Assembly (NCBI GenBank): GCA_964590105.1
Contig: CAZPYM010000002.1
Span: 26,697 to 90,696 of the forward strand
Origin: an uncultured Gammaproteobacteria bacterium
GTDB taxonomy: Bacteria; Patescibacteriota; Patescibacteriia; UBA11705; JABHMO01
Length of the DNA stretch: 64,000 bases
Reading direction: 5' to 3'
Shown: piece by piece, positions 1 to 64,000 of the stretch
Position numbering within the stretch: position 1 is the stretch's first letter
How the letters are laid out: each line of letters opens with the position of its first letter
The notes under the pieces: generated by a model
The model's input: the letters and a program-made list of their open reading frames with translations, nothing else
What the model was told of the DNA's origin: nothing
Databases searched by the model: none
Program-made: the position numbers and the translations under genes

Positions 1-536
1 GGCTCCGCCCAAATGCTTTTCGTCTCAATGCCGTGCCTTAACTTTTCTTCAACATAATAAGCGGCGTATTCTTTTGTAAAAGCATTTAAAAACACTTCGA
101 ACGACGGCACGATGGCGAAAAGTTTTTTTTCTTTGCTTTCAAATGATTTTTCCGCTAAATTTTTAATCCCGGCCGTACCGCGAAAAAACTCCACCCGCGC
201 CTCGCCGGCCGGCACTTGTTCCATTGTCGGAAAAAATGGCAATGTTTTATCCAGCTTTTTTTCAAGCGACTCCACTTCCATCGCCCGCCGATGCAAAAGC
301 GATTTTAAATGTTCCGGCGGCTCGGCTCGAAACTTCAAAACCCGGCCGGTTTTCGAAATTGAAACCAGCCCTTTCTTTTCCAGCGTTTCGAGCGCGTGAT
401 ACAGCGCCGGTCTTTTTATTTCCGTTACTTTAGCCAACTCGCCAGCGCTGATCCTGGTTTGCTTCAACGCCGCGAGATAGGCGTTACTCTCGTTTTCAGT
501 AAGGCCAAATGAATTTAAAAACTTTTTAAGCTCCAT
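1..536 (-). CDS. TrmB-family HTH transcriptional regulator, partial (runs off the window at position 1)
   Basis: Minus-strand translation from ATG at 536 gives MELKKFLNSFGLTENESNAYLAALKQTRISAGELAKVTEIKRPALYHALETLEKKGLVS..., the same N-terminal winged-HTH pattern as the other TrmB-like proteins in this window. It is absent from the ORF track only because it runs off the edge. The plus-strand ORFs 112..399 and 224..433 are antisense artefacts. Confidence 0.75.
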   Translation of the reverse strand, partial: MELKKFLNSFGLTENESNAYLAALKQTRISAGELAKVTEIKRPALYHALETLEKKGLVSISKTGRVLKFRAEPPEHLKSLLHRRAMEVESLEKKLDKTLPFFPTMEQVPAGEARVEFFRGTAGIKNLAEKSFESKEKKLFAIVPSFEVFLNAFTKEYAAYYVEEKLRHGIETKSIWAE

Positions 537-648
537 ATAATTCCATTATACACTATTTTAAAATAATTGTCAATATACGATTGACAATAGTATATTTTAA
601 CTAAACTTATTTGTTTTAATTTTGAATAAAAAGAGCAAATAATTACCA

Positions 649-677
649 TTGACAAAATGCTGATTATTTGCTATAAT
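649..677 (+). promoter_or_regulatory. sigma70-like promoter, TTGACA-17 nt-TATAAT
   Basis: ttgacaaaatgctgattatttgctataat is a perfect -35 and -10 with a 17-nt spacer. It lies upstream of a small-membrane-protein operon with a GGAGGA RBS before the ATG at 736. Confidence 0.6.
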
Positions 678-735
678 AGTCGGTTGAAATCAAATTGATT
701 TCATGTTCATTGACAACAGCTTGCGGAGGAAACAA

Positions 736-900
736 TGAGCGCGGTAATACTTTTCTGGATCAGCTTACTGCTTACTTTCATTGCCGGAACTGCCATATGG
801 TTTGTTCCCGAGGATAACAAACCGAGAATGTCAATATTGCTTCTCGTTCCATGGACTCTACTCGCGGCAACCGTGGTGGCGAGGTATCTCGGATTATAAC
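736..900 (+). CDS. small hydrophobic membrane protein (54 aa)
   Basis: ATG with RBS gcggaggaaacaATG. Translation is MSAVILFWISLLLTFIAGTAIWFVPEDNKPRMSILLLVPWTLLAATVVARYLGL, under the 60-aa cut-off of the ORF track. The track's 707..910 minus ORF is its antisense. Confidence 0.6.
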
Positions 901-923
901 AATTCAACAACGGAGGAATAAAA

Positions 924-1178
924 ATGTCTAAACATAAAAATGGCTACCCCCATTGGAACATCTTTCTCTCAAAGATCGCCGGCGACATTATATTCGCTGT
1001 CCTGACTGTTTTGGCAATCAACTGGTTTATGACCGGCAACCACGGAGCGCGGGACTGGATTGGCGCCGTTGTCTGGATCGTATTGGGAAAAATAATCTCG
1101 GGGCAAGCAACGGACTTGCGAATTGACGCGGAAATCGAAAGAGCGTTTCGCGTGAGAGGTCTTGACAAGGATGACTAA
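924..1178 (+). CDS. small membrane protein (84 aa)
   Basis: RBS caacggaggaataaaaATG, two predicted TM helices, and an ATDLRIDAEIERA C-terminal motif shared with the downstream paralog. Confidence 0.6.
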   Translation: MSKHKNGYPHWNIFLSKIAGDIIFAVLTVLAINWFMTGNHGARDWIGAVVWIVLGKIISGQATDLRIDAEIERAFRVRGLDKDD

Positions 1179-1239
1179 GAAAATTGGGAAAAATCAATCC
1201 ACGAAATCACGTGCCAACAACCAACAACGGAGGAATAAA

Positions 1240-1479
1240 ATGTCTGAATCTAAAAAACCCATTGGGATCTTTTAGCCGTGTTTCTTGACCATCATCGCCG
1301 ACATCGCCCTCGCCGCCGCGATTGTCTTTGTTATCGGCAAAGCGATTCCCTGCGACTTTGACTATTATCTCGGCACACTCATCTGCATGGCGCTTATGAC
1401 GCGCGACGCGGCGACGGATATGCGGATTAACATGTGGATTGAAAAAACCGCTTCGCGAAAAAACCTTGGCGAAAATTAA
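1240..1479 (+). pseudogene. paralog of 924..1178 interrupted by an in-frame TAG
   Basis: The 5' region including the RBS is duplicated (caacaacggaggaataaaATGtctgaatctaaaaaa). Translation is MSESKKPIGIF*, then continues in frame as PCFLTIIADIALAAAIVFVIGK...ATDMRINMWIEKTA, homologous to 924..1178. The track ORF 1285..1479 is the downstream TTG-initiated remnant. Confidence 0.45.
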
Positions 1480-1494
1480 CCTCGGGAGGCAAAA

Positions 1495-1731
1495 ATGGCT
1501 AAATCATCAAATACAAAACCTTATTTACTACTATCTGCGTTCTGCTTCACCTTCTGTCTCGGTAATGCTTTTTGGCTTACAACTTTCGCCGATGTTTTTA
1601 ATTACATCCTTGCGGCCAGCTGGGCGTTCATAGGGTGCGTTAATTTATCGTTGAGTATCACGGACTATGTGGACGAAAAAATCAAAGCGGCGCTTCGCCC
1701 GCAAGACTTGGACAGTGGAGATGCGAAATGA
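1495..1731 (+). CDS. small membrane protein (78 aa)
   Basis: RBS gggaggcaaaaATG. Hydrophobic N-terminal two thirds. Confidence 0.55.
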   Translation: MAKSSNTKPYLLLSAFCFTFCLGNAFWLTTFADVFNYILAASWAFIGCVNLSLSITDYVDEKIKAALRPQDLDSGDAK

Positions 1732-1967
1732 AAGATCAAACCCACCTCACCATCTTTTGGATTTCCATGATCGGCGCCGCAATCACGCTGACACTCCACT
1801 GCTTGCCGTTTACTCTCGCGTTCTTCGCGCTTGGCATCGGTTTCACTGTCGCGTTCAACTGTTTAACCCGCTATTCGGTCAACATCCAACTCGTTTTGAT
1901 CATAGAATTTGTACTGGCAGTAATCATCCTTGGCGCGATTACCTACAAAAAACGCAAAAACTACTAG
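1728..1967 (+). CDS. small membrane protein (79 aa)
   Basis: ATGA start/stop overlap with the previous gene. Three hydrophobic segments. Confidence 0.55.
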   Translation: MKDQTHLTIFWISMIGAAITLTLHCLPFTLAFFALGIGFTVAFNCLTRYSVNIQLVLIIEFVLAVIILGAITYKKRKNY

Positions 1968-1990
1968 ACCTAAACATCCCCAGCAAAACA

Positions 1991-2022
1991 GCCCGCGGAT
2001 AAATCACGCGGGCTCTTTTTTT
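1991..2022 (+). terminator. rho-independent terminator
   Basis: gcccgcg-gataaatca-cgcgggc followed by tcttttttt, immediately after the small-membrane-protein operon. Confidence 0.65.
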
Positions 2023-2238
2023 AACATTATTCAATCATGACCGAAAAGCGGCCAGCGCTTCTTTGCCGTCTAATCGGGACATCAAAGTTGCGCCAAATTT
2101 TTTCAAATAAATATTCCGATTTAGATCCATTAGATTTTTATTTCATTCACAATATATTAAATCTACCCATTTTTGCAAATCTATGCAAATCGTCAAGTAA
2201 TCTATGCACGCTCTATTTTTATTAAATAAAATTTAATT

Positions 2239-2268
2239 AAAAAAGCCCGGTGAATCGTCACCGAGCTT
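2239..2268 (-). terminator. rho-independent terminator for the minus-strand operon ending at 2280
   Basis: Read on the minus strand: agctcggtga-cgat-tcaccgggct followed by tttttt. Confidence 0.55.
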
Positions 2269-2279
2269 CTTTGTTTGAA

Positions 2280-2876
2280 TCAGAGACCAATCTTCAAGCC
2301 GATCAATGTTCGAGCAAAGTCAAATTCAGTCTCTTCGGAATTAAGTGGCACCCAGGCCACCCAGGCAGTCATTTCCCAAAAGTTAAATTCCACCACCGGC
2401 CCGACTCCGGCCGGCCGGCGGTCTTTCACGCCGAGCGTCAGCCATTCCAGAGTTTTTACCCGCAATGTCAGATCGTACCAGACTTGCGAATCATCGCCAT
2501 CATAGGCAAGCCGTCCAACTTCCACCTGCCCGGTGAAGTTCACGCGTCCATTTTTCAGCCCGAGCAGATACGCTGTTTGAAGATCCATTCCCTCCGGCCC
2601 CTGCCGGCCACCGAGCGAAACTCCCAGTTGCAACCAATCAACCGGCTGCCAGATCGGGCCAAAATGCGCCTGCGCCCAGCCACTGTTCATGAGCGTGAAA
2701 AACCGCAGACTGAAATTCTCATTCAGCTTTACGGCCGCGCCCGCGTCAATGATCAGCTTGTCATGAACTTCCGGCGTCATGGTTTGCGTTTCGAAGAAAG
2801 CGCTGATTTGCGCCTGGGCCATTACCGGCAACAGCAAACACACAATAGAACCCAACACTGCCAAATACTTTGTCAT
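2280..2876 (-). CDS. secreted protein with signal peptide, unknown function; GC-rich gene
   Basis: N-terminus MTKYLAVLGSIVCLLLPVMAQAQ is a classic signal peptide. The rest has alternating hydrophobic pattern suggestive of beta structure. Local GC is clearly above the window background. Confidence 0.6.
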   Translation of the reverse strand: MTKYLAVLGSIVCLLLPVMAQAQISAFFETQTMTPEVHDKLIIDAGAAVKLNENFSLRFFTLMNSGWAQAHFGPIWQPVDWLQLGVSLGGRQGPEGMDLQTAYLLGLKNGRVNFTGQVEVGRLAYDGDDSQVWYDLTLRVKTLEWLTLGVKDRRPAGVGPVVEFNFWEMTAWVAWVPLNSEETEFDFARTLIGLKIGL

Positions 2877-2995
2877 TCTCCCCTCCTTAACGCGTTATTG
2901 CGCTTTTCCATTTTCACCATCACCCACCAAATCAAAAAAACAAATATTGCCGACATCACAAGAATCACAATCAATTCGGCTCCCGCCGTGAACAT
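2873..2995 (-). CDS. small membrane peptide (40 aa), translationally coupled
   Basis: ggaggtgtttcATG start. Translation is MFTAGAELIVILVMSAIFVFLIWWVMVKMEKRNNALRRGE, and its stop overlaps the ATG of the 2280..2876 gene (ATGA). Not in the ORF track because it is under 60 aa. Confidence 0.4.
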   Translation of the reverse strand: MFTAGAELIVILVMSAIFVFLIWWVMVKMEKRNNALRRGE

Positions 2996-3007
2996 GAAAC
3001 ACCTCCA

Positions 3008-3301
3008 CTATTCTCGTTTCCGAATCAACCGAACCGCGATGGCAATCAGCGCTCCGACAAACAAAATTGCCAGAAATCCAATTGCGCTAAACCCGCTCAT
3101 TCGATACATTGAATAAAGACAAGCGGCCAAAGGCGCAATCGCGCAAAGGTGCAATGCAAACAGAAGCCAACGCATCTCAAACTTAATGCGCGGTTGTATC
3201 TTGTCCTCGTATTTCTGGACAAGATATATCGTCCACCAAATAATCGAATAAATTGCAAACCAGAAAAACACCATGCCCCAAAGACCAATGAGTTGCGCCA
3301 T
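3008..3301 (-). CDS. membrane protein (97 aa)
   Basis: Three hydrophobic helices. First gene of the minus-strand trio 3301 to 2280. Confidence 0.5.
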   Translation of the reverse strand: MAQLIGLWGMVFFWFAIYSIIWWTIYLVQKYEDKIQPRIKFEMRWLLFALHLCAIAPLAACLYSMYRMSGFSAIGFLAILFVGALIAIAVRLIRKRE

Positions 3302-3507
3302 AATTTTCCTCCTCGTGAATCTCGAGCCCTGAGCTTACTTCTCGACCATGAGCTCGAAGCTGAATGGTCGAAGGGTCTAAAGGTATTGTTATTGTCAAAG
3401 TTCTATTTAATTCTGGATTATATCATACAAAAAATGACGTGTCAAGTATTTTAATCTAAATTTAGTCAAAATTAGTCACAAAACATTAGACAGCGCGAAT
3501 ATTCTCT

Positions 3508-3536
3508 TGACGTGTTTGTTTAATTTTGCCATAATA
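3508..3536 (+). promoter_or_regulatory. sigma70-like promoter followed by a ~120-nt leader
   Basis: ttgacg-16/17 nt-cataat. The leader carries hairpin acgggggaataccccgt at about 3620 before the ATG at 3659. Confidence 0.4.
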
Positions 3537-3658
3537 CGAGTGTCATAAAATAAATGATAATTACCCAAACCCCGCATGTAATTTCTCGAATCCTCGTCGC
3601 TCGAAATGACAATACGGGGGAATACCCCGTTTATTCCGCCACCTACGCAAAATAAAAT

Positions 3659-6427
3659 ATGCTGGAACAAAACCTCAAACAACTCGACTTCACCCCCAAC
3701 GAAATAAAAGTATATTTGGCTCTTTTCGCGATCGGCAAATCCAGAGCCGGAAAAATAATTGCTTCAACCGGCCTGCATAGAAATCTTGTTTACACTTCTT
3801 TGGAAACATTGGAAAAAAGAAATCTGATAACAAAAGTCTTAGTCAAGGGCGTAGCCGAATTTTCCGCCAATTCACCAACCTCCTTAATTGATGAAATTGA
3901 AAACAAAAAACAGCTCGCCCGTCAGGCGGCCGATGAATTGGAAAAACTCGCCAAACACGAGGAGCGCGACATAAAAATTTACGAAGGCCTCGACGGTATC
4001 AAGCAAGCCCGGTCAAATATTTTGAACTTGCCAAAAGGCAGTGAATTTTTTGTTTTAGGCGCCAGCAAGCTGAGCCAAACTCCGAAACTAGAAAATTTCT
4101 GGCGCGCCTTTCATAAAAAAAGGGAAGCAAAAGGAATAAAACAAAAAACGCTTTATGAAAGCACCACGGATCAAGGGGTTTTGGACAGCATCAAATGGCG
4201 CAATCAACTGCCAAATATGAAAACCAGGTTTTTGCCGTTTGAAATTGATTCCCCCCTTTGGTTTGACTTTGCCGAAGACCACGTCAATCTCGGCCTTGCC
4301 GGCAAAGACCCTCTGACAATCAACATCAAAAGCCGCGATCTGGCCAACGGCTTCAAAAAGTATTTTGAATATTTCTGGGATCAGCGCGTCCGGGTCAAAA
4401 CCGGCGTGGCCGCGGTCAAAGAAGCAATTTACGAACAGCTTAATTCTTTGGCGCCCGGCCAGGAATATCTTATTCTCGGCGCCAAGGGAGCGGATTATCC
4501 CGAGGGCATAGACGAGCTATATGACGAATTCCATACTGACCGCATTAAAAAAGGCGTTGTTACAAAAATGATTTGTTATGAAGAATCTTATGAAGGCCTG
4601 AAAAAACGATTTGAAAAATGCGGCGACATCGAAGGCAAAATTAGTTTTTTGAAAAAATATGCTTCCGGAACCCCGATCCCGATGCAGATCAACATGTACA
4701 AAAATAAAACCTTTTTTATTTTGTACGAAAAAACACCGGTTGTGATTTATTTTGACAACCCGATTATTTTCCAGACCTTTAATAATTATTTTAATGATAT
4801 CTGGAATCAAAAAGTTCATACTCACACCGGATTCAAGGCTCTGCATGACGCATTTTATAATATGATAAACGAACTTGGACCAGGGGAAGAATATTATGTT
4901 CTTGGCACAATGGGTCACGGCCTAGACAAAAAAATTGAAGATTTTTTTGATAAATATCACAACGACCGAATAAAGAAAAAAATTAATTTAAAAATGCTTT
5001 GCTACGAAGAATCATTTACGCCAATTTCTAAACGTTTTCAAAGAGAAGATCCGGAAAATAAATTTACCCAGCTGAAAATTTACCACGAATCTCCGCCCGC
5101 GCCAATGCAAATTGTGCTTTATAAACAAAAAGCTTTTATTACAATTTACGATGGCCACGACACAACCGTAATCCATTTTGACGAACCAAACGCGTACGCC
5201 GGATTTAAAAATCATTTTGACAAAGCCTGGGATCAGCGCGCCAAAACATATGAAGGAGTCGAACAAATAAAAAGACTTTTCATGGAAACCATGGAATTCG
5301 GCAATTATTCTGTTTTTGCCGAAGGCATGAAAATAATTGACGTGCTGGGCGAAGGGTTTTTTACCAGATGGCAAAAAGAAAAACAAAAACGCGGCACTAA
5401 ATCCCGCGGCATTATGAACGCCAGATTCAAAAGCCAGCCGACCGTCACCAAATCGATTACTCAAATGAAATTTATTCCCGGTTACACTGCGCCGGGCGTA
5501 ACTCTGATATTCAAAGACAAAGTGGCCAGCATTAATTTTTCAAAAAATCCGACCGCTTTTTTAATCGAAGACGCTGAAATTGCCCGAAGCAACCAATCCT
5601 ACTTTGATTTATTGTGGAATCAAAAAATTATAACCAGCGAAGGACAAAAAGAAGTTGAGCAACTCTACAACAATCTATTAGAAACAGCCAATTCGCAAGA
5701 TAAAGTTATGGTCTTTGCGGCCAAGCCATCTTCAGAGTCTTCGGCAAATTTCAATCTTGAATGGAATAAAAAAATCAGTAAAAAAACAAAAGGAGTCCGC
5801 CTGCTTTATTACGGCAATACCGGCCGGAACAGAGAGCGAGCTCAGGAATTGACCAAGGTCGGCTGTCAAGCTAAAACCTTGCCAACTGAACAAGAATTGC
5901 CCATCTCAACAATTATCATTGGCGATAAAATTTTAAGCACCGTCTGGAACAAAAAACCAATCGCTTTTTATATGAAGGATGAAACAACGGCCGCGGCTTA
6001 TAAAGAGAATTTTGAATTACTCTGGAATCAGGAAACTTTCGTATTAAAGGGCCTGGACGCGATTGAATATCTTTTTGAAGAAATGCTAGCCGCCGGACAC
6101 GCAGATCTGATCGGCGCCCGCGGATATTTCATTGACCGCCGGCCAGAATTCATTGACGACTGGGAAAAACGAGCCCGGCGCGCTGGCTTTACCATGCGCA
6201 ACATTGTGGATCCCGGACTACGCGGACATCGCATTACAAAATTTCCTTTTGCCAAGACAAAATATACGCTTAACAAAGAATTTTCCAACTTGAGCGTGTT
6301 CTGGATTTTTGGAGACAAATTGGCCATCAGCAACTGGACGGAGAAAGAGCCCTTTGCCATAATCATTGACAACAAACATGTGCACGATATGTATAAGCAA
6401 CAATTTGAATTGTTGTGGAGAAATTAG
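3659..6427 (+). CDS. giant TrmB-like regulator: N-terminal HTH plus about seven tandem TrmB C-terminal-domain-like repeats (922 aa)
   Basis: N-terminus MLEQNLKQLDFTPNEIKVYLALFAIGKSRAGKIIASTGLHRNLVYTSLETLEKRNLI is TrmB HTH-like. A ~115-130 aa module then recurs, each ending in an F/Y-x2-3-W-N/D-Q motif: YFEYFWDQRV, YFNDIWNQKV, HFDKAWDQRA, YFDLLWNQKI, NFNLEWNKKI, NFELLWNQET, QFELLWRN. The single-domain TrmB paralogs here end with the same kind of motif (WWKFMF, FNLAWRGCGK). Confidence 0.8.
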   Translation: MLEQNLKQLDFTPNEIKVYLALFAIGKSRAGKIIASTGLHRNLVYTSLETLEKRNLITKVLVKGVAEFSANSPTSLIDEIENKKQLARQAADELEKLAKHEERDIKIYEGLDGIKQARSNILNLPKGSEFFVLGASKLSQTPKLENFWRAFHKKREAKGIKQKTLYESTTDQGVLDSIKWRNQLPNMKTRFLPFEIDSPLWFDFAEDHVNLGLAGKDPLTINIKSRDLANGFKKYFEYFWDQRVRVKTGVAAVKEAIYEQLNSLAPGQEYLILGAKGADYPEGIDELYDEFHTDRIKKGVVTKMICYEESYEGLKKRFEKCGDIEGKISFLKKYASGTPIPMQINMYKNKTFFILYEKTPVVIYFDNPIIFQTFNNYFNDIWNQKVHTHTGFKALHDAFYNMINELGPGEEYYVLGTMGHGLDKKIEDFFDKYHNDRIKKKINLKMLCYEESFTPISKRFQREDPENKFTQLKIYHESPPAPMQIVLYKQKAFITIYDGHDTTVIHFDEPNAYAGFKNHFDKAWDQRAKTYEGVEQIKRLFMETMEFGNYSVFAEGMKIIDVLGEGFFTRWQKEKQKRGTKSRGIMNARFKSQPTVTKSITQMKFIPGYTAPGVTLIFKDKVASINFSKNPTAFLIEDAEIARSNQSYFDLLWNQKIITSEGQKEVEQLYNNLLETANSQDKVMVFAAKPSSESSANFNLEWNKKISKKTKGVRLLYYGNTGRNRERAQELTKVGCQAKTLPTEQELPISTIIIGDKILSTVWNKKPIAFYMKDETTAAAYKENFELLWNQETFVLKGLDAIEYLFEEMLAAGHADLIGARGYFIDRRPEFIDDWEKRARRAGFTMRNIVDPGLRGHRITKFPFAKTKYTLNKEFSNLSVFWIFGDKLAISNWTEKEPFAIIIDNKHVHDMYKQQFELLWRN

Positions 6428-6461
6428 CTTGACACAAAGTTCAACTTAAGTCATACTTAAG

Positions 6462-6707
6462 ATGAACCTATGTATAAAATATAATGTACCAAAAAGTATG
6501 ACTATCATTGGACTAAAAGATCTACGCCAAAACGTAGACAAATATTCCAAAAAAATTCAGAATGGCGAATCCTTTATTGTAATGAAACGCTCATTGCCCC
6601 TTTTTAAAATCTCACCTGTTAACGACGGGCCATGGGAAGAGCTGATTGATTTCACAAAAATAAAAAAAGGCGGTGTTGATATTAAAGAGTTGTTAAAACG
6701 TCTTTAA
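6462..6707 (+). CDS. Phd/YefM-family antitoxin (likely start at ATG 6492)
   Basis: MTIIGLKDLRQNVDKYSKKIQNGESFIVMKRSLPLFKISPV matches the Phd/YefM N-terminal pattern. It sits immediately upstream of a RelE/ParE-like ORF. Confidence 0.6.
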   Translation: MNLCIKYNVPKSMTIIGLKDLRQNVDKYSKKIQNGESFIVMKRSLPLFKISPVNDGPWEELIDFTKIKKGGVDIKELLKRL

Positions 6708-6710
6708 TGT

Positions 6711-6950
6711 ATGGTTGATAAAATCACCAAAGCAGTACAAAAATTATTAGACAAAGACAAGAAAAAAATAAAAGCCCTTTTACAAAACATTCAAAATGGA
6801 GAGTTATTGAATTTAGATATTAAAAAGCTTAAAGGGAGAAATGACGTTTACCGAGTTAGAAAAGGAAACATTCGAATACTTTTTCATAAAACAGAACAGT
6901 CTATAAAAATTTTAGCTGTTGAAAATAGAACAGACACTACCTACAACTAA
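6711..6950 (+). CDS. RelE/ParE-family toxin
   Basis: The C-terminal half NDVYRVRKGNIRILFHKTEQSIKILAVENRTDT is the canonical RelE/ParE YR(I/V)R...R(I/V)(I/L)... core. The gap to the antitoxin gene is 3 nt. Confidence 0.65.
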   Translation: MVDKITKAVQKLLDKDKKKIKALLQNIQNGELLNLDIKKLKGRNDVYRVRKGNIRILFHKTEQSIKILAVENRTDTTYN

Positions 6951-6956
6951 TTCTAT

Positions 6957-6990
6957 AAAAAAAACGCTCTCACTCGAGAGCGTTTTTTAG
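6957..6990. terminator. bidirectional rho-independent terminator
   Basis: aaaaaa-aacgctctc-actc-gagagcgtt-ttttt, between the convergent TA pair and the transporter gene. Confidence 0.7.
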
Positions 6991-7000
6991 ATTATCAAGA

Positions 7001-8452
7001 TTATTTCAAATGATAATAAAACTTTTCCATCAGGGTCTTCTTTGGCATTAACAAACAAAAGCCCGTGCTGACCGCCACAATAAATAGTGTCGCGCCTACA
7101 ATCCAGACTGGATTGTCAATTATATTACTGTAAACAAACAATGGGATTCCGATTACAAACGCACTCAATACTCCCCAAAAAACTCCCTTTTCACTTAGTC
7201 GTTCCCAATACAGACTCAAAACAGTCGGTACCATGATACAGGCGGCAACGGTATTAAACACCCACCACAAATGCTTCAAGCCAAAACCAGGAATATACAA
7301 AGCGCCGAGCGCAACTAATAAACCAAGAGACGTGATTCCAACCATTGCCAGGCGAGCTGATCGAATCGACCGGCCATCAGATTGATTTTTAACCACATCC
7401 GTAACCCAAAGAGAGCTGGCGGCTGACAAACCTGAATCAAGAGTTGAACTCAAACCGCACAAAAGCATTATCACAAACAAAAGCACTGCTCCCGCCGGCA
7501 ATAAATTGGCTACTGTCTGCACGCCGATCATAGAGACGTCCACTCCCGCCGGCAAACTAATTCCAAGCGCTGGATTGGCGCCAAGAAATCCCAGAGTTGA
7601 AAGTGCGATCGGAACTATTCCAAATAGAATCGCGCCAAAAACAAACGATTTAACAAGCTTTGTTTTTTTAATGGCAAATGCCCTCTGCCAATACTGCTGG
7701 TCGGAAATCGCTCCGGCAATGAGGCCGATTGAGGTGACAATTCCAAAAGAAAAAGCCACGCCCGGATCAAAAATATTTTTTATTCCGGCTAAACCACCAA
7801 AGCCCGCGCTAATCGCGCTAAATCCGCCGGCCGCTGACCAGACCCACGGCAAAACTATTGCGCCAATCGTAAAAATCATAGCCAGCTGAACAAAGTCAGT
7901 AATAATTGAAGCTTTTAATCCGGAAACCAAAGTGTACACCAAAGCAATTACCGCTAGGATCGGCATTACAATTGTCAAAGGAATTCCGGTTAACATTAAG
8001 ACCAAGCTTCCACCCGCAAAAAGCTGAACTGTCACGGCCATTAGCTGATAAAGAAAATACGGAAACAAGTAAACCTTATGAACGCGTTCACTTTGCAATT
8101 TAAACTTAATATACTGCGGCAAAGTATAGCCCTCGGGCAAACGTTCGCGAATCTTTGGCGCTAGAAAGGCAAACAGAGCCAAAGCAATTACATTGGGCAA
8201 AGTAAACCAGAAAATTCCAGCCAAACCTTTTTCATATGCCATTTGAACTGAAACAAATAAGGCCGGCGCCCAAATCCAGGAGGCGGCAATACTTGATCCG
8301 CCAAAGATCCAACCAACTTTTCGGTTGGCAACTAAAAAACCTTCTTTTGAATTGTCTTTTTGTAGCCTGGCAAAAACATAAGTGATTGCCAGCATAGCTA
8401 ATCCGAAAATTGCTAGAAATAGATAGCCGGTTGTTGATGATACGAATGTCAT
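7001..8452 (-). CDS. sodium:solute symporter family (SSS) transporter
   Basis: 483 aa with about 13 TM segments. The N-terminal region ...FLVANRKVGWIFGGSSIAASWIWAPALFVSVQMAYEKGLAGIFWFTL... is typical of SSF/PutP/PanF-like proteins. Confidence 0.8.
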   Translation of the reverse strand: MTFVSSTTGYLFLAIFGLAMLAITYVFARLQKDNSKEGFLVANRKVGWIFGGSSIAASWIWAPALFVSVQMAYEKGLAGIFWFTLPNVIALALFAFLAPKIRERLPEGYTLPQYIKFKLQSERVHKVYLFPYFLYQLMAVTVQLFAGGSLVLMLTGIPLTIVMPILAVIALVYTLVSGLKASIITDFVQLAMIFTIGAIVLPWVWSAAGGFSAISAGFGGLAGIKNIFDPGVAFSFGIVTSIGLIAGAISDQQYWQRAFAIKKTKLVKSFVFGAILFGIVPIALSTLGFLGANPALGISLPAGVDVSMIGVQTVANLLPAGAVLLFVIMLLCGLSSTLDSGLSAASSLWVTDVVKNQSDGRSIRSARLAMVGITSLGLLVALGALYIPGFGLKHLWWVFNTVAACIMVPTVLSLYWERLSEKGVFWGVLSAFVIGIPLFVYSNIIDNPVWIVGATLFIVAVSTGFCLLMPKKTLMEKFYYHLK

Positions 8453-8546
8453 AGAATTGATATTATTAAACTGTTAAATTGATAATTGCCTTGAATCATG
8501 AAACGCAACACGCATTTCACAGTTCAAAGTAATTAATGAATTGAAT

Positions 8547-8594
8547 GTCAGGCGGGATCTCGAACGATGTCGAGAGAGCCCGCCTGACTTTTTT
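8547..8594 (+). terminator. strong orphan hairpin plus T-tract; terminator-like, possibly the end of a small RNA
   Basis: gtcaggcggg-[atctcgaacgatgtcgagagag]-cccgcctgac then tttttt. No protein gene lies upstream on the plus strand. Confidence 0.4.
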
Positions 8595-8672
8595 GCTACG
8601 CTAATACAATTTTGCAATCTCAGTCGCATCAACTATCTAAACATCTAGAGACATTCAAGATTTGTTACTTCA

Positions 8673-8927
8673 TCATCTCAAGCACTTTAACCATTCCTCC
8701 CTTTTTCCGATCTCCCTTGCTACAAATCGTAACTCCCACTCTGACTTGCAGCTTCTGTAAACCTCTCTTAAAAAATCGATTTCTATCTTCTTTTCAAACT
8801 TTTCGATCTCGCTTTTGACTTCACGGGCTTCCTTGAACTCCTTTAATAGATCAAATACCCAAGGCAAAAGAGGCATATAAAACATAATAACAAGCACAAA
8901 TAAGATTCCAATCTCTTTCATTTCCAT
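8673..8927 (-). CDS. small membrane-anchored hypothetical protein
   Basis: aaggagaggaaaaATGgaaatgaaagag gives a good SD. Translation is MEMKEIGILFVLVIMFYMPLLPWVFDLLKEFKEAREVKSEIEKFEKK.... The track ORF extends to 8984 without an RBS. Confidence 0.45.
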   Translation of the reverse strand: MEMKEIGILFVLVIMFYMPLLPWVFDLLKEFKEAREVKSEIEKFEKKIEIDFLREVYRSCKSEWELRFVAREIGKREEWLKCLR

Positions 8928-8999
8928 TTTTCCTCTCCTTATTAAAGTTATAAAGAACATTGAATCATTTGTAATCTGTACCAATCAAAAAACAGCGGC

Positions 9000-9028
9000 T
9001 TGACAACCACTGTTTGATATAGTATTAT
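9000..9028 (+). promoter_or_regulatory. sigma70-like promoter for TrmB paralog
   Basis: ttgaca-accactgtttgatatag(17)-tattat. The near-palindrome aacagcgg/ccactgtt overlaps the -35. Confidence 0.45.
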
Positions 9029-9100
9029 AGCATATATAAAATGAGTGGTCAATACCACCACAAGATACGGTAGTAAATTGAGCCAAATAAATAAATTAAT

Positions 9101-9847
9101 ATGCTAATAAAAACTCTTCAGGAAATCGGACTTTCTCCAAACGAAGCCAAAATATATGAAGCTCTTTTGGAGCTGAAACAAGCCGGCGTCGGCACGATTT
9201 CCAGCCATTCGAAAATACACCGAAGAAATGTTTACGACACAATCTCCCGCCTGGTTGACAAGGGTCTGATCTTCCCGGTCATCGGCAAAGGAGAGAATAA
9301 ATATTCACCGGTTGACCCGGGAAAACTTCTGGAATTAGTCAAAGAAAAGGAAACAAGTCTACTCTCCATCCTGCCACTCATGAAACAAAAATATGAGGAG
9401 CGCAAAACTCCGCAGGAAGCTTATATTTATCGCGGCGTTGAAGGATTCAAAAATTACATGCGCGATATTTTGAAAGAAGGGCAGGATGTTTATTTTATCG
9501 GCGCCAAGCTGGGCTGGCTGGACCCGAGGATCAAAACATTTTTGAACAATTTTTTAACCCTGGCCAAGAAAAAGAAAATCAAATTCCACCACATCTTTGA
9601 CACGGAAGTAAAAGAAAAAACTCCTGCCAATGAATTAGCTGAGCTCGGCCCGAATCATCGCTTCATGCCCAAAGAATTTTCCACGGTTTCCGCCGCTGAT
9701 ATTTTCGGCGACTATGTTGTCACCTTTACCGGATTAAATTATAAAAAGATTGATGACGACGTGACTTTATTTGTCCTGCGCGACAAGGATCTGGCTGACA
9801 GTTACCGCACCTGGTGGAAATTTATGTTTAATAATTGTAATAAATAA
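9101..9847 (+). CDS. TrmB-family transcriptional regulator
   Basis: MLIKTLQEIGLSPNEAKIYEALLELKQAGVGTISSHSKIHRRNVYDTISRLVDKGLI. 248 aa, typical size, C-terminal YRTWWKFMF motif. Confidence 0.8.
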   Translation: MLIKTLQEIGLSPNEAKIYEALLELKQAGVGTISSHSKIHRRNVYDTISRLVDKGLIFPVIGKGENKYSPVDPGKLLELVKEKETSLLSILPLMKQKYEERKTPQEAYIYRGVEGFKNYMRDILKEGQDVYFIGAKLGWLDPRIKTFLNNFLTLAKKKKIKFHHIFDTEVKEKTPANELAELGPNHRFMPKEFSTVSAADIFGDYVVTFTGLNYKKIDDDVTLFVLRDKDLADSYRTWWKFMFNNCNK

Positions 9848-9852
9848 TTTTA

Positions 9853-11576
9853 TGCTAAAAAAAATCATCTTCGTTTCAATCTGCCTGATTTTTCTTTTTC
9901 CCAATCTGACTTCAGCCCGAGAAAATGTTTACGATTGGTATATCCAGAATTTTTATACCAAAATTACGGTTAATCAGGATTCTTCTTTAATTATTGAAGA
10001 GCAAATCACGGCCGACTGCGGTAATGGCAATGACAAACACGGCATTTTTCGGGTCTTGCCGACGCAAACCAAAACTCCGGACGGCACGATCAAAACTCCC
10101 ATTGAGTTAATTAAAATTACCGACTTTCAAGGCCAACCATATAATTACCAAACCATTCGCGGGAATAATACCCTAACCTGGAAGATCGGCAATCCGGACA
10201 CATCCGTAAAAGGCGTTAACACCTATTTAATTGTTTACAAAGTAAAAAATACTGTCCAATTTAATAATTCCGAATTTGATGAATTTTACTGGAACCTGCT
10301 TGGCAACTTCTGGGATCTAGAAATTGACAACTTTACGGCCGACATTATTTTTCAATCAGCCATCAATCAAGACAATACCAAAATTGATTACTACGCCGGC
10401 AACCTGGGCTCAAAAGACAAAACAACCGCCGGCTATTCCTGGCTCAATAAAAACACACTGCGCTTCGAGTCCAATTCAATATTCTACAAAAGCCAAGGTC
10501 TAACTACCTCTGTCACTTTTCCAAAAAATATTCTTCAGCCGACCCGACTTAGTTTATGGGAGAAGTTAAATACATATTTTTTCTTTTGGCCGTTCATTAT
10601 CCCCGTCATTATATTTATACTTTGCTTTTTGGTCTGGATCCGCTTTGGCAAAGATCCAAAACACGGCAAAACCATTATTGCGCTTTATGAACCGCCAAAA
10701 GGTTTAACTCCGGCAGAAATCGGCTCAATCCATCAGGAAGGAACATTTAACGAAAGGCTGATAACCGCGACGATTATTAACCTGGCAGTCAACGGTTATA
10801 TTACCCTTGAACAAATCTCTGAAAAAAAGAAATTCAGCATAACCAAAACCAAGAACGATTTCAAAATAACGAGATTAAACAAAGAGCCGCAAGCTTTATC
10901 GTCTTTGGAAAAATTAATTCTGGACAATCTTTTGGATCAACAACCGGAAATAACTTTATCAGCCATACAAAAAACATTTCCCAAAAAGATTAAGGGGATT
11001 TCAAAACAAATCCAAACTGCGCTGATTGAAAAGGGTTATTTTGCCAAAAAGGGTTTCACCCTTAAGCCGATTTTTATAGGCATAGGCGTTGTAATCGGAT
11101 TTATTTCATTTGCCCACATAGAAAATAATTGGCTCTGGGGGCTGGCCGGGGTTTTATCCGCGCTTTCCATATTAATCTTCGGACTGCTCATGGCCCAAAA
11201 AACTCCGAAAGGAGCGGAAGTTCAATGGGAGATTAAAGGATTTAAACATTACATGGATGTAGCGGAAAAGCATAGGCAGGAATTTTATGAAAAAGAAAAT
11301 ATCTTTGAAAAGTTTTTACCGTTTGCCATTGCCTTTGGTATGACAAAACAATGGATTAACAAAATGAAACAGATTTACGGCGAAGACTTTTTCGCCAACT
11401 ACGCGCCCGCCTGGTACATTGGCTCGACAATGGGCGGCTTTGACGCTGACTCTCTGAACAGCAGCCTGACCAGCATTTCCAATGCTGTTTCGCAAAGCAT
11501 GGGCACATCGTCCGGCTCGGGCGGCAGTGGATTTTCCGGCGGCGGCGGCGGCGGTGGTGGAGGCGGCGGCTGGTAA
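9853..11576 (+). CDS. DUF2207-like membrane protein with C-terminal poly-Gly tail
   Basis: Signal peptide MLKKIIFVSICLIFLFPNLTSA, a large extracytoplasmic domain, TM helices in the middle, and a C-terminus SGSGGSGFSGGGGGGGGGGGW. This architecture is characteristic of DUF2207. The track ORF starts earlier at 9771 by TTG read-through. Confidence 0.65.
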
Positions 11577-11719
11577 AAGAAGGAGAAAGTTAATTAGAGT
11601 TAATAAAAGTTAACTTGAGTTACATAAAAGAAAGTTACATAATAAACAAATAACTTTCTTTTAATTAACAATCCATTAACCCCAATTAACCTTTTCAATA
11701 CTTCCCATAATTTAAAAAG

Positions 11720-11753
11720 AAAAAAACCCCGGACAATGTTGTCAGGGGTTTTG
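11720..11753. terminator. bidirectional terminator
   Basis: aaaaaaa-ccccggaca-atgtt-gtcagggg-tttt (one mismatch in the stem), between convergent genes. Confidence 0.55.
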
Positions 11754-11759
11754 TAATTT

Positions 11760-12509
11760 TTATAGCTCATCTGAAACTTTGGAAATTTCCTGTCTAATGA
11801 TCATCACCTCTTCCATTGGCAAATCGCCGATTTGCTCGAGGCTTGTTATTCCGTGAGCATGAAGCACGGCATTCATCGCCTGCTTTCTTTTCTCCATAAA
11901 ACCAAGGTCACGAACATGACACAATGATTTGCCGCCAAAAGGCAATTCAAGTATGGCGACTTTTTCGGGCTGATCAAACTGCCGACGCAGAGTTTCTATA
12001 TCCGGCCCACCGGGCAAAGCAGGCATTGTTGTTCCCTCGTCCACAAACACTTGATCGACAATATACTTTTTCTCCGCCGTATCGCGGAATAACATTGTCA
12101 TCCGATTACCGGTAGACTGATCAATACAACCTTGCTCTTGCATGAACCTGTCAATTTCCTGAATAAACACCTCCATATCAACTACGCTTATCCGATTGTC
12201 CCAAAAAATGAAAGTATTTTTACCGACCTGGAAAGGGATTGCCCCTGCTCTGGTCGAACCACCAGAACCAATTATTACAATCGAATAATTATCCTTTTTA
12301 AGAGAAATTGAAACATGAATTTCTTTTGGTTCGCTTGTCCAAATTCGGGCAATCTTTTCAGCCGCGTCCTTTATGCCGAAGTTTCTAGTGAGATCGTATA
12401 AGTCCGCCAGCAAATCAGCTGACAAGCCGGGCAATTCCACCGGCGGATTTGTTAATTCAAAGAACTGAACAATCCGGGGATCAAATCTGCGCTCCAGCGA
12501 AAAGATCAT
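11760..12509 (-). CDS. hypothetical protein with C-terminal HhH-like motif; GC-rich
   Basis: 249 aa. The C-terminus NAVLHAHGITSLEQIGDLPMEEVMII resembles a helix-hairpin-helix. No confident family assignment. Confidence 0.55.
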   Translation of the reverse strand: MIFSLERRFDPRIVQFFELTNPPVELPGLSADLLADLYDLTRNFGIKDAAEKIARIWTSEPKEIHVSISLKKDNYSIVIIGSGGSTRAGAIPFQVGKNTFIFWDNRISVVDMEVFIQEIDRFMQEQGCIDQSTGNRMTMLFRDTAEKKYIVDQVFVDEGTTMPALPGGPDIETLRRQFDQPEKVAILELPFGGKSLCHVRDLGFMEKRKQAMNAVLHAHGITSLEQIGDLPMEEVMIIRQEISKVSDEL

Positions 12510-12613
12510 CAGTCACCTCCGTAAAACTAATCAAATCCCGTTAATAAATAATGCTAACACCACTAACCGTAATTGTCAATATTAAAAAAGCGCCCCGTCT
12601 CGAGAGAGCGCTT

Positions 12614-13291
12614 TTAGATCTTTAATGAAACCCGCGGCTTTTCCGCAGTCATCAGGGAATATATTCCGTCGGCATCGCACTCATCGGAAACAACAAAGCG
12701 CAATTTTGCTTGTCCGCTCCACAGATAGTGAGCGCCTTTGAACCCGCTGTCAATGATGCGAATCACCCTGATCGCAGCCGGCAAATCGCAAAGAACAGCC
12801 CGGCAAAAAGCGTTTCTGAACACTTCGCAAATTGTTGCCGGATGCCTGGTTTTCAGCGCCTCGCGCTCAAAAAACCTTTGCCAAGCGTGCGCTGATATCC
12901 GCACTTTTCCAAGTTTTTCATGCTCAAGCACGTGTCCGATCAATGTAGTTTCCAAACGTAGCGCTTCCAGCTTTTTCCAGGTCGCCGAACCGGATTGCGA
13001 CAACAGCTTCTTCAACAAGCAAAAGCTGCTCGTTATCTCTTCCACTGCTGGCCTGTAATTGTCCGGTCTGAAATGAAACAAAAGAAAATAAATAGAACTG
13101 CAGATCAACTGCACATTGAATTTCTCGCGCGCCCTCTCAATCGGAAAAGTGTAAAGCAGTTCAAAGTACATTCTCTCTTCGCGGTTGAAAACTTCCGCGC
13201 CGACAACGAGAATCAAGTATTCAAGCAAGAGCTTGAACTCTTGCTCTGGCAAAACCTTATTCAAAAGCTCTCTGATTCTTTCATCTTTCAT
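12614..13291 (-). CDS. hypothetical protein; ATG immediately preceded by a G12 tract; GC-rich
   Basis: gggggggggggg-aca-ATGaaagatgaaaga gives MKDERIRELLNKVLPEQEFKLLLEYL.... The track ORF from 13336 reads through the G-tract as GGGG. Which start is used depends on tract length. Confidence 0.55.
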   Translation of the reverse strand: MKDERIRELLNKVLPEQEFKLLLEYLILVVGAEVFNREERMYFELLYTFPIERAREKFNVQLICSSIYFLLFHFRPDNYRPAVEEITSSFCLLKKLLSQSGSATWKKLEALRLETTLIGHVLEHEKLGKVRISAHAWQRFFEREALKTRHPATICEVFRNAFCRAVLCDLPAAIRVIRIIDSGFKGAHYLWSGQAKLRFVVSDECDADGIYSLMTAEKPRVSLKI

Positions 13292-13294
13292 TGT

Positions 13295-13306
13295 CCCCCC
13301 CCCCCC
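13295..13306. repeat. homopolymeric C12/G12 tract
   Basis: Twelve consecutive C on the plus strand (G on the coding minus strand), 3 nt upstream of the ATG at 13291. No other homopolymer of this length was seen in the window. Confidence 0.9.
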
Positions 13307-13443
13307 TGAAACCTCAAACCTGGCGACGGCAAGCAAGATTATTTAGAAGTGTTGTTAATGCCCAGCGTCGATAAACCAGATTATAACAATCCGCAGATAC
13401 TGTCAAGCATCCGCGCTTATAAAAAAAATTTATTGAATTTCAG

Positions 13444-14172
13444 CTATTTACCGCAACCTCGCCATGCCAGGTTAAAAACCAATCTCATATTATTAGCGAT
13501 TTCATTACTTTCAATGATAACGCCCATTTTTTCTTTAAATGAAATAAAGGCTACCTTGTTGCCATAAACATCCATCTCACTTGTAAACGGATATTTTTCT
13601 TTTTTTACTAACCTCGTAACTTTTAAATCCGCTTCATCCGATAATTTATATTTTTTGATCTTATCAGTGTCAGGCCCGATTACTCTCGCAAAAATTTTAT
13701 TGTTTGTTCTTTTTAATTTATATTCATTTGCAAAGTCCTTGCCCAGATAAGCTAAAATATTGTCGCTGACAAAAGCATATAAATTACCGGTGTAATTTAG
13801 GGTGTCTCGATAAACTTCCTTCAATCCGTCAATACCTTCATAATAACGAATTTTTGGTTTTTCACCGGCCGTATTATAAAAAGATTTTAATAATGGCATG
13901 ACTTCCTCAAGTTGAGCTTTTTTTTCATCCAATAATTTATTTAATCGTTCCGGCTCTTCAGCATAGAAAAGTCTTTTTTTTCCTTTTTGCGTTTGGCCTA
14001 CTAGCCCGCGCCTGGTTAATTCAGTCAGAATATCATATACAGTCGGCCTTTTAATACCGGCTTTTTTTGCCAAATTTGTAACGCTGGTCTGCCCCAATTC
14101 CAAGCAGGAAAGATAAACCTTTATTTCTTTGTCACTTAAATTAAATTGTTTTAATACTTCTTCAATTTTCAT
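13444..14172 (-). CDS. TrmB-family transcriptional regulator
   Basis: MKIEEVLKQFNLSDKEIKVYLSCLELGQTSVTNLAKKAGIKRPTVYDILTELTRRGLV, ending ...FNLAWRGCGK. Confidence 0.8.
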   Translation of the reverse strand: MKIEEVLKQFNLSDKEIKVYLSCLELGQTSVTNLAKKAGIKRPTVYDILTELTRRGLVGQTQKGKKRLFYAEEPERLNKLLDEKKAQLEEVMPLLKSFYNTAGEKPKIRYYEGIDGLKEVYRDTLNYTGNLYAFVSDNILAYLGKDFANEYKLKRTNNKIFARVIGPDTDKIKKYKLSDEADLKVTRLVKKEKYPFTSEMDVYGNKVAFISFKEKMGVIIESNEIANNMRLVFNLAWRGCGK

Positions 14173-14373
14173 AAAATTATTTCTTTTAGTGTATTGTTCC
14201 GAGCGAGGAGAAACAACGCGTCGAAAAATGTCGGTAATTTCCGACTACATTTACATTATATCATACTATTATATCCCGTCAAGGTAACCGCGGTTTTTAT
14301 TTAATATTAGCCAATCATATTACTTAAAATTCACCACTCACCGACCACTACCCACCAAAAAGGTCGGTAATAA

Positions 14374-14402
14374 TTGACACTTTTGAAATTTTTTGCTATA
14401 AT
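14374..14402 (+). promoter_or_regulatory. sigma70-like promoter TTGACA-17-TATAAT for the GC-rich operon
   Basis: ttgacacttttgaaattttttgctataat. Inverted repeats ccgacc...ggtcgg (about 14341-14368) and tgtcgg-taattt-ccgaca (about 14231-14248) lie in the divergent intergenic region. Confidence 0.55.
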
Positions 14403-14458
14403 GCGCTGTTAAGATAAAGAAGTTCTTTTCATTACATCAACCATAAACGGGGGAAATC

Positions 14459-15397
14459 ATGAACTACGTTCAGCTGATTGAGAAAATGAAATCTGGCCTT
14501 GGGAAGTTATACAAGATGGCTCTAGATCTGGCCGCCATTCTGGACAGTGCGGCGGCGCAAGTAACAGAAGATGCAAGCCGCGGCTGGGAAGGACCGCGAG
14601 AGCAGAGACTTCGAACCTTCAACCTCCTGTGCGCTATCTGCGTCAAAGCCAACATTGCTCCTCCGAACTTGGAGGAAGGACTCTGGAGGGGAGCGCTTCC
14701 GCGAACTTACAACAAGGACCGCTTCGAACAGGCAAGGAAAGTCGCGCGAGAAACACGCCTCCGGGTACGCAAGCATCTGAAAGGACAAACCCGTCCCGCC
14801 GCGAACATGGCCCGCGCGCTCATGGAAACCATCAACCTTTTTCCGGATTGCGATGGCTTCACCGGCATCAACAAGGAAAACATCATGGCCATGCTCAACC
14901 GCCTTCTGGTGGACGAGCTCAGTCTCGCGCCCTTTCGGCCGGACTACAGCGCCATGACAATCCCCGACGTTCTGCATGCCGACGGTTCCGCCCGCCCTGC
15001 CACGGTCGTAATAGTTGACGACGATCCAAACGAACTGCTCAAGTCCGCGCTGACGCTGATCGGGATTCCAAATCTTGCGGTAAAATTCGTTCACTACAAA
15101 AGCGCTTCTGCCTGGAACAAACCACAAGGCCAGGAACTTCAGAACAAGCTCCTGGAAGTTGCCCGGTCTGTGCTGGAATTAACGCCGGACGTCATCGTGA
15201 TGGATCAGGGGCTCGGCGACATTGAAGGATCTGATCTTGTCACGACCATCAAGAACCAAAACCCGGAACACCGGCCAATCTTTGTCGCCAACACCGGCGG
15301 CGATCCGAACAAACTGCTCAATGCCGGCTGTCTCGATAACTTCGAGAAGGGTCGCGCTCCGAAAAGCATTCGACAGGCGATCAGCGCCGTCAATTAA
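14459..15397 (+). CDS. hypothetical protein with C-terminal receiver (REC/CheY-like) domain
   Basis: The C-terminus TVVIVDDDPNELL...PDVIVMDQGLGDIEGSDLV...PIFVANTGG...NFEKG has the DD, D, T and K positions of a receiver fold. The N-terminal ~170 aa are unassigned. GC is much higher than the window average. Confidence 0.6.
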   Translation: MNYVQLIEKMKSGLGKLYKMALDLAAILDSAAAQVTEDASRGWEGPREQRLRTFNLLCAICVKANIAPPNLEEGLWRGALPRTYNKDRFEQARKVARETRLRVRKHLKGQTRPAANMARALMETINLFPDCDGFTGINKENIMAMLNRLLVDELSLAPFRPDYSAMTIPDVLHADGSARPATVVIVDDDPNELLKSALTLIGIPNLAVKFVHYKSASAWNKPQGQELQNKLLEVARSVLELTPDVIVMDQGLGDIEGSDLVTTIKNQNPEHRPIFVANTGGDPNKLLNAGCLDNFEKGRAPKSIRQAISAVN

Positions 15398-15524
15398 AAA
15401 TCCAAAAAATATCTCGAGGGAAGTCACCATGTGGCTTCCCTCTTCAACCGCCGATTTCTTGGAAAAAGGAATCTGCAGTTGGAGATTTGTTCATTAAATT
15501 AAAAACAACCAAGAGGAGTCTGTC

Positions 15525-16193
15525 ATGACAACAGAAACTGATCATAAAAAAGCTCTTGAATTTTTCAAAAAGTCAAACCCAACTCTATATAACGATACGG
15601 AACAAATGCGGATCAAAATGCTTGAGCTCGAGGCCTGCACAAAAAACGAAACCAACCTCCCGGCCAAAAGCATCTATGTGCAAGGCCGAAACCTGCTGGC
15701 TTGCGCGCTCGGAGTTGAACTTCTCCCAGAAATTGAAATTCCGGAAGAAAAGGAAATGACCATGGATGAAATCAATGCCATTAGAATCGTGCCAAACCAA
15801 AAAATCACCGTTGTCATAGTTGACGACCGGCCAAATGAAGTTCAAGTCATGATATCCGTGCTCGAGTCCTGGCCCAATGTCCGAGTCTGGCCGATTATTG
15901 GCGAAATCACTCAGTGTTCTCCCAGAAAAACAGCAGGCTTGCTCACTGAACGCGAAAACCGGGTCTCGACTATCTGTCTTTTGGACGAAGCCATTGGCCA
16001 AATCAAGGGTTCTGATGTCGCCAAATTTCTGAATGAACTTGGTTTCGTCGGCATCCTGGCTTCAATCACCTCCGGTGAAAAGCCTGCTTTTACTGATTTC
16101 CACTTTGGCGACAAGAACAAAATGGCCGGCAACTATTTCATCAAGAAATTTGTTGAATTCATAAACCAACTGATCAGGGAGGAAAGACAATGA
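15525..16193 (+). CDS. hypothetical protein with C-terminal receiver-like domain (paralog of the previous C-terminus)
   Basis: KITVVIVDDRPNEVQVMISVLESWPN...ICLLDEAIGQIKGSDV...ILASITSGEKP...FGDKNK. Confidence 0.55.
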   Translation: MTTETDHKKALEFFKKSNPTLYNDTEQMRIKMLELEACTKNETNLPAKSIYVQGRNLLACALGVELLPEIEIPEEKEMTMDEINAIRIVPNQKITVVIVDDRPNEVQVMISVLESWPNVRVWPIIGEITQCSPRKTAGLLTERENRVSTICLLDEAIGQIKGSDVAKFLNELGFVGILASITSGEKPAFTDFHFGDKNKMAGNYFIKKFVEFINQLIREERQ

Positions 16194-16759
16194 ACCAGGA
16201 ATTGATGAGCCTCCGAACAACAATTCTCAGAAGCATCCGAGACCTGGGAGTTGATTTGGCGGAATTCACTGCCGCCTGCGCCTGCATGGCGCTGTCCCAA
16301 TCGGTCAGCATGGGGAAGATGATCAACGCGGGCAAACTGGATAGCAAAGATGTTCCGACCAATGCGCCTGGTACTATCATGTCCATGCTGGCGGACGATC
16401 AGGCAACCAGAGACATTTTCTTGCTGATTGCCAAATTGCTTTTCAGCACCAGCACGGCGCTGAACAGGCCTCTGACTTTTTCCGAAGTCGCGGGAATAAT
16501 CAAGTTCAATACTCAAACAGTGCCGAATGAACAGTTGAAAAAAGTCGCCGAGTATGTTGGTCCGGATGCTGTACCCGCTCATTTTCTTGGTGGGCCGGGA
16601 GTGCCGGAACCCAATCTGGCGGCCGCCTGGTTCTGGATGTTTCAAATATACCATGGAGCCGGCGAAAAGCTCGGCTTGACCGAAGTTCTGCTTCCCAGTT
16701 TCACTGATTTGCCGGAAAAAGTAGTAAAGAGCATTCAGCTCGTGATGCAAACTGCCTAA
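16190..16759 (+). CDS. hypothetical protein
   Basis: ATGA overlap with the upstream gene. 189 aa, no recognisable motif. Confidence 0.5.
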   Translation: MNQELMSLRTTILRSIRDLGVDLAEFTAACACMALSQSVSMGKMINAGKLDSKDVPTNAPGTIMSMLADDQATRDIFLLIAKLLFSTSTALNRPLTFSEVAGIIKFNTQTVPNEQLKKVAEYVGPDAVPAHFLGGPGVPEPNLAAAWFWMFQIYHGAGEKLGLTEVLLPSFTDLPEKVVKSIQLVMQTA

Positions 16760-16779
16760 CAACCCAAAAGGAGGACAAA

Positions 16780-17562
16780 ATGGCAGACAAATCTGATCAA
16801 CTCAAAGCACTGCTCGAGGCAAAGCAGTATGCCCAAGCACTCACGCTGATCAAGAGCGCCGACGACTACAATGAAGGTGAGAGCTTTGTCTTCGCAGTTC
16901 TGCGGCACAAGAAAGCCAGCCAGGCGCTACTCAACACTGCACTCAAAACTTTCATCAGGACAAGACAGAACTGGTATCGCCAACATGGATACTGGGTTCA
17001 CAGCTTGTCTCATTTCACCGGAGATCTCTGGGAAATGGGCCAACTGGACTGGATCAAGAAGCTCAACAAAATCGCCTTTGACGGCGTGCTTGAACTCGGC
17101 GACGACAATTGTTCTGAACGACTCGTAGGAGATTTTTTCCGACACAGTACCTGGGACATGGATCCTCGGGATTTTCACATCACGACTGAACTGCTTGACC
17201 ATTTCAAGTATGGCCGAGCCTATGGCCAGGCGCGCCTGGCTGTTTCTCCATTCGAAAGCGAAGCTGCTTTCAATGAATGGGAAGCTCGTTGGCATCTGAG
17301 TGCCGAGGGCTATGAAAAGAGTTTCAACTACGAAGCCCAGGAATCCATGGTCCATACCCAGGGTCTGACCAAATGGATCAAAATTCTGGCTGATCTGGGC
17401 CGAGACGTATCAGAATTCGACGGACTGATCAAGCGCCTCCTCGAGGCACAATTGATCGAATTCAAGGAAAAGCTGGAAAACGCGGACAAGGACTGGGTGC
17501 GCGAACACGCCGAAAAGGCAATTACAATCACCAAGGCCCAGCTGGCCGAACTCGATTCCTAA
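16780..17562 (+). CDS. hypothetical protein
   Basis: RBS aaaggaggacaaaATG. 260 aa, Trp/acid-rich, no recognisable motif. Confidence 0.55.
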   Translation: MADKSDQLKALLEAKQYAQALTLIKSADDYNEGESFVFAVLRHKKASQALLNTALKTFIRTRQNWYRQHGYWVHSLSHFTGDLWEMGQLDWIKKLNKIAFDGVLELGDDNCSERLVGDFFRHSTWDMDPRDFHITTELLDHFKYGRAYGQARLAVSPFESEAAFNEWEARWHLSAEGYEKSFNYEAQESMVHTQGLTKWIKILADLGRDVSEFDGLIKRLLEAQLIEFKEKLENADKDWVREHAEKAITITKAQLAELDS

Positions 17563-17572
17563 AACAACCAAA

Positions 17573-17606
17573 AGAGCCAAGCACTCACCTGCCTGGCTCT
17601 TTTTTA
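17573..17606 (+). terminator. rho-independent terminator
   Basis: agagcca-agcactcacctgcc-tggctct-tttttatt. Confidence 0.65.
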
Positions 17607-17618
17607 TTATCTAAATTT

Positions 17619-19628
17619 TTAACTTACCATTTCCAAATGCGGAATATATTGCTTGTAACCTTTTCCTTTGGGCTTGTGCGCGCTGACTGTAATTTTTTTC
17701 ACTCCTTCAGGATATTCTTGCGTCGGCCTCGAGGTCCAGCGAATTATTTCTACATTTTCAAATCCTGAAATCCACAAAATAAATTTGATTTCTTCATCAG
17801 TCATTATGTAAGAAAGATATTGAATATCATCTTTTGTTTCCGGACTGTGTCCATACCATCCGTCAGCCATATCCGAATTTTCCCTGGTGGGCTGATCAAA
17901 AATCAATACCCCGCCGGCTTCCAGTGTGCGCCAAGCGGAATTCAAGGTTTTCAATAAATTACCCGGACCAAATGCCTCTAAAATTGTATGCCAAGTATAG
18001 ATAACACTTTGATATTTTTTTTCCAAATCGCGATCAGCATAGTCCATGATACTCGCCTGTTCAAAATCAAATCCACCAGGCAATTTCTCCTGTTTAATCC
18101 TTTGTTTTATTGTTTTTATAAATTTTTCATTAGTATCAATACCATCAACTTCATAACCAGCCTCAATCAAAGGCAGGGTAATCCGTCCATAGCCGCAACC
18201 AACATCCAGAATTGTTTTAACCTTGTTTTGTTCAAATATTTTTTGCAAAATATCCAGCTCCTGCTCTGTGTCCGCGGTTTCGTGGGCCCGACCTTCAATA
18301 AGATCTTCCACTGACGCATAAAATCTTTTTTTGGCTCGCATTAATCTGCGGCCGGAAAGAGAGGCCGGACTACTTTTTATTTTACTTACAAGCTGAATTA
18401 ATTTTTCAATATCTTCCGGTTTAAAATCGGCTATAGCAATGTTAGCGCCATGTTCCAGGTTGAATTCATTAAATGCAAAATCGTCTGATACGGAAACTAT
18501 AATCGGTTGTAATAAGTTCGTCTCCCATTCTGTAAAATCCTCATCTCTTTCATATTCGACTTTATATTCATCCAGATACTTTCGTAACGTTTCTACATAA
18601 TATTTTTTCATTTCCAATTTTGCTTTTTCAAAATCCAAATTGCTAGCCATAGCTGAAATCTTTTCTCGATATTCAATATAATCCTCCTCGTCCTTGAAGT
18701 CAGCCAAAAGGCCAAGCTTATTATTCTTATCTTTGTCACGATACAAAAAATCATCGCAAACATAGTCCACATCTTTTTCGTCATACTCGCTAATTCGGTC
18801 AAACAATTTTTTTAAATATTCATCAGAAAATGCCCTGTCAAGTACTTTTGCATCACCTGATTTTAAATATTGTACTGCGGCGCGAGACAGTTCTTCATAT
18901 TCTTCTAAAAAATCTTCCCAATATCCTACACCGGCCTCCAAAACCGTATCCGGATTAATTTCTTCTCTTGTCCAGCGAAAACTATTATTAAACGGGAGAA
19001 CTATCTCCTCGCCAATAAAACTTTCCATTCTTTTTTGTGATTCCCAATAATATCTTTCAATAAACTCTGACGCGTGTTTTCGTACCCGCGGTACAACCCA
19101 ATCTTGCTGAGAGTTTCTAAAATCACCTTCCCCACCTTTACCAAAAACAACAATTAATTCCGGTAAATTAGATAAGGCTAAGTCCCCCGCCCTAAACGCC
19201 CCTCGCCAATCATAGGCCATTTCTAAATTATGAATAAGGTCACCCGGTGATTTTAAGTACTGAAACATGTAGGAACGTGTATCAGGATCGCCGTGTTTGC
19301 CTTTTTCCCTGTTATGATCGTAAACCATTCGAGCCAACGCTTGCTCTCTTTTTTTCTCGTTGTCAAACGCGTCTTTATCTTCGTCAACTGGTTCACCTGC
19401 ATTTTTGAGTTGAATTATTGGATTTACAAACCAAACATTAAAAAATTTGGCTCGTTCCTTTTCCGCGCCGCTTTCTTTTAATCTCGCCCTAGCCATTAAT
19501 TCAACACTGGAAACAATTCTATCAGATTCCTTCGGCATTACCGGCGACTGTGTTTCCTTTTCTAAAATAGGCGCTGACTCCAAACTTTTAAATGATTTTG
19601 GCTCCTTCATATAATGGTAGAGTAGCAT
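17619..19628 (-). CDS. large protein with C-terminal class I SAM-dependent methyltransferase domain
   Basis: The C-terminal ~200 aa contain ILDVGCGYGRITLPLIEAGYEVDGIDTNE (motif I) and ...GGVLIFDQP (post-motif II). The acid-rich N-terminal ~450 aa are unassigned. Confidence 0.65.
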   Translation of the reverse strand: MLLYHYMKEPKSFKSLESAPILEKETQSPVMPKESDRIVSSVELMARARLKESGAEKERAKFFNVWFVNPIIQLKNAGEPVDEDKDAFDNEKKREQALARMVYDHNREKGKHGDPDTRSYMFQYLKSPGDLIHNLEMAYDWRGAFRAGDLALSNLPELIVVFGKGGEGDFRNSQQDWVVPRVRKHASEFIERYYWESQKRMESFIGEEIVLPFNNSFRWTREEINPDTVLEAGVGYWEDFLEEYEELSRAAVQYLKSGDAKVLDRAFSDEYLKKLFDRISEYDEKDVDYVCDDFLYRDKDKNNKLGLLADFKDEEDYIEYREKISAMASNLDFEKAKLEMKKYYVETLRKYLDEYKVEYERDEDFTEWETNLLQPIIVSVSDDFAFNEFNLEHGANIAIADFKPEDIEKLIQLVSKIKSSPASLSGRRLMRAKKRFYASVEDLIEGRAHETADTEQELDILQKIFEQNKVKTILDVGCGYGRITLPLIEAGYEVDGIDTNEKFIKTIKQRIKQEKLPGGFDFEQASIMDYADRDLEKKYQSVIYTWHTILEAFGPGNLLKTLNSAWRTLEAGGVLIFDQPTRENSDMADGWYGHSPETKDDIQYLSYIMTDEEIKFILWISGFENVEIIRWTSRPTQEYPEGVKKITVSAHKPKGKGYKQYIPHLEMVS

Positions 19629-19692
19629 ATCTCAGGGAAGAATCAAATTAAAAGCCCCTAGCTGATTCGTCAGCCTGGGGCTTTTTATTTCG

Positions 19693-19992
19693 TTATTCAA
19701 CCATTTCGGCGATCCGCTTGCCAAGCGGCTTCGGCGGCACAAACGGCGCATGCGCCGGCCGCTTGCCTATCACCTTCAAAACGACATCCTTGCGCAACTC
19801 GCGCAGGTCCATGTCATCATTCCAAATGGCTGCGAGCTCCACGGCCTCCTTGTCAAACCGGTCGCGATTCTGCAACACCGCTCTTGAAACGAGCCAGATG
19901 ATGCTGTAATTGAGCTCTTCAACCGCCTTTTTCAGCGCCCTAGCCAACTGCCCATTGTCGTAGAGCCACTCCGCTGTCTTTTGTTCACTCAT
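19693..19992 (-). CDS. hypothetical small protein (99 aa)
   Basis: Strong SD gggaggaggcagATG. A hairpin terminator follows its 3' end at about 19640-19680. Confidence 0.5.
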   Translation of the reverse strand: MSEQKTAEWLYDNGQLARALKKAVEELNYSIIWLVSRAVLQNRDRFDKEAVELAAIWNDDMDLRELRKDVVLKVIGKRPAHAPFVPPKPLGKRIAEMVE

Positions 19993-20188
19993 CTGCCTCC
20001 TCCCGCTATTAACTTGAAATCAATTCTCGACAGCCTACGCCAAACCGATTTTTCAAGCTTAACTCACGATTATTAAGTTGTCAACGACGAAAACTGGTCA
20101 CGTTAAGAATAATGTCCGACAATAAAATTGGCACACGCTATTATCACAAAAAAATAAAAGCCCGCTTTAGAAGCGAGCTTTGGATTGT

Positions 20189-20776
20189 CTAAATCGCCTT
20201 CACAATATCAGCGATAGCGGCCATAGCGCCGACGCCCACGTCACCGCAGGCGAGTTTGCGCGATACCGGCGGAACCAGACGAAGGTCATACCAAATCTTC
20301 AATTTCGCCAAATGTTCGTCCGTGACCGGATGCTCCCACATCTTCGTGTTCATGGCCGGCGCGATTATCACCGGTTTACTTCTGTCCCAAGCGCGCAGAA
20401 CGCATGTAAGAAGATTGTCGCAAATACCGTTCGCGGCCTTGGACAAAGTGTTGGCCGAAAGCGGCGCGATCACTATCGCGTCCGCCCAGTCGCGAAGCGC
20501 GATGTGCGGAATTGACTGATTCTTGCGGTAACGCAGGCTCGGCCACTCGTCAAAATCAGTCCAAATCCTTGCGCCAGATATATGCGGCAGTTTGCCCCAG
20601 CCGAACTTGGTTCTGAGCAATTGCCCCAGGAAAAACCAAAATGGCTTTTTCTGAAAATATCCGGCGCTGAAAGTTGAAACGATCTGCACCTCATGGCCGG
20701 CTTTTTCCAGTTCGCAAACCAGCTTCTCCGCAAGAGTGGCCGCCACGCTTCCGGTAATACCCAGCAGTATTTTCAT
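20189..20776 (-). CDS. coaC: phosphopantothenoylcysteine decarboxylase-like flavoprotein (CoaC / HFCD family)
   Basis: Block-wise alignment to the E. coli Dfp N-domain: KILLGITGSVAA, HIALRDWADAIVIAPLSANTLSKAANGICDNLLT, PVIIAPAMNTKMW, LACGDVGVGAM. Confidence 0.8.
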   Translation of the reverse strand: MKILLGITGSVAATLAEKLVCELEKAGHEVQIVSTFSAGYFQKKPFWFFLGQLLRTKFGWGKLPHISGARIWTDFDEWPSLRYRKNQSIPHIALRDWADAIVIAPLSANTLSKAANGICDNLLTCVLRAWDRSKPVIIAPAMNTKMWEHPVTDEHLAKLKIWYDLRLVPPVSRKLACGDVGVGAMAAIADIVKAI

Positions 20777-21495
20777 TTCAGCCTCCCCGCCAATGCTTCC
20801 GGCAATTCATCGCGACTAACGCTTTTCGCTTTTCCTTTGCGATCAATAATGTACGCGCGCTCGCGCGCCCATTCGAGGCAATTTGCCACAATCAGGTCAG
20901 CATCGGAAACTGCGCGACTGCGCCTCGCGATTTCAATCAACTCCTCGTCGCTCTTGCCGACTTCCAGCTTGAACTTGACGAGATTGCCTTTGAATCCCCA
21001 CTCTTTCCGAATCCTATCCACGATCTTGAAGGTTGGAACCATGCGCAAAAAAAGTTCCTGATGTTTGGAAGAAATCTTGGCGCTCGAATCAGCTTCTGTC
21101 AGTCGTTCGTCCGCGCCGCGCTCGAAAACGCCCGCCACCTGATAATCGCTAACCGCGGCGGAGTGAATTACTACATCATAGCCGCCGGTGCGAATTTCTT
21201 CTTCCATGATATCTGCCAATTCAGCAAAAGTCTTGTACAACAGCGCGCGAGGATGCCGTATTGGATCCCATGATGCCCCGCCTCCGCTCCGATATCGGTA
21301 TCCAGCCATGTATCGATCTTCGAACTCTTTGACAAGAAGCGGATTCGAAGTAACAAGTACAACCTCATTTTGATGGCCATTCCACGACAAATCGAAAGCG
21401 ATCTCCGTTCCCGTGCGGCCGTGAAAAATGTTCGTGATCGCCCGCACCTTATCGATCATCACCTGCGTAGAACCGGCGGTTACGAGAATTTTCAT
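20773..21495 (-). CDS. coaB: phosphopantothenate--cysteine ligase (CoaB) domain protein
   Basis: KILVTAGSTQVMIDKVRAITNIFHGRTG matches the Dfp C-domain I(L/M)ITAGPTREPIDPVRYISNxSSGKMG, plus IHSAAVSDY and DLIVAN. ATGA overlap with coaC. Confidence 0.75.
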   Translation of the reverse strand: MKILVTAGSTQVMIDKVRAITNIFHGRTGTEIAFDLSWNGHQNEVVLVTSNPLLVKEFEDRYMAGYRYRSGGGASWDPIRHPRALLYKTFAELADIMEEEIRTGGYDVVIHSAAVSDYQVAGVFERGADERLTEADSSAKISSKHQELFLRMVPTFKIVDRIRKEWGFKGNLVKFKLEVGKSDEELIEIARRSRAVSDADLIVANCLEWARERAYIIDRKGKAKSVSRDELPEALAGRLK

Positions 21496-21551
21496 TTCAC
21501 ACCTCCCGTTAATGTGGCCGTAAGGGCACGATTGGTAGCGCCCCTACGAAA

Positions 21552-21779
21552 TTAATCTTCAATGCCATTATTCGCGAAAATCGCGCCGAGCCACCGATTT
21601 GGAAAATCATCGCGCGTCAAGCCGTTTTCCTTGCCACACACCGCGCAATGAACCCAGAACTCGTGCGCATGACCATGACCGATGTCGCTGATTTTCACCT
21701 CTTCGCATTCAACGGCGAGAATACTCTTGCATTTCACGCAGGTAAGTTTCACCGTATCGTTATTTTTCAATACTCGCAT
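21552..21779 (-). CDS. small zinc-ribbon-like protein (CxxC...H...CxxC)
   Basis: LTCVKCKSILAVECEEV...HCAVCGKENG. Overlaps the upstream gene end by about 20 nt. Confidence 0.45.
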   Translation of the reverse strand: MRVLKNNDTVKLTCVKCKSILAVECEEVKISDIGHGHAHEFWVHCAVCGKENGLTRDDFPNRWLGAIFANNGIED

Positions 21780-22692
21780 TGTTCACCTCAAGGCGAAAAA
21801 GTTTCGTTGCATTTTTCCAATAAATATTCGCTTTCCCATCATCGCCGATTCCCCACGGATCTCCGGCATCCATATTATCGTCACACGCCCAAGGACCGGG
21901 ATGAATTGTACCGCCAAGAGATTCTACCAGCGCAATCGTATCTGCATACGATTGAATTGGGAAATCAGTGGCGAACATGAGCCGGTCGACTCCATTTGGC
22001 ACCAATGTGATAAAATGTTCAATTTCGGCGCGCAACGCTTCCTTTTCCTCCGGCGCATATTCGATCGTACCGGAAATGTCGGTATAAACATTCGGGCATA
22101 TGCGCATGAGATCTCGGAGCTCGCTAAAATGCGGATTACCAAGGTGCGCCACCACGAACTTCACGCGCGGAAATCGTTGCGCCGCGCCAAAGAATTGACT
22201 TGGCCGCGACAGATATTCCAGCTTGTCGAGCGGGCAGTCGGCAAAGCCGCAGCGCCTCTCGCTTGCATCGCTACAGCAGTGATGCAAGTAGCCGGAGTGA
22301 AGGATTACCGGCAGATTAAATTCTTCCGCCAACTCGTAAACCGGAAACGCAGTCACGCCGCTCGGCTTAAAATCTTGATATCCGGGATAAAGCTTGATGC
22401 CGACAATCCGCTTTTCTTGCGCCAGTCGGCGCAAACGCATTACGCCAAGCTCGACATTGCCCATCATGTCTAAACTGCCGCAAGCAACGAACAGTTTCCT
22501 ATCACCAATTCGCGTCAACAGTTCTTCGTTGTGCAAACCAGATCCCTTGAAAGGAAAGTACGTGGCCATTAGTACAATCTTTGTTACTCCGTGCTCTTCC
22601 GCTAATCTTTCCAGGTCCGCAATCGTCGCTGTTTCCGTGTGCAAATTCCACAACTTGTGATTCGTCGTATGCGCGTGGATATCGATGATCAT
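21760..22692 (-). CDS. metal-dependent amidohydrolase (TIM-barrel, amidohydrolase_2-like)
   Basis: MIIDIHAHT N-terminal metal-binding motif, with HSGY and D-containing strands later. Confidence 0.65.
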   Translation of the reverse strand: MIIDIHAHTTNHKLWNLHTETATIADLERLAEEHGVTKIVLMATYFPFKGSGLHNEELLTRIGDRKLFVACGSLDMMGNVELGVMRLRRLAQEKRIVGIKLYPGYQDFKPSGVTAFPVYELAEEFNLPVILHSGYLHHCCSDASERRCGFADCPLDKLEYLSRPSQFFGAAQRFPRVKFVVAHLGNPHFSELRDLMRICPNVYTDISGTIEYAPEEKEALRAEIEHFITLVPNGVDRLMFATDFPIQSYADTIALVESLGGTIHPGPWACDDNMDAGDPWGIGDDGKANIYWKNATKLFRLEVNNASIEK

Positions 22693-22837
22693 TGTAGGCC
22701 TCCATCCTTGTTAAAGAACGTTTAATCTTACAAAATTAGCCAAATCTGTCAATTCAACCGGTCTAGTACAATCAAGCGCAAAAACATAGTTTGCTTTCAA
22801 TTGTCAATGTTCACTCCACCTTCTTTATACATCCCCG

Positions 22838-22866
22838 TTGACAAACTGTTAATATGTGTTTACAAT
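22838..22866 (+). promoter_or_regulatory. sigma70-like promoter for TrmB paralog
   Basis: ttgaca-17-tacaat, flanked by ttgtcaa (22801) and ttgacaa (22838) inverted half-sites. Confidence 0.45.
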
Positions 22867-22917
22867 ATGTTGTAGACAGGCTCTGTCTTTGCGCAAAATT
22901 AAACAATAATAATTACA

Positions 22918-23697
22918 ATGAACCTTCGACATATGGCCCAAACAATAACAATATTAAAACAATTTGGATTAACGGAGACTGAAATAAAGATTTATTTAGC
23001 CGGATTGAAATATACTGCGCTTTCGGTCAGCGACCTAGTTAAACAAACGGGGATCAAACGCACAACCATCTATCATGCTTTGGAAACCTTGATTCAAAAA
23101 GGTCTATGTTCGAAAAAACAAATTATTGGCAAACAGGCATTCAACATGACTGCGCCAAAAAATATAGAAAACCTTTTAACTGAAAAAATTGATGAATTGA
23201 ACAAGCAAAAAACTGCTTTACATGAAATAATCCCCTTGCTCGAAGCCAGTCAAACCGCCGGGACAAAAATGGTTGTTTCGCATTATGAAGGCATTGAAGG
23301 AATCAAACTGGTAGTCGAAGATGCTCTTTATTGCAAATCCAGACATTGGGATATTTTGGCGCCGGTGAAAAACTTTTTTTCTGAATTTGATAAAAGTTAT
23401 GCTGACTATTTTGTAACAACCAGACAACAAAGAAGCTTGACCGCCCGCTCACTGTGGGAAGTTGCTGTGTCCCCACAAAACTTAACGCCAGCGGTCTTAA
23501 AAGAACGCAATCCAAGGATTTTACCAAAAGTTATGCACGGAAAATTTAAGTCAGTAATTTGTTTATATGATGATAAAGTCTTGGTTATTTCTTCTCTTAA
23601 AGAATTGTATGCAGTCCTAATTCAATCACAAGAATTTCATGAAACCATGAGCTCAATTTACGAGGGGCTATGGCAAAGTTCAAGGCCGGTTAAATAA
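22918..23697 (+). CDS. TrmB-family transcriptional regulator
   Basis: ILKQFGLTETEIKIYLAGLKYTALSVSDLVKQTGIKRTTIYHALETLIQKGL. Confidence 0.8.
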   Translation: MNLRHMAQTITILKQFGLTETEIKIYLAGLKYTALSVSDLVKQTGIKRTTIYHALETLIQKGLCSKKQIIGKQAFNMTAPKNIENLLTEKIDELNKQKTALHEIIPLLEASQTAGTKMVVSHYEGIEGIKLVVEDALYCKSRHWDILAPVKNFFSEFDKSYADYFVTTRQQRSLTARSLWEVAVSPQNLTPAVLKERNPRILPKVMHGKFKSVICLYDDKVLVISSLKELYAVLIQSQEFHETMSSIYEGLWQSSRPVK

Positions 23698-23934
23698 CAT
23701 TGCTTCATCAAACAAAGCTAGTAAAACAGAATACCCGAGTTCTTGATTAAATTAGCCCAAACCGACAGAATAAAATCAAAAACAAAAGAAGCTCCCAACG
23801 GATCTTCTTTTTCGACTCTCTTCGATTATTTACATTGCTTGTCGCAACAATGACAGCCAACCAGCCGACAAAGAACAATAAATACTCGGCTCCGAAATAG
23901 AACCGAACCTCATGGTTATGAATTGAAATTAAAA

Positions 23935-26900
23935 TTATTTTGCCAACTTACCCGCCTCTTGCAGATCCAGTGACAAAGTTTTGGAAACCCCATCCTCGCC
24001 CATAGCCACGCCATAAAGCACATCAGCCACGTGCATTACCACTCGATTGTGCGTAATAATGACGAACTGCGACCGGTAAGACAATTCCTGCAAGATAACC
24101 GCAAACTTATCAGAGTTTGCTTCATCAAGAGCGGCGTCAACCTCGTCCATGACAATAAAAGGGGAAGGATTGCTCTCAATAATTGCGCAAATAAGAGCTA
24201 GGCTCGTCATTGTTCTTTCGCCACCGGACAATGACGCAATATTATTAATTTTCTTATTTGGCGGCGCGACCATTATTTCAATACCGGTATTAACAGGGCG
24301 CGCCTTTTCCGCCGACAAAGATTCCTCACCCTCGGACACTTCCGCTCCATTGTTTTCTTCCGGCAAAACCTCCTCTTGTTCTTTTGTTTCCTTTTTCTCT
24401 TTTTGTACAATTTCTAATTTCGCCTTGCCTCCCTGAAATATTTTTTCAAAATACTTGGCAAAGGCCTGATTTATTTTTTTGAATGAAGAATTAAATTGCC
24501 GACTGATCACTTCATCTAGCTCGTCAACTATTTTTTCCAGATCCTTGATTGCTTTTTCCAGATCGAGCGCCTGTCCGCTCAGAAATTCATAGCGCTCGGA
24601 AACATCCCGGTGTTCATCAACAATTTCCGCGTCAATGCCGCCTATTTGATCAAGCTCATGTTTTAATTTACTGATTTCAAACCAAAGCTGATCAATGTTG
24701 ACTGCCTGCGCCAGCTGAATTTTTTCCAGCTCTTCCCCGGCGCCCAGCTCGCCGACAATTTCTTTGTCTAAATCTTCTTTTTTCGCATCCAGTCTGGCCA
24801 GCTGAATATTTACATCACTAAGTTCATTGTTTACTTCATTTAATTTTCCCTGATGCTCCTGCATTTCTCTTTGCAAGCGAAAAACTTCAGTTTTTTTCTT
24901 TTCTTCTTCCAAATTAAACTGGTCCAGTTTTGTTCTCATCTGCTGGGCTTTGTTTTCCAGCTCATCCAACTGACGCTCCAACTCCACTTTTTTGCTGGAT
25001 AAATTTTTCAAATACCGATCCTGATCAGCCGGAGCAACTTGATTTTCTTCAATTTCCGCGACAATTTTATTTTTTTCTTTACCCAGAGTTTCTAAATCAT
25101 TACTGAGTGCTTTTTGTTTTGTTTCGCTGACCTGGATTTCCACGCGCAAATCATTAATTTCGTTTGTAAAATTCTGCCGTTGGCGCGACAAATCTTCAAT
25201 CTTTGATTTTAATATTGCTATTTCTTTTAATTTTTCCTCCTGACTGCTCAAACTTTTTTCTCCTCCATCCACCAGCCACGACAAGCTGCCGCGCCGCGTA
25301 TAGCCGCCGCGCATAGCGCCGCTCTTTTCAAAAACATCGCCATCAAGTGTCGACATTCTCTCCAGCCCCACGCCCAAGTCCCTAGCATTTTGTACATTAT
25401 CTACAATTATTGTACCGCCAAAAACAAAATTATAAATTTTTCTGAACTTCTGATCAAAATTAATCAGATCAACCGCAAAACCAATGGCTCCAGTATGTTC
25501 CAATAATTTTTTTGATTCCGCCCTCGGAGCAAAACCTTGAATTTTATTCAAAGGCAAAAACGTGGCTGTTCCCAGCTTGTGCTCTTTTAAATAATTGATA
25601 CATTTAACAGCCACTTGATCGTTTTGCACGACTATTGCCGACAATCTATTACCGGCCGCGGCCGAGAGCGCGGTTTCATACATTTGATCAAGCGTGGCCA
25701 GCCCACTAACTGTACCATGGATGCCCTGAATTGAATCTTTTTGCCGCAAGATCGCTTTGACCGATTCATAACCCGCATTGGCCCTACCGCCGCTTTTTAT
25801 CTGAGCCAGATCACCTTCAGCCGCCTGCAAATTATTATTTAAAACTGTGAGCTGATCAGCCAGATCAAAAATCATTTTTTCCGCTTCTTCCTGATTTTGT
25901 TTTTTGAGCAATAATTTGTTACCCACGTTATTTAGACTCTCTTTTATTTCGCCGGCTCGACGCTCCAGCTCTTCTTTTTTATTTTCCAACCAAGATAAAT
26001 TTTGCTTTCCCACCTTCACATACTCCAGGCTCATTTTCCCCTTGAGCACGGCCATGTCTTTCAATAAATCATTTTTTTCAGTGGTAATTCGGTTATATTC
26101 TTTTTGTAAATTATTAAAAACATCTTTCCTGGACTCCTGTCTGGCTGATTCGGCCAATAGACGTGAAACATTGTCCAGTCGAAGCTGTAAATCCTGCTTT
26201 AATCCGTCTTTAATATTAAATTTTTCTTCATACTGATCTCTATCAGATTTCATTTTTTGCAAAATGTGCGCATAGTAAGTCTTTTGCAACTCGCGCAGGC
26301 CATTTTCCACTTCTTTTCTTTTTTCCAGTTTTTTTATTTGCCGAGTCAGGGAGCGGAGACGCGGCTCGAGCTCAGCCAAGATCTTATTTGTTTGTTCCAG
26401 ATTGTCTCGCGAGCGGCTGAGACGATTGACCGACTGATCACGTTTGATCTGATATTGTTTTACGCCGGTGGCTTCGTCAAAAAATTCTTTGCGTTCAAAA
26501 GGCGAGATATTAATAATGTGATCAACCATTCCCTGGCCGATAATGCCGTAGCTTCTCTGGCCGAAATTCGCCCGCGCCAAAAGAATCAAAATATCATAAA
26601 GACGCACTTTGCTTTTGTTAATCAAATATTCATTTTCACCGTTCCGGTAAACCCGACGGGTGATGGCTACTTCGCTATAATCAATGGGCAATTCTTTGTC
26701 TTCATTATTCATGTACAAAATCACTTCGGCAAAACCCTGCCTGGCTTTTTTTTCACTGCCGCCGAAAATCACCTCTTCTGCTTTTTTGCAACGAATCAAT
26801 TTCAAACTCTGTTCGCCCAAAACCCAGCGGATGGCGTCGGCAACATTTGACTTGCCAGAACCGTTCGGCCCGACAATGCCGGTAATGCTTTTTGCCTTTG

Positions 26901-26988
26901 TGTCATGATTTGACTTTTCCGGAAACTCAAAAACTGTCCTTCTGGCGAAAGATTTGAATCCTTGAATTTCCAGTCTCTGTAAATACAT
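23935..26988 (-). CDS. smc: chromosome segregation protein SMC
   Basis: N-terminal Walker A GPNGSGKSNVADAIRWVLGEQS, long coiled coils, a hinge, and C-terminal LSGGERTMTSLALICAI...VMDEVDAALD signature and Walker B. Confidence 0.9.
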   Translation of the reverse strand: MYLQRLEIQGFKSFARRTVFEFPEKSNHDTKAKSITGIVGPNGSGKSNVADAIRWVLGEQSLKLIRCKKAEEVIFGGSEKKARQGFAEVILYMNNEDKELPIDYSEVAITRRVYRNGENEYLINKSKVRLYDILILLARANFGQRSYGIIGQGMVDHIINISPFERKEFFDEATGVKQYQIKRDQSVNRLSRSRDNLEQTNKILAELEPRLRSLTRQIKKLEKRKEVENGLRELQKTYYAHILQKMKSDRDQYEEKFNIKDGLKQDLQLRLDNVSRLLAESARQESRKDVFNNLQKEYNRITTEKNDLLKDMAVLKGKMSLEYVKVGKQNLSWLENKKEELERRAGEIKESLNNVGNKLLLKKQNQEEAEKMIFDLADQLTVLNNNLQAAEGDLAQIKSGGRANAGYESVKAILRQKDSIQGIHGTVSGLATLDQMYETALSAAAGNRLSAIVVQNDQVAVKCINYLKEHKLGTATFLPLNKIQGFAPRAESKKLLEHTGAIGFAVDLINFDQKFRKIYNFVFGGTIIVDNVQNARDLGVGLERMSTLDGDVFEKSGAMRGGYTRRGSLSWLVDGGEKSLSSQEEKLKEIAILKSKIEDLSRQRQNFTNEINDLRVEIQVSETKQKALSNDLETLGKEKNKIVAEIEENQVAPADQDRYLKNLSSKKVELERQLDELENKAQQMRTKLDQFNLEEEKKKTEVFRLQREMQEHQGKLNEVNNELSDVNIQLARLDAKKEDLDKEIVGELGAGEELEKIQLAQAVNIDQLWFEISKLKHELDQIGGIDAEIVDEHRDVSERYEFLSGQALDLEKAIKDLEKIVDELDEVISRQFNSSFKKINQAFAKYFEKIFQGGKAKLEIVQKEKKETKEQEEVLPEENNGAEVSEGEESLSAEKARPVNTGIEIMVAPPNKKINNIASLSGGERTMTSLALICAIIESNPSPFIVMDEVDAALDEANSDKFAVILQELSYRSQFVIITHNRVVMHVADVLYGVAMGEDGVSKTLSLDLQEAGKLAK

Positions 26989-26989
26989 C

Positions 26990-27060
26990 TTAGTACTTGG
27001 TTAATAGTGCCTAGTGTCTAGTAATAGTAAGGAATGGTACTTAGTGAATGGCGTTTATAA
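26990..27060. repeat. imperfect direct repeat (left flank of four-helix-bundle gene)
   Basis: tagtgcctagtgtctagtaatagtaaggaatggtacttagtgaatggcgttt resembles the right flank gtttagtgatatggcgtttggtaatggtgactaatgtctagtgttatagtac at 27480-27535. Confidence 0.5.
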
Positions 27061-27064
27061 AAAT

Positions 27065-27466
27065 TCAACTATTCTTTTTGTGATATTCTGCCCATGAATT
27101 TTTCAATTTTGAAATCTGTTTGCAGGTAATATTATATGTATTAATCAAATCATTACATTTACTCTTATCGATAAAGCCGGCATAAACATCAATACATACT
27201 GATGAATGATGAATCATCTCGTTCGCCTCTCCCAAAGTATCATTTAAATACTTTTCCCAATTTTTCTTTTAAAATCGTTTAGCAAATCCTTCGGCTATTA
27301 AAGCGGGGGCGGCTTTTGATGCTCTTTTCATTTGAGAACATAAACCAAACCTTTCATCGCTCGATAAACTTGATACTATCTCCATATGCACTACGAGCAT
27401 TGCTTTATATAAGTTCTGATAAATAATCAAATCTTGAAAAGATTTAATGTCCGTTTTATTCTCCAT
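27065..27466 (-). pseudogene. four-helix-bundle protein (the family often annotated as 23S rRNA intervening-sequence protein), frameshifted
   Basis: The N-terminal part MENKTDIKSFQDLIIYQNLYKAMLVV...ERFGLCSQMKRASKAAPALIAEGFAKRF stops at 27269. The expected C-terminal half KKNWEKYLNDTLGEANEM... continues in another frame from about 27268 downward, near a ttttaaaag run. Confidence 0.55.
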
Positions 27467-27707
27467 ATTTTAGTAATGGTGTTTAGTGATATGGCGTTTG
27501 GTAATGGTGACTAATGTCTAGTGTTATAGTACCCGAGCACAATTCACTCATCACTCCGGGCACCAACAACCACTCACCTCCGCACACATGTCGTAATTAT
27601 ACCAAAATTCCCCATTCAAAACAACGCCAGGTTGTTGACAACAATTTTTACCTCCAATAAAATATATGCTAAAATATCTTTGCCCTTAACCGAAAAGGAG
27701 GCTTTCC

Positions 27708-28139
27708 ATGTGGTCATCACTATTCGCCTTTTGGCTGATTTATTCAATGCTTTTCCTGGGAACTCTTTCCCCGGAAGCTGCTGAAGGTACGCTTGAAATC
27801 GCTCTGTGGACCGGACTTTTCGGCCTGGCGATAACTTCCATTGCTCTTTATTATTACTTCCATTACAAAAAGGTAGCCACCGGCTTCACGTTGCATAACT
27901 GCGACTGCGTTCGCGCCGGCGATGTCCTGCGGCAAGTCCGCCGTGACCCGCAAGGCATATTTCTGATTTTCACCAATGTCGACGGCGAACATGTCCGCCG
28001 AAAACTAACCGCAAAACAAGCAACGGATTTCCAATCACAGAGTTCCTACTTACCGGCATCTCGGCCCGGCGAATGCTGGCGGATTTATTCGATTGATCCG
28101 AAAAACAAAACCATTGCCTGCCACGGCCTCTGCTACTAA
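27708..28139 (+). CDS. hypothetical membrane protein
   Basis: RBS aaaaggaggctttccATG. Two N-terminal TM helices, with CDC and CHGLCY cysteines. Confidence 0.55.
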   Translation: MWSSLFAFWLIYSMLFLGTLSPEAAEGTLEIALWTGLFGLAITSIALYYYFHYKKVATGFTLHNCDCVRAGDVLRQVRRDPQGIFLIFTNVDGEHVRRKLTAKQATDFQSQSSYLPASRPGECWRIYSIDPKNKTIACHGLCY

Positions 28140-28145
28140 ATTCAC

Positions 28146-28178
28146 AAAAAGAGCCCTGTCTTACAACGGCTCTTTTTA
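28146..28178. terminator. bidirectional terminator
   Basis: aaaaagagcc-ctgtcttacaac-ggctct-ttttat. Confidence 0.55.
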
Positions 28179-28196
28179 TAATTGAATTATATTTAA

Positions 28197-31049
28197 TTAT
28201 TCCACAATCACATTGATCGCCTCGGCGCGATGATGTTCGCCCGCCGGATCAATAATTTCAATATACAATTCATAACCGCCCTTTTCATACGCCGCATTCC
28301 AAGATAAATTTATTTCGTTTGAATCGGGAAAAATCACTGTGGCCACGCTATTGATCTGGCCGGTTTCTGTTTTTCGGTACAAAACATTTACTTTTTCGCT
28401 GGCCAATAAATCAGTTAAATGAATCTTCAAGGGAGTCGGGAAGTTTTGCTGCTGAAGAACCGTTCCATTAGCCGGGAAAGTCCAGCTGGCTTGCGGCGCG
28501 GAAGCATCAGATATAATATTCAGTTCAATCTGAGCTTCGTTTATGTTGCCAACATCATCATGCGCCACGGCCCGTAACTTGTGAAACCCCTTAACAAAAT
28601 AACTGCTAATCGGGTAATGCAAATTGTATGGCGACAACGAATTTGTTTGTAATAATTTATTATCCAAATAATAGTCCACGCGGGTGATTCCTCTGGCGGC
28701 AGACGCATTGACGCTGGCATCGAGGAATGATTCAGAAATAGTAGCGTTATTATTTGGACTGGTAATAAATATTGTCGGCTTATTGGCTTCCGTATGCAGA
28801 TCATCAAATTCGCTTGGCGGCTGGTTCGTCGTAAACTCTTTGCCGGCCTCTTCAGTCGCTGATTTCAACCATGACTGCACTGCCTCTTCCCAAAATTGGT
28901 ACTGATAATCAGCTTTTACCGGATCATCAGGCGCGCCGCCGCGCGGATCATCTTTGTAAACATACTGTAAAATGCAATGCGCGTCCATGAACTCTTTTTC
29001 TTCAATTGCTTCCGGCGGAGTCAGATCGGTTGCCAACTTGCCGCTATATTTATCAATTTTAATAATTTTTACCGGTGAAATTTCACCATCCAAAACAGGC
29101 TTACCGGTTTTTTCAATTTCAACTGCCGGGAAATTTTCCACTGCTGTTCCTTCCAGCGCTTTTTTCATATACTCATTCCAGATAGGCACCGCCACTACGC
29201 CGCCGGCTGCGCCTTTTTTCATTGCCGAATTATCATTGTTGCCAACCCAGACGCCTGTGGCAAGAGATGGAGTATATCCCATTGTCCAGGCATCACGGTA
29301 ATCATTGGTTGTGCCTGTTTTGGCGGCTACCGGCCGGCCGGGCAAGGTCAAATTACTGCCGGCACCAAAAACATAGGCGCGCGCGCTGTCGTCAGACAAA
29401 ATATTAGTAGTCAAATTGGCAATCTTCGCGTCAATGGCTTTTCTTTTTCTTTCTTCGAATTTAATAAGGACATTGCCCTTGCTGTCTTCAACTCGCAAAA
29501 TGGCTACCGGCGGATGATACACACCTTCATTAGCCAGAGTGGCAAAAGCGGCTGTGTGTTCCAGCAACCTGACTTCGCCTCCGCCAAGGACAAGGGATAA
29601 ACCAAAACGACTACGGTCTTCAAATGACGTATAACCGAATAATTCCAGGAGATCAATTACTTTTTGCACGCCCACCAAATAAATAGTTTTGACCGCCGGA
29701 ATATTCAGCGATCCGGCCAAGGCTTTCCTCATCGTCACCGGCCCATGTTCAACTAAATCATAATTTAGCGGATGATAATCTTTTATTTCTGTTTTGAAAG
29801 TTGTTTCCACATCATAGAGAACGGTATCGGGCGTATAGCCTTTTTGAAAAACGGCTGTATAAACCAAAGGCTTAATTGATGATCCAGGCTGGCGCAGACT
29901 CAAAGCCACATTAACATTTCCGTCATGCTCAATATCAAAATAATCCTTTGAACCAACCATGGCCAAAATCTGTCCAGTTCGTGGATCTAATGACACCAAA
30001 GAGGCATTATAAAAATTATATTGCGCGCCTTTATTTTCAACGCCATTTGTAACTGCCTGTTCGGCAATTTCTTGCTTTCCCAGATCCAGCGTAGTCACCA
30101 CTTTGAGGCCGCCGCTCTCAACCAGTTCGTCGCCGAGTTTTTCACTGAGAAGCTCTTTGACATACATTACAAAATGCGGCGCAGTGATTGATTGTTTTTT
30201 TAGAGCAAATTCAATTTTCTCCGCGGCCGCCGCTTTGGACTGCTCCTCGGTAATGTAACCATTGTCAACCATTTGGCCCAAAACATACTGTTGGCGCCCA
30301 AGTAATTCATCCTTATGGCTTCCAAACGGCGAATAATAGGTCGGCGCTTTTGGCAGGGCGGCAAGAACTGCCGCTTGCCCCAAGGTTAAATCTTCAACGT
30401 CCTGATTAAAATAAGTCTGGCTAGCGGACTGAACGCCGTACGAAACAGACCCGTACGGGATTTCGTTCAAATACATCTGCAAAATATCATCCTTAGAAAA
30501 AGCTTTTTCAATTTTATAAGACAGAATAAATTCTTTTATTTTCCTGGAAATTTTCCTTTCATTAGTTAAAATAGCGTTCTTAACAAATTGCTGAGTCAAA
30601 GTTGAACCACCGCGAGCTCTCTTGCCCATCAGGGGATCAACAATCGCCCCCTTGATCATCGCCAATATATTAAATCCGCTGTGTTCGTAAAAATGTTTGT
30701 CTTCCGCTGAAATAGTCGCCCATTTCACATAATCAGGAATATCCGATAGCTTGACCAAAGTTCTTTTTTGCTCGCCATGCACATCATAGAGAACTGTTTT
30801 TTCATCCCGATCATAAATCTTGGTGCTTTGCGCCAAATTTCTCTCTAAAATTTTATTCGGATCAGGCAATGACCGCGAATACCAGGCAAAGGCGCCAATC
30901 AGGTAAATTACAAACAAGAAAAAGCAAACCACTCCAAGCTTAAAAAGTTGGAAGAACCATCGTTTAAATTTTTTCTTCATCTGCCGACCAAATCTTTTTC
31001 TCTGATATTCTGGCCGATGACGGATGACTCGAAGTTGGGGGATAGGCAT
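28197..31049 (-). CDS. penicillin-binding protein 1A (transglycosylase + transpeptidase) with ~300-aa C-terminal extension
   Basis: GT51 motifs (EDKHFYEHSGF, RGGSTLTQQ), TP motifs (SSIKP, SLN, KTGT), an N-terminal TM helix, and a long C-terminal beta-rich tail. The start is ambiguous between 31049 and the MKKKFKRW ATG at about 30979. Confidence 0.85.
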   Translation of the reverse strand: MPIPQLRVIRHRPEYQRKRFGRQMKKKFKRWFFQLFKLGVVCFFLFVIYLIGAFAWYSRSLPDPNKILERNLAQSTKIYDRDEKTVLYDVHGEQKRTLVKLSDIPDYVKWATISAEDKHFYEHSGFNILAMIKGAIVDPLMGKRARGGSTLTQQFVKNAILTNERKISRKIKEFILSYKIEKAFSKDDILQMYLNEIPYGSVSYGVQSASQTYFNQDVEDLTLGQAAVLAALPKAPTYYSPFGSHKDELLGRQQYVLGQMVDNGYITEEQSKAAAAEKIEFALKKQSITAPHFVMYVKELLSEKLGDELVESGGLKVVTTLDLGKQEIAEQAVTNGVENKGAQYNFYNASLVSLDPRTGQILAMVGSKDYFDIEHDGNVNVALSLRQPGSSIKPLVYTAVFQKGYTPDTVLYDVETTFKTEIKDYHPLNYDLVEHGPVTMRKALAGSLNIPAVKTIYLVGVQKVIDLLELFGYTSFEDRSRFGLSLVLGGGEVRLLEHTAAFATLANEGVYHPPVAILRVEDSKGNVLIKFEERKRKAIDAKIANLTTNILSDDSARAYVFGAGSNLTLPGRPVAAKTGTTNDYRDAWTMGYTPSLATGVWVGNNDNSAMKKGAAGGVVAVPIWNEYMKKALEGTAVENFPAVEIEKTGKPVLDGEISPVKIIKIDKYSGKLATDLTPPEAIEEKEFMDAHCILQYVYKDDPRGGAPDDPVKADYQYQFWEEAVQSWLKSATEEAGKEFTTNQPPSEFDDLHTEANKPTIFITSPNNNATISESFLDASVNASAARGITRVDYYLDNKLLQTNSLSPYNLHYPISSYFVKGFHKLRAVAHDDVGNINEAQIELNIISDASAPQASWTFPANGTVLQQQNFPTPLKIHLTDLLASEKVNVLYRKTETGQINSVATVIFPDSNEINLSWNAAYEKGGYELYIEIIDPAGEHHRAEAINVIVE

Positions 31050-31221
31050 GAGGATGGAGAACGTTAATTGATAGTTAATAACAGGAAATTACCAACCAAA
31101 TTCATATCCAAAAAACACAGTAAAAGATATTAACACAATATCACACCTACGGCCATGATTCAATATGCAAAACCAGCTCCAAAAATTGAACCCTCCGCCT
31201 TATCCGCGCGTTAAATCCGCG

Positions 31222-32151
31222 TTAAAACAGCATATCCAAAAATTTCTCAATCGGCTCGCGCTTTTTTCCATGAGTCGGGAAATGATGAAGCTGGACGCCC
31301 GGATCGCTATTTAATTCTATTATATATCTTTTTTTGTTAATGTCTTCAGCCAAATAATCAATACCAATCACATCTGTTTTTAAAAGCTTGGCAATGGTGA
31401 TTGCTTGTTTTTTTACTTCCGAAGATAATTCGTCCGTGCAGTCTCTTGACTCGCCGCCGGTATGAATATTGGCCGTCCCCCGCAATATAATTTTTTGATT
31501 TTCTTTCGGAACGTAATATAAACTTAATTTTTGCCCGGACAAAAACGCTTTCATGGGCTGATCAATGATAATCGGCTTTTTCCTCTGCTCCGGCGTTTCC
31601 TGCAAATTTTTTATGCTAATCAATTTTTTTATCGAATCCCTTCCATTACCGATTACATAAGCCGGAAATCTCTGAACCGCAAAAACGTTCTTATAATTTA
31701 TTACCAAAACCCTATGATCAACCCCCGGATAATATTTCTCAATGACCTTGCTGTGTTTTGTAAATTGATTTGCATAACGCCAGGCCTGCTTTAATTGCCG
31801 TACTGTTTCAATGCCCACCGAGATTCCTTTGCCTTGTTTCAATTTCATTGGCTTCACAACAACCTTTTTGTGTTTTTCAAGAAACTTTTTCGCTTCGCCG
31901 AATTCTTTTGTTTTGATCTGCGGCAGAACTGGAAATTTATTAATTTTCAAAAACTCTCTGGCCACAACCTTTGAACGAGCCAGCTCATATCCGCTGGCCG
32001 AAGAATTGTCACTGACAATTCCGCCGTATACTAAGTGTATTTGTTTCCCTTTGGATAAAACGCAAAAAGAATCATCAGATTCTAAAGTTTGACATTTAAT
32101 GCCTCTTTGTTTCGCGCGCCGGCATAAAAAAATTGTATGTTCGTTTTTCAT
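31222..32151 (-). CDS. ATP-grasp ligase, cyanophycin-synthetase-N-domain-like
   Basis: VVVKPMKLKQGKGI, AYVIGNG, NIHTGGESRDCTD, DVIGIDYL, and C-terminal QLHHFPTHGKKREPIEKFLDMLF, resembling the MHHxPxxGxPRxVAxAIxDxLF end of the CphA ATP-grasp domain. Confidence 0.65.
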   Translation of the reverse strand: MKNEHTIFLCRRAKQRGIKCQTLESDDSFCVLSKGKQIHLVYGGIVSDNSSASGYELARSKVVAREFLKINKFPVLPQIKTKEFGEAKKFLEKHKKVVVKPMKLKQGKGISVGIETVRQLKQAWRYANQFTKHSKVIEKYYPGVDHRVLVINYKNVFAVQRFPAYVIGNGRDSIKKLISIKNLQETPEQRKKPIIIDQPMKAFLSGQKLSLYYVPKENQKIILRGTANIHTGGESRDCTDELSSEVKKQAITIAKLLKTDVIGIDYLAEDINKKRYIIELNSDPGVQLHHFPTHGKKREPIEKFLDMLF

Positions 32152-32418
32152 GGGTTGTGACTTTCTGGCAATTGACTAGAAATCTACAATTTGTACTATT
32201 TCTCTTACAATACCATGCCCGCAGCAATGATTCAATATCCCCAGCAATGCTTGGAACCTTTGATTAAACCGTCTAGCACAAATAAAATCGGACGCTAACA
32301 ATTATGTTGGCATCCGATGAGTGTTAAAAACAAAGGACAAAAAAGCTAGAAGATCTAGGCATCCAAGCGCCCTGAACCACTCACTCCTTCGTCGCTCGGG
32401 TTCAGGGCAAGCAAAGCG

Positions 32419-32889
32419 CTACACACTTGCGAGGACTGCCGACGGACGATCGTCACCACAGTTACGGCCAAGCCAGTAGTAGTACCAGTCCCACCGCGAG
32501 CCACGCAAGCACAGGAATAGCACAAAGCGAAGACCACGAGGCGACCACAGGACAGTTCCTTCAAAACAAACATACTTTCCTTTCCAATGCTCGGGAATCA
32601 GATACGGATTATCCCACAGCGCTTTGAATACAGCCGCGTCCAGCCGAACATGACCAACCGCCTTGAGCCGCTTCAGCTTTTTCTCTCCCTGAATCGACCC
32701 GCCATCTTCCGGCCGGAGCATGTTCTCCAAGCGAATTTCGCTCAAGTCAATTTCTACGAGCGCGAGCGAACGCCCGTCCTGCTCGTCAATCTTCCAGCCT
32801 TTTTCACCGATGAAAACCGATGGATCAAACGGCTGGCTGCGGTCAATCACGAGCTTTGAACTCTGAAGTATCATCACCCGACCCCGCAA
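32419..32889 (-). CDS. hypothetical protein in a GC-rich insert
   Basis: ...GKYVCFEGTVLWSPRGLRFVLFLCLRGSRWDWYYYWLGRN. No family recognised. Local GC is far above neighbours. The true start may be the internal ATG at 32874. Confidence 0.4.
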   Translation of the reverse strand: MRGRVMILQSSKLVIDRSQPFDPSVFIGEKGWKIDEQDGRSLALVEIDLSEIRLENMLRPEDGGSIQGEKKLKRLKAVGHVRLDAAVFKALWDNPYLIPEHWKGKYVCFEGTVLWSPRGLRFVLFLCLRGSRWDWYYYWLGRNCGDDRPSAVLASV

Positions 32890-32938
32890 TTCTTCAAGAA
32901 TCGCCTAAACTCGGCGCCGACTTGAACAGGCTTCTCAA

Positions 32939-33038
32939 TCATCTCTTGCCGTCCAGCTCATCCCAATTAACCTTGCTGGCCAGAATGGCCATCAGATTAT
33001 GCTTATGGTACTGACCGACACTAACCGGCCTACTCATG
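32939..33038 (-). CDS. small ORF (32 aa) upstream of the previous gene
   Basis: gcggaggtgcgtcATG has a good SD. Translation is MSRPVSVGQYHKHNLMAILASKVNWDELDGKR. Coordinates are approximate to within 1 nt. Confidence 0.3.
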
Positions 33039-33277
33039 ACGCACCTCCGCGTTTACGCTGATCATGTTCCTCCCGCACTGCGCGGGACTCCATGACTAAC
33101 GCGATAGAAAAGATCAAGTTTCTTATTTACTTTAAGGTGTTATTATAATGCGCTATTTAAAAAATGTCAATGGCGGCTTGGCGTTTCGTTGCTAATATTA
33201 CCGTTTTTCATCGGTTACGAATTACGAATTGGCTACTAATATTCGTAGGAATGCGTAGATTCATAGCAGATTGGTAA

Positions 33278-34294
33278 TTAGTAGCCTTTTGTTTCAGGAA
33301 AAAGCTGGTCAATGATCGCGCCGGCCGCGTTTCTCGGTTCGCCGACATACGGAATGTGGTGCATCGAAATCATGGGAGAATCATTAACCTCAATAATAAT
33401 ATAATTTCGACTGGTTGGCTCGGCAGTAATATCTTTGGTTAAATAATCAATGCCCGCGAAAGCCAAACCGGGAATTGCCTGAATTATTTTAACTGCCAAT
33501 TTTTTTATCTTTGGATTAACAATATCAGTCGCGTCATAACTGTCGCCGCCAGTGGAGATATTTGAATTCACGCGTAAATAAACCAAATGGTCTTTTTCCA
33601 GAACGGTGGAAAGTTTTAATTTTTGTTTTTCCAAAAGCTCCCTAACTATATTATCAACTTTAATTTTTACCAGGCTTTTTTCATGTCCCCGGCCACGCCG
33701 CGGATCTTTGTTTTTCAGCTCAATCAATTGCTTGATCGAACGAATACCGTCGCCAACCACATTTGCCGGCACGCGATGAATGGCTGCCACATATCTTTCC
33801 CGGGTGGCGAAAATGCGATATTCCTCGCCGATAAATTCCTTTTCCACAATAACTGTTTTAAATAAGCCGGTTTTGAATTCTTTCAAAGCCCTTCGAACTT
33901 TGGCCTCTGAATCAAGTCCGACAAATACTTTTTTTCCCTGAATGCCACTCAGTGGCTTGATCACAACCGGATATTTTATTTTTCTGCAAAAATCTAAAAT
34001 TTCTTTTATTTTTCGATAATCAAAAACCCGGCTTCTGGCCACTTGAATTCCGGCCCGGCGGAAAAAATATTTTGCCAGTTCTTTGTTCCTCTGAATCCAA
34101 AAAGCAATGCAATCTGTTTCTGACGTTCTTTGCCCGACGATTACCTCCCTCCGTCCCTTGTATTGCAATTCTAAAAAACTTTTCTGGGACAAGATCCCGG
34201 ACTTAAATATCCGAACGACTTTTATACCTCTCTTTTCCGCTTCCGCTCCAATTAAGTAAGTACTAAAATAATTAAAATCTTTTTTGTTTAACAT
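33278..34294 (-). CDS. ATP-grasp ligase, cyanophycin-synthetase-N-domain-like (paralog of 31222..32151)
   Basis: YPVVIKPLSGIQGKKV, ANVVGDGIRSIKQLIELKNKDPRRGRGHEKSL, NISTGGDSYDATD, GIDYLTKDI, IEVNDSPMISMHHIPYVGEPRNAAGAIIDQLFP. This is the characteristic CphA ATP-grasp signature. Confidence 0.7.
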   Translation of the reverse strand: MLNKKDFNYFSTYLIGAEAEKRGIKVVRIFKSGILSQKSFLELQYKGRREVIVGQRTSETDCIAFWIQRNKELAKYFFRRAGIQVARSRVFDYRKIKEILDFCRKIKYPVVIKPLSGIQGKKVFVGLDSEAKVRRALKEFKTGLFKTVIVEKEFIGEEYRIFATRERYVAAIHRVPANVVGDGIRSIKQLIELKNKDPRRGRGHEKSLVKIKVDNIVRELLEKQKLKLSTVLEKDHLVYLRVNSNISTGGDSYDATDIVNPKIKKLAVKIIQAIPGLAFAGIDYLTKDITAEPTSRNYIIIEVNDSPMISMHHIPYVGEPRNAAGAIIDQLFPETKGY

Positions 34295-34355
34295 AGGAAT
34301 ATAGTAACAAACTGTTAAATTGCTAAATTGTTAAACTGTTTAAACAAAACGGGGT

Positions 34356-35213
34356 TTAGCAATTCTCCAGATATTTAACAATCTCTTCCGCAACATTGAT
34401 GCCGACAACCCGCGTGAATCGCTTAAACTTTGGTGAGCGATTGACTTCAAGCAACTTTTGCTGGTCGCCATCCCGAATAATGTCAACGCCAGCAATGTCA
34501 GTATTGGTGGCCTTGGCCGCTTTTAAAGCCAGTGCTTTCAATTCTTCGGTTAGAATAGCGGGCGTTGAACGCTTTTCCAAAGGAACCTTTTTTCTTTCCG
34601 AATTATAGTAGCTCATTCTTTGCATTACTCCCAGTATTTTATCGCCAACAACTAAAACGCGGAAGTAAAAATCAGCATTTACCTTTTTCTGAATTAAAAA
34701 TCGCTCAACCCTATTCTTTCTCTTGATAAAAAACTGTTCCAACCCTTTTTTTGTTTTAAATGAATAAATATTTCGGCTGTGCATGCCGTTTATGTCCTTA
34801 ATCAGAACCGGCCGCGGAATCTTTGTTAAATATCGGCTAAACTCTTCAAAAGTTGAAAAGTGAAAGGTGTCAACACAGGGAAGGTTTTCCTGAAAAAATT
34901 CAAACGACATGAACATTTTGTCAAATTCATAAGCCTTGTTGTACAGTTCGCGGTCAATCACTTCCGTGCCGGAGAACTTGAAGTAGCGAGCCAATGTTTT
35001 TGCCTTGGCAAAATACGGAGCAATGCCACGGAACAAGCAAACATCAAAATTTTCCAATTTTTCACCGCGCCAAAAGGCCTGCATTTTGTTATCCTTAACA
35101 ATCAATGAAATTTTATGCAAGGAAGTGCGCAGAACTTCATGGCCGCGCCTTTTCGCCTCGATCATTATTTGGTTATTTTCAATAGAGCGCGGTCCGATTA
35201 TCAATAGCTTCAT
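34356..35213 (-). CDS. RimK-like ATP-grasp ligase
   Basis: About 285 aa, with a C-terminal block DIAGVDIIRDGDQQKLLEVNRSPKFKRFTRVVGINVAEEIVKYLENC typical of RimK/GshB-type ATP-grasp. Confidence 0.65.
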   Translation of the reverse strand: MKLLIIGPRSIENNQIMIEAKRRGHEVLRTSLHKISLIVKDNKMQAFWRGEKLENFDVCLFRGIAPYFAKAKTLARYFKFSGTEVIDRELYNKAYEFDKMFMSFEFFQENLPCVDTFHFSTFEEFSRYLTKIPRPVLIKDINGMHSRNIYSFKTKKGLEQFFIKRKNRVERFLIQKKVNADFYFRVLVVGDKILGVMQRMSYYNSERKKVPLEKRSTPAILTEELKALALKAAKATNTDIAGVDIIRDGDQQKLLEVNRSPKFKRFTRVVGINVAEEIVKYLENC

Positions 35214-35449
35214 AAATGGGTTCGGGAAATTAAGTAAATTAGTGAATTGGCGAATTAGCGAATTAAGAGATTAAGAGAATTAAGGGATTAAGAGAATATA
35301 GAATCTCTCGCTTTACTATACTTTATTTAAATTTGATCTATAATTCGCGTCATTCGTGTGTTCCTTAGTCATTCGTGTTAATAACTAATTCACTTTCCTG
35401 TGTCAACCCGAACGAGGAGGAACGACGAGTCGAGGGTCGTGTTACCCCT

Positions 35450-36847
35450 TTACTTGGTAGGATCGATTAAAAATTTTTTCAAGTCCCGCCGGCCGACTAA
35501 AACCGGATATTTTAAATTTTCGCGCATAATCACCGAAGCATTGCTATTTATTTCCACTCCTTCAAGTTCGATCTTCAAAGGAATCTCCATTCGATAAGAA
35601 ACTCCATGACTGCTGAATGTTTTCGCAATAGCCACAATGTCAGGATGTTTTTCCAGTTCAAGCCAAACCTTTTTCCGGCTTAGCTCTGCCACTTCTTCCG
35701 CTGTCATGACGCGTTTGATATTAAATTTTTCATAATATTCAATGGCCTCACCAAAACCCAATTGTCTGGCCAGGTTTTCATCAATCGCCGTAATGCCGGC
35801 CCCAGTGTCCAACTTGGCTTCAATCGCCACCCATTGACCGTCTTTATCTTTAATTTTTATCGGGTTAATAATGCCCAGCACTCGCTTGCCGGTCATTTCC
35901 TCAACCTCGCTTTCAATTTCACCGCCAAAAAGTTCCTTGGCTACCGCAATTCCCTTTTTCACTGTTTTTATTTTCAATCCTTTTACCCGCAAAAGCCGAT
36001 CCTTGATCGGAGCTAAATTAGCAATCTGAATTGACAGTCCGGGATGCGCATTTAATTCCAAAATTACCGGCCCTTTTTCTCTGTCCATAGCAATGTCTAC
36101 GCCAACATAATTTAGACCACAGGCAACAGCAGCTTTGACAGCCAGTGTTAATATATTTTCCCAGTTTGGAATTTTGATCCCGCGCAAAGGCAATTTCATA
36201 TCAGGCAAATTCTCAATCAAACGATCATGATGAATCGCATAAGTGGTCACTCCGGTAGAAATATCAAGCCCAACGCAAATTCCGCCCTGATGCAAATTGG
36301 CTTTTCCTCTTGATTCCTTGGTAGGCAATCGAAGCATAGCCATCACAGGAACCTTATTGTAAACAATAACTCGAATATCCGGAATTCCTTTGTAACTATA
36401 TAGTTTAAATACGGGGTGAATTTTCAGTCTTTCTTCGAAAAAAGCCGCATCCGGCGCATTTGTTTTGGAATAATCACCGTCCAGAATATTGGAAACTCGA
36501 AGCATGATATCTTGCACACTCGCTTCGCGGTCAAGCGGTAATACCCACTTGCCATTTTTTTTCCGACCAAAAGTAACCATAATGCCCTCGCCGCCAAGTC
36601 CTTGATTTGGCTTTAAAACAAAACTTTTCGGCAGGGAGGCCCAGTCGAAATTATAAAATTCCTTGCGATTACGAATAGCCGCAATGATTCTTGACACCGG
36701 TAATTCATGCTTCACCAGAAGTCTTTTGGTGCGTAATTTTTCGTCAACCAATTTGATCTTCTTCTTGGAAGCGCCGGGCCGGACAAAAGTCAAATTCCTG
36801 GCATTCATGCCGAGAACCTGCTTACTTTTTTTCAGCCAACTCAACAT
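35450..36847 (-). CDS. RimK-like ATP-grasp fused to a retropepsin-like aspartic protease domain
   Basis: The N-terminal ATP-grasp carries LELNAHPGLSIQIANLAP. The C-terminal ~140 aa contain WVAIEAKLDTGAGITAIDENLARQLGF (D-T/S-G-A aspartic protease motif), the domain widely annotated as an ATP-dependent zinc protease partner of RimK. Confidence 0.7.
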   Translation of the reverse strand: MLSWLKKSKQVLGMNARNLTFVRPGASKKKIKLVDEKLRTKRLLVKHELPVSRIIAAIRNRKEFYNFDWASLPKSFVLKPNQGLGGEGIMVTFGRKKNGKWVLPLDREASVQDIMLRVSNILDGDYSKTNAPDAAFFEERLKIHPVFKLYSYKGIPDIRVIVYNKVPVMAMLRLPTKESRGKANLHQGGICVGLDISTGVTTYAIHHDRLIENLPDMKLPLRGIKIPNWENILTLAVKAAVACGLNYVGVDIAMDREKGPVILELNAHPGLSIQIANLAPIKDRLLRVKGLKIKTVKKGIAVAKELFGGEIESEVEEMTGKRVLGIINPIKIKDKDGQWVAIEAKLDTGAGITAIDENLARQLGFGEAIEYYEKFNIKRVMTAEEVAELSRKKVWLELEKHPDIVAIAKTFSSHGVSYRMEIPLKIELEGVEINSNASVIMRENLKYPVLVGRRDLKKFLIDPTK

Positions 36848-38462
36848 TTTTTATAACCTTTCGAAAACGATAATATTCAGTTAAACGCAAACCGGTCCAC
36901 TTACCAATCAATAAATTAATAATAACAGTTAATAGTATATATTCCGGATAACCCAGGATCAGCGTGCGCAATGTTTGCCAGCTCGCCACCCAATAACAGA
37001 GCACTGACAAGAAAAGAGTTTCCAAAATCAACATGACCGCGCTCTTGTTTCCTCTTTCAATTTGCACGGAAATAAATTTTTCAGTCAAAAGCACGATAAC
37101 CAAAATCGGAAAAATCGACATTTCCAGCAAACCGTTTTTCCCAAATCTGGCGCCGAGCAAAAAAATCACAAAAATCGAAAAACTTACCAAGCTAAGAACA
37201 ATGGCCATCCTCGGTAAATATGACAATTGAATTTTTCTAGCCAACAGACGCCCGAGTGTTCCGACTAGCAGAGTTATCAAGAACAACGCCAGTCCGTATT
37301 TCAATCCGGTAACCAAAAAAGTAACTGCCACGATCGATGGCGTGTAAATTCCAAGCGCCTTGACACCGATAATCTGCCGAGAAAAAGCCATGATGGTGGC
37401 GATAACCGGCAAAATTAAAATTAGATAAATAGTATTAATCGGCACGCCATTATCAACCATGTAGCCCACACAATAAGACAAAAAATTCCAAGGCTTCAAT
37501 GTACTGGCATCTCTTTGCGTATGCAGACCGACCAAACGATAATCCACTTGACTGGCGCGCAATTTGTTTAGCAAAGATTCAAAATCAGAACTGCTAAAAA
37601 CATCATTGGCCGCCGCCGGTTTAGTCAGGACAATGAATTGCGGATTTAGAAGATTATATAAGCTTTGCGCCAATTTGGCCGTGGCGGAAAAATTTTGTTC
37701 GGTAACTACTACAAAAAATTTATTTTGGAAACCAAAACTATTCAAATCACCGCCATTTTCGCTCGAACTCCTGGTTAAATTTTGCGCCGCTTCAAGAAAA
37801 GCATTCAAACCAAAATTTTTATCCGTCCAAATAATTACAGCGCCGGCTTGACGAATATTTTCCTTGCTTTTTAAAACCTGCTGAGCCAGTTCCTTCTCAA
37901 TAACATAGTCTACCTCTCCCTGTTGATTGATGTTAACGACCAATATCCCTTGAGAGCTAGCAATATTATTTACACCGCGAAATTTTTCATCGTCAACAGC
38001 TTTATCAGAAATCAACACGACCACGTCTTTGTCAACGCTTACCATCACTTCATCGCCGCTTTCGTATTTCAAACTATTGGAGTAGCCCACGATCCGCAGG
38101 CTGGCGCGATAGACTCCGGATGAATAATAAACATGAGCAACCTCCTTGCCGCTGGCCACATCGCCGTCGCCAAAATCCCAAAAATATTCCGGATTATCCA
38201 CGCCGGAGACAACAGAACCCAAGGCTGAAAAAACCACCTGGTTTTTGGCCACTATATTTTTGTCTTCTCCCGCAACAGCCTTGATAACCGGCAGCTGAAT
38301 AACCGGCTCTTCCTGAGCGAAAATAGCCCCTTTTGGTAAAAAAACAAAAAAGCATAAAAGCAAAAAAACAAAAAAACCAAAAAGCGCACTTTTTCTGAGC
38401 CTGAATTGCCCTCTATAAAAAAAACTTGATCCTAATTTTTCCCATATATTATTTCTAGTCAT
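36822..38462 (-). CDS. membrane protein: N-terminal PKD-like domain plus C-terminal multi-pass (about 7 TM) domain
   Basis: Signal/TM, then EYFWDFGDGDVASGKEVAHVYYSSGVYRASL (the PKD WDFGDG motif), a long extracytoplasmic region, then at least 7 hydrophobic helices. Overlaps the ATP-grasp/protease gene by 26 nt. Confidence 0.7.
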   Translation of the reverse strand: MTRNNIWEKLGSSFFYRGQFRLRKSALFGFFVFLLLCFFVFLPKGAIFAQEEPVIQLPVIKAVAGEDKNIVAKNQVVFSALGSVVSGVDNPEYFWDFGDGDVASGKEVAHVYYSSGVYRASLRIVGYSNSLKYESGDEVMVSVDKDVVVLISDKAVDDEKFRGVNNIASSQGILVVNINQQGEVDYVIEKELAQQVLKSKENIRQAGAVIIWTDKNFGLNAFLEAAQNLTRSSSENGGDLNSFGFQNKFFVVVTEQNFSATAKLAQSLYNLLNPQFIVLTKPAAANDVFSSSDFESLLNKLRASQVDYRLVGLHTQRDASTLKPWNFLSYCVGYMVDNGVPINTIYLILILPVIATIMAFSRQIIGVKALGIYTPSIVAVTFLVTGLKYGLALFLITLLVGTLGRLLARKIQLSYLPRMAIVLSLVSFSIFVIFLLGARFGKNGLLEMSIFPILVIVLLTEKFISVQIERGNKSAVMLILETLFLSVLCYWVASWQTLRTLILGYPEYILLTVIINLLIGKWTGLRLTEYYRFRKVIKNVELAEKK

Positions 38463-38612
38463 ATTTATACTCTTGCTGCTGGCAAATTATAATTTATTAT
38501 TTTTGAATTTTAATTTTTCCTTTCAGCAAGCAACGTCTCCTTGTTTTATTGTTTCGTTGCTCCGTTGTTTTGTTATTCCAATGTTTCGTTGCCTTTTTGT
38601 TTTCTTGTTTTC

Positions 38613-39116
38613 TTATTTCTTGCTTTCAACCTTCAATTTATAGCTATTGGCCGCGCAGATCGCCGTAGCCAAGGCGTCAGCCGCATCATCCGGTTTTGGA
38701 ATCTGTTTTAAATTGAGCAAAGCTTTTACCATTTGCTGCATTTGACCTTTTTCCGCCCGGCCATAGCCGGTTATTGCCTGTTTTATCTGCAGCGGAGTAA
38801 ATTCAACCACCTCTTTTCCCGCTTCAACCGCGGTCAGGAGAATTACACCACGCGCCTGCCCGACTTTAAGCGCGGTTTTAACGTTTTTAAAGAAAAACAG
38901 CTCTTCCACCGCCACCAAATCCGGCTGATATTTTTTTATTATTGATTTCAAATCCTTACTTAAATATTTCAGCCGCTGAATAAATTCATCCTCCTGTCCG
39001 GTTTTAATCACGCCATAATCCAGGCATTTCATTTTTGAACCCTCAACTTCAATCACGCCGAAACCGGTTAGACCGTAACCAGGGTCAATTCCGAGGATTG
39101 TGCGTTGCTTTCGCAT
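38613..39116 (-). CDS. ruvC: Holliday junction resolvase RuvC
   Basis: ILGIDPGYGLTGFGVIE...LVAVEELFFFKNVKTALKVGQARG...DAADALATAI. Confidence 0.9.
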   Translation of the reverse strand: MRKQRTILGIDPGYGLTGFGVIEVEGSKMKCLDYGVIKTGQEDEFIQRLKYLSKDLKSIIKKYQPDLVAVEELFFFKNVKTALKVGQARGVILLTAVEAGKEVVEFTPLQIKQAITGYGRAEKGQMQQMVKALLNLKQIPKPDDAADALATAICAANSYKLKVESKK

Positions 39117-39227
39117 ACAAATAGTTCAGCAAGCTAGCAAGCAAGCGCCTAAGTAAGGGTTCAAGATTTTGAACTCTGACACAAGCGCCACAGGCACAAT
39201 CGCTTATCTCGCTAGATTGCTTTCTCG

Positions 39228-39944
39228 TTAATCCACGTTAACATAAACTGAATTAATATCGTCTTGCTCTTCCAGTATTTCAACAATATTCTGAATTTTT
39301 TCACTGATTTCATCACTCGCGCTTTGCTTTTCCTTTGCCACCCATTCCATTTCAGCGTATGCTAATTTTAAACTCTTTTGCTCAAGCTGTTTTTTAATTT
39401 TTTCAAAATTGGCGAACCCGGAATAAATTGTCAGTCCGCCATCTTCTTCCATAACATCATCCGCGCCGCTGTCAATCAATTCCAAAATCAGTTCATCTTT
39501 ATCTTTTATTTGATCACCCTGTAAATGAATTACCCCCTTGTGTTCAAACATCCATTTGACTGAATTTTGCGCGCCGAGCGAACCGCCATATTTTGACAAA
39601 ATCGCTCTGACTTCCGGAGTCGTGCGATTTTTGTTGTCGGTAACGCCCTCGACGAGAATGGCAATTCCGCCCGGTCCGAATCCTTCATACAAAACCTCTT
39701 CAATTATAGCTCCGCCCAATTCCCCCGTACCTCTTTTGACTGCCTTTTCGATATTGTCTTTCGGCATGTTGACACTTTTGGCTTTTTCAATGGCGGTAAA
39801 CAAAGAAAAGTTCATTTCCGGATCACCACCCCTTTTCGCGGCAATTGAAATATTGTGCGACAACTTGGTAAAAGCATTCGCCCTCTTGGAATCAACCGCG
39901 TCTTTGCGGCGTTTGGTTGTTGCCCATTTGGAATGACCGGACAT
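39228..39944 (-). CDS. YebC/PmpR-family DNA-binding regulatory protein
   Basis: MSGHSKWATTKRRKDAVDSKRANAFTKL is the hallmark N-terminus. Confidence 0.9.
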   Translation of the reverse strand: MSGHSKWATTKRRKDAVDSKRANAFTKLSHNISIAAKRGGDPEMNFSLFTAIEKAKSVNMPKDNIEKAVKRGTGELGGAIIEEVLYEGFGPGGIAILVEGVTDNKNRTTPEVRAILSKYGGSLGAQNSVKWMFEHKGVIHLQGDQIKDKDELILELIDSGADDVMEEDGGLTIYSGFANFEKIKKQLEQKSLKLAYAEMEWVAKEKQSASDEISEKIQNIVEILEEQDDINSVYVNVD

Positions 39945-39956
39945 ACGATTTAGAAA

Positions 39957-40040
39957 AATTACAAATTATGCGCCCAAGGCGCATCCGCCCATGGCGGACA
40001 AATAACAAATTACAAACAATAAAGCGGAAATTATAAAAAA
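39957..40040 (-). repeat. ~85-nt twin-hairpin dispersed repeat, copy 1 (inverted orientation)
   Basis: Its reverse complement reads ttataatttccgctttattgtttgtaatttgttatttgtccgccatgggcggatgcgccttgggcgcataatttgtaattt, almost identical to 41375..41500. Confidence 0.8.
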
Positions 40041-40066
40041 TAGTCAATATTCCAAACGTTTGTGAC

Positions 40067-40258
40067 TTATCGCCAATATTCATTACTTAACTTATTTAAC
40101 GCAACAATAATACCAAATCCGACGGAAAAAATCAAGGCAAAAAGCCGCTCAATAAAAACATGCTCCATATCCAATTTCCAACTTCCAAACAGCTTTCCGC
40201 ATACCGCGTACCAACTTCTAGCCCCAAACTGTGTATAAGTTAATTGCTTTATTAACAT
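40067..40258 (-). CDS. small hydrophobic ORF (63 aa)
   Basis: ORF only. Lies inside the region bracketed by the inverted repeats. Confidence 0.25.
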   Translation of the reverse strand: MLIKQLTYTQFGARSWYAVCGKLFGSWKLDMEHVFIERLFALIFSVGFGIIVALNKLSNEYWR

Positions 40259-40313
40259 ACGTTTGATAAGTTAAAAATAAGCGAGTGTGAAATAATTCAA
40301 AACAAAAATAAAT

Positions 40314-41324
40314 ATGGAAGAATTGCGCCGACAATTTGACAAAAGCAATCTTCACGAGATAATCGCCGATCTGCCAAAGCAATTTAATCAAGCTTTTAAA
40401 GAAATTGAAGTTAAAATAAATTCCGATACAAAAAAAATTATTTTCTGCGGGCTGGGCGGATCCGCTCTGCCGGCCAATTTGCTGAAAACTTTTTTATCAG
40501 TCACAAAATCATCTTTTAATATTCCCATAAAAATCAACCGCGACTATACTCTGCCTAATCTTGTTGACCAGAGCTGGTGCGGTTTTTTTGATTCCTATTC
40601 CGGAAACACGGAAGAAACTCTGGCCGCGCTGGCAGAAGCTGCAGCCCGCGGAATGAAACAAATAATAATTCTGGCGCATACCGGAAAGCTCAAGCAAATT
40701 GCGCTTGAAAAAGGCTACCAGCTGATCGAATTGCCGGACACGAGCCAGCCTAGGATGTCATATGGCTACGTTGTCGGTGCCATGCTCAAAGTTTTTCAAA
40801 ATTCAGGACTGCTTGATTTAAATATTCCCGAACTAAGCAAGGACATTGAAGCGGCATTATCAATTAATTCTGAAGTTGAAGAGCAGGGTCAAATGCTCGC
40901 TGAATCAATCAAGGGAAAAGTTCCGATTATCTATACTTCAAATATCTGGAAGTATGTGGCCATGGTCTGGAAAATAAATTTTAATGAAAACACCAAAACG
41001 CAGAGCTTTTGGAATGTTTTTCCGGAATTAAATCACAATGAAATGGTCGGTTACACCAATTTAGTTGGCGAATACAAAGTAATAATAATAAAAGATCTAT
41101 CCGATCATCCTCGCGTCCAGAAACGAATGGACATATTTGAAAATATTTTGGGCGATAAATTAAATGCTCAAATTATAACCATGCGCGGCGGATCGCCTTT
41201 TTACAAATTATTAACTTCACTCATGCTGGGACTCTGGAGCGCCTATTATCTCGCCTTGCTAAATCAAGTCGATCCAACGCCCGTTGACTTGGTGGAAGAA
41301 TTCAAAAAACTAATGACGGATTAA
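40314..41324 (+). CDS. pgi: bifunctional phosphoglucose/phosphomannose isomerase (archaeal-type SIS-domain PGI/PMI)
   Basis: About 336 aa, IIFCGLGGSALPANLLKTFL SIS motif, typical size for the PGI/PMI family. Confidence 0.75.
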   Translation: MEELRRQFDKSNLHEIIADLPKQFNQAFKEIEVKINSDTKKIIFCGLGGSALPANLLKTFLSVTKSSFNIPIKINRDYTLPNLVDQSWCGFFDSYSGNTEETLAALAEAAARGMKQIIILAHTGKLKQIALEKGYQLIELPDTSQPRMSYGYVVGAMLKVFQNSGLLDLNIPELSKDIEAALSINSEVEEQGQMLAESIKGKVPIIYTSNIWKYVAMVWKINFNENTKTQSFWNVFPELNHNEMVGYTNLVGEYKVIIIKDLSDHPRVQKRMDIFENILGDKLNAQIITMRGGSPFYKLLTSLMLGLWSAYYLALLNQVDPTPVDLVEEFKKLMTD

Positions 41325-41340
41325 GTTGCCCATTGAAAAC

Positions 41341-41500
41341 TTGTCCCAAAGGTATCCTCTTGTGATAGTTTGTAATTTCCGCTTTATTGTTTGTCCCGAA
41401 GGGCTCCTCTTGTGCTAATTTGTAATTTCCGCTTTATTGTTTGTAATTTGTTATTGGTCCGCCATAGGCGGATGCGCCTTGGGCGCACAATTTGTAATTT
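41341..41500 (+). repeat. tandem ~52-nt duplication followed by copy 2 of the twin-hairpin repeat
   Basis: ttgtcccaaaggtatcctcttgtgatagtttgtaatttccgctttattgtttg, then tcccgaagggctcctcttgtgctaatttgtaatttccgctttattgtttg, then taatttgttattggtccgccataggcggatgcgccttgggcgcacaatttgtaattt. Confidence 0.8.
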
Positions 41501-41613
41501 ACTGTTTGTCAGGGGGCTCACGCCTCTTTTCAATATACCAAAAGCTGCCCTTATCCATGCTTGAAGGGCAGCTTTTTTATTTACGCTAATTTAATTTCTA
41601 ATTAAACCCTTAA

Positions 41614-42015
41614 CTAATTACCCGTTGTGGCGTCAAGCAATGAAGTGATCACAAAGTTAGTAATAGCGTAAGCCGCCAAAATTATAGCGAGGCCAATCAC
41701 CGCGTTGGTCAGCCACTGCTTAGCCTTGGTGACATCCTCAGGATTGCCTCCTGCCGTCATCCACAGGAATCCGGCGTATATTACGATAACAATCACAACC
41801 ACGCCAAGAAAAGTTAAAACAACTTTTATTATATTTCCGACCATCTCAGGCAATGGCGTCGGATCTTCCGTGTCATATGCGGTTCCACCTACACTATTTA
41901 AGTTATTCGTTAACTCCGTTTTGAAATCAGTTGCTGCCACCGGCTGGGCCGTCAGTGATATCATAAAACTACTGACAAGCACGAGCATTAAACAAAGCGC
42001 AATAATATTTTTCAT
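41614..42015 (-). CDS. T4SS-pilin-like (TrbC/VirB2-like) small secreted protein, paralog 1
   Basis: Signal peptide, a variable mature N-terminus, then the conserved core VIVIVIYAGFLWMTAGGNPEDVTKAKQWLTNAVIGLAIILAAYAITNFV. Confidence 0.7.
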   Translation of the reverse strand: MKNIIALCLMLVLVSSFMISLTAQPVAATDFKTELTNNLNSVGGTAYDTEDPTPLPEMVGNIIKVVLTFLGVVVIVIVIYAGFLWMTAGGNPEDVTKAKQWLTNAVIGLAIILAAYAITNFVITSLLDATTGN

Positions 42016-42035
42016 AAATTTTTCCGAATTACTTG

Positions 42036-42491
42036 TTATATAAATATTGAATTAATGAGCGCGCTAACGCCGGTAGCAACAGTTAATTTGTCCACTACAA
42101 AATAAGTAATCGCATAGGCGGCAAGAGCAATACCCAGCCCGATCACAGCCTGCGACAGCATGTCTTTTGCTTTGGTGACTCTTTCAGGATTACCACCAGC
42201 CGTCATCCACATTATACCGCTATAAATAACTAAAACAAGTAAAATAATTCCAAGTAAAACTAAAATCACTTTGATCGCCGCGCCAACTATAGTGGGTAAA
42301 TCCTTGTTCGGAACACCGCCGGCCGCTGACGCTCCCATGCCTTCGCCGGCTTTGCCAAGAGTGGAGGTGATTGAATCTGTACTGGCAGGAGCAGGCGGCG
42401 CAGCCTGTACGACAGCAATCCCGCAAAATATAAATACCATTGAGGCCAAAACTCCGATGCTAATCAATTTTTTAAAATTTGTTACAGTCAT
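42036..42491 (-). CDS. T4SS-pilin-like protein, paralog 2
   Basis: Core LVLVIYSGIMWMTAGGNPERVTKAKDMLSQAVIGLGIALAAYAITYFV. Confidence 0.7.
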   Translation of the reverse strand: MTVTNFKKLISIGVLASMVFIFCGIAVVQAAPPAPASTDSITSTLGKAGEGMGASAAGGVPNKDLPTIVGAAIKVILVLLGIILLVLVIYSGIMWMTAGGNPERVTKAKDMLSQAVIGLGIALAAYAITYFVVDKLTVATGVSALINSIFI

Positions 42492-42535
42492 ATTATTTTT
42501 AATTTATTAATTTCCAGCAAAATTCATTCCCCTTT

Positions 42536-42592
42536 ATAATTTGTTATTTGTCCGCCATAGGCGGATGCGCTTTGGGCGCATAATTTGTAATT
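42536..42592 (+). repeat. twin-hairpin repeat, copy 3 (partial), between pilin paralogs 2 and 3
   Basis: ataatttgttatttgtccgccataggcggatgcgctttgggcgcataatttgtaatttcc. Confidence 0.8.
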
Positions 42593-42595
42593 TCC

Positions 42596-43000
42596 TTATT
42601 CCACCCCGACCGCGCTGGTCATTGCCTTAACCACGTAATATGTAATCGCATATGCCGCCATGGTCACCGTCAAGCCGATCGCGCCATCTATGATCATGCC
42701 CCTGCCTTTGGTCACTCCCTCAGGAGCGCCCGCGGCCGTCATCCAAGTTACGCCACCGTAAACAACGATTATCAAAAATATGATCCCGGCCACGCTGACC
42801 AAAACCCCGATCGCTTTACCAATCACGCCCGCCGGATCAACTTTGTCGGTTTTTAATCCCGCCGGCCCAGCTGAGGTTTCAAGCCCTTTGAGCGCCTTGG
42901 CAGTTGCTTTTTCATTGGCCATGACCCCGTCCGCAACTAATACAAAATTAATCGTAAAAAACGAGATGAATAACAAACAAATTAATAATTTTTTAAACAT
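42596..43000 (-). CDS. T4SS-pilin-like protein, paralog 3
   Basis: Core IIVVYGGVTWMTAAGAPEGVTKGRGMIIDGAIGLTVTMAAYAITYYV. Confidence 0.7.
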   Translation of the reverse strand: MFKKLLICLLFISFFTINFVLVADGVMANEKATAKALKGLETSAGPAGLKTDKVDPAGVIGKAIGVLVSVAGIIFLIIVVYGGVTWMTAAGAPEGVTKGRGMIIDGAIGLTVTMAAYAITYYVVKAMTSAVGVE

Positions 43001-43007
43001 AATAAAT

Positions 43008-43406
43008 TTAATTTACTGTAGTTCCAATTTTTTCAATCACATAATGCGTAACCTGATAGGCCATGAGGGTCACCAGCAGACCGATGGCGCCATGGATCAG
43101 GGTATTGCGCGCTTTTGTTACATTTTCAGGATTGCCGCCGGAAGTCAGCCAAGTAATACCACCGTACAAAACAACGATCATGAAAATTATTCCCAAAAAG
43201 CTGACCGCCATGCCAACATATTTTCCAATTATATATTCCAATGTTGGCGTATCAGCCCCTTCAACTGCCAGCCCGGACATCTTGGCGGCCTTGTCCAGCC
43301 CGCCGGCTAGACTGGTCGTATCTCCGGCCAGCACAACGGAAAAACAAAAAAAACTTCCAATTGCCAGCAAAATAATAAGTATTAGAATTGAATGTGTATT
43401 TTTCAT
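43008..43406 (-). CDS. T4SS-pilin-like protein, paralog 4
   Basis: Core MIVVLYGGITWLTSGGNPENVTKARNTLIHGAIGLLVTLMAYQVTHYV. Confidence 0.7.
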   Translation of the reverse strand: MKNTHSILILIILLAIGSFFCFSVVLAGDTTSLAGGLDKAAKMSGLAVEGADTPTLEYIIGKYVGMAVSFLGIIFMIVVLYGGITWLTSGGNPENVTKARNTLIHGAIGLLVTLMAYQVTHYVIEKIGTTVN

Positions 43407-43487
43407 AGCTGATTCCCCGCCACTATAAAGCTGGTGGAAATACTTTCAACTTTTCCCTTTTCCATTTTCCCTTTTCCCTTTCAACTT

Positions 43488-43880
43488 CTACTCAACTGTC
43501 GCCGCCATTAAACTAGTCAGAACAAACCTGGTAATAGCGTAAGCAGAAAGAATAATAATTAGGCCAACAATTCCGGACATGATATATCCCGTAGCCTCCT
43601 TGGCTTTTTCATCACTGCCGCCAGCCACCATAAACTTGAATCCTCCGACCAGAATAAGCACAATGGCCACTATGCCAAGAAATCCCAAAACCACATTGAT
43701 GAGCGCGCCCGCGGTTTCCTTGAGGTCCCGATCTCCTAGTTCTGTCTGAATTTCCACATTGCTTAGCCCATACAATTCACCATTATCAGCCAAAACAGCA
43801 GAAGAGTAAAAAAAACTTCCCATTACAAGTAATATAAAAATGGCTAAAAGTGAACGCGCATTTTTCATACTTCTCATCAA
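43488..43880 (-). CDS. T4SS-pilin-like protein, paralog 5
   Basis: Core LILVGGFKFMVAGGSDEKAKEATGYIMSGIVGLIIILSAYAITRFV. Confidence 0.65.
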   Translation of the reverse strand: MMRSMKNARSLLAIFILLVMGSFFYSSAVLADNGELYGLSNVEIQTELGDRDLKETAGALINVVLGFLGIVAIVLILVGGFKFMVAGGSDEKAKEATGYIMSGIVGLIIILSAYAITRFVLTSLMAATVE

Positions 43881-43953
43881 GCAACTATTGCCTGAATAAT
43901 TATTTAATGAGAACCGGGCAGGAGGAATACCCCCCCTGCCCGCAGATTCTTTT

Positions 43954-44349
43954 TTATTCAGTTGTTGCCGTCATTAAGCTGTCCAAGACAAAACTGGTAA
44001 TGGCGTAAGCCGCGAGAATTATTGCCAGGCCGATAATACCATTGATAATGTATTTCTTGGCCTCATCAGTTTTCTCTGCTGCGCCTCCGGCTGTCATATA
44101 CTTAAAGCCGCCCATCAACACGATCACAATAGCTACTACTCCCAAGAATCCCAAAATCACACTTATAACTGAGCCGATCGTTGCCTTTAGATCCTGTTTT
44201 CCAAGACCTAACTCCCCCATGTCCTCAAGGCCATATATAGCATCCCCCTCATTATCACCAGCTAAAACCGGCAAAGCCACTGTCATCGCCATCAAGAGAA
44301 AAAGGCAGACGCCTGTAATCATCTTGATTTTTTTGTTGTCTAAATACAT
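43954..44349 (-). CDS. T4SS-pilin-like protein, paralog 6
   Basis: Core IVLMGGFKYMTAGGAAEKTDEAKKYIINGIIGLAIILAAYAITSFV. Confidence 0.65.
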   Translation of the reverse strand: MYLDNKKIKMITGVCLFLLMAMTVALPVLAGDNEGDAIYGLEDMGELGLGKQDLKATIGSVISVILGFLGVVAIVIVLMGGFKYMTAGGAAEKTDEAKKYIINGIIGLAIILAAYAITSFVLDSLMTATTE

Positions 44350-44390
44350 GTGCGTTTCAATTAATTATTAATTAGTTTATATTTAAATTT

Positions 44391-45179
44391 TTAACCCCAG
44401 AAATCTAAATTTCCAATAATATAACCAACAATGATGTAACTGATAAAAATCACAAACAAACCCAGCGCCGCCCAGATCATAGATTTTTCCGCCGTGTCAA
44501 TTTTCTTTGACTCGCCCATAGCAGTCATCCACATTATACCACTATAGATGAAAACTATCAAAGCGATTGAACCGATTATCCCCAAGAGCAGGCTGACAGC
44601 ATTACCAGCCAAGACTGAAACATCATCGGTCTTGACCATCTCGCCCGGAAAAGTTGAATCAACCTTGGCAATGGCGTCTTTTACCGCTTGTTCTGCTGAT
44701 GGACCGGATAGCGCCGGAGCGGGTACCGTAGCTCCACCGCTTGGAAGGGTGGCAGAACCGGTTCCTCCTACGGCAGCGCCAGCAGGGGCGACTGTTTCTT
44801 CCACTTCCTTTACGTTAGTCAGTGTGCAAGTCGCACTCACTGTAACTCCTGGAATTTTTGGCAGGATGCTCGTATTGCAGTCTGCTTCCTTGACATCGGT
44901 TTTAGAATAAGTGCAATCACAATTAGGATCAGCCCACGTACAATTAGCAGCGTTAACAAAGTCTACACAAATTTGCTTGTTTGCTGCACTCAAAGCCAGA
45001 CCAAGAATCGTTCCTTCGCATTTTGTGCATGCTGGTTCGTCCACGAGAAAACCAGATAATTTTCCTGCGCAGTCGCAAGTTCCGACCTTTACTTTTACCG
45101 CGCCACTAGCTTGCGGGAAAAAAAATAACATCAAACAGCACAATAATGTCGTCGGGATTATAAGTTTTTTTATTTTCAT
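44391..45179 (-). CDS. Cys-rich secreted protein with C-terminal pilin-like domain
   Basis: Signal peptide, about 12 Cys in the first 110 aa (GTCDCAGK...CTKCEG...CTWADPNCDCTY), an Ala/Gly/Pro-rich linker, then LIVFIYSGIMWMTAMGESKKIDTAEKSMIWAALGLFVIFISYIIVGYI. Confidence 0.65.
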   Translation of the reverse strand: MKIKKLIIPTTLLCCLMLFFFPQASGAVKVKVGTCDCAGKLSGFLVDEPACTKCEGTILGLALSAANKQICVDFVNAANCTWADPNCDCTYSKTDVKEADCNTSILPKIPGVTVSATCTLTNVKEVEETVAPAGAAVGGTGSATLPSGGATVPAPALSGPSAEQAVKDAIAKVDSTFPGEMVKTDDVSVLAGNAVSLLLGIIGSIALIVFIYSGIMWMTAMGESKKIDTAEKSMIWAALGLFVIFISYIIVGYIIGNLDFWG

Positions 45180-45182
45180 AGT

Positions 45183-45551
45183 TTATGTTACTCCTGATAA
45201 TTTCCCAATCAAAATTTTGATGATAACGCCGGCCAGTAAAATTATCGCCAGCCCGATCACCGCGTTACTTAGAATACCTGTGGCTGTCTTGATTCTACCT
45301 GACGCGCCGCCGGAAGTCATATACATGACTCCGCCTATTACAAACATGAGTAGAGCCAGTGATCCAGAAATTCCAAGAATAATCTGAGCCACAGTAGCAA
45401 TTGTTTGCTCCACCGCGCTCAAATTGCACTCCTTCACGTCAGCATCTCCGGCGCAGGAGCTCGGTACGATCGACGGAAAAGCCATGGCCGCGTGTCCGGC
45501 TATTAAACCAAAACAAATAAGAATAATTATGAATATTATATTTTTTCTCAT
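45183..45551 (-). CDS. T4SS-pilin-like protein, divergent paralog 8
   Basis: LLMFVIGGVMYMTSGGASGRIKTATGILSNAVIGLAIILLAGVII. 4-nt overlap with the upstream SBP gene. Confidence 0.6.
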   Translation of the reverse strand: MRKNIIFIIILICFGLIAGHAAMAFPSIVPSSCAGDADVKECNLSAVEQTIATVAQIILGISGSLALLMFVIGGVMYMTSGGASGRIKTATGILSNAVIGLAIILLAGVIIKILIGKLSGVT

Positions 45552-46957
45552 AATTTTTTGAGGTAAGAATAATTCATTTTTTCAGCCGCCTGCTTCAAAG
45601 CATCCTTGCTGGTCAGCCCTCCGGACAAAGTCGCATTCACCATATCGGAAAAAATTTGTTCCGCGGCCGCCGGGCTTTCCCCGCGATACCAGCTTTTGGC
45701 GGTTAATATCTGGTCGGCAAAAACAGCCAAATCATCGTCTGCCAGCTGTGCATTGATTAATTTGGTTGAACGCAGAGCCGTGGCTTTTTTTGATTTGTCC
45801 AAATATGTTACTACATTTTTCTCATCAGCCATGAACTGCACAAAATCCCAGACATAATCTTTTATCTTGGTTTTATTTGACACTGCCTCAACCCAATAAT
45901 TAGCATAATTAACTTTTTGGTTTTGTCCGACCTGGGGCACTGGCGCTATGCCAAAGTTCAATTTTGGCGCCTGCGCCAGGATCTGCTCGCGATCATAGGC
46001 ATAGCCAAAGAAATAGGCCGCTTTACCGTTTATAAAAGCTTCAAGCGAACCCGGCATTTTGTCATTCCAACAATATCCTTCATAAAGAGGGGAAGCGAAT
46101 TGGACATAATACTCAAGCGCGCCAAGACCCGGCGCGGATGCCAGGCCGGAAACCTGCTTTGGCATTTTGTCAAAAGTAACAGTACCTGATTCGTCAATCA
46201 TTGGCGCCAGATTCTGCATCATTAGAAGCGACAAAATATCAAAACTTCTAGCAACATTCGTTGCGGTTCCCATGGCCGCGCCGGAAACTAAAATTTCGCC
46301 GGTTGATTCATCTATCTTGGTAATTTTTTTTACCTGCTCCTGAAAATCAGTCCAAGTCGCCGGCGGCTCGGCAATGCCAGCGTTATTCAATAAATCATTA
46401 TTATAATACATCACCAAAGTATCCATATTAAGTGGCAGACCCCAGACCTGTTCGTTTCTATCTTCGTCATTAATAATCACATCATCAGCAACCACTTGTA
46501 AAAACTTTTTTCTAACGTCACCGGCTGTTAAAGATTTTTTGGTTACAAATTCCACCACCTCTTCTTTTTTCACGCTTCCCTTCATGTATTTTATCGGGGT
46601 CACGGTTTTTGGCGGCATGGGCAATAACTTTGTCTGATAGCGCGGCAACCAGGTGTTGTGAAGCGACATAATGTCAGGACCCCGGTCCTCGGCCAGCGCA
46701 TCAATCAATTCTTTTTCATATTCGTCATAACGCAATTTTCGATATTCGATCGTCACGTTAGGATGAAGTTGTCTATAAGCGCTAATAATATCTTTCACTG
46801 AGCTTTCATTATCAAAAACGCGCCACCAAATAATTTTTTCTTTTTTATAAGCTTTAATCGCGGAGGTATCGCCGCCCTTGGTGCAGGCAGTGGTGGAAAA
46901 AATCAGCCCTACAATCACCATGGCGACAAAAAATATTTTTGTTTTTCGGCTGGCCAT
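45548..46957 (-). CDS. ABC transporter substrate-binding lipoprotein (sugar-type SBP family 1)
   Basis: Lipoprotein signal ...IFSTTAC, 469 aa, with SBP_bac_1-like composition and length. It is co-directional with and overlaps the first pilin-like gene. Confidence 0.7.
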   Translation of the reverse strand: MASRKTKIFFVAMVIVGLIFSTTACTKGGDTSAIKAYKKEKIIWWRVFDNESSVKDIISAYRQLHPNVTIEYRKLRYDEYEKELIDALAEDRGPDIMSLHNTWLPRYQTKLLPMPPKTVTPIKYMKGSVKKEEVVEFVTKKSLTAGDVRKKFLQVVADDVIINDEDRNEQVWGLPLNMDTLVMYYNNDLLNNAGIAEPPATWTDFQEQVKKITKIDESTGEILVSGAAMGTATNVARSFDILSLLMMQNLAPMIDESGTVTFDKMPKQVSGLASAPGLGALEYYVQFASPLYEGYCWNDKMPGSLEAFINGKAAYFFGYAYDREQILAQAPKLNFGIAPVPQVGQNQKVNYANYWVEAVSNKTKIKDYVWDFVQFMADEKNVVTYLDKSKKATALRSTKLINAQLADDDLAVFADQILTAKSWYRGESPAAAEQIFSDMVNATLSGGLTSKDALKQAAEKMNYSYLKKL

Positions 46958-47133
46958 ATTTATTTTTTTGGAACCTCTGAAAGATATAGATTCGCTACGA
47001 AATTTTCAAATTTTAAAGCGAAAATTGTGAAAAGCGAGGAGGTTTAATAATTAAATTAAGCTGACGAGCTTTTAACAATTTGCAGCTAAAATTTGGAAAT
47101 TGCAGTAGAAGCTATATTTTTCAGAGGTTCCTG

Positions 47134-48003
47134 TTATAAATTTAAACTTTTTAAATATTTTTTAAATTCCTTTTTCAGGTCCGGTCGCTGCAGAGCCAGC
47201 TCAACATTTGCCCGCAAATAGCCCAGCTTGGAACCGGTATCATAATATTTGCCGTTTATTTTCTTGGCGTAGATCGGCCGCTTTTTCGACAGCCCAAAAA
47301 TCGCGTCCACCAGCCAGAGCTCTCCGCCTTTGCCCAGTTTTGTTTTTTCCAATTGTTCGAAAATATCCGGAGTTAAAACAAAGCCGCCAAGCGAGGCCAG
47401 AGTTGACGGCGCTTTTTCCGGTCCCGGCTTTTCCACGATTGATTTAATTTGAATAACGTCTTTCTCAACTTCCACTCCGTCGATTATACCATATTTATTC
47501 GTATCTTGCTTTGAAACTTCGTACGCCGTCAGAACAGGGTCGCCATATTTTTCATAAACATCAATCAACTGTCCCAATTGCGACCTTCCCTTGGTATAAA
47601 AAAACTCATCGCCCCACATTACTGCAAACGGTTCGTCGCCAATCAAATGTTTAGCACAAAGCACCGGCGTGCCGTTGCCGTACGGTCCCTTTTGTCTGAT
47701 ATAAATAAAATTGGCCATGTCCGCGATTCTTTTGACTTCCAACCGCATCTCTTCTTTGCCAATTTTCTTTAGATAATTTTGCAGTTCGTAATTATAACCA
47801 AAATGATCTTCCACCGCCCGCTTGCCCGAACCGGTAACCAAAATAATTGTTTCAATTCCTGCCCTCACAGCATCCTCCACTACGTATTGAACAATCGGCT
47901 TGTCAACAATGGGTAACATTTCTTTTGGCTGGGCTTTTGTGGCGGGCAAAAATCGCGTGCCATAGCCGGCCACGGGAATGATTAATTTTTTTACTGAAGA
48001 CAT
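47134..48003 (-). CDS. galU: UTP--glucose-1-phosphate uridylyltransferase
   Basis: KLIIPVAGYGTRFLPATKAQPKEMLPIVDKPIVQYVVEDAVRAGIETIILVTG is the GalU hallmark. Confidence 0.9.
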   Translation of the reverse strand: MSSVKKLIIPVAGYGTRFLPATKAQPKEMLPIVDKPIVQYVVEDAVRAGIETIILVTGSGKRAVEDHFGYNYELQNYLKKIGKEEMRLEVKRIADMANFIYIRQKGPYGNGTPVLCAKHLIGDEPFAVMWGDEFFYTKGRSQLGQLIDVYEKYGDPVLTAYEVSKQDTNKYGIIDGVEVEKDVIQIKSIVEKPGPEKAPSTLASLGGFVLTPDIFEQLEKTKLGKGGELWLVDAIFGLSKKRPIYAKKINGKYYDTGSKLGYLRANVELALQRPDLKKEFKKYLKSLNL

Positions 48004-48203
48004 AAATTTTTAAATAAATTACAAATTACAAACAATAAAACAGAAAGCACAAAGAAAATTATTCTAATTACTCTAATTATTTTAATTGACCTAAATAAAT
48101 CCCAATGACTCAATTATTCTAAATACTAAATTCGGGATTTGGAACTTAGAAATTATTTAGAATAATTTACCTGATAAATACTCTATGTTCCATGCCCTAT
48201 GCG

Positions 48204-48455
48204 CTATTTAAAGGTCATCGCGCTTTTGGCTTTCTTCAGTTTATACAAGAACTTGCAAAAGATCAGCGCCAGATAAATATTCAAGGCGGCCAAAAGGACA
48301 AAAAAGACTGCCACCAAAATAAACAGGGTCTGCGGATAAATTAAAATCAGAGCCGCCATCGCCGCCCAGATAATCATTTGAATAACAAAATAAATAATAA
48401 ACCAAATCAAAGTATTGCGCGCGTGGCTGTATAAACTTTCTACAAGATGCAACAT
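48204..48455 (-). CDS. small membrane protein (83 aa)
   Basis: Two TM helices. Intergenic flank 48010..48040 carries a partial copy of the ttgtaatttgtaattt repeat. Confidence 0.45.
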   Translation of the reverse strand: MLHLVESLYSHARNTLIWFIIYFVIQMIIWAAMAALILIYPQTLFILVAVFFVLLAALNIYLALIFCKFLYKLKKAKSAMTFK

Positions 48456-48689
48456 AATTTAAAATTAATAATTATTAAAGCAAAAATTTCTTACTTTTTG
48501 ACAATATAAATTATAGCACTTTATTACAAATCAGACAAAATCTTTCATTACCCGATTTGCGGCTGTCGCTGTTTGCCTCCGCTCAAGGATTGAGATCAAA
48601 TCAACGCTCCAACATTGGAGCGTTTTTAATGTCCTTTTTAAACAAAAAAAGGCCTTGAGTTTTCAAGGCTTTTTGCGAGTTTAATTTTC

Positions 48690-49007
48690 TCATCCATCAA
48701 CAATACCTACCTGATAGCCGGCAGCAATATTGACAAGCATATCAGCCTCGTGGCCAGTGAGCTTGCAAAAAACATGGGCCACTATTCGGCCGCGCAATAC
48801 TGCCAGGAACAACTTGGCAATGAATTCATTAAACTGATTCAGATTTTCAAAAACCAGCTCCTTGCCTTGACCAGGAAAAACCACTTGCAAGCGGATGGTT
48901 TTCCTGCCCGCAATCCGCCGCAAATGCGCCGAGAGCTTGCGCAGATCGGCCACGTCAGAGCAAACGATTTTCAGACTCAAAATTTCTTTGCCACCGCTAG
49001 GAGTCAT
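48690..49007 (-). CDS. hypothetical protein (105 aa)
   Basis: ORF with a downstream palindromic terminator at 48646..48678. No family assigned. Confidence 0.45.
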   Translation of the reverse strand: MTPSGGKEILSLKIVCSDVADLRKLSAHLRRIAGRKTIRLQVVFPGQGKELVFENLNQFNEFIAKLFLAVLRGRIVAHVFCKLTGHEADMLVNIAAGYQVGIVDG

Positions 49008-49170
49008 TTCATCCTCCTCTTTGTTAAACTGCCCTCAACTCATAATAATCTTTTTGCTTTTTTGTGTCAACACTGACGCTCGCGAAAAACGAAAAAACTC
49101 TTAAATAATTGGGTCTTAAACTTAGAATTACTCATACTCCAGCTTTTACTTTTGTAACCAAAAGTAACAA

Positions 49171-49321
49171 AAGTTTTGGGGGTAATTGATTCGCGTCAGA
49201 GCAACATTTTCGTGGTTATCCCTCCGCCTCGCCACATTATCAGAATTGATTTTACTTGTAGCGTTAATGTTGCTTCGTACGATAGCCGCGGCCACTGGCT
49301 CAACAATTACCCCCAAACCCC
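49171..49321. ncRNA. candidate structured small RNA (orphan intergenic element with long-range pairing)
   Basis: ttttgggggtaattg at 49174..49189 is perfectly complementary to caattacccccaaa at 49305..49318. Nested pair gcaacatt (49201) / aatgttgc (49266). There is an internal GUGG...CCAC hairpin with a CCCUCCGCCUCG loop. It sits between a terminator and the next gene. The strand is undetermined. Confidence 0.35.
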
Positions 49322-49395
49322 CACCGGTTAAATATGTCTTTCTCATTAAAAGTCTACGGCAATCAGTTAGTAAATTTAAAAAAATCCAACAAAAA

Positions 49396-49428
49396 AACAG
49401 AGCTGCGCAAACTCTGTTTTTTTATATA
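49396..49428. terminator. bidirectional terminator downstream of the RRM gene
   Basis: aaaaaaa-cagag-ctgcgcaaa-ctctg-tttttttat. Confidence 0.6.
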
Positions 49429-49442
49429 TTCAGTAGTCTAAA

Positions 49443-49703
49443 TTAATCTCTAGGGGCCATTGGACGAGCTTCGTTTACAACGATTGCTCTACCATTGAAA
49501 TCCTGGCCATTGAACATCTCAACAGCGGCTTTTGCTTCTTCGTCAGTATCATATTCAACAAAGCCAAAACCCTTTGAACGTCCTGTTGCTCTATCAGTAA
49601 TGATATTAGCTGACACAACGTTGCCTGCTTGAGAAAAAGTTTGCTTCAACTCATCTTCTGTAGTGTTGTAAGGCAAACTTCCAATAAATAACTTTTTTCC
49701 CAT
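49443..49703 (-). CDS. RRM-type RNA-binding protein
   Basis: KLFIGSLPYNTTEDEL (RNP-2) and KGFGFVEY (RNP-1). Confidence 0.9.
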   Translation of the reverse strand: MGKKLFIGSLPYNTTEDELKQTFSQAGNVVSANIITDRATGRSKGFGFVEYDTDEEAKAAVEMFNGQDFNGRAIVVNEARPMAPRD

Positions 49704-49917
49704 AGTTCTTGATTGCGTTTAATTTTTTAATGGGCTTGTAAGAAGCGACCTTTCCCAAAACAGAAAACATTTTCTCAAATCGCTGATTGCGCAAATCATC
49801 ACTTTTTGGAAAAATTTTACAAAAACTTAACAACTAACTTACAAACGCTTGATTGCAGTATAGCATGCCTGGCAATTTCTGTCAATAGCAGCCATTTTTA
49901 GCACTTTTATACAAAAT

Positions 49918-50589
49918 TTAAGGTTGTTCTACCGGCTCACCCGCATCAACTGCCGCGTAAAACTTCGTGTTATCGGACAAAAACACTATTTTCGATCCTC
50001 CTTCTTTGATTTCAATAGTAATGCTGGCCGCATCCTTTTGAATAATTTTTCCCTGCAAATTTGCGCGCGAAGCCGCCGTTCCTCCAACGCGCCCTTTTGC
50101 CTGTCCGGCCTGATCAGCTGTCCCTTGCTGTTGCCAAGTCCGACCATTAGCACCTCGCTGCTGTTGAAATTGCGCTCTTTGCTCGGGCGTAAGATTTTGG
50201 AAATTTGCGGGGTTATCCGGTTTTGGCGCGCTACTGTCGCTATTTTTTTGAATGTCAGTCGGCTGATTATCGGTGGAATCCACCCCTGCGCTTTGCGGTT
50301 TAGGCATTAAATCTTGCAACTTGAAATCTTCCGGCGCTACGATAATGCTATCTGCAATGATAAAATTATCAGAAGTTTTTCCCATAACAAAAACATTTAC
50401 CTGTAATTCAATTTGCGATAAATCAATTTCCTTAAACTTCTCATTATTAGTAAAAGGGTCAAAAACAGCCGCCAGTTTATCCGCATTTTGATTATTGTTT
50501 CCATTGGCTTGAACTTCTGCCGGCTGCTTGCCGGCGCAACCTGAAAGAGCAAGGAGCAGAGTAAAAATAACAACTGTTTTTTTGATCAT
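49918..50589 (-). CDS. lipoprotein, Gln/Asn-rich, unknown function
   Basis: MIKKTVVIFTLLLALSGCAG lipobox. Confidence 0.55.
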   Translation of the reverse strand: MIKKTVVIFTLLLALSGCAGKQPAEVQANGNNNQNADKLAAVFDPFTNNEKFKEIDLSQIELQVNVFVMGKTSDNFIIADSIIVAPEDFKLQDLMPKPQSAGVDSTDNQPTDIQKNSDSSAPKPDNPANFQNLTPEQRAQFQQQRGANGRTWQQQGTADQAGQAKGRVGGTAASRANLQGKIIQKDAASITIEIKEGGSKIVFLSDNTKFYAAVDAGEPVEQP

Positions 50590-50619
50590 ATAAATACTTA
50601 AGCTAGTTCTAAAATAAAT

Positions 50620-51846
50620 TTATTCATAACGCAGAGCTTCAATTGGATTCATCCTAGCTGCACGCCTGGCCGGATAATAGCCGAAAACAATTCCAATGGC
50701 CGCTGACACACCGAAAGCGAGCAAAACCGAGCTGATTGAGATCGACGTTGCCGTACCACTGAATTTTGTAACCAACCAAGAAGCCCCACAACCAACGATC
50801 ACGCCAATAATTCCACCAATAAAAGTCAAGGCAACCGCTTCTACAAGAAATTGAGAACTAATATTCCTGTTTTTTGCTCCGAGCGATTTTCGCAAACCAA
50901 TCTCACGGGTGCGTTCAGTAACCGTAGTCAACATCATATTCATAATACCAATCCCGCCGACCAAAAGAGAAATCCCGGCAATCGCCCCCAAAAGCAAAGT
51001 TAAAGTATCCGTAACAGAAGTCATAGTATTCATGATATCAGCCTGATTCATAATGCTAAAATCCGGACTTAGCGGGTCGGCTATTTTATGTCTTGTAAGC
51101 AATAAATTGGTAATTTCTTGCTGAACTTCATTCATCGCTTCCGCACTTTTTACTTGAACACTAATATTACTGACCGCCTGATTGCCGGTAAAATATTGCT
51201 GGGCAGTGGTAATCGGCACATAAACCAAATCATCTGAACTGCCAAAGCCAGTGCCGCCTTTGCTGGCGGTAATTCCAATGATCGTGAACTCTAAATTTTC
51301 TATTTTAATTTTTTGTCCCACCGGATTTGAATTCTCACCGAACAAGTCATCTCTGACCGTAGGCCCAATCACGGCGACTTTTGAAATTTTTTCTATCTGC
51401 TGATTCACCAGGAAAGCTCCGCTTTCCATTTCAATATTCTTAACAAGACCATAAAACGAATCAACGCCATAAATGCTGGTATTGGTATTTGTTCCTTGCT
51501 TGGTTTTTATTTGTTTTCTGGAACTAACGGTCGGCGCGACATATTCGATTTGATCAGATTGCAATTTTATTGCCTCAGAATCTTCAGAAGTCAGCGTTGT
51601 TGCCGAACCCGAACCACCTCTAACCACAGAACCAACATTTTTTTGCGAACCCGGCGAGACAACCAACAGGTTTGAACCAAGCTCTTGAATATTTGTCTCA
51701 ATGCCCTTGGCCGCTCCCTGTCCAATTGAAATCATGGCAATCACCGAACCAATACCAATGACAATACCAAGTATAGTCAAAATCGATCTAGCCCGATTAG
51801 CGGAAATAGCTAAATAAGTTTCCTGCAGTAGATCAGAAACCAGCAT
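50620..51846 (-). CDS. MacB/FtsX-family ABC transporter permease
   Basis: N-terminal TM, a large periplasmic domain, then three C-terminal TM helices with an FtsX-like block (RTREIGLRKSLGA). Confidence 0.85.
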   Translation of the reverse strand: MLVSDLLQETYLAISANRARSILTILGIVIGIGSVIAMISIGQGAAKGIETNIQELGSNLLVVSPGSQKNVGSVVRGGSGSATTLTSEDSEAIKLQSDQIEYVAPTVSSRKQIKTKQGTNTNTSIYGVDSFYGLVKNIEMESGAFLVNQQIEKISKVAVIGPTVRDDLFGENSNPVGQKIKIENLEFTIIGITASKGGTGFGSSDDLVYVPITTAQQYFTGNQAVSNISVQVKSAEAMNEVQQEITNLLLTRHKIADPLSPDFSIMNQADIMNTMTSVTDTLTLLLGAIAGISLLVGGIGIMNMMLTTVTERTREIGLRKSLGAKNRNISSQFLVEAVALTFIGGIIGVIVGCGASWLVTKFSGTATSISISSVLLAFGVSAAIGIVFGYYPARRAARMNPIEALRYE

Positions 51847-51851
51847 ATTTT

Positions 51852-52553
51852 TTATTTAATTTTTAAAATCGCTCCACTAATATCGGAAACAATTTTACCG
51901 TCTTTTATTTCTATCATTCGGTCAGCATGCTCGGCAACATATTTTTCATGCGTAATAATAATTATTGTATGCCCTTTTTCTCGATTCAACTTCTTAAATG
52001 TTTCCAGCACAATATCGCCGGTCTTTGAATCAAGGTTGCCGGTAGGTTCATCAGCCAAAATCAAATCAGGATCATTAATCAAAGCTCGGGCAATAGCCAC
52101 TCTCTGCATCTGTCCGCCGGAAAGTTGATTTGATAGATTATGCCATCGACTTTCTTCGAGACCCGCAGAAATTAGAGCAGCTTTCGCTTTTTCATAACGA
52201 GCTGCTCTCGGAGTCTTATTGTCATACAACAAAGGCAAAAGCACATTTCTAAGGACAGTGGCTCTCGATAAAAGATTAAACGACTGAAAAACAAATCCAA
52301 TCTTTTGCGATCTTATTTCAGCCGACTCATCATCCGTTAATTGAAGTACATTCTGATCATTTAAATAATAACTTCCACTGGTCGGCCGGTCGAGCAGTCC
52401 CAAAATATGCATTAGGGTGGATTTACCCGAGCCTGATGGACCAATAATCGCCACAAATTCTCCCTTTTTAATTTCAAAACTAACATTGTCCAGCACTTTT
52501 ACTGATGTTTCGCCAGTTTTATAAATTTTTTCAACATTTTCGCATTTAATCAT
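51852..52553 (-). CDS. ABC transporter ATP-binding protein (MacB/LolD type)
   Basis: GPSGSGKST Walker A, LSGGQMQRVAIARAL signature, ILADEPTGNLD Walker B. Confidence 0.9.
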   Translation of the reverse strand: MIKCENVEKIYKTGETSVKVLDNVSFEIKKGEFVAIIGPSGSGKSTLMHILGLLDRPTSGSYYLNDQNVLQLTDDESAEIRSQKIGFVFQSFNLLSRATVLRNVLLPLLYDNKTPRAARYEKAKAALISAGLEESRWHNLSNQLSGGQMQRVAIARALINDPDLILADEPTGNLDSKTGDIVLETFKKLNREKGHTIIIITHEKYVAEHADRMIEIKDGKIVSDISGAILKIK

Positions 52554-52629
52554 AAAATAATTTCATTGCGTTATTCCCATTATGCTACGCTCGGATAAAT
52601 TTCTATATTACAAACACAAACAATGCTAA

Positions 52630-54504
52630 TCACTGCATTATCCTCATCATGCCGCCCATAGAGCCACCCCCGCCTTGCGGCTGAGCGGCGCTGCTGGTTG
52701 CAGTACTACTAGAAATTGTTTGAGTAATAATCTGGGCGCCTTCTTCTATTCCTTCAGTGATTTCTATCATAGTATCATTGCTTTCGCCTGTTACCACGGT
52801 TTGTTTCTGTGGCTGATTATTCACCAAGATTTCAACATAACTGGTTGCTCCTTGAGCTTTTACCGCGCTGAACGGAACCATGAGAACATTCGGCTTAGCG
52901 TCCGTGACAATGGAAACACTGACGCTCATTCCCGGTTTTATTCTGTCATCCTGAACATCAAAAGCGATTTTCACGCCATAGCTGACCACTCCTTGCGAAA
53001 CAGTCCCGAGAGTATCTATTTCCGCAACTTCTCCGGTGATGGTTAAATCTGAAATTGCGTCAAATTCAATATTGGCCTTTTGTCCTGATTTAACCTGAGC
53101 AGCGTCATTTTCATTCAACGTAAGCTGGGCAATTTTTTGGTTTGTAATCAACGTTCCGACAGTGGTGGAAGAGCTGACTGAATCTCCTTTGGCAATATTA
53201 AATGAAGCCAAGACGCCGTCAAACGGCGCTCGCACTGAATAATCCGCCAATTTTTGCTTTGTATCATTTAAAGAGTTTTCTTTTTGCTGAATGGCTAATT
53301 TTTTATTTCTGATTGAAAGTTCATCCGCGCCCGCTTTTGTTTTTACTAGTTTTTCTTCCAACTCCTGCAAACTTCTTTGCTTTTGCGCTATTTCAACCGG
53401 ATCATTGATTGCCGCCTTGGCCAAGTTATCATCAGCGTCAATAATTGTCTGCTTATCTTGGCTTATTGTTTTTTGAATAGCTAACAAGGTGCTCAAATGA
53501 GAATTGATCTGGCCCAGAAACGAACTGAGGCTAGATTGATCTTTGGTCACCTGGCTGAATACCTGCAAGCCATACCCATTTCGGTATTCAACCCAAGCGT
53601 CGAGCAAGTTAATTTCATTTTTTGTAGTCCCTGATACGTTTTTTGCTGTTTCAATTGTTTCGTCCAAAAGAGTTTCAATAACTTCCGTGTCAGAATAAAG
53701 GTTGGCGCTCTTGTAATTGCTACTATTGGCATCGTAAGCTGTCTTGGCCGTCGCATAACTGGCTTCAGCCGAATTAAGAAAGGTGTTTTCAAAAGCAGCG
53801 CGCTCTGATGAATGCGTCGGCAAAAAAGAATTGCCCAGGGAATCCACGTTTATCGTATTATTAAACTGTGCGTTGCCACTGCTCAAGGTTTTGCTGTACA
53901 AAACACTATTAAGTTCAGTCATAATATCCGGCAAATCCAAAAACGCATTGGCTATTTTATTATATGCGTCATTATATGCAGTTGCGAAATCTTCTTCCGC
54001 CGTTTGTTTCTTCTGCTGAAGCGCTTGAACAGCACTTTCCTGATCTTGTCCCAGCTTGGTCAAAGATTCTTTCGCGCTGGTTATTGAATTCTCTGCCTGC
54101 AACAACGTATAAGAATCCACCGGCGCCAATAACTGTTCCAAGTCTAATTTCGCCGTTTCAAGACTGGTTTCCGCGTCCTTTACTGTTTGATAAGCGCTCC
54201 GGCTGTCTATTTGAGCGAGGAGCGCGCCCATTTTTACTTGCTGGCCGGTTTTGGCGTTAATATAAGTAACATCGCCGGAAGCTTTAGGTTTTATGTCGAC
54301 TTGATTTGACGCCAGTACCTGGCCACTACCAGAAATTGAAACAATTAAAGGCCCTTTAACAGCCGCCGCCGTAATATATCTTGGCGCTGTATCACTTGGA
54401 GTCAATTTCTGATACCCAAAATATCCGCCGACAATAATCAATGCCAGGCATATTACTGTTATTAACTTTTTCCGAAGGATTAACTGAAAAAATTTAGTAA
54501 ACAT
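52630..54504 (-). CDS. HlyD/MFP-family periplasmic adaptor with extended coiled coil and Gly/Met-rich C-terminal tail
   Basis: N-terminal TM, a long coiled-coil region, beta-barrel/lipoyl-like segments (VKPGMSVSVSI), and a C-terminus QPQGGGGSMGGMMRIMQ. Confidence 0.7.
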   Translation of the reverse strand: MFTKFFQLILRKKLITVICLALIIVGGYFGYQKLTPSDTAPRYITAAAVKGPLIVSISGSGQVLASNQVDIKPKASGDVTYINAKTGQQVKMGALLAQIDSRSAYQTVKDAETSLETAKLDLEQLLAPVDSYTLLQAENSITSAKESLTKLGQDQESAVQALQQKKQTAEEDFATAYNDAYNKIANAFLDLPDIMTELNSVLYSKTLSSGNAQFNNTINVDSLGNSFLPTHSSERAAFENTFLNSAEASYATAKTAYDANSSNYKSANLYSDTEVIETLLDETIETAKNVSGTTKNEINLLDAWVEYRNGYGLQVFSQVTKDQSSLSSFLGQINSHLSTLLAIQKTISQDKQTIIDADDNLAKAAINDPVEIAQKQRSLQELEEKLVKTKAGADELSIRNKKLAIQQKENSLNDTKQKLADYSVRAPFDGVLASFNIAKGDSVSSSTTVGTLITNQKIAQLTLNENDAAQVKSGQKANIEFDAISDLTITGEVAEIDTLGTVSQGVVSYGVKIAFDVQDDRIKPGMSVSVSIVTDAKPNVLMVPFSAVKAQGATSYVEILVNNQPQKQTVVTGESNDTMIEITEGIEEGAQIITQTISSSTATSSAAQPQGGGGSMGGMMRIMQ

Positions 54505-54507
54505 AAA

Positions 54508-55101
54508 TTATTTTATGAATGAAAATCGAGAACCTTTTGGCGGCTTTGGCAAACTCTCTGCCTCTCCGTTGAAAACGCGGATGAGCTTGGCTTCAATCTG
54601 ACCGGCTTCATTTGGAGACCCGATGATGACAACAGCATCGCCTGTTTTTAAATTATTTTCCACAGTTTTCATTCCTGTTTTAATTATTGTGTCTTGGGTA
54701 ATTATAACTATTTTTTCCATATCGCCCCGTCCTTTAATCACAAAACCGTTTTCTTGAAGTTCAATAATCTCTCCAAAGGCACCATGCCCTTCAATAAAAT
54801 CTCCAGGCAGTGGTGGCGCGCCCCGCCAATCTTCCAAAAATCCGCCTTCTGGTCCGGCAAAATTTTTATGATAATTCTCCGCCCAACGATAAGAATATCT
54901 TGCCTTCATACCACCGACCATCATACCGGCGCCGAATATCAAGATGAAAACAGCAAAACCGGCCAAACCGACGATAACCCATTTTAAAATTATACGCAAT
55001 GAACACTCTCTTAGAGTAGCGCAATCAACTCCCTTTAATTTTTTATCCTCTTTACAAGAAGCTGGATTTTCTTCTTTGTTAATTTGTTTTTCTTTGTCCA
55101 T
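54508..55101 (-). CDS. hypothetical membrane protein
   Basis: One TM helix. Co-operonic with the efflux genes. Confidence 0.45.
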   Translation of the reverse strand: MDKEKQINKEENPASCKEDKKLKGVDCATLRECSLRIILKWVIVGLAGFAVFILIFGAGMMVGGMKARYSYRWAENYHKNFAGPEGGFLEDWRGAPPLPGDFIEGHGAFGEIIELQENGFVIKGRGDMEKIVIITQDTIIKTGMKTVENNLKTGDAVVIIGSPNEAGQIEAKLIRVFNGEAESLPKPPKGSRFSFIK

Positions 55102-55116
55102 AAAATTTTATTGTTA

Positions 55117-55536
55117 TTAAGCAAAACTTTGTTTTAGGTATCCAAATAGCAATTTTTTCCGATATAAAAATAAACGAAGCGTAAAAATGGCCACTGCCAA
55201 ACTGAAAAAGAAAATTACTATGCTTGCGATCGGCAACGACTCCAATATGGCCAGACAAAAGTCTTGCCAAATGGCAAAAAATGTATCCAGATCGCCCACC
55301 GCTGCTGAAAAGAAATAAGAGACGCCCGAGCTTTCCATTTGTTCCGCCAGGATTGCGCCGGAAATTGGCGTAGCAATCAAAGAAACCAATAATAAAACCA
55401 AGAAACCAAATAACAATCGCCTGGTTTGCCGACGCTCCCGCTCTTTATTGATGGCAATAATAATCCTATCAAAAAGACCCCGGGACGGTTCCGCGGACTT
55501 AAGATCAGTAAATGGTTTTTCTAAATTTTGACGCAT
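55117..55536 (-). CDS. putative anti-sigma factor (membrane protein)
   Basis: Immediately downstream of the ECF sigma gene, with a cytoplasmic N-terminus and two TM helices. Confidence 0.45.
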   Translation of the reverse strand: MRQNLEKPFTDLKSAEPSRGLFDRIIIAINKERERRQTRRLLFGFLVLLLVSLIATPISGAILAEQMESSGVSYFFSAAVGDLDTFFAIWQDFCLAILESLPIASIVIFFFSLAVAIFTLRLFLYRKKLLFGYLKQSFA

Positions 55537-55611
55537 ACTCTATATGTTAATACGAACAAAGGACGCATTTTGGTGCATCCCTTTATTCTATTTATCTAAT
55601 TTTATTATTAT

Positions 55612-56175
55612 TTACGACTCAGGCAAAAGATGTTTAAGTTTAATCAAAGCTCGCCGATGACGACTTTTTATCGTGTGAAGCGGCTCGCCAAGCGACTCGG
55701 AAATTTCTTTGAAGCTGAGGTCACCGTCGTATCGAGAGGATAAAACCATTCGGTATTTCAATGTTAATTGATTTATTGCCGCGTTAATAGTTTCAGTAAT
55801 GTCAGACCGTTCAAGAACTTCATTTGCCAATGGAGCCGGATCAGAGAGCGTTTCAATAAGTTGATTTTCCCCTTCTTCATTTTCAAAGGCAGTAAAAGGA
55901 ATTGTCTTTCTCTTTCTCAATAAGTCAATGCAGGTATTTTTGGCAATGGAAAAAATCCAGGTTTTAAAACTTTTTCTTTGATCAAATCTTTTTAGCTTGC
56001 TCCATACCTTTATAAAAACTTCTTGGGTAACATCTTCCGCGTTCTGCTCATTACCTACATATTTATAAACAAAACCGTAAATCGGCTTTAAATAGCTTCT
56101 AATTAAAATTTCGAGCGACTCTTCGTCGCCGGCAAGATAATCCGCAACCAATTGACTATCAATCAGGCGATTCAT
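55612..56175 (-). CDS. ECF-type RNA polymerase sigma factor (sigma-70 regions 2 and 4)
   Basis: YLKPIYGFVYKYVGNEQNAEDVTQEVFIKVW (region 2) and MVLSSRYDGDLSFKEISESLGEPLHTIKSRHRRALIKLK (region 4). Confidence 0.85.
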   Translation of the reverse strand: MNRLIDSQLVADYLAGDEESLEILIRSYLKPIYGFVYKYVGNEQNAEDVTQEVFIKVWSKLKRFDQRKSFKTWIFSIAKNTCIDLLRKRKTIPFTAFENEEGENQLIETLSDPAPLANEVLERSDITETINAAINQLTLKYRMVLSSRYDGDLSFKEISESLGEPLHTIKSRHRRALIKLKHLLPES

Positions 56176-56235
56176 ATATTTTTAGATTAGCACTTTTCGG
56201 AAAAACTATCAATCTCTAACAGCTAAACATCAAAA

Positions 56236-57072
56236 TTATTTTACCAGCATTATATGCTCTTGGGGAACATCTTCGGGAATTAAAATTTCAGGCTGTTGAA
56301 TTCTCCAAGGAAAGCTATCTGGCGCACCCTTAATTGGACAAAACTCACTTGTGCCAGACGGTTCCCCATCTCTATAATTATCAGCATCTTTGATACTCTC
56401 TCCATCTTCTGCCCATTCTGGTCTTTTATACCAAATTAAAAAATCCTCAAGGGTAACTAAATTTTTCCAATATTCTTCGGCCTGTTGTTGCGCGGCCTCG
56501 TTTTCTGTCCAACCCCGACGCATATCCTCCATAATTCGAGTAATATATTCCAAATCTCCAACATAGGCTTTTTTAGGATCTACTTTTAATTCAATGACCT
56601 CCCCCGGATACTGTGATTTTAGGTATTGCGGGTCAGTCATTTTTGTAACATACGCTTCCGGTGAGTCCACGCCCAATTTTCTCAAAAAATCCGGGCTATA
56701 CTTTTGCATAGTTTCGAACCCATCTCGCAAAAATCTTTCTTCCCTCTTGATAAACCTTTGATCAGCGCCAACTAAACCGTGTCCGTATTCTAAAAATGGG
56801 TAACCATAAAGATTATTTCTACTGATGCCTTTGGCTTTTAATTCCTCCGGCCGAAAACTGTCAATTATCGCATTTCGCCTTACCATTGATTCTGCTCCGC
56901 CAATATTTTTTGTTTCGATATTCGTTTTTAGCCCGCCCTGATCAATAGCCGGCAACAACTCTTCCTTGGTCTCATGGAAAACACTAACAAAATTTGGCGG
57001 GGCAATAATTTCTTGCCTTTCTAAAATACTTTCCCGCTTTTTAGTTTCAAAAGATTGTTCTTGATTCTTCAT
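56236..57072 (-). CDS. hypothetical protein (278 aa)
   Basis: ORF only. Acidic and Trp-containing. No family assigned. Confidence 0.5.
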   Translation of the reverse strand: MKNQEQSFETKKRESILERQEIIAPPNFVSVFHETKEELLPAIDQGGLKTNIETKNIGGAESMVRRNAIIDSFRPEELKAKGISRNNLYGYPFLEYGHGLVGADQRFIKREERFLRDGFETMQKYSPDFLRKLGVDSPEAYVTKMTDPQYLKSQYPGEVIELKVDPKKAYVGDLEYITRIMEDMRRGWTENEAAQQQAEEYWKNLVTLEDFLIWYKRPEWAEDGESIKDADNYRDGEPSGTSEFCPIKGAPDSFPWRIQQPEILIPEDVPQEHIMLVK

Positions 57073-57206
57073 AAATTTATTTCAATTCAGAAAAAATCTC
57101 GCTTCTGAACTTTCTGAATTGAAAGCTATTTGAAATTTTCTTAAAAACGGCCAGCGGGCTTGCCCGCCGTAGCAGAGAAACAATCGTTAGCAATGTAAAT
57201 ATGTTT

Positions 57207-57296
57207 TGGCGGAGAGGGAGGGATTCGAACCCTCGACGCCCTTGCGGACGTAACGGTTTTCGAGACCGTCCCATTCAACCACTCTGGCACCTCTCC
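57207..57296 (-). tRNA. tRNA-Ser (anticodon CGA), type II, CCA encoded
   Basis: Minus-strand RNA: GGAGAGG-UG-CCAGAGUGGUUGAAUGGGACGG-UCUCGAAAACCGU(anticodon loop CUCGAAA)-UACGUCCGCAAGGGCGUC(long variable arm)-GAGGGUUCGAAUCCCUC-CCUCUCC-G-CCA. Confidence 0.85.
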
Positions 57297-57353
57297 GTAA
57301 ATAATCACAAGCTATTATATCATCTCTGTTTATACGACAGGCAAAAATTACCC

Positions 57354-57626
57354 CTAACTTCTTTTGTTTCTTCTTTCCTGGATATATCTTTCAAGTAAAT
57401 ATCCCCGCCTTTCTCTTCCTTTTCCAGTTTTTAGAAACTTCTCTTCTCTCAATGCGTCTTCCTTGTAAGTAAACGCCCCATAATATACCAATTCCCACGG
57501 AATTCCTCTTGCAGTAAATGGTACTAGCCCACGATTATGCTGCTTCAACCGTGAGCTAATATCTTGAGAATAACCAGTATAAAATTTTCCCAATTTTTCA
57601 CTGAATAACATATAAACAAAATACAT
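57354..57626 (-). CDS. small GIY-YIG nuclease-domain protein (90 aa)
   Basis: MYFVYMLFSEKLGKFYTGYSQDISSRLKQHN is the GIY-(x10)-YIG / R...QHN motif set of the GIY-YIG superfamily. Confidence 0.75.
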   Translation of the reverse strand: MYFVYMLFSEKLGKFYTGYSQDISSRLKQHNRGLVPFTARGIPWELVYYGAFTYKEDALREEKFLKTGKGRERRGYLLERYIQERRNKRS

Positions 57627-57643
57627 ATTTTACTCCGCTTTTC

Positions 57644-57673
57644 CCCGCCCAAGGCGGGTGCGCCTAGGGCGCA
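57644..57673 (+). repeat. twin-hairpin element related to the dispersed repeat family
   Basis: cccgcccaaggcgggtgcgcctagggcgca forms two adjacent GC hairpins like ccgccataggcgg-atgcgccttgggcgca. Confidence 0.6.
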
Positions 57674-57678
57674 GAGAG

Positions 57679-57727
57679 CGGCCCATTCAACCCCTGCCCG
57701 CCTTTGGTGGAACTCTGGCACGCCTCC
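57679..57727 (-). other. degenerate partial copy of the 5' part of tRNA-Ser
   Basis: Minus-strand GGAGGCGUGCCAGAGU[19-nt insert]GGUUGAAUGGGCCGC. This is identical to tRNA-Ser at GUGCCAGAGU and GGUUGAAUGGG, but there is no anticodon or T arm. Confidence 0.6.
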
Positions 57728-57732
57728 GTACA

Positions 57733-58221
57733 TTAGTCATTTACTGCATTATGAAAATACTGTAAAGCTATTGGATAATACTCTAAATCATCCACTGAGT
57801 CAAAATCGCCCTCCATAACAACAAATGCTCCCATGTCTTCAATATATTGAAAATGTTTTTCCAAAAAACCGTCCTGATAATATTCCCGGTCGTTCTTTCT
57901 CATTATCAACAAATTCTCCGTCTGCTCGGCAACTTCAAAATCTGAAAATGTTTTTTTTAGTAAATCAAAACTCGCGGCCGGCTGATTTTCTTTCGGGCAA
58001 CTGTATTGATAAATGTACACACCGATATCATTGTTATATTCATTAATAAAAAAATCCTTGTAGCCCTCGCAAAAAAATGGAGCCCGGCTATTTTCAAAAT
58101 TCTGATTTATCTCCTGTTCAAGCGCCGGCAGACCCCAGAAATAAACCATTGCCATAGCCGCCGCAATAACCACAACGGCTATTATTATAAATATTGTAAA
58201 AATTTTGTTTTGATATTCCAT
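57733..58221 (-). CDS. hypothetical membrane-anchored protein (162 aa)
   Basis: N-terminal TM helix, then an acidic and Tyr-rich ectodomain. Confidence 0.5.
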   Translation of the reverse strand: MEYQNKIFTIFIIIAVVVIAAAMAMVYFWGLPALEQEINQNFENSRAPFFCEGYKDFFINEYNNDIGVYIYQYSCPKENQPAASFDLLKKTFSDFEVAEQTENLLIMRKNDREYYQDGFLEKHFQYIEDMGAFVVMEGDFDSVDDLEYYPIALQYFHNAVND

Positions 58222-58227
58222 AGCAGT

Positions 58228-59574
58228 TTAACTGATCTTTATTTTTTCTCTATCCCGCATCACCACTGCGCCGGCCGCAAAAACCAGCCACCACAAAACA
58301 CTTAAATCGTTTTTAAAATATTGCGCGTCAACCAAGCCGTGGACAAAAATCGCAACCAAAACAGCAATTAAAACAAGGTAAACTTTTTTATTTTCCTTTT
58401 CTTCAACGCGCCAATAATTGGCAACAAACTTTATCATGAGCGCAATAATTGCCAATAAACCCAAGAGTCCGGTTTCGCTCCAGAAATTTAGAAAAAAATT
58501 ATGCGGGTACATGTAAATTTCAGTCGGCTGCCAGTGCGCTTTTTTGTACTCTTCGTCATACAAAACTTTATCCAGCCATTTTGAATCGCCTTTGTCTTTA
58601 ATCCAAATTCCTTCGGCATGATACGGAGCGATCACAGTCTGATAGCCGGCTAATCCGGCGCCAGAAATAATCCGGCCGTCAGTTAACATGCTCCAAGTTT
58701 CTTTCCATTGCTGAACGCGGATCTGGCCTGACAGGTCAGACATGGTGGCTTTTTCAAACACATACGAACGAAAAGGTGTAATAAGTGAAACAAGTATAAC
58801 AAGCGCCATTAAAATGCAGGTTGAAGTGCGGCGCAACTTTTTATTCGGAAAAAAGAATCCCAAAAAAACAACTGCCGCCAAAATGCCGATCGCGGCGCCT
58901 TCAGATCGGGCGAAGACAATCGCGGCGATCGCCGCCACAATAACCAGCCCTTGGTAAAAACGCGATTTATCGCGTCTCCCTTGCCAGAAAAACATTCCCA
59001 AAAACAAAACAACAATCGGCGCCAAATAAAGTCCGACTGCATTTGGAAATCCATACCAGGAAACAACCCGCCGCGTTTCTTCCGCCGCCCAGAAAGGATT
59101 GGCAATGCCAAATCCGGTAAATTTTTGAATAATAGCGGGAATTGCCACCAGCAAAGCCGAAGAACCAAGCGCCCCTACAATTAGACTCCAATGTTCGCGG
59201 TTCTTCATGCTATTCACAAACACAATAAAAAACAAAATTGGTTCAATAAAATATGCTTTCCAGATTCCCTGCGCGGCAATTCGATCCGGCGAAACAAAGA
59301 CAGCAATTGTGGCCGCGACTAGAAAAATTAAAATCAAATATCCATAACCTCCGAAAGAAAAATCGCGCCGTTTTTTGAAATTGCGCGCCAGCCATATTAA
59401 AAATAAAAGCAGAATCATCGATTCCAGCAAAGTCGCGGGAATTCCTAAAACCGTGAATCTAATCAAATACGTCGGTAAACAAAAAACAACCAAAGCCAGC
59501 GCCCAATCAATTTTTTTCCAGGCGAGGAAGGAGAATAATAGAATGTAGGCAATTAGCAAAATGTTCAGAAACAT
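58228..59574 (-). CDS. O-antigen ligase (Wzy_C/RfaL)-family membrane protein
   Basis: About 12 TM helices with a large loop and the YMYPHNFFLNFWSETGLLGL block typical of the O-antigen ligase family. Confidence 0.65.
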   Translation of the reverse strand: MFLNILLIAYILLFSFLAWKKIDWALALVVFCLPTYLIRFTVLGIPATLLESMILLLFLIWLARNFKKRRDFSFGGYGYLILIFLVAATIAVFVSPDRIAAQGIWKAYFIEPILFFIVFVNSMKNREHWSLIVGALGSSALLVAIPAIIQKFTGFGIANPFWAAEETRRVVSWYGFPNAVGLYLAPIVVLFLGMFFWQGRRDKSRFYQGLVIVAAIAAIVFARSEGAAIGILAAVVFLGFFFPNKKLRRTSTCILMALVILVSLITPFRSYVFEKATMSDLSGQIRVQQWKETWSMLTDGRIISGAGLAGYQTVIAPYHAEGIWIKDKGDSKWLDKVLYDEEYKKAHWQPTEIYMYPHNFFLNFWSETGLLGLLAIIALMIKFVANYWRVEEKENKKVYLVLIAVLVAIFVHGLVDAQYFKNDLSVLWWLVFAAGAVVMRDREKIKIS

Positions 59575-59800
59575 AGTTTCGCGTGATTTAGCGTTTTGTT
59601 TGGCGCAGTTTAGCGAACTGAATTGACAAAGCCCCTTCTTTCCTCTATACTAAAACACTGCTACTATTGTAGTGATTTCGCTGTATTTTGACAATGGTCT
59701 TGGCCTTGGTCGAAATGCTGTTCTCCGCAACAGGGCGGAAAACGGATGGTCGCCTTAGGCGCGTTCAGCTGGCAGAGAATGGTCTGCCAAGGAGAAAAAA

Positions 59801-60700
59801 ATGGGAAACACACAAAGGGTTGAAATTTGTAAACACTGCCTGCCGAAAAGCAAAGAAGTTAAAACACGGCTCGGATTTTTTGGCTGGATTTGTGGTGTAT
59901 GCCTCACAGTTCTTTTCTACTTTATTAATCTCTCACTTACTGGCATTTTATCTCCTCCCCCTCCAACAGCATTCATTCCTCTCGGAATTATAAGCATGGT
60001 TGCCTGCGCTTACATTATTGTAAGCCTTATTGACGATCTGAGACGCAAACACTACTATCTATTCCTTGACAAAGAAGGCCGACTGCACTGCGACACAGTA
60101 GCTCCATTGCTATTTGAAGACCACTACTACTGGCAAATGAAAAGCGAACTCTTGGCAACACAGCAAGAAACTGTTTCGCGCGAGGATTTTCTCATCGCTT
60201 CTGATGTCATCCACTGGACAGTGGGTGGCCTGCGCCGGAACTATGGACATGTCATGGAAACAGACGAAAACCCCGTCAACAAATGGTCTTTGCTACAGAT
60301 TCCGCGCGTGAACTTTGTTTTTGGGAACCCCTTTAATGAAAGCGTGAGAATCACCATACGAAATGAAGACGGATACGAAGTAACCTCGAGCCCCAGAGAT
60401 ATCCTGCGCTGGACAATTGATCATCCGCAATCATTGCACAGATTAGCTAGGGCGTTATCCCGGCTTGCTGGTGTAGAAAATGACGCAAGAAGCTGGCACG
60501 ACCTGACGAAAGAAGCTAACGAGAAGTGGAAGGATATGGCTTGCGGGTACAACCAGCTCGGTCAATTCCTGATCCAGCTACGCGAGACCGCCTCGACCTG
60601 GCCACAAAACTCAAAGTATGCCAGAGAAAACCGACTGCTTATTGATGGATTCCTTGCCGAACAGGATCCGGTGGTGGTTGAATCATGGAAACAAGGCTAG
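59801..60700 (+). CDS. hypothetical protein with two N-terminal TM helices; moderately GC-rich
   Basis: RBS ccaaggagaaaaaaATG. A ~150-nt leader containing the ggcagagaatggtctgcc hairpin, preceded by ttgaca-17-tatact at about 59623. Confidence 0.55.
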   Translation: MGNTQRVEICKHCLPKSKEVKTRLGFFGWICGVCLTVLFYFINLSLTGILSPPPPTAFIPLGIISMVACAYIIVSLIDDLRRKHYYLFLDKEGRLHCDTVAPLLFEDHYYWQMKSELLATQQETVSREDFLIASDVIHWTVGGLRRNYGHVMETDENPVNKWSLLQIPRVNFVFGNPFNESVRITIRNEDGYEVTSSPRDILRWTIDHPQSLHRLARALSRLAGVENDARSWHDLTKEANEKWKDMACGYNQLGQFLIQLRETASTWPQNSKYARENRLLIDGFLAEQDPVVVESWKQG

Positions 60701-60791
60701 GCTGTTCCGATCGACGACCAGCCGTCAACGGCGGAAACTATTTTGTAAAAATTAACCCAACGAGATCGTTCGCTGGGTATTTTTTTTGTAA

Positions 60792-60822
60792 CAAAAAAGC
60801 TCTGCAACGCAGAGCTTTTATC
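60792..60822. terminator. bidirectional terminator
   Basis: aaaaaa-gctctgc-aac-gcagagc-tttta. Confidence 0.65.
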
Positions 60823-60829
60823 TTTTCTA

Positions 60830-61477
60830 TTAGATATCTCCCTGCCTGATTAGCTCCCCGACTTTCCTTTTCCCGTCAGGCGCCTTACTAATTCTGGTTT
60901 CTTTTACTTTTTCGAATGTGGTTGAATCCCCGCTGTCGCCGGCGATCTTTCCAAAACTTCTGGTTCCTTTCTGAATACTCTCAATCCGGTGTGTCACATT
61001 TCCACGCTCATAATCCTCAAAACCATTTTGCGCTCTACGAAAAAAATCTATTGCCAAATCAATATCATCAATTGCGCCCACCATGCGAGCAAAAATATCA
61101 TGTTTATCCCGCTCTGTCTTGTCTACGCTTTTCGACCAAGTATGCAACGCTTCCTTTGGTGAAAGCGCCGGATCAAAAGACTTAAACGCCTTTATATCTC
61201 TATAAATAGAGTCCGCCCACAGCTTCAATTCTCTTGCCTGTCTCAATTCTTTAATAAAAGGCCCGCCCGACAAAGTTTTATCAGCCACGACGCTTTTGGT
61301 TTCTAGAAGCTTATCCGCATCTTCCACGAGCTTTTTCGCCTTCTCCAAAACGCCCTCCCAGCCTTTTTCCTTTTCCATAAATTTTACATAGTTTGCGCTT
61401 CCTTGGGGAGTCTCTTTCTGCTGTCCCGTCGCCCCTTCTGCCAATTTTTTACCTCTAAATTTATCAAAAAAACCCAT
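60830..61477 (-). CDS. hypothetical protein (215 aa)
   Basis: ORF, charged and helical, no family assigned. Confidence 0.5.
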   Translation of the reverse strand: MGFFDKFRGKKLAEGATGQQKETPQGSANYVKFMEKEKGWEGVLEKAKKLVEDADKLLETKSVVADKTLSGGPFIKELRQARELKLWADSIYRDIKAFKSFDPALSPKEALHTWSKSVDKTERDKHDIFARMVGAIDDIDLAIDFFRRAQNGFEDYERGNVTHRIESIQKGTRSFGKIAGDSGDSTTFEKVKETRISKAPDGKRKVGELIRQGDI

Positions 61478-61641
61478 ACGTTTTTTTATTATTTATAATT
61501 TTAACTATTGCTCATTTTATCCAACAAAATGCCTTCAAATCAGCCTCGTTCCTCCAAATAGCACAATAACAATATACTATTCTTATACCAGAAATGTCAA
61601 CGCTCGCATTGTTTCAGTCCACCAATTAATAAAATTTATAT

Positions 61642-62793
61642 TCAATAAATCAAAAGTTTCCTATACTCAATCAGCATTTCGCTTAATAAAAATTTCTCCG
61701 CAACTTTTTCTCTAGCCGCCTCGGCGTATTTCACCGCCAAGTCAGGATTCTTGTGCAACCACAGGATCGCCTCGGCCAGAGCTCTCGGATTGCCCGGCTC
61801 GACTAGCATTCCATGCTTTTCATTGTCAATAATTTCGACTGTCCCTCCACTTTTCGTGGCAATCACCGGTCGGCCGCAAGCCATGGCTTCAATCGCGAGG
61901 ACACCAAGAGACTCTTTCAGGCTAGGCAAAACAAAAACATCAAAATTATAAATCCAATCCGGAAAATTATCTTTATATCCGACCAACTTGATCTTATTCT
62001 GCAGATTCAAAGTTTCAATTAACCAATGCAAATTGTCTCGCTGCGATCCTTCTCCGACAATCACACAATCAATCTCAGGAATTTCAGCTTTTATTAAATC
62101 AACAGCCTTAACTAAATATTCCAAGCCCTTGACCTTTTCCAATCTCGCCACACAACCGATTGTAAAATTATTTTTATCATAATCAATTGTTTTTCTTTCG
62201 GCCATAGCGCCGAAAAGATCTTCCTGCTTTTTGTATTTCTCGGGATCAACGCCGTGATAAATAACTTTGACGTTTTTAATTCCAATATTCTCCAGTTCCT
62301 GCCTGACAAATTGAGAAATCGCCACGATTACGACCAGACCGCTCCACCATTTGTAAAAGACTTTGTAAATATTTTTCGCTATTACCGGATCAATTGACAA
62401 ATGCTCCAGCCAAATAATTTCGTAACCGAGCAGTGAAGCAATCGGAGTAAAAATCAGTTTTTCCGTTATTGTCAGACAATATAATTTTTCAACTTTATGA
62501 GCTATTTTGTAATAAACAAGAGCAATTATCGCACTAATAATTAAAAAAGGTAGGGAAAATAAAAACAACAACTTGGTTCCGGCGCTAACGGGCGCAAGTC
62601 CGAGCCACCAGCGCTCCGCTCGCCAGCCACGCTTGCGAAATTCGCTAAGCATTACTGAACATGACGACAGTAAAAAAAAATCAATGCCTTGATTTTGCAA
62701 ATTTTCAACTATTTGAAAAGTGTGCTTCTCCACTCCTCCGATTCTCGAGCGAAAAGGAAACTTGGTAATTAATACTTTTGTTTGTGGAATCAT
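61642..62793 (-). CDS. glycosyltransferase family 4 (GT-B, Glycos_transf_1)
   Basis: C-terminal block PSLKESLGVLAIEAMACGRPVIATKSGGTVEIIDNEKHGMLVEP is the GT4 EX7E region. Confidence 0.8.
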   Translation of the reverse strand: MIPQTKVLITKFPFRSRIGGVEKHTFQIVENLQNQGIDFFLLSSCSVMLSEFRKRGWRAERWWLGLAPVSAGTKLLFLFSLPFLIISAIIALVYYKIAHKVEKLYCLTITEKLIFTPIASLLGYEIIWLEHLSIDPVIAKNIYKVFYKWWSGLVVIVAISQFVRQELENIGIKNVKVIYHGVDPEKYKKQEDLFGAMAERKTIDYDKNNFTIGCVARLEKVKGLEYLVKAVDLIKAEIPEIDCVIVGEGSQRDNLHWLIETLNLQNKIKLVGYKDNFPDWIYNFDVFVLPSLKESLGVLAIEAMACGRPVIATKSGGTVEIIDNEKHGMLVEPGNPRALAEAILWLHKNPDLAVKYAEAAREKVAEKFLLSEMLIEYRKLLIY

Positions 62794-62799
62794 AGCGGC

Positions 62800-63981
62800 T
62801 TATTTTAATTTAATCAGTTCCTGAATCTCTTGCCTTTTGATCCCTCCGAATAAATATAAAAATGAAAAATAAACAACCACTGAAATTACTAATAGAATCA
62901 TCACGTGCCAGCTACGCAGGAAATAAATCACACCGGCCATAATCAAGGCGGCGGGAATTGCTCTGGCAAATGTTTTTAATGAAGGGAAAAACTTTATCGC
63001 CCGGTAAATCAAAATCGCGGTCCAACATAAAATTAAAATCTCGCTAAAAACCGTCATCCAGGCCGCGCCCCAATATCCGAATTTTGGAATAAAAACAAAA
63101 TATCCGATCAAGGTTAAAACCGCGGCAGTTAAATATCCCCACATCATACTTTTCTGTCTGTCGACCGCCACGACTGCGTAAGAAAATAGACTGGTGGCAA
63201 AAATCGCGCCCGAAGCCAGGATCAGAACTTTTAAAATATCGCCCGATAAAGCAAAATCCTCGCCAGCCACGAAAACCATGACTTTGCCGGCGATAATCAT
63301 CGTGCCGGTCACAATCGGCACAGCGAAAATAATCAAAGCGTCAAAGGATTTTTGTAAAATATTTTTTAATTCAACAAAATTTTTCTGAATAAAATATCCA
63401 GATGCTATCGGCAAAACAATTCCCATGAAAACAGCCGGAAGCATGGTCAGAATATCCACTACGCGGTAGGTCGCGCCGTACAAACCGACTTCCCCCTGCG
63501 ATCGAAAAAGCGACAAAATTATTGTGTCCATTTTTAAATAAATCAAATTAAATGAAATTGATAATGCAATCGGCCAGGTGCGTTTTATTAATTCTTTCCA
63601 AATATTCAAATCAACCTGCCATTGCCACTTGATATGCTCGCGCGAAAATAAAAAAACTATTATTAAATTCAAAACACTGCCAACCGTCAAAGCGCCGAAA
63701 ACCCAGTAAATATCTTTGCCCAGCCAGACAGCTAAAACAATCAGTGCCACGAAAACAATTCTGCCCAGAACTTCGGCCAAAGTTAATTTAAACATTTTCA
63801 TTTTCTGCTGAAAAACTCCGGTCAGGGTTTGAATTATTGTAATGGAAAAAAACGAGGCCACGGTGATCAGCACGCCGAGCTTGATAAAAATATTGTACGG
63901 AAAAAACCAAATCAAAATCGGCGCCAGCGCGAGGAATCCAATCGCGGTTATTATTCGAAAAGACATTATTGAATTCATCAC
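62800..63981 (-). CDS. polysaccharide flippase/Wzx-like (MOP superfamily) membrane protein, possibly 5'-truncated by the window edge
   Basis: About 12 TM helices. The reading frame stays open to position 64000, so the true start may be outside the window. Confidence 0.6.
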   Translation of the reverse strand: MMNSIMSFRIITAIGFLALAPILIWFFPYNIFIKLGVLITVASFFSITIIQTLTGVFQQKMKMFKLTLAEVLGRIVFVALIVLAVWLGKDIYWVFGALTVGSVLNLIIVFLFSREHIKWQWQVDLNIWKELIKRTWPIALSISFNLIYLKMDTIILSLFRSQGEVGLYGATYRVVDILTMLPAVFMGIVLPIASGYFIQKNFVELKNILQKSFDALIIFAVPIVTGTMIIAGKVMVFVAGEDFALSGDILKVLILASGAIFATSLFSYAVVAVDRQKSMMWGYLTAAVLTLIGYFVFIPKFGYWGAAWMTVFSEILILCWTAILIYRAIKFFPSLKTFARAIPAALIMAGVIYFLRSWHVMILLVISVVVYFSFLYLFGGIKRQEIQELIKLK

Positions 63982-64000
63982 ACGGCTAAGATCAATGCCC

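Follow-up and report, generated by a model that had tools for sequence, protein, structure and literature searches.

A probable variable-protein gene of a Patescibacteria DGR, split by two frameshifts and inserted in an ATP-grasp gene cluster

The locus considered here lies in a 64-kb stretch of DNA, which was analysed as a whole and is called the window below; it consists of an insert between two RimK-like ATP-grasp genes, an identification of the neighbours that agrees with an earlier note on this DNA. The gene directly upstream encodes 338 amino acids (33278–34294, minus strand) and that directly downstream 309 (31222–32151, minus strand); the ORFs of the insert are on the minus strand as well. 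The small ORF with a good SD that had been described is present (32 amino acids, 33037–32939), with GGAGG 7 nt 5′ of its ATG, and so is the larger ORF of about 150 amino acids, which proves to be 156 amino acids long (32889–32419; C-terminal end ...RGSRWDWYYYWLGRNCGDDRPSAVLASV) and to lie 49 nt from the 32-residue ORF. A third ORF, of 22 amino acids (32942–32874), had been overlooked; it bridges the other two, and both of its junctions are stop/start overlaps, ATGA on the side of the 32-residue ORF and TGATG on that of the large ORF. The GC-rich character attributed to the segment is real: 200-nt windows give 0.50–0.56 GC at 32300–33100 against approximately 0.36–0.44 in the flanks, the span from 32419 to 33037 has a GC fraction of 0.53 and its flanks of 0.41, and just 1.7% of the 620-nt windows across the 64 kb have a GC content equal to or higher than that of this span. 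The remaining GC-rich spots of the window are ordinary genes. An Rfam scan found a lone tRNA elsewhere in the window.

That the segment is an insertion, as had been proposed, is borne out by comparison with related genomes. The flanking ATP-grasp genes are 1,126 nt apart in the window; their orthologues are 11 nt apart in L075 (a JGI contig, with identities of 70% and 61%, the latter being that of the orthologue of the 309-residue gene) and approximately 100 nt apart in L076. A 22-nt imperfect direct repeat, identical at 18 of its 22 positions, brackets some 1,060 bp, the spacing of its copies being 1,060 nt. The downstream copy (32142–32163, minus strand) is the true start of the 309-residue ATP-grasp gene, and the upstream copy (33202–33223, minus strand) is a duplicate of the RBS and ATGAAAAACG of that gene. 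A unit of approximately 1.06 kb has been inserted between the two ATP-grasp genes. Near the ends of the insert there is also a 19-nt inverted repeat, 74% complementary; its arms are not placed symmetrically with respect to the direct repeats, and for that reason it was not accepted as a pair of terminal inverted repeats. The family to which the inserted gene belongs (see below) is missing from the cluster in L074–L077, and it occupies other intergenic sites of the same cluster elsewhere: in L006 and L007 the family gene comes after the RimK gene, in L017 after an ATPgrasp_ST gene and an IVP-like gene. With absence in relatives and these other sites, it is not a conserved core gene that is always found at this position.

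A search with the 156-residue ORF listed 50 uncharacterised metagenome proteins, almost all of them of 196–238 amino acids, and the N-termini of these homologues resemble the two small ORFs of the window (P0003, for example, starts MSKPVSIGQSHNLMAILASKVRWDELDGEVVQREMIEKPDRVVAEFMRFLKNRGQVIVASSKLVIDR). Together, the ORFs of 32, 22 and 156 amino acids match single Patescibacteria proteins of 204–225 amino acids end to end. With tblastn, residues 1–29, 32–54 and 53–202 of P0003 fall on three collinear segments of the window in three frames, with identities of 77%, 70% and 69%, respectively; all intact homologues carry the gene as one uninterrupted ORF. Because P0003 covers the three frames collinearly, the insert is read as one gene with two frameshifts. 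The small-plus-large, two-ORF module of the earlier note is thus an artefact, its ORFs being collinear pieces of one gene both by tblastn and by DNA alignment with L006, the closest intact locus. That alignment places the first frame break at a 13-nt deletion following GACGGC, at about 32948/32947, and the second at a 2-nt insertion, at about 32883. The frameshifted sequence is 100% identical over approximately 1 kb in seven independent assemblies (two from Logan, three from ENA and two from JGI) and, on account of that identity, we take the frameshifts to be real and fixed in the population.

The three fragments can be described as follows. Fragment 1 (32 amino acids plus stop, 32939–33037, minus strand) is the start of an N-terminal helical module and ends three codons past the 13-nt deletion. 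Fragment 2, in the second frame (22 amino acids plus stop, MIEKPVQVGAEFRRFLKNCGVG; 32874–32942, minus strand), begins at the ancestral Met codon and meets its TGA stop just past the 2-nt insertion. Fragment 3, in the third frame, is the conserved core (32419–32889, minus strand), with 156 amino acids when read from TTG 32889; the alternative start ATG 32874 gives 151 and overlaps the stop of fragment 2. One of the two stop/start junctions arose, relative to L006, via an ATT-to-ATG change. In the AlphaFold model of P0003, frameshift 1 falls after helix 1 and frameshift 2 in the linker.

The genes of two homologues, P0020 (L008) and P0035 (L009), are directly upstream of genes for bAvd and an RVT_1 reverse transcriptase (RT), and at both loci the final ~125 nt of the gene are repeated approximately 320 nt downstream. 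The copies differ at 17 positions at L008, of which 16 are template adenines, and at 25 at L009, of which 24 are. Mismatches that lie almost all at adenines of the downstream copy are the signature of a DGR template repeat (TR) and variable repeat (VR). A scan with one genome per GTDB species gave 61 loci, 60 of which have a match to the family; the record titles are those of Patescibacteria, with the exception of two MAGs that are probably mis-binned and several titles that read just ‘bacterium’. RT is present at 23 of these 60 family loci (in 20 cases 0.85–0.95 kb downstream of the gene) and an adenine-biased TR at 22. When these 22 are taken together with L008 and L009 (24 loci), the TR adenines take 413 of 433 mismatches (95%), and the templates are not plain duplications devoid of adenine bias. 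At 25 of the 60 loci RT is missing although the sequence extends for 3 kb or more in both directions; copies of the gene without RT are therefore common in the family. Paralogues within one genome (L051/L052/L056 and L055/L057) were compared for a VR homogenised by a common template; their identity in the VR does not exceed that upstream of it.

The window protein aligns with P0002–P0050 at E-values of 1e-23 to 1e-60, and homologues in canonical target–TR–Avd–RT cassettes show 45–69% identity. The protein alignment has invariant W, L, G, R and V scaffold residues between hypervariable columns. The family comprises 3,324 representatives at 50% identity (E up to 1e-3), or 489 at E up to 1e-30. 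The window ORFs gave no match in Pfam, PHROGs, PADLOC or NCBIfam, and a Pfam scan of all 50 alignment members gave none either; it should be noted that CPR DGR targets without recognisable domains have been described (PMC8144416; PMC5758913). Sequence comparison places the gene of the insert in a family of small target (variable) proteins of the DGRs of Patescibacteria (CPR). For the joint claim, that the ORFs of the insert are a single gene split by two frameshifts and that this gene is one of the DGR variable-protein family, we estimate a probability of roughly 0.85.

The last 43 codons of the gene in the window (32422–32550, minus strand) are the equivalent of the VR, align in register with the 24 TRs and take in hypervariable columns between the invariant scaffold residues. 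This region is 10% A, and its diversified codons are at the AAC positions of the family templates. Its IMH-like 3′ end (CCGTCGGCAGTCCTCGCAAGT, 32425–32445, minus strand) is of the VR type: VRs end in ..GC(A/G)AGT (..GCAAGT in the window), and 19 of the 24 TRs instead have C or A after ..GCAA. The region thus has what identifies a VR, being C-terminal and depleted of adenine with an IMH-like end distinct from that of the TR. The machinery that would act on it was sought without success in the window: neither RT nor Avd was found in the 64 kb (tblastn with the RT and Avd of L008 and L009 as queries; best E = 1.2), nor, by blastn, a second copy of 32340–32650 that could serve as the cognate TR. 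Among the 50 matches listed, no second family member is on the 594-kb contig. The VR shows no heterogeneity between samples across the seven assemblies, these being consensus sequences in which minority variants are possible.

The core of the window protein is predicted with confidence by AlphaFold (pLDDT 93, pTM 0.86) and has the order beta1-alpha1-alpha2-beta2-beta3-beta4-beta5. The model of intact P0003 (pLDDT 90) consists of an N-terminal three-helix module, a linker and the core domain. For both models, the top PDB matches in Foldseek are C-type lectin domains, at E-values that are not significant (best 0.15–0.35), and a profile search against PDB sequences gave a single, spurious match (E = 1.2). 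The CLec topology of DGR variable proteins is described as a beta strand, two helices and four strands that carry the VR (PMC5006420), and the succession of elements in both models fits it. The solved DGR variable proteins Mtd (Bordetella phage BPP-1), TvpA (Treponema) and AvpA (Nanoarchaeota) have the C-type-lectin fold; the order predicted for the window core, in which the final strands and loops bear the variable residues, agrees with the topology described for such proteins (PMC5006420). The core domain is predicted, from these models, to be C-type-lectin-like.

Upstream of the gene there is a sigma-70-type promoter (33142–33170, minus strand), TTGACA and TATAAT with a 17-nt spacer, which agrees with the consensus at 12 of 12 positions; similarly strong promoters can be read 5′ of the homologues in L011, L012 and L017. 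A structured 5′ leader (33044–33108, minus strand) forms a three-tier hairpin that ends at the GGAGG RBS (33048–33044). Its outer stem is GCGU/AGCG, its middle stem GUCAUG/CAUGAU and its inner hairpin CCCGC/GCGGG, and MFE folds give an identical architecture at 14 loci. In RNAalifold, five close leader sequences contain four pairs with compensatory changes. Of two covariance models, R1, built from five close leaders, was too narrow; R2 was built from the 14, and a search of 1.1 Mb with it returned just the 14 known sites and no further members. With the alignment fitted to the model, 77.8% of cells form pairs, compared with 33–56% when the partner is slid; changes on both sides occur in 25 cells, compared with 8–14 when slid, and none of 500 shuffles reaches the observed score. 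Rfam has nothing for the leader at the gathering threshold, nor at E up to 10 over 33040–33110. A sub-threshold Rfam match to a flavivirus frameshift element at 32943–32999 (E = 0.96) was dismissed as chance.

At the other end of the gene, the perfect 10-bp hairpin that had been noted is present (arms 32369–32378 and 32399–32408, with a 20-nt loop) and begins 10 nt past the stop codon. Relative to L006 it is a 42-nt insertion with GCTT on either side, and it is seen only in the assemblies of this organism. Its z-score is −2.3 as DNA and −0.96 as RNA, and the window has about 14 perfect 10-bp inverted repeats like it, most of which are terminators between A and T tracts. The second palindrome that had been reported is there too (ctagaagatctag, 32347–32359), followed on the minus strand by T6. 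Palindrome (CTAGATCTTCTAG, 32347–32359) and T6 run are part of a 3′ tail (32330–32368, minus strand) with CTTWG-type repeats (GCTTGG, CCTTTG). In 63 family loci the frequency of the motif CTT[ATG]G past the stop is 2.0 per 60 nt, against a background of 0.19, and the window has three once the hairpin insertion is removed; judged by these loci, the CTTWG/CCTTTG-rich tail is a trait of the family.

A scan for intrinsic terminators did not flag 32330–32410. The 10-bp hairpin has no adjacent T-run, and the only structure ahead of T6 is the weak 5-bp palindrome; a canonical terminator is present 50–70 nt past the stop at most homologous loci. The hairpins of DGR target sites have a stem of 7–10 bp and a 4-nt GRNA loop and lie 4–34 bp from the VR, and in BPP-1 enlargement of the loop by 2 nt abolished function (PMC3240598). 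The window hairpin resembles the target-site hairpin/cruciform (Guo et al. 2011) in its GC-rich 10-bp stem 10 nt downstream of the VR, but differs in that its loop is of 20 nt rather than a 4-nt GRNA and in that it is missing in L006. It is probably a stem-loop of either the transcript end or the target site.

The composition of the segment had been described as foreign and taken as a sign of horizontal transfer. The GC content of the insert is, however, no evidence of recent transfer, since genes throughout the family share this property: at 59 of 61 loci the gene exceeds its flanks in GC. The mean excess is 11.5 points (18 within the VR and 8.8 in the rest of the gene), and the RT next to the gene lies 3.8 points below the flanks.

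In the scheme that we propose, the insert would be one transcription unit, with promoter, structured leader, gene and 3′ tail. In intact relatives, the TR some 320 nt downstream of the gene would be transcribed and then copied by the adjacent RT and Avd, which would misread adenines, and the resulting cDNA would replace the last ~125 nt of the gene. About a dozen codons would be randomised on the surface of the C-type-lectin-like domain, to give a reprogrammable binding protein. In the window copy, the two frameshifts sever the N-terminal three-helix module from the core. This copy is most likely an orphan in which diversification has ceased, and either a recent pseudogene or, at best, the gene for a truncated, core-only protein. 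Three findings together point to orphan status: the 64 kb contain neither RT nor Avd nor a template, the gene is frameshifted twice, and its VR is identical across assemblies; the copy would appear to be inactive at present. The core may still be expressed, since the N-terminal fragments are as well conserved as the rest, there are stop/start overlaps at the junctions and core-only relatives are common. Such relatives, of about 145–160 amino acids, may in some cases be fragments themselves, as P0001 is.

Several other interpretations have to be considered. The earlier note suggested a toxin–antitoxin (TA) or abortive-infection (Abi) cassette, and the small-then-larger order of the ORFs, the insertion and the unusual composition are all that speaks for one. 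We regard this as highly improbable: the ORFs are collinear fragments of what is a single ORF in intact homologues, which leaves no gene pair of the type II TA kind, and the family is instead that of a Patescibacteria DGR target protein, its genomic partners being RT, Avd and the template repeat. No TA, Abi or defence family was found in Pfam, PADLOC, PHROGs or NCBIfam; TA domains are absent from the Pfam and NCBIfam results, and the PADLOC defence models do not match the ORFs of the insert at E up to 1, the PHROGs search likewise giving nothing. There is also next to no chance that the gene is intact and the frameshifts are errors of assembly or sequencing. Such errors are a general possibility, with nothing further in favour here, and seven independent short-read assemblies are identical over the ~1 kb concerned; moreover, a 13-nt deletion and a 2-nt insertion are not homopolymer slips. 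It is very unlikely that the gene is a domesticated, undiversified paralogue that works with the cell-envelope cluster of ATP-grasp, 7TM-transglutaminase and PBP1A genes, as might be thought from the fact that the four closest members (the window copy, L006, L007 and L017) are all in this cluster without RT. They stand, however, at three different intergenic positions, and the gene is missing from L074–L077; a promoter and a transcript end of its own go with it, and it is frameshifted in the window. In addition, the two tandem copies of L007 differ by 20% in the VR and by 6% elsewhere, a concentration of divergence that is the pattern expected of diversification and not of a fixed function.

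A different possibility is that the window copy is a still-working remote target, with a DGR at another place in the genome rewriting its VR in trans. We consider this unlikely, and likewise unlikely the corresponding view of its product, which would be either core-only or three coupled pieces made through termination–reinitiation at ATGA and TGATG. The perfect promoter, the intact leader and RBS, the overlaps of stop and start at both frame junctions and the existence of natural core-only homologues (~145–160 amino acids) are in its favour, as are the VR-type 3′ end and CTTWG 3′ flank, both of which have been kept; copies without RT are common (25 of 60 loci), and remote targets are documented for other DGRs (PMC5758913). 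Against this, the VR is the same in seven assemblies from different samples, the 594-kb contig has no other family member among the 50 matches listed, and no RT, Avd or template is present within 64 kb. The canonical DGR of the family carries its own adjacent target, and in the set of Wu et al. remote targets were found only outside the CPR (PMC5758913). It is also quite unlikely that the RT-less copies of the family are self-contained mobile cassettes, addressable in trans by a remote DGR, and that the window copy is a live, split-expressed remote target of this kind. The parts of such a cassette would be the strong promoter, the covarying three-tier 5′ leader hairpin, the gene and the CTTWG-repeat 3′ flank; it would travel from one intergenic site to another, in the present case with duplication of a 22-bp target, and the leader and 3′ repeats would be undescribed cis elements for the control of expression and the recognition of the target.

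The cellular DGRs restricted to Patescibacteria form DGR clade 2 of Roux et al. 2021 (PMC8144416) and are the ‘CPR set’ of Wu et al. 2018 (PMC5758913). Like the CPR DGR targets on record, the homologues of the window gene product are small and have neither a recognisable Pfam domain nor a transmembrane segment, and the VR is at the extreme C-terminus. Unlike them, the window copy is without RT, Avd and template in 64 kb, has two frameshifts, is invariant between samples and sits in an ATP-grasp cluster. With the remote targets of the Treponema and Legionella DGRs (PMC5758913), it has in common a VR-bearing gene away from any RT; those targets, however, were confined to non-CPR lineages in the survey (PMC5758913), and the window shows no cognate template in its 64 kb. 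Our verdict is that the insert belongs to a kind already known, the CPR DGR variable proteins, and is a decayed or orphan example of it.

What had been labelled a TA or Abi cassette can thus be given a more specific and testable label, and both the small-plus-large layout and the ‘foreign’ GC content are explained by a frameshifted gene of a GC-rich family. The locus provides a dated case of the decay of a target gene, in which frameshifts have become fixed while the N-terminal pieces are still 70–77% identical to those of intact relatives. Approximately 40% of the sampled members of this family of some 3,300 clusters are without an adjacent RT, and surveys that demand an RT beside the VR miss such copies (PMC8144416). 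Two candidate cis elements emerge, the conserved leader hairpin and the 3′ flank rich in CTTWG; they may function in expression or in target recognition by the DGRs of the CPR.

The two small ATP-grasp genes of the cluster, which enclose the target gene in the window, occur in two versions, which are mutually just 33–40% identical, as is seen when positions 31222–32151 and 33278–34294 of the window are compared with the corresponding parts of two of the closest family loci, L006 (5273–7164) and L007 (1280–3216). The adjoining RimK, ATPgrasp_ST and PBP1A genes are 72–80% identical. The version found in the window is also present in the two related clusters that are empty at this site (L075 and L076), and the alternative version is present in L074 and L077, which likewise have the cluster and lack the target gene. 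The cluster adjoins PBP1A (28197–31049); its upstream part (34356–36847 in the window; 389–2029 in locus L001) encodes a PKD/7TM-transglutaminase protein and an ATPgrasp_ST to which a C-terminal region resembling a retropepsin or a Zn-protease is fused. In L017, from Ca. Kuenenbacteria, ATPgrasp_ST is separated from the target gene by a further gene (9250–9640); this gene is 23S-rRNA-IVP-like, being related to Avd and of the four-helix-bundle type, and has AAGAAA/CAAGAAAT-type repeats on both sides in inverted orientation.

The 1,060-bp insert has a 22-nt direct repeat at each end (32142–32163 and 33202–33223; 18 of 22 positions match), in which the ribosome-binding site of the 309-aa ATP-grasp gene and the initial 10 nt of that gene are duplicated. 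The upstream copy starts a 14-codon ORF that reaches into the promoter of the insert.

The target genes are richer in GC than their host flanks at 59 of 61 family loci within L006–L069, by a mean of 11.5 points, and the excess extends to the non-variable part of the gene (8.8 points, 61 loci). The RT genes that adjoin target genes are slightly below their flanks in GC. No family member was found in the other GC-rich patches of the window (2201–2900, 14351–15500 and 20151–22400); the ORFs examined in the latter two are ordinary, encoding a response-regulator-like protein, a CoaBC-like flavoprotein and an amidohydrolase.

Some of the DGR target genes have a conserved three-tier hairpin in their 5′ UTR, namely that of the window (33044–33108, minus strand) and those of 13 family loci: L006 (4380–4443), L008 (6890–6950), L009 (6928–6992), L011 (953–1013), L012 (9780–9841), L017 (9777–9841), L026, L031, L037, L059, L062, L063 and L068. 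Compensatory changes at five of the six pairs of the inner helix support this structure. Rfam has no entry for this hairpin; its sole match in the window at the gathering threshold is a single tRNA gene (57210–57296, minus strand). Many other family members have a different, long hairpin, consisting of GCCATAGCTGAAAG, a loop and CTTTCCCAGCTATGGC, with variants, approximately 40–110 nt before the start codon of the target gene (L016, L023, L029, L033, L035, L036, L040, L043, L045, L049, L060 and L061). Both types appear to be present in L059 and L068.

L007 has two tandem target paralogues (1–318 and 825–1116; P0003/P0004-like and P0005), which are 80% identical within the VR compared with 94% outside it. 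Both have an insertion of 27–29 nt within the IMH-like end, containing the palindrome CCTCGATAAACTCGAGG, that resembles a partly duplicated VR end. Adenine-biased TRs lie downstream of the target in L018 (10810–10936), L029 (10834–10959) and L064 (10793–10919), with 15 of 17, nine of nine and 13 of 15 mismatches, respectively, at A; tblastn detected neither RT nor Avd in the searched flanks of these three loci. Directly 3′ of the VR, CTT[ATG]G and CCTTTG motifs are enriched approximately 11-fold: in the 60 nt past the stop codon they average 2.0 at 63 family loci (region 32330–32418 in the window), against a background of 0.19 over the same length. These motifs may be a target-side cis element of this DGR clade.

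Follow-up and report, generated by a model that had tools for sequence, protein, structure and literature searches.

A 30-nt twin-hairpin repeat, probably a miniature mobile element, and its linkage to a GIY-YIG nuclease gene and tRNA-Ser

REP/BIME sequences and REPtrons are the described systems closest to the repeat family considered here. REPs are short, GC-rich, dispersed palindromes that are often paired and are species-specific, and in REPtrons a nuclease or transposase gene is flanked by the repeats. Other small structured repeats offer further parallels. The Rickettsia palindromic elements (RPEs) are reportedly about 100 to 150 nt long and restricted to Rickettsia. The small dispersed repeats (SDRs) of cyanobacteria, or "very small mobile repeated elements," are said to be mobile, hairpin-associated units of about 20 to 30 nt with nested insertions, and we know of no SDRs that are twin hairpins, linked to GIY-YIG genes, or located in tRNA-gene fragments. 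The double-hairpin elements of fungal mitochondria and the GC clusters of yeast mitochondria are reported to be GC-rich mini-elements of one or two hairpins that occupy spacers and variable gene parts of AT-rich genomes, in which mobile endonuclease ORFs and partly duplicated genes reportedly occur too. The term double-hairpin element is in use in mitochondrial genomics. Last, free-standing GIY-YIG homing endonuclease genes like those of the T4 Seg family are small ORFs at tRNA genes (SegB lies in the tRNA gene region of T4) with duplicated tRNA segments at the boundary, as one would expect if a cassette brings homology to its target.

REP palindromes are marked at one of their ends by a conserved tetranucleotide, GTAG or CGTC (PMC3733652). 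The conserved core of our family, hereafter X, resembles REPs in its size and copy number (a hairpin of 15 nt, a pair of 30 nt, and many dispersed copies), but its hairpins begin with YCCGCC or TGCGCC and have no such head, its partner is an Slx1-like GIY-YIG nuclease and not an HUH (Y1) enzyme, it is also found in ORFs and tRNA fragments, and one 30-mer is common to several phyla. An earlier note on this DNA had called the repeat REP/MITE-like; this is apt for a dispersed, palindromic, selfish-like family, but the missing head, the copies outside extragenic DNA, and the adjoining GIY-YIG gene set it apart from REPs as defined. X shares with MITEs an apparently non-autonomous nature, short length, structure, multiple copies, and a preference for AT-rich targets, but it lacks IS-derived terminal inverted repeats and a target duplication of fixed length (flanking repeats vary from 11 to 19 nt), and it is several-fold shorter than typical MITEs. 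Compared to RPEs, X has only 30 nt, crosses phyla, and is linked to a nuclease cassette. It is like SDRs in being small and hairpin-forming and in having one nested case, with a different sequence and different hosts. Its sequence is also unrelated to that of the mitochondrial double-hairpin elements, its hosts are free-living or episymbiotic bacteria and not organelles, and at tRNA-Ser genes it is partnered by a stand-alone UPF0213 nuclease.

We establish here the anatomy of X, its precise insertions, its covariation, its spread across phyla, and its linkage to the nuclease. The window, meaning the whole 64-kb stretch of DNA that was analysed, contains four copies of X spaced 1.1 to 15 kb apart (Table 1). 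The near-identical inverted copies that the earlier note had seen around pgi are confirmed, as c1 and c2 are 95% identical over 82 nt in inverted orientation, enclosing a 1381-nt segment, and they are not due to chance, the halves of the element giving 0 matches in 100 dinucleotide-preserving shuffles against 2 to 4 observed. The same note had described a unit of about 85 nt, but the conserved and widely shared element is a core of exactly 30 nt, YCCGCC-NNA-GGCGGR + TGCGCC-TNG-GGCGCA. It consists of two adjacent hairpins of 15 nt, each with a 6-bp stem and a 3-nt loop; these GC-rich hairpins fold as had been described, on either strand, and are the key part of the repeat. The 82-nt unit is a composite of the widely shared X and lineage-specific AT-rich TTTGTAATTT arms.

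Table 1. Coordinates of the repeat copies and neighbouring features in the window
Feature	Position	Strand	Description
c1, 82-nt composite copy	39956..40037	-	AT-rich arms, three TTTGTAATTT-type boxes, core X
Core X of c1	39969..39998	-	TCCGCC ATG GGCGGA + TGCGCC TTG GGCGCA; outer pair T-A type
Two 50-nt tandem units, 90% identical	41341..41440 (41341-41390 / 41391-41440)	+	Before c2
c2, 82-nt composite copy	41419..41500	+	3' of pgi/pmi SIS-domain gene (40314-41324, +), 5' of real terminator
Core X of c2	41458..41487	+	TCCGCC ATA GGCGGA + TGCGCC TTG GGCGCA
Bidirectional intrinsic-terminator-like hairpin	41540..41578	.	Between pgi and pilin array; not part of repeat
c3, shorter copy, near arms + core	42537..42593	+	Amid two minus-strand T4SS-pilin genes, antisense to both
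Core X of c3	42551..42580	+	Hairpin B with one stem mismatch (TGCGCT..GGCGCA)
Arm-only copy	48016..48053	-	Upstream of galU-like gene (ATG 48003-48001); 29/33 = left arm of c1/c2
Intact tRNA-Ser(CGA)	57207..57296	-	57 nt downstream of GIY-YIG ORF; uninterrupted counterpart of fragment
Stand-alone GIY-YIG nuclease gene, 90 aa	57354..57626	-	UPF0213 / bacterial Slx1-like; Pfam GIY-YIG
tRNA-Ser(CGA)-like 5' fragment	57633..57727	-	Acceptor to anticodon stem; X in anticodon loop
Fourth core X, core-only	57644..57673	+	CCCGCC CAA GGCGGG + TGCGCC TAG GGCGCA; outer pair C-G type

The three sequences previously listed as partial copies are all related to the repeat but differ in kind. One is c3, a shorter full copy that matches the unit at 94.7% over 57 nt and whose core is directly flanked by a 13-nt direct repeat, TAATTTGT(T/A)ATTT. 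Another has an arm only, and the sequence past its left arm continues as though "TATTGG-X-C" (with the core X) were absent: either the arm is unoccupied or X has been lost from this copy. The remaining one has a core only: it lacks the AT-rich arms, differs from c1 to c3 in its loops and outer pair, and lies within a tRNA-Ser 5' fragment. The tandem duplication reported before c2 is also real, with a period of 50 nt and not 52; both units close with TTTGTAATTTCCGCTTTATTGT, a sequence of the left arm, and the second one leads into c2. As c1, c2, and c3 are near-identical, they have probably been copied recently or homogenised.

Among the matches listed, the outer stem pair of X covaries (T-A in 65, C-G in 53, and other pairs in 9 of 127 unique copies), and there are variant copies with compensatory changes in the stems (TCAGCC..GGCTGA, TCACCC..GGGTGA, and CTCGCC..GGCGAG). 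The structure of X is thus under selection, and not its sequence alone. Further variants include A-A twins and one nested insertion (locus L044). The two types of outer pair define sub-types, with an excess of C-G among copies in a tRNA context and of T-A among solo or ORF copies (odds ratio 5.1, p=4e-5), a split that the window copies show too. The consensus of the flanks is ATTC^...^GAAC. About 30% of the solo copies are abutted by direct repeats of 11 to 19 nt, often with a 44-nt period, the enrichment being for direct and not for inverted repeats, while insertions in tRNAs and ORFs have none. No single nameable mechanism covers both the repeat-flanked solo copies and the repeat-free insertions.

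The earlier note had likened the inverted pair to the two ends of a composite or MITE-like unit, which would carry pgi and ORF63; the 95% identity of the arms would speak for this. Three relatives, whose PGI is 66 to 73% identical, keep the RuvC-YebC-pgi-pilin synteny, and the strict core X is absent there in all three, including the positions after pgi and in the pilin spacer; X is therefore not ancestral at these two positions. At this degree of identity, the nearest relatives are too distant to provide a clean empty site at c1 to c3. One of them (L126) has nothing more than a degenerate twin hairpin 5' of YebC, in a place similar to that of c1. The direct repeats looked for as target-site duplications are not found immediately outside the pair, no transposase lies between the arms, and both the third copy and the arm-only copy are solitary. 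With the same neighbours in three relatives, the bracketed segment gives no sign of moving as a unit, and we consider this composite scarcely credible.

Filled and empty sites show that X is inserted precisely and without target duplication, preferably at (A)TT[C/G]^[G/A]A. Its targets are AT-rich spacers, tRNA-derived loops (at TC^GA), and protein-coding genes, which it lengthens in frame by 10 codons. The window itself provides a filled and empty pair, as the affine-gap alignment of tRNA-Ser and its 5' copy shows 30 nt added to the latter at CTC^GAAA. Other such pairs consist of a tRNA and its adjacent duplicate (L023, L056, and L007), and in two loci (L129 and L130) the 43-nt 5' part of the tRNA is repeated, identical apart from X. 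Two Elp3-like radical-SAM genes (L046 and L057) differ by an exact gap of 10 aa, "CAQGASASGG." Altogether seven protein-coding genes contain X, in both orientations and in differing reading phases, with no stop codon. According to Pfam, it is in frame within conserved domains of TsaD, a ValRS-like synthetase, a Mur ligase, and a UvrD/AddA-like helicase. It is likewise in frame in MiaA, at the C-terminal border of the domain, and in two Elp3-like genes, where it occupies the linker that follows Radical_SAM_C. Alignments to solved homologues show X as an extra loop in the proteins.

Among the matches listed, 71 of the 136 copies have tRNA-like flanks, and tRNA similarity spans the insertion point in 48, with the same orientation in 46 of these. 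When ARAGORN was run with and without X, taking X out made a tRNA detectable again in just 1 of the 136 cases (again among the matches listed), which identifies the X-bearing tRNA sequences as fragments or disabled copies. A functional tRNA with an intron was for this reason rejected as the general case. The broader possibility of an intervening sequence that acts at the RNA level, as a mini-intron or a hairpin cut out of tRNAs and mRNAs, could account for X in tRNA loops and essential genes and for a self-contained element structured on either strand, yet it is very improbable. The length is a multiple of three and the ORF copies are stop-free, which fits translation and not removal, the X-bearing tRNA sequences are fragments beside intact copies, and there is no ribozyme or Rfam match nor, by inspection, any bulge-helix-bulge motif formed with the flanks. 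At the gathering threshold, the Rfam matches in the window and 16 loci were limited to tRNA, RNase P, and a group I intron, with nothing at X, and a search at E<=10 over 39.9 to 42.7 kb was also negative at X. A small structured RNA gene, which the earlier note had also considered, is unlikely for lack of such a match and because copies occur inside ORFs and in both orientations to genes.

The fourth copy belongs to a conserved module of three parts: an X-bearing tRNA-Ser fragment, a UPF0213/Slx1-like GIY-YIG gene, and an intact tRNA-Ser. On the minus strand, X lies between C34 and G35, in the anticodon loop of the fragment, and the D loop contains a degenerate single hairpin of 19 nt (57693-57711). 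The nuclease gene starts 17 nt past the fragment. Its assignment to the UPF0213 family follows PMC1564403, and its only solved relatives, 1zg2 and 1ywl, are described as members of the bacterial Slx1 family and thereby kin of a structure-specific endonuclease (PMC1564403). The order of tRNA-Ser fragment, GIY-YIG ORF, and intact tRNA-Ser recurs in four loci (L129, L130, L131, and L132), and in five others (L053, L064, L077, L084, and L105) two X copies enclose a GIY-YIG ORF at a spacing of 372 to 430 nt. Of the GIY-YIG ORFs in loci selected by X, 27 of 31 are within about 700 nt of X among the matches listed. A sample centred on homologues of the nuclease had a full X within 31 nt in 4 of 6 and single hairpins in 1 of 6, with an adjacent tRNA, mostly Ser, in 5 of 6.

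The module at 57.2 to 57.7 kb fits a free-standing GIY-YIG cassette, with an ORF at a conserved host gene and a duplicated target at the boundary. It differs from the T4 Seg genes in that the Slx1-like domain is minimal and has no DNA-binding extension, the cassette bears a conserved twin hairpin of which dozens of solo copies exist, and homing is only putative. The linkage of X to the nuclease runs via the tRNA fragments, and these might be neutral, target-rich landing sites made by the nuclease cassette. X could instead be a REP/BIME-type sequence moved by a RAYT or an IS200/IS605-type HUH (Y1) transposase that acts on single-stranded hairpins, with the GIY-YIG linkage being incidental. Two similar adjacent hairpins, precise insertion without target duplication beside a short preferred sequence, and the strong bias in orientation relative to the asymmetric tRNA target (46/48 among the matches listed) commonly mark single-strand "peel and paste" transposition, as in IS608 and RAYTs. 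We nevertheless regard this origin as quite unlikely, given hairpins without the GTAG or CGTC head, copies beyond extragenic DNA, a repeatedly adjoining gene that codes for a GIY-YIG nuclease, in the unbiased sample as well, and no Y1 transposase noticed in an unsystematic inspection.

An exact-pattern scan located X at no fewer than 117 loci (at least 117) in representative genomes. The earlier note had allowed for a repeat limited to these copies; the core is instead found across phyla. The hosts among the matches listed are mostly classes of Patescibacteria, joined by Acidobacteriota, with long closed contigs among them, and by some Bacteroidota; the pattern used to collect the family fixes 22 bases, several taxonomic labels of MAGs are doubtful, and some 6 to 13 matches in very GC-rich loci may be chance. 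The same type of scan gave 0 matches in viral contigs, so carriage by phages is unsupported. The window locus, found by its PGI, is 100% identical in six independent public assemblies and is therefore not an assembly artefact, and no insertion polymorphism was seen among these six assemblies of the population. Scanning metagenomes for the lineage-specific right junction returned two matches, both already known and one of them c1 itself, in a collection that evidently lacks the whole source genome. We found no earlier description of X in a limited search of the literature, where one may exist.

Conservation of this kind could also reflect use by the host, if X were a cis element kept for its benefit, i.e., a conserved protein binding or processing site on DNA or RNA, like a REP/BIME-like stabiliser or terminator or a nucleoid or gyrase site. 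The stems are near-invariant across phyla and the outer pair covaries. A terminator scan flags hairpin B with its T-rich tail in c1 and c3. Copy c1 occupies the gap that separates ORF63 (40067-40258, -) from the YebC/TACO1 start codon (39944), its last TTTGTAATTT-type box ending 11 nt ahead of the ATG, the arm-only copy places a TTTGTAATTT box at a similar distance (11 to 12 nt) 5' of the galU start codon, and the degenerate twin hairpin of L126 is similarly placed upstream of YebC. Across the window, TTTGTAATTT does not recur as a general motif upstream of genes, and a sigma-70 scan found no promoter-like site in the arms. Terminator-like sites amount to 4 against 3.4 expected from shuffles, c3 is antisense to its flanking genes whereas c1 is sense, and c2 is followed by a real terminator. 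This hairpin is kept in the three relatives with compensatory changes; it is pgi's own conserved terminator and shows that X is dispensable for ending pgi transcription. The ORF copies argue against termination as the primary role of X. In addition, X occurs in both orientations to genes, inside seven protein-coding genes, and in disabled tRNA fragments, its positions are not kept in syntenic relatives, and it has no match in Rfam. Retention for a host function is consequently unlikely in our assessment.

Our preferred reading, to which we give a probability of roughly 0.6, is that the repeats are copies of a miniature, non-coding, non-autonomous palindromic mobile element, possibly mobilised by the GIY-YIG/tRNA-Ser cassette or protecting it. 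We infer which enzyme moves X, from linkage only, and how it does so. The hairpins can form by extrusion from single-stranded DNA or as a cruciform, and also in RNA of either strand, and in the lineage of the window X comes with, or sits in, AT-rich TTTGTAATTT arms of about 10 to 50 nt, giving rise to the 57- to 82-nt copies c1 to c3. X would act in cis as the partner of a selfish nuclease cassette. Either the nuclease recognises the structure of X and mobilises it in trans, as in a REPtron, or X is an insert that abolishes the nuclease target within the tRNA copy of the cassette itself and propagates through break repair. On either view, c1 to c3 as solo copies would be non-autonomous derivatives. 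Effects on neighbouring genes, such as weak termination, RNA stabilisation, or promoter spacing at YebC, may be by-products and not the reason for the element to exist.

A bolder and distinctly tentative extension is that X and the UPF0213/Slx1-like GIY-YIG gene form an unrecognised bacterial mobile system analogous to REPtrons. Here a minimal structure-specific GIY-YIG nuclease, and not an HUH transposase, would recognise the 30-nt twin hairpin, seed itself at tRNA-Ser genes, and spread solo hairpin pairs to spacers, tRNA copies, and even protein genes that are essential. Its passage from phylum to phylum (Patescibacteria, Acidobacteriota, and Bacteroidota) would be horizontal. The genomes of CPR/Patescibacteria are small and thought to be streamlined. 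If real, a selfish element of 30 nt tolerated in essential enzymes as well as in tRNA copies would rank with the smallest bacterial mobile units known. Its tight, repeatable linkage would also provide a testable function for the very widespread UPF0213 family of "hypothetical endonucleases," with tRNA-Ser genes as the home site. In practice, X would be a confounder that creates 10-residue loops in proteins and breaks tRNA detection, and the exact 30-mer, being common to distant phyla, might serve as a marker of horizontal exchange.

Two other identities were rejected. The neighbouring pilin array prompted us to consider a DNA-uptake sequence, for which the copy number is too low and the distribution is cross-phylum and not species-specific. 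A CRISPR array does not agree with the spacing of the window copies (1.1 to 15 kb), and the sole regular array of the family (L012, with a 66-nt period) repeats X together with the 3' fragment of a tRNA, the "spacers" being identical.

The inverted repeat pair described earlier near pgi is present, its two 82-nt arms (c1 and c2) being 95% complementary with 1381 nt between them, and the repeat search of the window also recovered the tandem duplication before the second copy, with a period of 50 nt (90% identity) in place of the proposed 52 nt. Both halves of the element far exceed chance (0 matches in 100 dinucleotide-preserving shuffles), and BLAST of the repeat region against the window gave a third copy (c3; 94.7% over 57 nt), an arm match (19/19) and a core match (20/22). 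Nine public contigs encode the window PGI protein; the six of them that were listed, from different samples, match the window at 100% identity across the repeat region, so the repeats are not assembly artefacts, and these six show no strain-level variation and no insertion polymorphism. The copies have in common a GC-rich core, X (a 30-nt pair of adjacent hairpins, A then B), around which lie AT-rich arms made of TTTGTAATTT boxes. The window contains 12 exact boxes: 7 in c1 to c3 and the tandem units, 2 upstream of a galU-like gene and 3 elsewhere, and the two of these last that were inspected are a terminator tail and a coding site. The galU-upstream sequence equals the left arm at 29/33 positions and then continues as though "TATTGG-core-C" were missing; the arm therefore exists without the core. 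The arms are lineage-specific and give the window copies their 57 to 82 nt.

Features of the window around the repeat copies and the tRNA-Ser module
Feature	Position	Strand	Remark
RuvC	38613-39116	-	Pfam
YebC/TACO1	39228-39944	-	Pfam
c1	39956-40037		Sense to YebC, directly upstream of it
63-aa ORF between c1 and pgi	40067-40258	-	No Pfam match
pgi, bacterial PGI/PMI SIS-domain gene	40314-41324	+	Pfam
Tandem duplication	41341-41390 / 41391-41440		
c2	41419-41500		Downstream of pgi
Terminator-like hairpin	41540-41578		pgi/pilin-array gap
TrbC/VirB2-type "T4SS_pilin" array	41614-45179	-	Pfam; at least 8 paralogues
c3	42537-42593		Antisense, between two pilin genes
Arm match	48021-48039		
Resident tRNA-Ser	57207-57296	-	
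tRNA-Ser 5' fragment	57633-57727	-	
Core-only copy	57644-57673	+	Core match at 57652-57673
D-loop single hairpin	57693-57711	-	Degenerate, 19 nt

The idea that the inverted copies carry pgi as a composite or MITE-like unit has to be abandoned. Three relatives with PGI identities of 73% (labelled Kuenenbacteria), 68% and 66% keep the order RuvC-YebC-pgi-pilin, and a strict X is absent downstream of pgi and from the pilin spacers in all three. The repeats therefore did not bring pgi in, and the inverted arrangement reflects two insertions, independent or duplicated, into AT-rich spacers. In one relative (L126) a degenerate twin hairpin lies upstream of YebC at a distance of 57 nt, and in another (L128) two pilin paralogues carry a variant one (TCTGCC AAA GGCAGA + CCCGCC TCT GGCGGG, at about codons 8-17) near the 5' end of their coding sequence (7956-7985 and 9833-9862). 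The 63-aa ORF, called as a gene only in some assemblies, may be spurious, because the relatives carry an uncalled spacer of similar length at its position. Nor is the repeat needed for pgi termination, since a strong bidirectional terminator hairpin distinct from the repeat (z = -4.7) lies downstream of c2 and is kept in four genomes (L126 ~7150-7190, L127 ~7040-7075, L128 ~7110-7150 and the window), with compensatory changes in the stems and a nearly invariant loop, TTATCCATGCTTGA. This conservation exceeds the need of a plain terminator and may reflect a small RNA or a protein-binding loop. In the relatives, short AT-rich tandem repeats crowd the intergenic DNA, one being CTTGTCTTG, present about 10 times (L127 ~5790-5930; L126 5900-6000, 7011-7080), and GTAAAAG/CTTTTAC arrays lie inverted on both sides of pgi with no twin hairpin there; the window element's arms may be part of this phenomenon. 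A 23S_rRNA_IVP/bAvd-family gene is found beside RuvC-YebC in L126 (878-1243) and L127 (4415-4777) and is absent at the equivalent position of the window.

All four window cores fit CCGCC-N3-GGCGG-N-TGCGC-N3-GGGCGCA, and a scan for this exact pattern in one representative genome per species, which defines a pattern-biased family, matched at least 117 loci, so that X extends well beyond the source genome. Among the matches listed, the majority come from many classes of Patescibacteria (Magasanik-, Uhr-, Falkow-, Buchanan-, Nomura-, Wolfe-, Moran-, Dojka-, Doudna- and Komeilibacteria, and Saccharibacteria), accompanied by Acidobacteriota (655-769-kb contigs included) and some Bacteroidota and Ignavibacteriae. 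Several X-bearing MAGs have doubtful taxonomic labels, and roughly 6 to 13 matches whose outer bases do not pair, all from loci of very high GC content, look like chance hits. The pattern had 0 matches in 2.9 million viral contigs, and no Rfam model matched at X in the window or in the 16 loci compared with Rfam. The covariation that the earlier note proposed to look for is seen in the 127 unique copies among the matches listed, where the base before the pattern pairs with pattern position 14 (T-A 65, C-G 53, exceptions 9); the element is therefore 30 nt long with two 6-bp stems. In the same copies the loops are NNA and TNG, and the flank consensus is ATTC^X^GAAC ("^" marks the insertion point). 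A covariance model built from the cores, together with a structural scan of the same loci, found variants with compensatory stem changes (TCAGCC..GGCTGA, TCACCC..GGGTGA, CTCGCC..GGCGAG) and palindromic A-A twins, and at one locus (L044 7212-7261) the loop of hairpin A contains a second A-type hairpin, which makes that copy 50 nt long, and AGAG is repeated at the two junctions. Hairpin formation is conserved, beyond sequence alone. The outer pair follows context, C-G being enriched in tRNA contexts and T-A in copies that stand alone or lie in ORFs (odds ratio 5.1, p = 4e-5), and the window copies split likewise. That X is a hairpin useful to the host seems unlikely, and keeps some weight because of its strong sequence conservation and the copy upstream of YebC.

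tRNA-like flanks surround 71 of 136 X copies among the matches listed, and in 48 of the 136 the tRNA similarity crosses the insertion point after X removal (T-arm region 34, anticodon loop 8, D loop 6), with the same orientation relative to the tRNA in 46/48. Filled and empty forms lie next to each other: in the window, the upstream 5' fragment has 30 nt inserted at CTC^GAAA relative to tRNA-Ser(CGA); other such pairs within a locus involve the T loop (L023 and L056, GGTTC^GAATCC) and the D loop (L007), and in L129 and L130 a 43-nt tRNA 5' part is repeated, identical except for X. No target duplication accompanies these tRNA pairs. Removing X gives an ARAGORN-detectable tRNA in only 1 of the 136 copies, so the X-bearing tRNA sequences are fragments or disabled duplicates beside intact genes; a reading of X as an RNA-level intervening sequence is highly improbable. 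The window fragment also has a degenerate single hairpin, TCCACCAAAGGCGGGCAGG, inserted in its D loop, and single 15-nt hairpins of this type lie near X in five other loci (L052, L065, L079, L105, L133). By hand count the fragment has ~9 differences from the resident tRNA-Ser, anticodon-stem compensatory changes included, and ~6 from a tRNA-Ser of another lineage (L130 1775-1865), a weak hint that it may have come with the cassette and is not a displaced resident piece. A 66-nt-period tandem array of tRNA 3'-end fragment, X and 16 nt (at least 4 units) occupies a contig end in L012 (6900-7150); its likeness to a CRISPR is superficial, as the "spacers" are identical.

In AT-rich genomes X also occurs in frame in long ORFs, with varying orientation and reading phase. 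It falls inside the Pfam domain alignment of TsaD, a class-I aminoacyl-tRNA synthetase, a Mur ligase and a UvrD/AddA-like helicase, at the C-terminal domain edge of MiaA, and in the linker after the Radical_SAM_C domain of two Elp3-like genes; aligned to solved TsaD and ValRS structures, its residues form an extra loop. In the Elp3-like pair, "CAQGASASGG" is an exact 10-residue gap by BLASTP (FLSY|EDSK vs FLSF|EDTK), a precise 30-nt insertion at TAT^GAA with no duplication. The target duplications that the earlier note suggested looking for are missing from tRNA and ORF insertions, and some spacer copies have variable direct repeats: these exceed the control 95th percentile in 18 of 60 non-T-loop copies from listed loci below 50% GC (3 expected), with no enrichment of inverted flanks in the same 60. 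These direct repeats, of 11-19 nt, mostly adjoin X directly and in many cases have a 44-nt period; c3 is an example. They could represent variable target duplication, insertion into the clade's AT-rich intergenic tandem repeats, or arms mobilised together with X. The sequence GTAATTCG-X-TAATTT is common to two copies of one genome (L094, L097). The UvrD/AddA-like gene of L094 (4043-7168) has a second GC-rich palindrome, GGGCGGG TTTTAAA CCCGCCC, after X (around 4540-4625), and its helicase N-domain alignment is ~40 residues longer than the Pfam profile, suggesting stacked insertions.

The window module consists, on the minus strand, of the X-bearing tRNA-Ser 5' fragment, 17 nt, a 90-aa GIY-YIG ORF, 57 nt and the intact tRNA-Ser(CGA). 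Among the matches listed, 27/31 GIY-YIG ORFs from X-selected loci lie within ~700 nt of X, in two layouts, fragment-X-ORF-tRNA and tRNA-ORF-(T arm with X + 3' end), the latter seen in Acidobacteria (L053 and L064 have it in tandem); several ORFs are flanked by an X on each side, at a spacing of 372-430 nt. Because this sample was selected for X, we centred a second one on the nuclease, with six homologues 46-70% identical to the window protein. A full X lies 6-31 nt from the ORF in four of them, in one a duplicated tRNA-Arg carries single hairpins in both its loops, and five adjoin a tRNA (Ser-CGA twice, Ser-UGA, Ser-GGA, Arg-ACG). The solved relatives of the window protein are the UPF0213 proteins 1zg2 and 1ywl only, which PMC1564403 places in the bacterial branch of the Slx1 family, related to a structure-specific endonuclease.

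The 30-nt element thus shows precise insertions, structural covariation, cross-phylum spread and tight linkage to UPF0213 GIY-YIG ORFs and tRNA-Ser. We infer that X is a non-autonomous selfish element and a cis partner of the nuclease cassette, the enzyme being assigned from linkage. X could be a structure acted on by the nuclease; alternatively, it would disrupt the nuclease target within the tRNA copy of the cassette itself and spread by break repair with co-conversion of the flanks, which would explain the shared arms. The REP/MITE-like behaviour proposed earlier stands as a likeness of X to REP/BIME elements, as also to Rickettsia RPEs, the small dispersed repeats of cyanobacteria and the double-hairpin or GC-cluster elements of mitochondria, but X lacks the REP head motif and extragenic confinement and the features of MITEs; a RAYT-driven REP is slightly less probable still than a host-useful hairpin. 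The GIY-YIG/tRNA module itself resembles free-standing homing endonuclease cassettes. In the part of the literature covered, no paper was found on the 30-mer, on its insertions into tRNA loops or on its link to the nuclease. A Wolfebacteria contig has a group I intron in a tRNA cluster (L077 4600-4839; Rfam RF00028, 77 bits), besides a GIY-YIG ORF and two tRNA-Ser fragments that carry X.

What the first reader, a model, noticed from the sequence alone, without database searches (positions are those of the whole stretch)
41614..46957. Tandem array of eight T4SS-pilin-like paralogs (one fused to a Cys-rich domain) co-transcribed with a solute-binding lipoprotein
Eight consecutive minus-strand genes each encode a signal peptide, a hypervariable short mature N-terminus and a conserved C-terminal hydrophobic core (…Y(A/S)G(I/F)xWMTAGGxPExVTKAK…A(V/I)IGLxIxLAAYAIT.(F/Y)V), resembling TrbC/VirB2-type T4SS pilins reported in CPR genomes. 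One paralog carries a ~110-aa, 12-cysteine N-terminal domain plus an Ala/Gly/Pro linker. The block starts with an ABC-type SBP lipoprotein overlapping the first pilin-like gene by 4 nt. Variable tips on a conserved stalk, with a repeat element inside the array (42536..42592), suggest a diversifying surface-filament gene family, possibly for antigenic variation or host-cell attachment. There are no VirB4/VirB6 or other T4SS machinery genes nearby in this window.
Basis: partly seen in the sequence, partly recalled or inferred. Interest (0 to 1): 0.7.

Follow-up and report, generated by a model that had tools for sequence, protein, structure and literature searches.

The report
Patescibacterial VirB2-like pilin array with binding protein
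Eight neighbouring genes encode small pilin-like membrane proteins of a kind already described in tandem arrays in ultra-small (Patescibacteria/CPR) bacteria; what looks unreported is that the array is almost always preceded by one sugar-type binding lipoprotein gene and keeps the same gene order in related genomes.

Summary
Eight minus-strand ORFs (41614-45551) follow a 469-aa SBP_bac_1 gene (45548-46957), which overlaps the first by 4 nt. All eight match Pfam PF18895 (T4SS_pilin), seven above the curated cut-off. One also passes the NCBIfam cut-off for a mycoplasma-ICE pilin-like conjugation protein. Each has a signal peptide, a variable 24-37-aa N-terminal region and a two-helix hydrophobic hairpin.

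This class is already published: 441 VirB2-like arrays of 2-11 genes in Patescibacteria (PMC12102498), and an essential array in Southlakia (PMC10633639).

The antigenic-variation reading is not favoured. Paralogs are old (core identity 25-65%). Each is closer to the same-position gene in related genomes (52-71%) than to its neighbours.

Additional findings here:
- 70 of 75 related binding-protein loci have a pilin gene starting within 300 nt downstream, and 4 of 4 distant first-pilin homologues lie in an array beside such a gene.
- No VirB4/VirD4-like ATPase was seen within ±10 kb of 88 loci or in the 64-kb window.
- Cys-containing or Cys-rich heads concentrate at array positions 1-2. The 10-Cys domain of the 262-aa paralog is a lineage-specific addition.

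Verdict: a new member of a known kind, with a conserved binding-protein linkage worth a note.

The parts
45548..46957 (-). Sugar-type extracellular solute-binding protein (SBP_bac_1), a probable lipoprotein and the first gene of the block.
   Evidence: PF01547 at E 3e-25. Best PDB sequence relatives are sugar/maltose/trehalose binding proteins. Cys25 at the end of the signal peptide is nearly invariant in 24 orthologues. There are more than 2000 homologues in Patescibacteria. No permease or matching ATPase is adjacent.
45183..45551 (-). Pilin paralog at position 1 (122 aa), with two Cys (33, 42) in the mature N-region. Its start overlaps the SBP stop by 4 nt.
   Evidence: PF18895 at 37.4 bits. 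Positional orthologues L007_1 and L008_1 are 52-57% identical in the core. Across related loci, 88% of position-1 genes carry at least 2 Cys in the N-region and 25 of 74 exceed 180 aa. Four of four distant homologues lie in an SBP-linked array: three directly after the SBP, and one (L093) in a divergently oriented sub-array about 2 kb from it.
44391..45179 (-). Pilin paralog at position 2 (262 aa): signal peptide, 10-Cys domain (about residues 27-125), Ala/Gly/Pro linker (about 126-160), then the pilin hairpin (187-261).
   Evidence: PF18895 at 34.8 bits over residues 184-254. In the AF2 model the hairpin has pLDDT around 90 and the Cys domain is below 50. Position-2 orthologues in L007-L010 are only 112-131 aa, so the domain is a lineage-specific addition. 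The only other pilins found with Cys-rich N-domains in this subfamily are P0002-P0004. The domain alone has no solid homologue among 1.84 billion representatives.
43954..44349 (-). Pilin paralog at position 3 (131 aa), the 'GGFKYMTAGG' type.
   Evidence: PF18895 at 36.2 bits. NF045849 (Mbov_0395 pilin-like conjugal transfer protein) at 42.3 bits against a cut-off of 40. Core identity is 71% to L007_3 and L008_3.
43488..43880 (-). Pilin paralog (130 aa from TTG, or 126 aa from the ATG at 43868). It is a duplicate of the position-3 type.
   Evidence: PF18895 at 40.0 bits. Core identity to 43954-44349 is 65%. L001 calls it as 126 aa.
43008..43406 (-). Pilin paralog at position 4 (132 aa).
   Evidence: PF18895 at 32.3 bits. 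The best match in L007 is the same-position gene L007_4, at 54% core identity.
42596..43000 (-). Pilin paralog at position 5 (134 aa).
   Evidence: PF18895 at 23.8 bits, below the gathering score of 26.6, but E 2e-40 to the array HMM built here. Core identity is 59-67% to L007_5 and L008_5.
42036..42491 (-). Pilin paralog (151 aa) with an Ala/Pro/Gly/Ser-rich N-region.
   Evidence: PF18895 at 34.6 bits. Core identity is 62% to L008_6.
41614..42015 (-). Last pilin paralog (133 aa), followed by a GC-rich hairpin and a T-run (about 41560-41600).
   Evidence: PF18895 at 43.2 bits and PF04956 TrbC at 28.0 bits against a cut-off of 27.9. The AF2 model shows a helix-loop-helix, H55-87 and H92-131, with pLDDT 76-85. 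Core identity is 71% to L007_9. This type is triplicated in L007. The terminator-like sequence is read directly.
42533..42596 (.). Intergenic twin-hairpin repeat between paralogs 42596-43000 and 42036-42491. It is one of three copies in the window.
   Evidence: Other copies lie at 41419-41503 and 39956-40037, at 92-95% identity. It folds at -16.2 kcal/mol with z-score -2.8. It is absent from the related loci of other organisms.
47134..48003 (-). UTP-glucose-1-phosphate uridylyltransferase-like gene (NTP_transferase) upstream of the SBP. It is a frequent syntenic neighbour and not necessarily part of the system.
   Evidence: PF00483 at E 1.7e-25. It lies directly upstream of the SBP in 31 of 54 related loci that have enough upstream sequence.

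Best explanation
This is a chromosomal, vertically inherited operon-like block of an uncultured Patescibacteria (CPR) bacterium. By SBP similarity, its nearest named relatives are Kuenenbacteria and Falkowbacteria.

What the sequence shows: each of the eight genes encodes a Sec-exported VirB2/TrbC-like pilin. After signal-peptide cleavage the protein has a short, variable, hydrophilic N-terminus and then two long hydrophobic helices joined by a short, mostly basic loop (WMTAGGNPE.VTKAK in the best-conserved copies).

What comparison shows: the eight are not interchangeable variants but an ordered set of old paralogs.
- Position 1 carries a disulfide loop and is translationally coupled to the SBP.
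- Position 2 is here fused to a 10-Cys head domain through a flexible linker.
- Positions 3-8 are plain subunits, with some recent duplications at the distal end.

What is inferred: a type IV secretion apparatus encoded elsewhere in the genome takes the subunits from the membrane and polymerises them into a pilus-like surface filament used for contact with a host cell. The variable N-termini and the Cys-rich heads would sit on the outside, as the N-terminus does in solved conjugative pili (my own knowledge, not tested here). Positions 1-2 would act as minor, head-bearing subunits and the others as shaft subunits.

The sugar-type SBP lipoprotein is made together with them. It most likely works at the same surface structure, either capturing a carbohydrate ligand or nutrient or recognising a host glycan. 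It is unlikely to feed a classical ABC importer, because no permease is linked to it.
For: Family assignment:
- PF18895 matches all eight genes, seven above the cut-off. PF04956 TrbC reaches its cut-off for one.
- NF045849, a mycoplasma-ICE pilin-like conjugal transfer protein, is above its cut-off for 43954-44349 and scores E 5e-9 for 41614-42015.
- Signal peptide plus two hydrophobic segments are seen in the sequences. The AF2 hairpin has pLDDT 76-92.

Literature:
- VirB2-like pilins occur in 1,948 Patescibacteria assemblies that also have VirB4, and lie near virB4 in 1,135 of them. There are 441 arrays of 2-11 genes (PMC12102498).
- The pilin array inside the Southlakia T4SS cluster is essential for epibiotic growth (PMC10633639; PMC12857230).

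Ordered paralogs:
- Same-position genes in L007 and L008 are 52-71% identical in the core, against a mean of 40% within the window.
- The N-terminus is more variable than the core.
- Cys-bearing or long N-regions are concentrated at positions 1-2 across 74 loci.

SBP linkage:
- The overlap in the window is 4 nt.
- A pilin starts within 300 nt of the SBP stop in 70 of 75 loci.
- Contexts L007-L010 show the same layout.
- The reverse test, starting from distant position-1 pilins, gives 4 of 4.
- The SBP is of the sugar-binding type.
Against: - No T4SS machinery (VirB4, VirB6, VirD4) is present in the 64-kb window or within ±10 kb of 88 related SBP-pilin loci. The link to a secretion apparatus therefore rests on family membership and published co-location in other lineages.
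- The predicted hairpin gave no significant match to any solved pilin, or to any solved structure at all. The profile of the eight paralogs found no PDB pilin by sequence. Such a simple fold cannot discriminate.
- No pilus made of PF18895 proteins has been seen in any organism, to my knowledge; the review still calls it a possibility.
- In 8 of 37 loci with at least 6 kb of downstream sequence, the SBP is followed by a single pilin gene and then housekeeping genes. That fits a two-protein SBP-plus-membrane-partner unit as well as it fits a filament.
- The function of the SBP at the filament is pure inference.
Confidence: 0.55

Rival explanations
1. The hairpin proteins are membrane-resident partners of the SBP, not pilus subunits. 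The SBP and the position-1 protein would form a conserved two-component surface unit, for example a receptor with a membrane anchor or docking subunit, or a non-canonical uptake or signalling module. The further paralogs would extend this membrane complex. On this reading the PF18895/TrbC similarity reflects only a shared two-helix membrane hairpin, and no T4SS is involved.
For: - The SBP-pilin pair is almost invariant: 70 of 75 loci, and 4 of 4 in the reverse test.
- The pair occurs alone, without further pilins, in 8 of 37 long loci.
- No T4SS ATPase lies near any of 88 loci.
- There is no structural or PDB sequence match to solved pilins.
- The SBP has no linked permease.
Against: - Matches come from three independently curated pilin or conjugation models (PF18895, PF04956, NF045849), with E down to 4e-11 and covering the whole hairpin.
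- The same family lies beside virB4 in 1,135 assemblies and is essential within a T4SS cluster (PMC12102498, PMC10633639).
- Nothing known to me explains why an SBP would need four to eleven different two-helix partners.
Confidence: 0.2
2. The array would be a diversifying gene family for antigenic or host-range variation, in which alternative subunits are expressed or recombined so that the exposed tip changes while the stalk stays constant.
For: - N-terminal mature regions diverge much faster than the core: 22% against 40% among paralogs, and 40% against 88% in the recent duplicates L007_8/L007_9.
- There are lineage-specific duplications at the distal end: 43954-44349/43488-43880 in the window, L007_7-9 and L008_6-7.
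- The same idea is raised for Patescibacteria in PMC12102498, by analogy with Bartonella and Anaplasma.
Against: - Gene order and paralog identity are conserved across genomes whose SBPs are only 47-64% identical. Most paralogs therefore predate these lineages and are kept as distinct genes.
- All copies are complete genes with their own signal peptide. There are no silent cassettes.
- DNA similarity between paralogs is at most 80% over stretches up to 76 nt, apart from one 90% match of 30 nt.
- Six independent assemblies of this organism are 99.9-100% identical across the array, so no population-level switching is visible.
- The intergenic repeat is dispersed, not array-specific.
Confidence: 0.12
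3. The block is part of the envelope-glycan machinery. The small exported proteins would be carriers or substrates for O-glycosylation, or scaffold proteins of a surface layer, acting with galU, Wzy_C-type ligases and GT-C enzymes. The sugar-type SBP would handle the glycan.
For: - galU lies directly upstream in 31 of 54 loci.
- Wzy_C, polysaccharide flippase, DUF2079 or PMT_2 genes recur within 10 kb. In the window these are 58228-59574, 61642-62793 and 62800-63981.
- Several N-regions are rich in Ser, Thr, Ala and Pro.
Against: - The association is loose: distances vary and the intervening genes are housekeeping.
- It is compatible with simple glycosylation of pilins, so this is an addition to the best explanation rather than an alternative.
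- No direct test was possible.
Confidence: 0.08

Closest known systems
VirB2-like pilin arrays of Patescibacteria (Quiñonero-Coronel et al. 2025, PMC12102498; the essential array of Ca. Southlakia epibionticum ML1, Wang et al. 2023, PMC10633639)
   Same: Both consist of tandem PF18895/PF04956 genes (2-11 per array) with low pairwise identity, each gene having its own signal peptide, in a monoderm ultra-small bacterium. Within-array identities are in a similar range (published mean 25%, maximum 54%, method not stated; here 25-49% to the first paralog over the alignment).
   Different: The Southlakia array lies inside the T4SS gene cluster. This one lies in a housekeeping neighbourhood (galU, PGI, YebC, RuvC) with no T4SS gene in 64 kb. 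It is headed by a solute-binding protein gene, which the paper's main text and its two supplementary files held as text do not mention. Conserved gene order and head domains at positions 1-2 are also not described there.
TrbC/VirB2/TraA conjugative pilins of Gram-negative T4SS (PF04956)
   Same: Both have a signal peptide, two hydrophobic helices and a short basic connecting loop. One paralog reaches the PF04956 cut-off.
   Different: The host here is a monoderm. The mature N-terminus is longer (24-37 aa, or 160 aa in the fused paralog). There are eight paralogs instead of one gene. There is no adjacent VirB3-B11. No match to solved pilin structures was found.
Mbov_0395 / MMCAP2_0565 pilin-like conjugal transfer protein of mycoplasma ICEs (NCBIfam NF045849)
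   Same: It is a small two-helix protein of a monoderm conjugation system. 43954-44349 scores 42.3 bits against a cut-off of 40, and 41614-42015 scores 35.8.
   Different: In mycoplasma it is a single gene within a mobile element. Here there is a chromosomal array with no ICE features.
Multiple VirB2 paralogs of Bartonella and Anaplasma T4SS loci
   Same: Both show tandem amplification of the pilin gene with sequence variation, which has been proposed to serve variation or host range (cited in PMC12102498).
   Different: In this case paralog identity and order are conserved across distant relatives, which points to fixed, distinct roles.
Orphan or accessory solute-binding proteins of Gram-positive conjugation systems (PrgZ of pCF10, a pheromone-binding OppA homologue; from my own knowledge)
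   Same: In both, a surface-anchored SBP-fold lipoprotein is encoded with a monoderm T4SS-related gene set and has no permease of its own.
   Different: PrgZ is a peptide-binding SBP_bac_5 protein on a plasmid. This SBP is of the sugar-type SBP_bac_1 family and is chromosomal. The analogy is a lead only and was not tested.

Membership tests
T4SS_pilin (PF18895) / TrbC-VirB2 (PF04956) pilin superfamily | Significant match to the family HMM over the whole hairpin domain. | tested here: met
   All eight match at E from 4e-11 to 5e-5. Seven reach the gathering score of 26.6 bits; 42596-43000 scores 23.8. PF04956 scores 28.0 bits against 27.9 for 41614-42015.
T4SS_pilin (PF18895) / TrbC-VirB2 (PF04956) pilin superfamily | Cleavable signal peptide followed by two hydrophobic helices joined by a short polar or basic loop. 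| tested here: met
   Shown by the alignment and hydropathy analysis. AF2 helices are 55-87 and 92-131 in one paralog and 187-219 and 224-261 in the fused one. For 43008-43406 and 42596-43000 the hydropathy scan flags only the first helix; the second is seen only in the alignment. The cleavage site itself is only predicted by eye.
T4SS_pilin (PF18895) / TrbC-VirB2 (PF04956) pilin superfamily | Encoded with, or dependent on, T4SS machinery (VirB4 ATPase, VirB6, VirB3). | tested here: not met
   None is present in the 64-kb window or within ±10 kb of 88 related loci.
T4SS_pilin (PF18895) / TrbC-VirB2 (PF04956) pilin superfamily | Structural similarity to solved conjugative pilins. | tested here: inconclusive
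   Foldseek against the PDB gave no hit at E <= 0.001 and only generic helical hairpins. A profile search of PDB sequences found no pilin.
T4SS_pilin (PF18895) / TrbC-VirB2 (PF04956) pilin superfamily | Polymerises into an extracellular pilus. | not testable with these tools
   This needs microscopy or biochemistry.
Patescibacterial VirB2-like pilin array (PMC12102498) | Two or more PF18895/PF04956 genes in tandem, or separated by one gene, in a Patescibacteria genome, with divergent sequences. | tested here: met
   There are eight in tandem. Identity to the first paralog is 25-49%. The taxon is inferred from SBP homologues named Kuenen-, Falkow-, Uhr- and Buchananbacteria or Patescibacteria group.
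Canonical SBP-dependent ABC importer | The SBP is encoded with BPD_transp_1-type permeases and an ABC ATPase. | tested here: not met
   The SBP fold is present (PF01547). No permease lies beside it in the window or in L008-L010 and L091-L094. The only ABC system in the window is a MacB/FtsX-HlyD type exporter at 50620-54504.
Cassette-type antigenic variation locus (pilE/pilS-like) | Silent or partial copies and long high-identity repeats that allow gene conversion, with lineage-specific turnover of copies. | tested here: not met
   All copies are complete. Inter-paralog DNA identity is at most 80% over stretches up to 76 nt, apart from one 90% match of 30 nt. Positional orthologues are conserved. 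Six assemblies of this organism are 99.9-100% identical across the array.

The most novel reading that the evidence does not exclude
The sugar-type binding lipoprotein and the Cys-loop 'position-1 pilin' would form an obligate, anciently conserved pair that nucleates the array. On this reading, the PF18895 filament (or membrane complex) of these Patescibacteria is an SBP-coupled device for capturing or importing host-derived carbohydrate. That would be a concrete genomic handle on the published speculation that the patescibacterial T4SS/pilus serves uptake from the host rather than secretion (PMC12857230). It may work without a neighbouring, or even any, classical T4SS ATPase.
Probability: 0.2. 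Interest if true: 0.7.

Novelty: new member of a known kind. Interest (0 to 1): 0.35.

Why it matters
Arrays of VirB2-like pilins are among the few gene sets shown to be essential for the epibiotic life of Patescibacteria, and what they do is still unknown. This locus adds nothing new in kind. It does show that, in one large clade, the array has three regular features:
- It is a fixed, ordered set of subunits rather than a variable family.
- Head domains sit at the first two positions.
- It is almost always preceded by one conserved sugar-type binding lipoprotein, often with overlapping or abutting reading frames, and lies away from T4SS ATPase genes.

That linkage gives experimenters a specific partner protein and a possible ligand class to test when asking whether these structures serve adhesion or uptake.

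Tried and rejected
- Fold search of the AF2 model of 41614-42015 against the PDB gave only insignificant generic helical hairpins. It was useless for deciding pilin identity.
- A profile of the eight paralogs against PDB sequences found no pilin.
- AF2 on the 262-aa fusion left the Cys-rich domain unpredictable, with pLDDT below 50.
- An exhaustive HMMER search of the Cys-rich domain found only itself and P0125, an 864-aa repeat protein matched in seven weak stretches. I regard that as composition or repeat-inflated, not as homology.
- The search for strain-level variation failed: the six other contigs that carry the 262-aa protein are the same strain, at 99.9-100% identity.
- Rfam found no RNA family in the array; the only hit in the window is a tRNA at 57210-57296.
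- The intergenic repeat was considered as a recombination or phase-variation device. I rejected this because copies also lie outside the array and flank the PGI gene, and it is absent from related organisms.
- I tried to name the source organism through cluster look-up, but no names are on record.
- dN/dS on the N-terminal regions was not attempted. At 20-40% identity the codon alignments would be saturated.

Full report
**1. Observation**

One search lists eight consecutive minus-strand ORFs:
- 41614-42015 (133 aa)
- 42036-42491 (151 aa)
- 42596-43000 (134 aa)
- 43008-43406 (132 aa)
- 43488-43880 (130 aa)
- 43954-44349 (131 aa)
- 44391-45179 (262 aa)
- 45183-45551 (122 aa)

They are preceded by a 469-aa ORF at 45548-46957, whose stop overlaps the start of the first small gene by 4 nt (ATGA). 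The gaps along the array, in order, are 3, 41, 73, 81, 7, 104 and 20 nt. A GC-rich hairpin followed by a T-run lies after the last gene (sequence).

All eight match Pfam PF18895 (T4SS_pilin) with E from 4e-11 to 5e-5. Seven are above the gathering score; 42596-43000 has 23.8 bits against 26.6. The last gene also reaches the TrbC/VirB2 (PF04956) cut-off, at 28.0 against 27.9 bits. The large ORF is an SBP_bac_1 protein at E 3e-25.

NCBIfam adds an independent model. NF045849, the Mbov_0395-family pilin-like conjugal transfer protein of mycoplasma ICEs, scores 42.3 bits (cut-off 40) for 43954-44349 and 35.8 bits for 41614-42015.

An HMM built from these and related sequences finds only these eight genes in the whole window.

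- The quoted consensus motif holds for only some of the paralogs. Just five columns besides the initial Met are invariant.
- The 262-aa protein has ten Cys in its mature N-domain and two in the signal peptide.
- The start of 43488-43880 may be the ATG at 43868, as called in L001.

**2. Anatomy**

Each protein has an N-terminal signal peptide, a hydrophilic mature N-region of 24-37 aa (164 aa in the fused paralog), and a core of about 70 aa made of two hydrophobic helices. In the best-conserved copies the helices are joined by WMTAGGNPE.VTKAK.

AlphaFold2 models give a helix-loop-helix:
- Residues 55-87 and 92-131 in 41614-42015, with pLDDT 76-85.
- Residues 187-219 and 224-261 in 44391-45179, with pLDDT around 90.

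The Cys-rich domain and the Ala/Gly/Pro linker of the fused paralog stay below pLDDT 50.

Core identity among the eight averages 40% (range 25-65%). The mature N-regions average 22%.

**3. Surroundings**

The window is a housekeeping stretch of a CPR-like chromosome. It carries SMC, a class A PBP, an ATP-grasp cluster with a 7TM-transglutaminase protein, RuvC, YebC, PGI, GalU, an RRM protein, a MacB/HlyD exporter, a sigma factor, a Wzy_C protein, a GT4 glycosyltransferase and a flippase. It has no VirB4, VirB6 or VirD4, and no ABC-importer permease.

**4. Related loci**

*Same strain.* The 262-aa protein is found on other contigs that are 99.9-100% identical to the window, so they are the same strain.

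*SBP homologues.* The SBP has more than 2000 homologues. The named ones come from Kuenen-, Falkow-, Uhr- and Buchananbacteria or the 'Patescibacteria group'. Contexts of four SBP orthologues at 47-64% identity all read NTP_transferase (GalU), then SBP, then four to nine PF18895 genes (L007-L010).

*Metagenome scan.* A scan with an SBP alignment returned 80 more loci. I scored them with my own pilin HMM.
- 70 of 75 loci with at least 500 nt of downstream sequence have a pilin gene starting within 300 nt of the SBP stop. At least three of the five misses reflect my start-coordinate and distance filters.
- Several loci share the window's 4-nt overlap between the SBP stop and the first pilin start, and many more have gaps of only a few nucleotides.
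- Among the 37 loci with at least 6 kb of downstream sequence, most have 4-11 pilins.
- Eight of those 37 have only one pilin, followed by an HTH protein, RecA and other housekeeping genes.
- In about six of them, 5-7 kb of unrelated genes separate the first pilin from a six-gene array.

*Reverse test.* Four distant homologues of the position-1 pilin (37-44% identity) were looked up. All four lie in an array next to an SBP_bac_1 gene.

*T4SS machinery.* Large ORFs around these 88 loci fall into ComM, SMC, Wzy_C, flippase, YchF, RpoB and similar families. The only other ORFs with a Walker A motif read, by eye rather than by Pfam scan, as RecA-, ABC- and FeoB-like. I saw no VirB4/VirD4-type ATPase.

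**5. Ordered paralogs, not a free-running variable family**

Each window paralog finds its best match at the same relative position in L007 and L008, at 52-71% core identity. That is higher than its identity to its own neighbours. The three recent pairs are the exceptions: 43954-44349/43488-43880 at 65%, 42036-42491/41614-42015 at 64%, and 43008-43406/42596-43000 at 55%.

Positions differ in kind.
- *Position 1:* nearly always has at least two Cys in the N-region (88% of 74 loci), often close to a C-x-(L/F)-(N/S/D) type motif. It is longer than 180 aa in 25 of 74 loci, reaching 454 aa with about 40 Cys in L009.
- *Position 2:* has at least 2 Cys in 33% of loci.
- *Positions 6 and beyond:* almost never have Cys or extensions.

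The position-2 orthologues of the 262-aa protein are only 112-131 aa long in L007-L010. Its 10-Cys domain is therefore a lineage-specific addition. Only three other pilins of this subfamily with different Cys-rich N-domains were found. The domain alone has no convincing homologue among 1.84 billion representative proteins.

N-regions evolve faster than cores even in recent duplicates: L007_8 and L007_9 are 40% identical in the N-region against 88% in the core. At DNA level the paralogs share at most 80% identity over stretches up to 76 nt, apart from one 90% match of 30 nt.

**6. The repeat**

The element at 42533-42596 is one of three copies of a twin-hairpin intergenic repeat. The others are at 39956-40037 and 41419-41503, and those two flank the PGI gene as an inverted pair. 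It is absent from the related loci of other organisms. I treat it as a dispersed REP-like element.

**7. What is known**

- PMC12102498 searched 3,035 Patescibacteria genomes with PF18895 and PF04956. It reports VirB2-like pilins in 1,948 VirB4-containing assemblies, lying near virB4 in 1,135 of them. It also reports 441 arrays of 2-11 pilin genes, with mean identity 25% and maximum 54%. It raises antigenic variation or host range as possible meanings.
- PMC10633639 showed that the predicted pilins inside the T4SS cluster of Southlakia epibionticum are essential.
- PMC12857230 calls a pilus a possibility and speculates about uptake from the host.
- Neither the main text of PMC12102498 nor its two supplementary files held as text mention a solute-binding protein. 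A full-text search for the combination found nothing relevant.

**8. Explanation**

*Shown:*
- Family membership at HMM level.
- Signal peptide plus hairpin architecture.
- Conserved order of the paralogs.
- Conserved SBP linkage.
- Head domains at positions 1-2.
- Absence of nearby T4SS genes.

*Inferred:*
- The proteins are subunits of a VirB2-type surface filament assembled by a T4SS encoded elsewhere.
- Positions 1-2 act as minor, head-bearing subunits, and the variable N-termini are exposed.
- The co-produced sugar-type SBP acts at the same structure, in ligand capture or host-glycan recognition.

I put this at about 0.55. The main rival, at 0.2, is that these are membrane partners of the SBP with no T4SS involved. 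That rival is supported by the SBP-plus-single-pilin loci and by the lack of any nearby ATPase. The antigenic-variation reading (0.12) conflicts with the positional orthology. A link to envelope glycosylation (galU, Wzy_C, DUF2079 and PMT_2 neighbours) is possible, but as an addition rather than an alternative.

**9. Verdict**

The phenomenon is already described, so this is a new member of a known kind. As far as the searched literature shows, three details are new:
- The near-obligate SBP-pilin pairing.
- The conserved paralog order.
- The concentration of Cys-rich heads at positions 1-2.

These are incremental, but they give a testable handle on function. Interest is 0.35.

Noticed in passing
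window 39956-40037 (+), 41419-41503 (-), 42533-42596 (-); tandem 50-nt units at 41341-41440: A dispersed intergenic element made of two adjacent short GC hairpins (TGCGCC..GGCGCA and TCCGCC..GGCGGA) within AAATTACAAA-type flanks. Two copies form an 82-nt, 95%-complementary inverted pair around the oppositely oriented PGI gene. Beside one copy is a 2 x 50-nt tandem repeat. No copy was found in the related loci of other organisms.
   Followed up: partly
window 43407-43487: The 81-nt gap between two pilin genes holds a purine-rich, near-palindromic repeat (GTTGAAAG GGAAAAGGGAAAATGGAAAAGGGAAAA GTTGAAAG). A promoter-like site (TTGAAA-16-TATAGT, 43449-43422) lies just upstream of the next gene. This may be an internal regulatory region.
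   Followed up: no
window 43915-43942: A 12-bp GC-rich hairpin without a proper T-run lies between paralogs 43954-44349 and 43488-43880. It could be an attenuator or an RNA-stability element inside the array.
   Followed up: no
window 3659-6427, 9101-9847, 13444-14172, 22918-23697: Four proteins in one 64-kb window carry an N-terminal TrmB-type HTH, one of them 922 aa long. A similar gene lies upstream of the array in L007 (7561-8382).
   Followed up: no
window 31222-38462: A cluster of four ATP-grasp (RimK / ATPgrasp_ST) genes lies next to a PKD-domain 7TM 'inactive transglutaminase' membrane protein. That membrane protein keeps the same position downstream of RuvC in L007 and L008.
   Followed up: no
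L009 9419-10783; L094 2425-4734; L010 9407-10048; L045 4365-5864: In relatives, pilins at positions 1 or 2 carry very large extensions. One is 454 aa with about 40 Cys in repeated C-x-C / G-x-C modules. Others are 769, 499 and 213 aa. Head domains on VirB2-like hairpins are therefore common and very diverse in this clade.
   Followed up: partly
L091 4071-7975; L092 4172-7999: Some relatives have two SBP_bac_1 genes flanking galU directly upstream of the pilin array.
   Followed up: no
L010 13213-15201; L091 14917-16564; L092 15648-16525; L093 2255-3853 and 5428-7386; window 58228-59574: Large polytopic membrane proteins with glycosylation-related annotations recur within 10 kb of the arrays (DUF2079 and PMT_2 in the loci listed; Wzy_C in the window and in L008-L010 and L091), together with galU. 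This hints that the pilins or the surrounding envelope may be glycosylated.
   Followed up: partly
L035, L044, L046, L059, L087 (just downstream of the first pilin): Where only one pilin follows the SBP, the next gene is always a 220-230-aa protein with an N-terminal HTH, which looks RodZ-like by eye. It is followed in L035, L044, L046 and L059 by a RecA-like gene (by eye; not in L087). The same HTH gene follows the first pilin in the 'split array' loci (L047, L079-L081).
   Followed up: no
P0125 (864 aa): The only non-self hit of the Cys-rich domain is a protein built of at least seven near-identical repeats of about 100 aa. Its similarity to the domain (38% over about 50 aa per repeat) is probably not meaningful.
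   Followed up: partly
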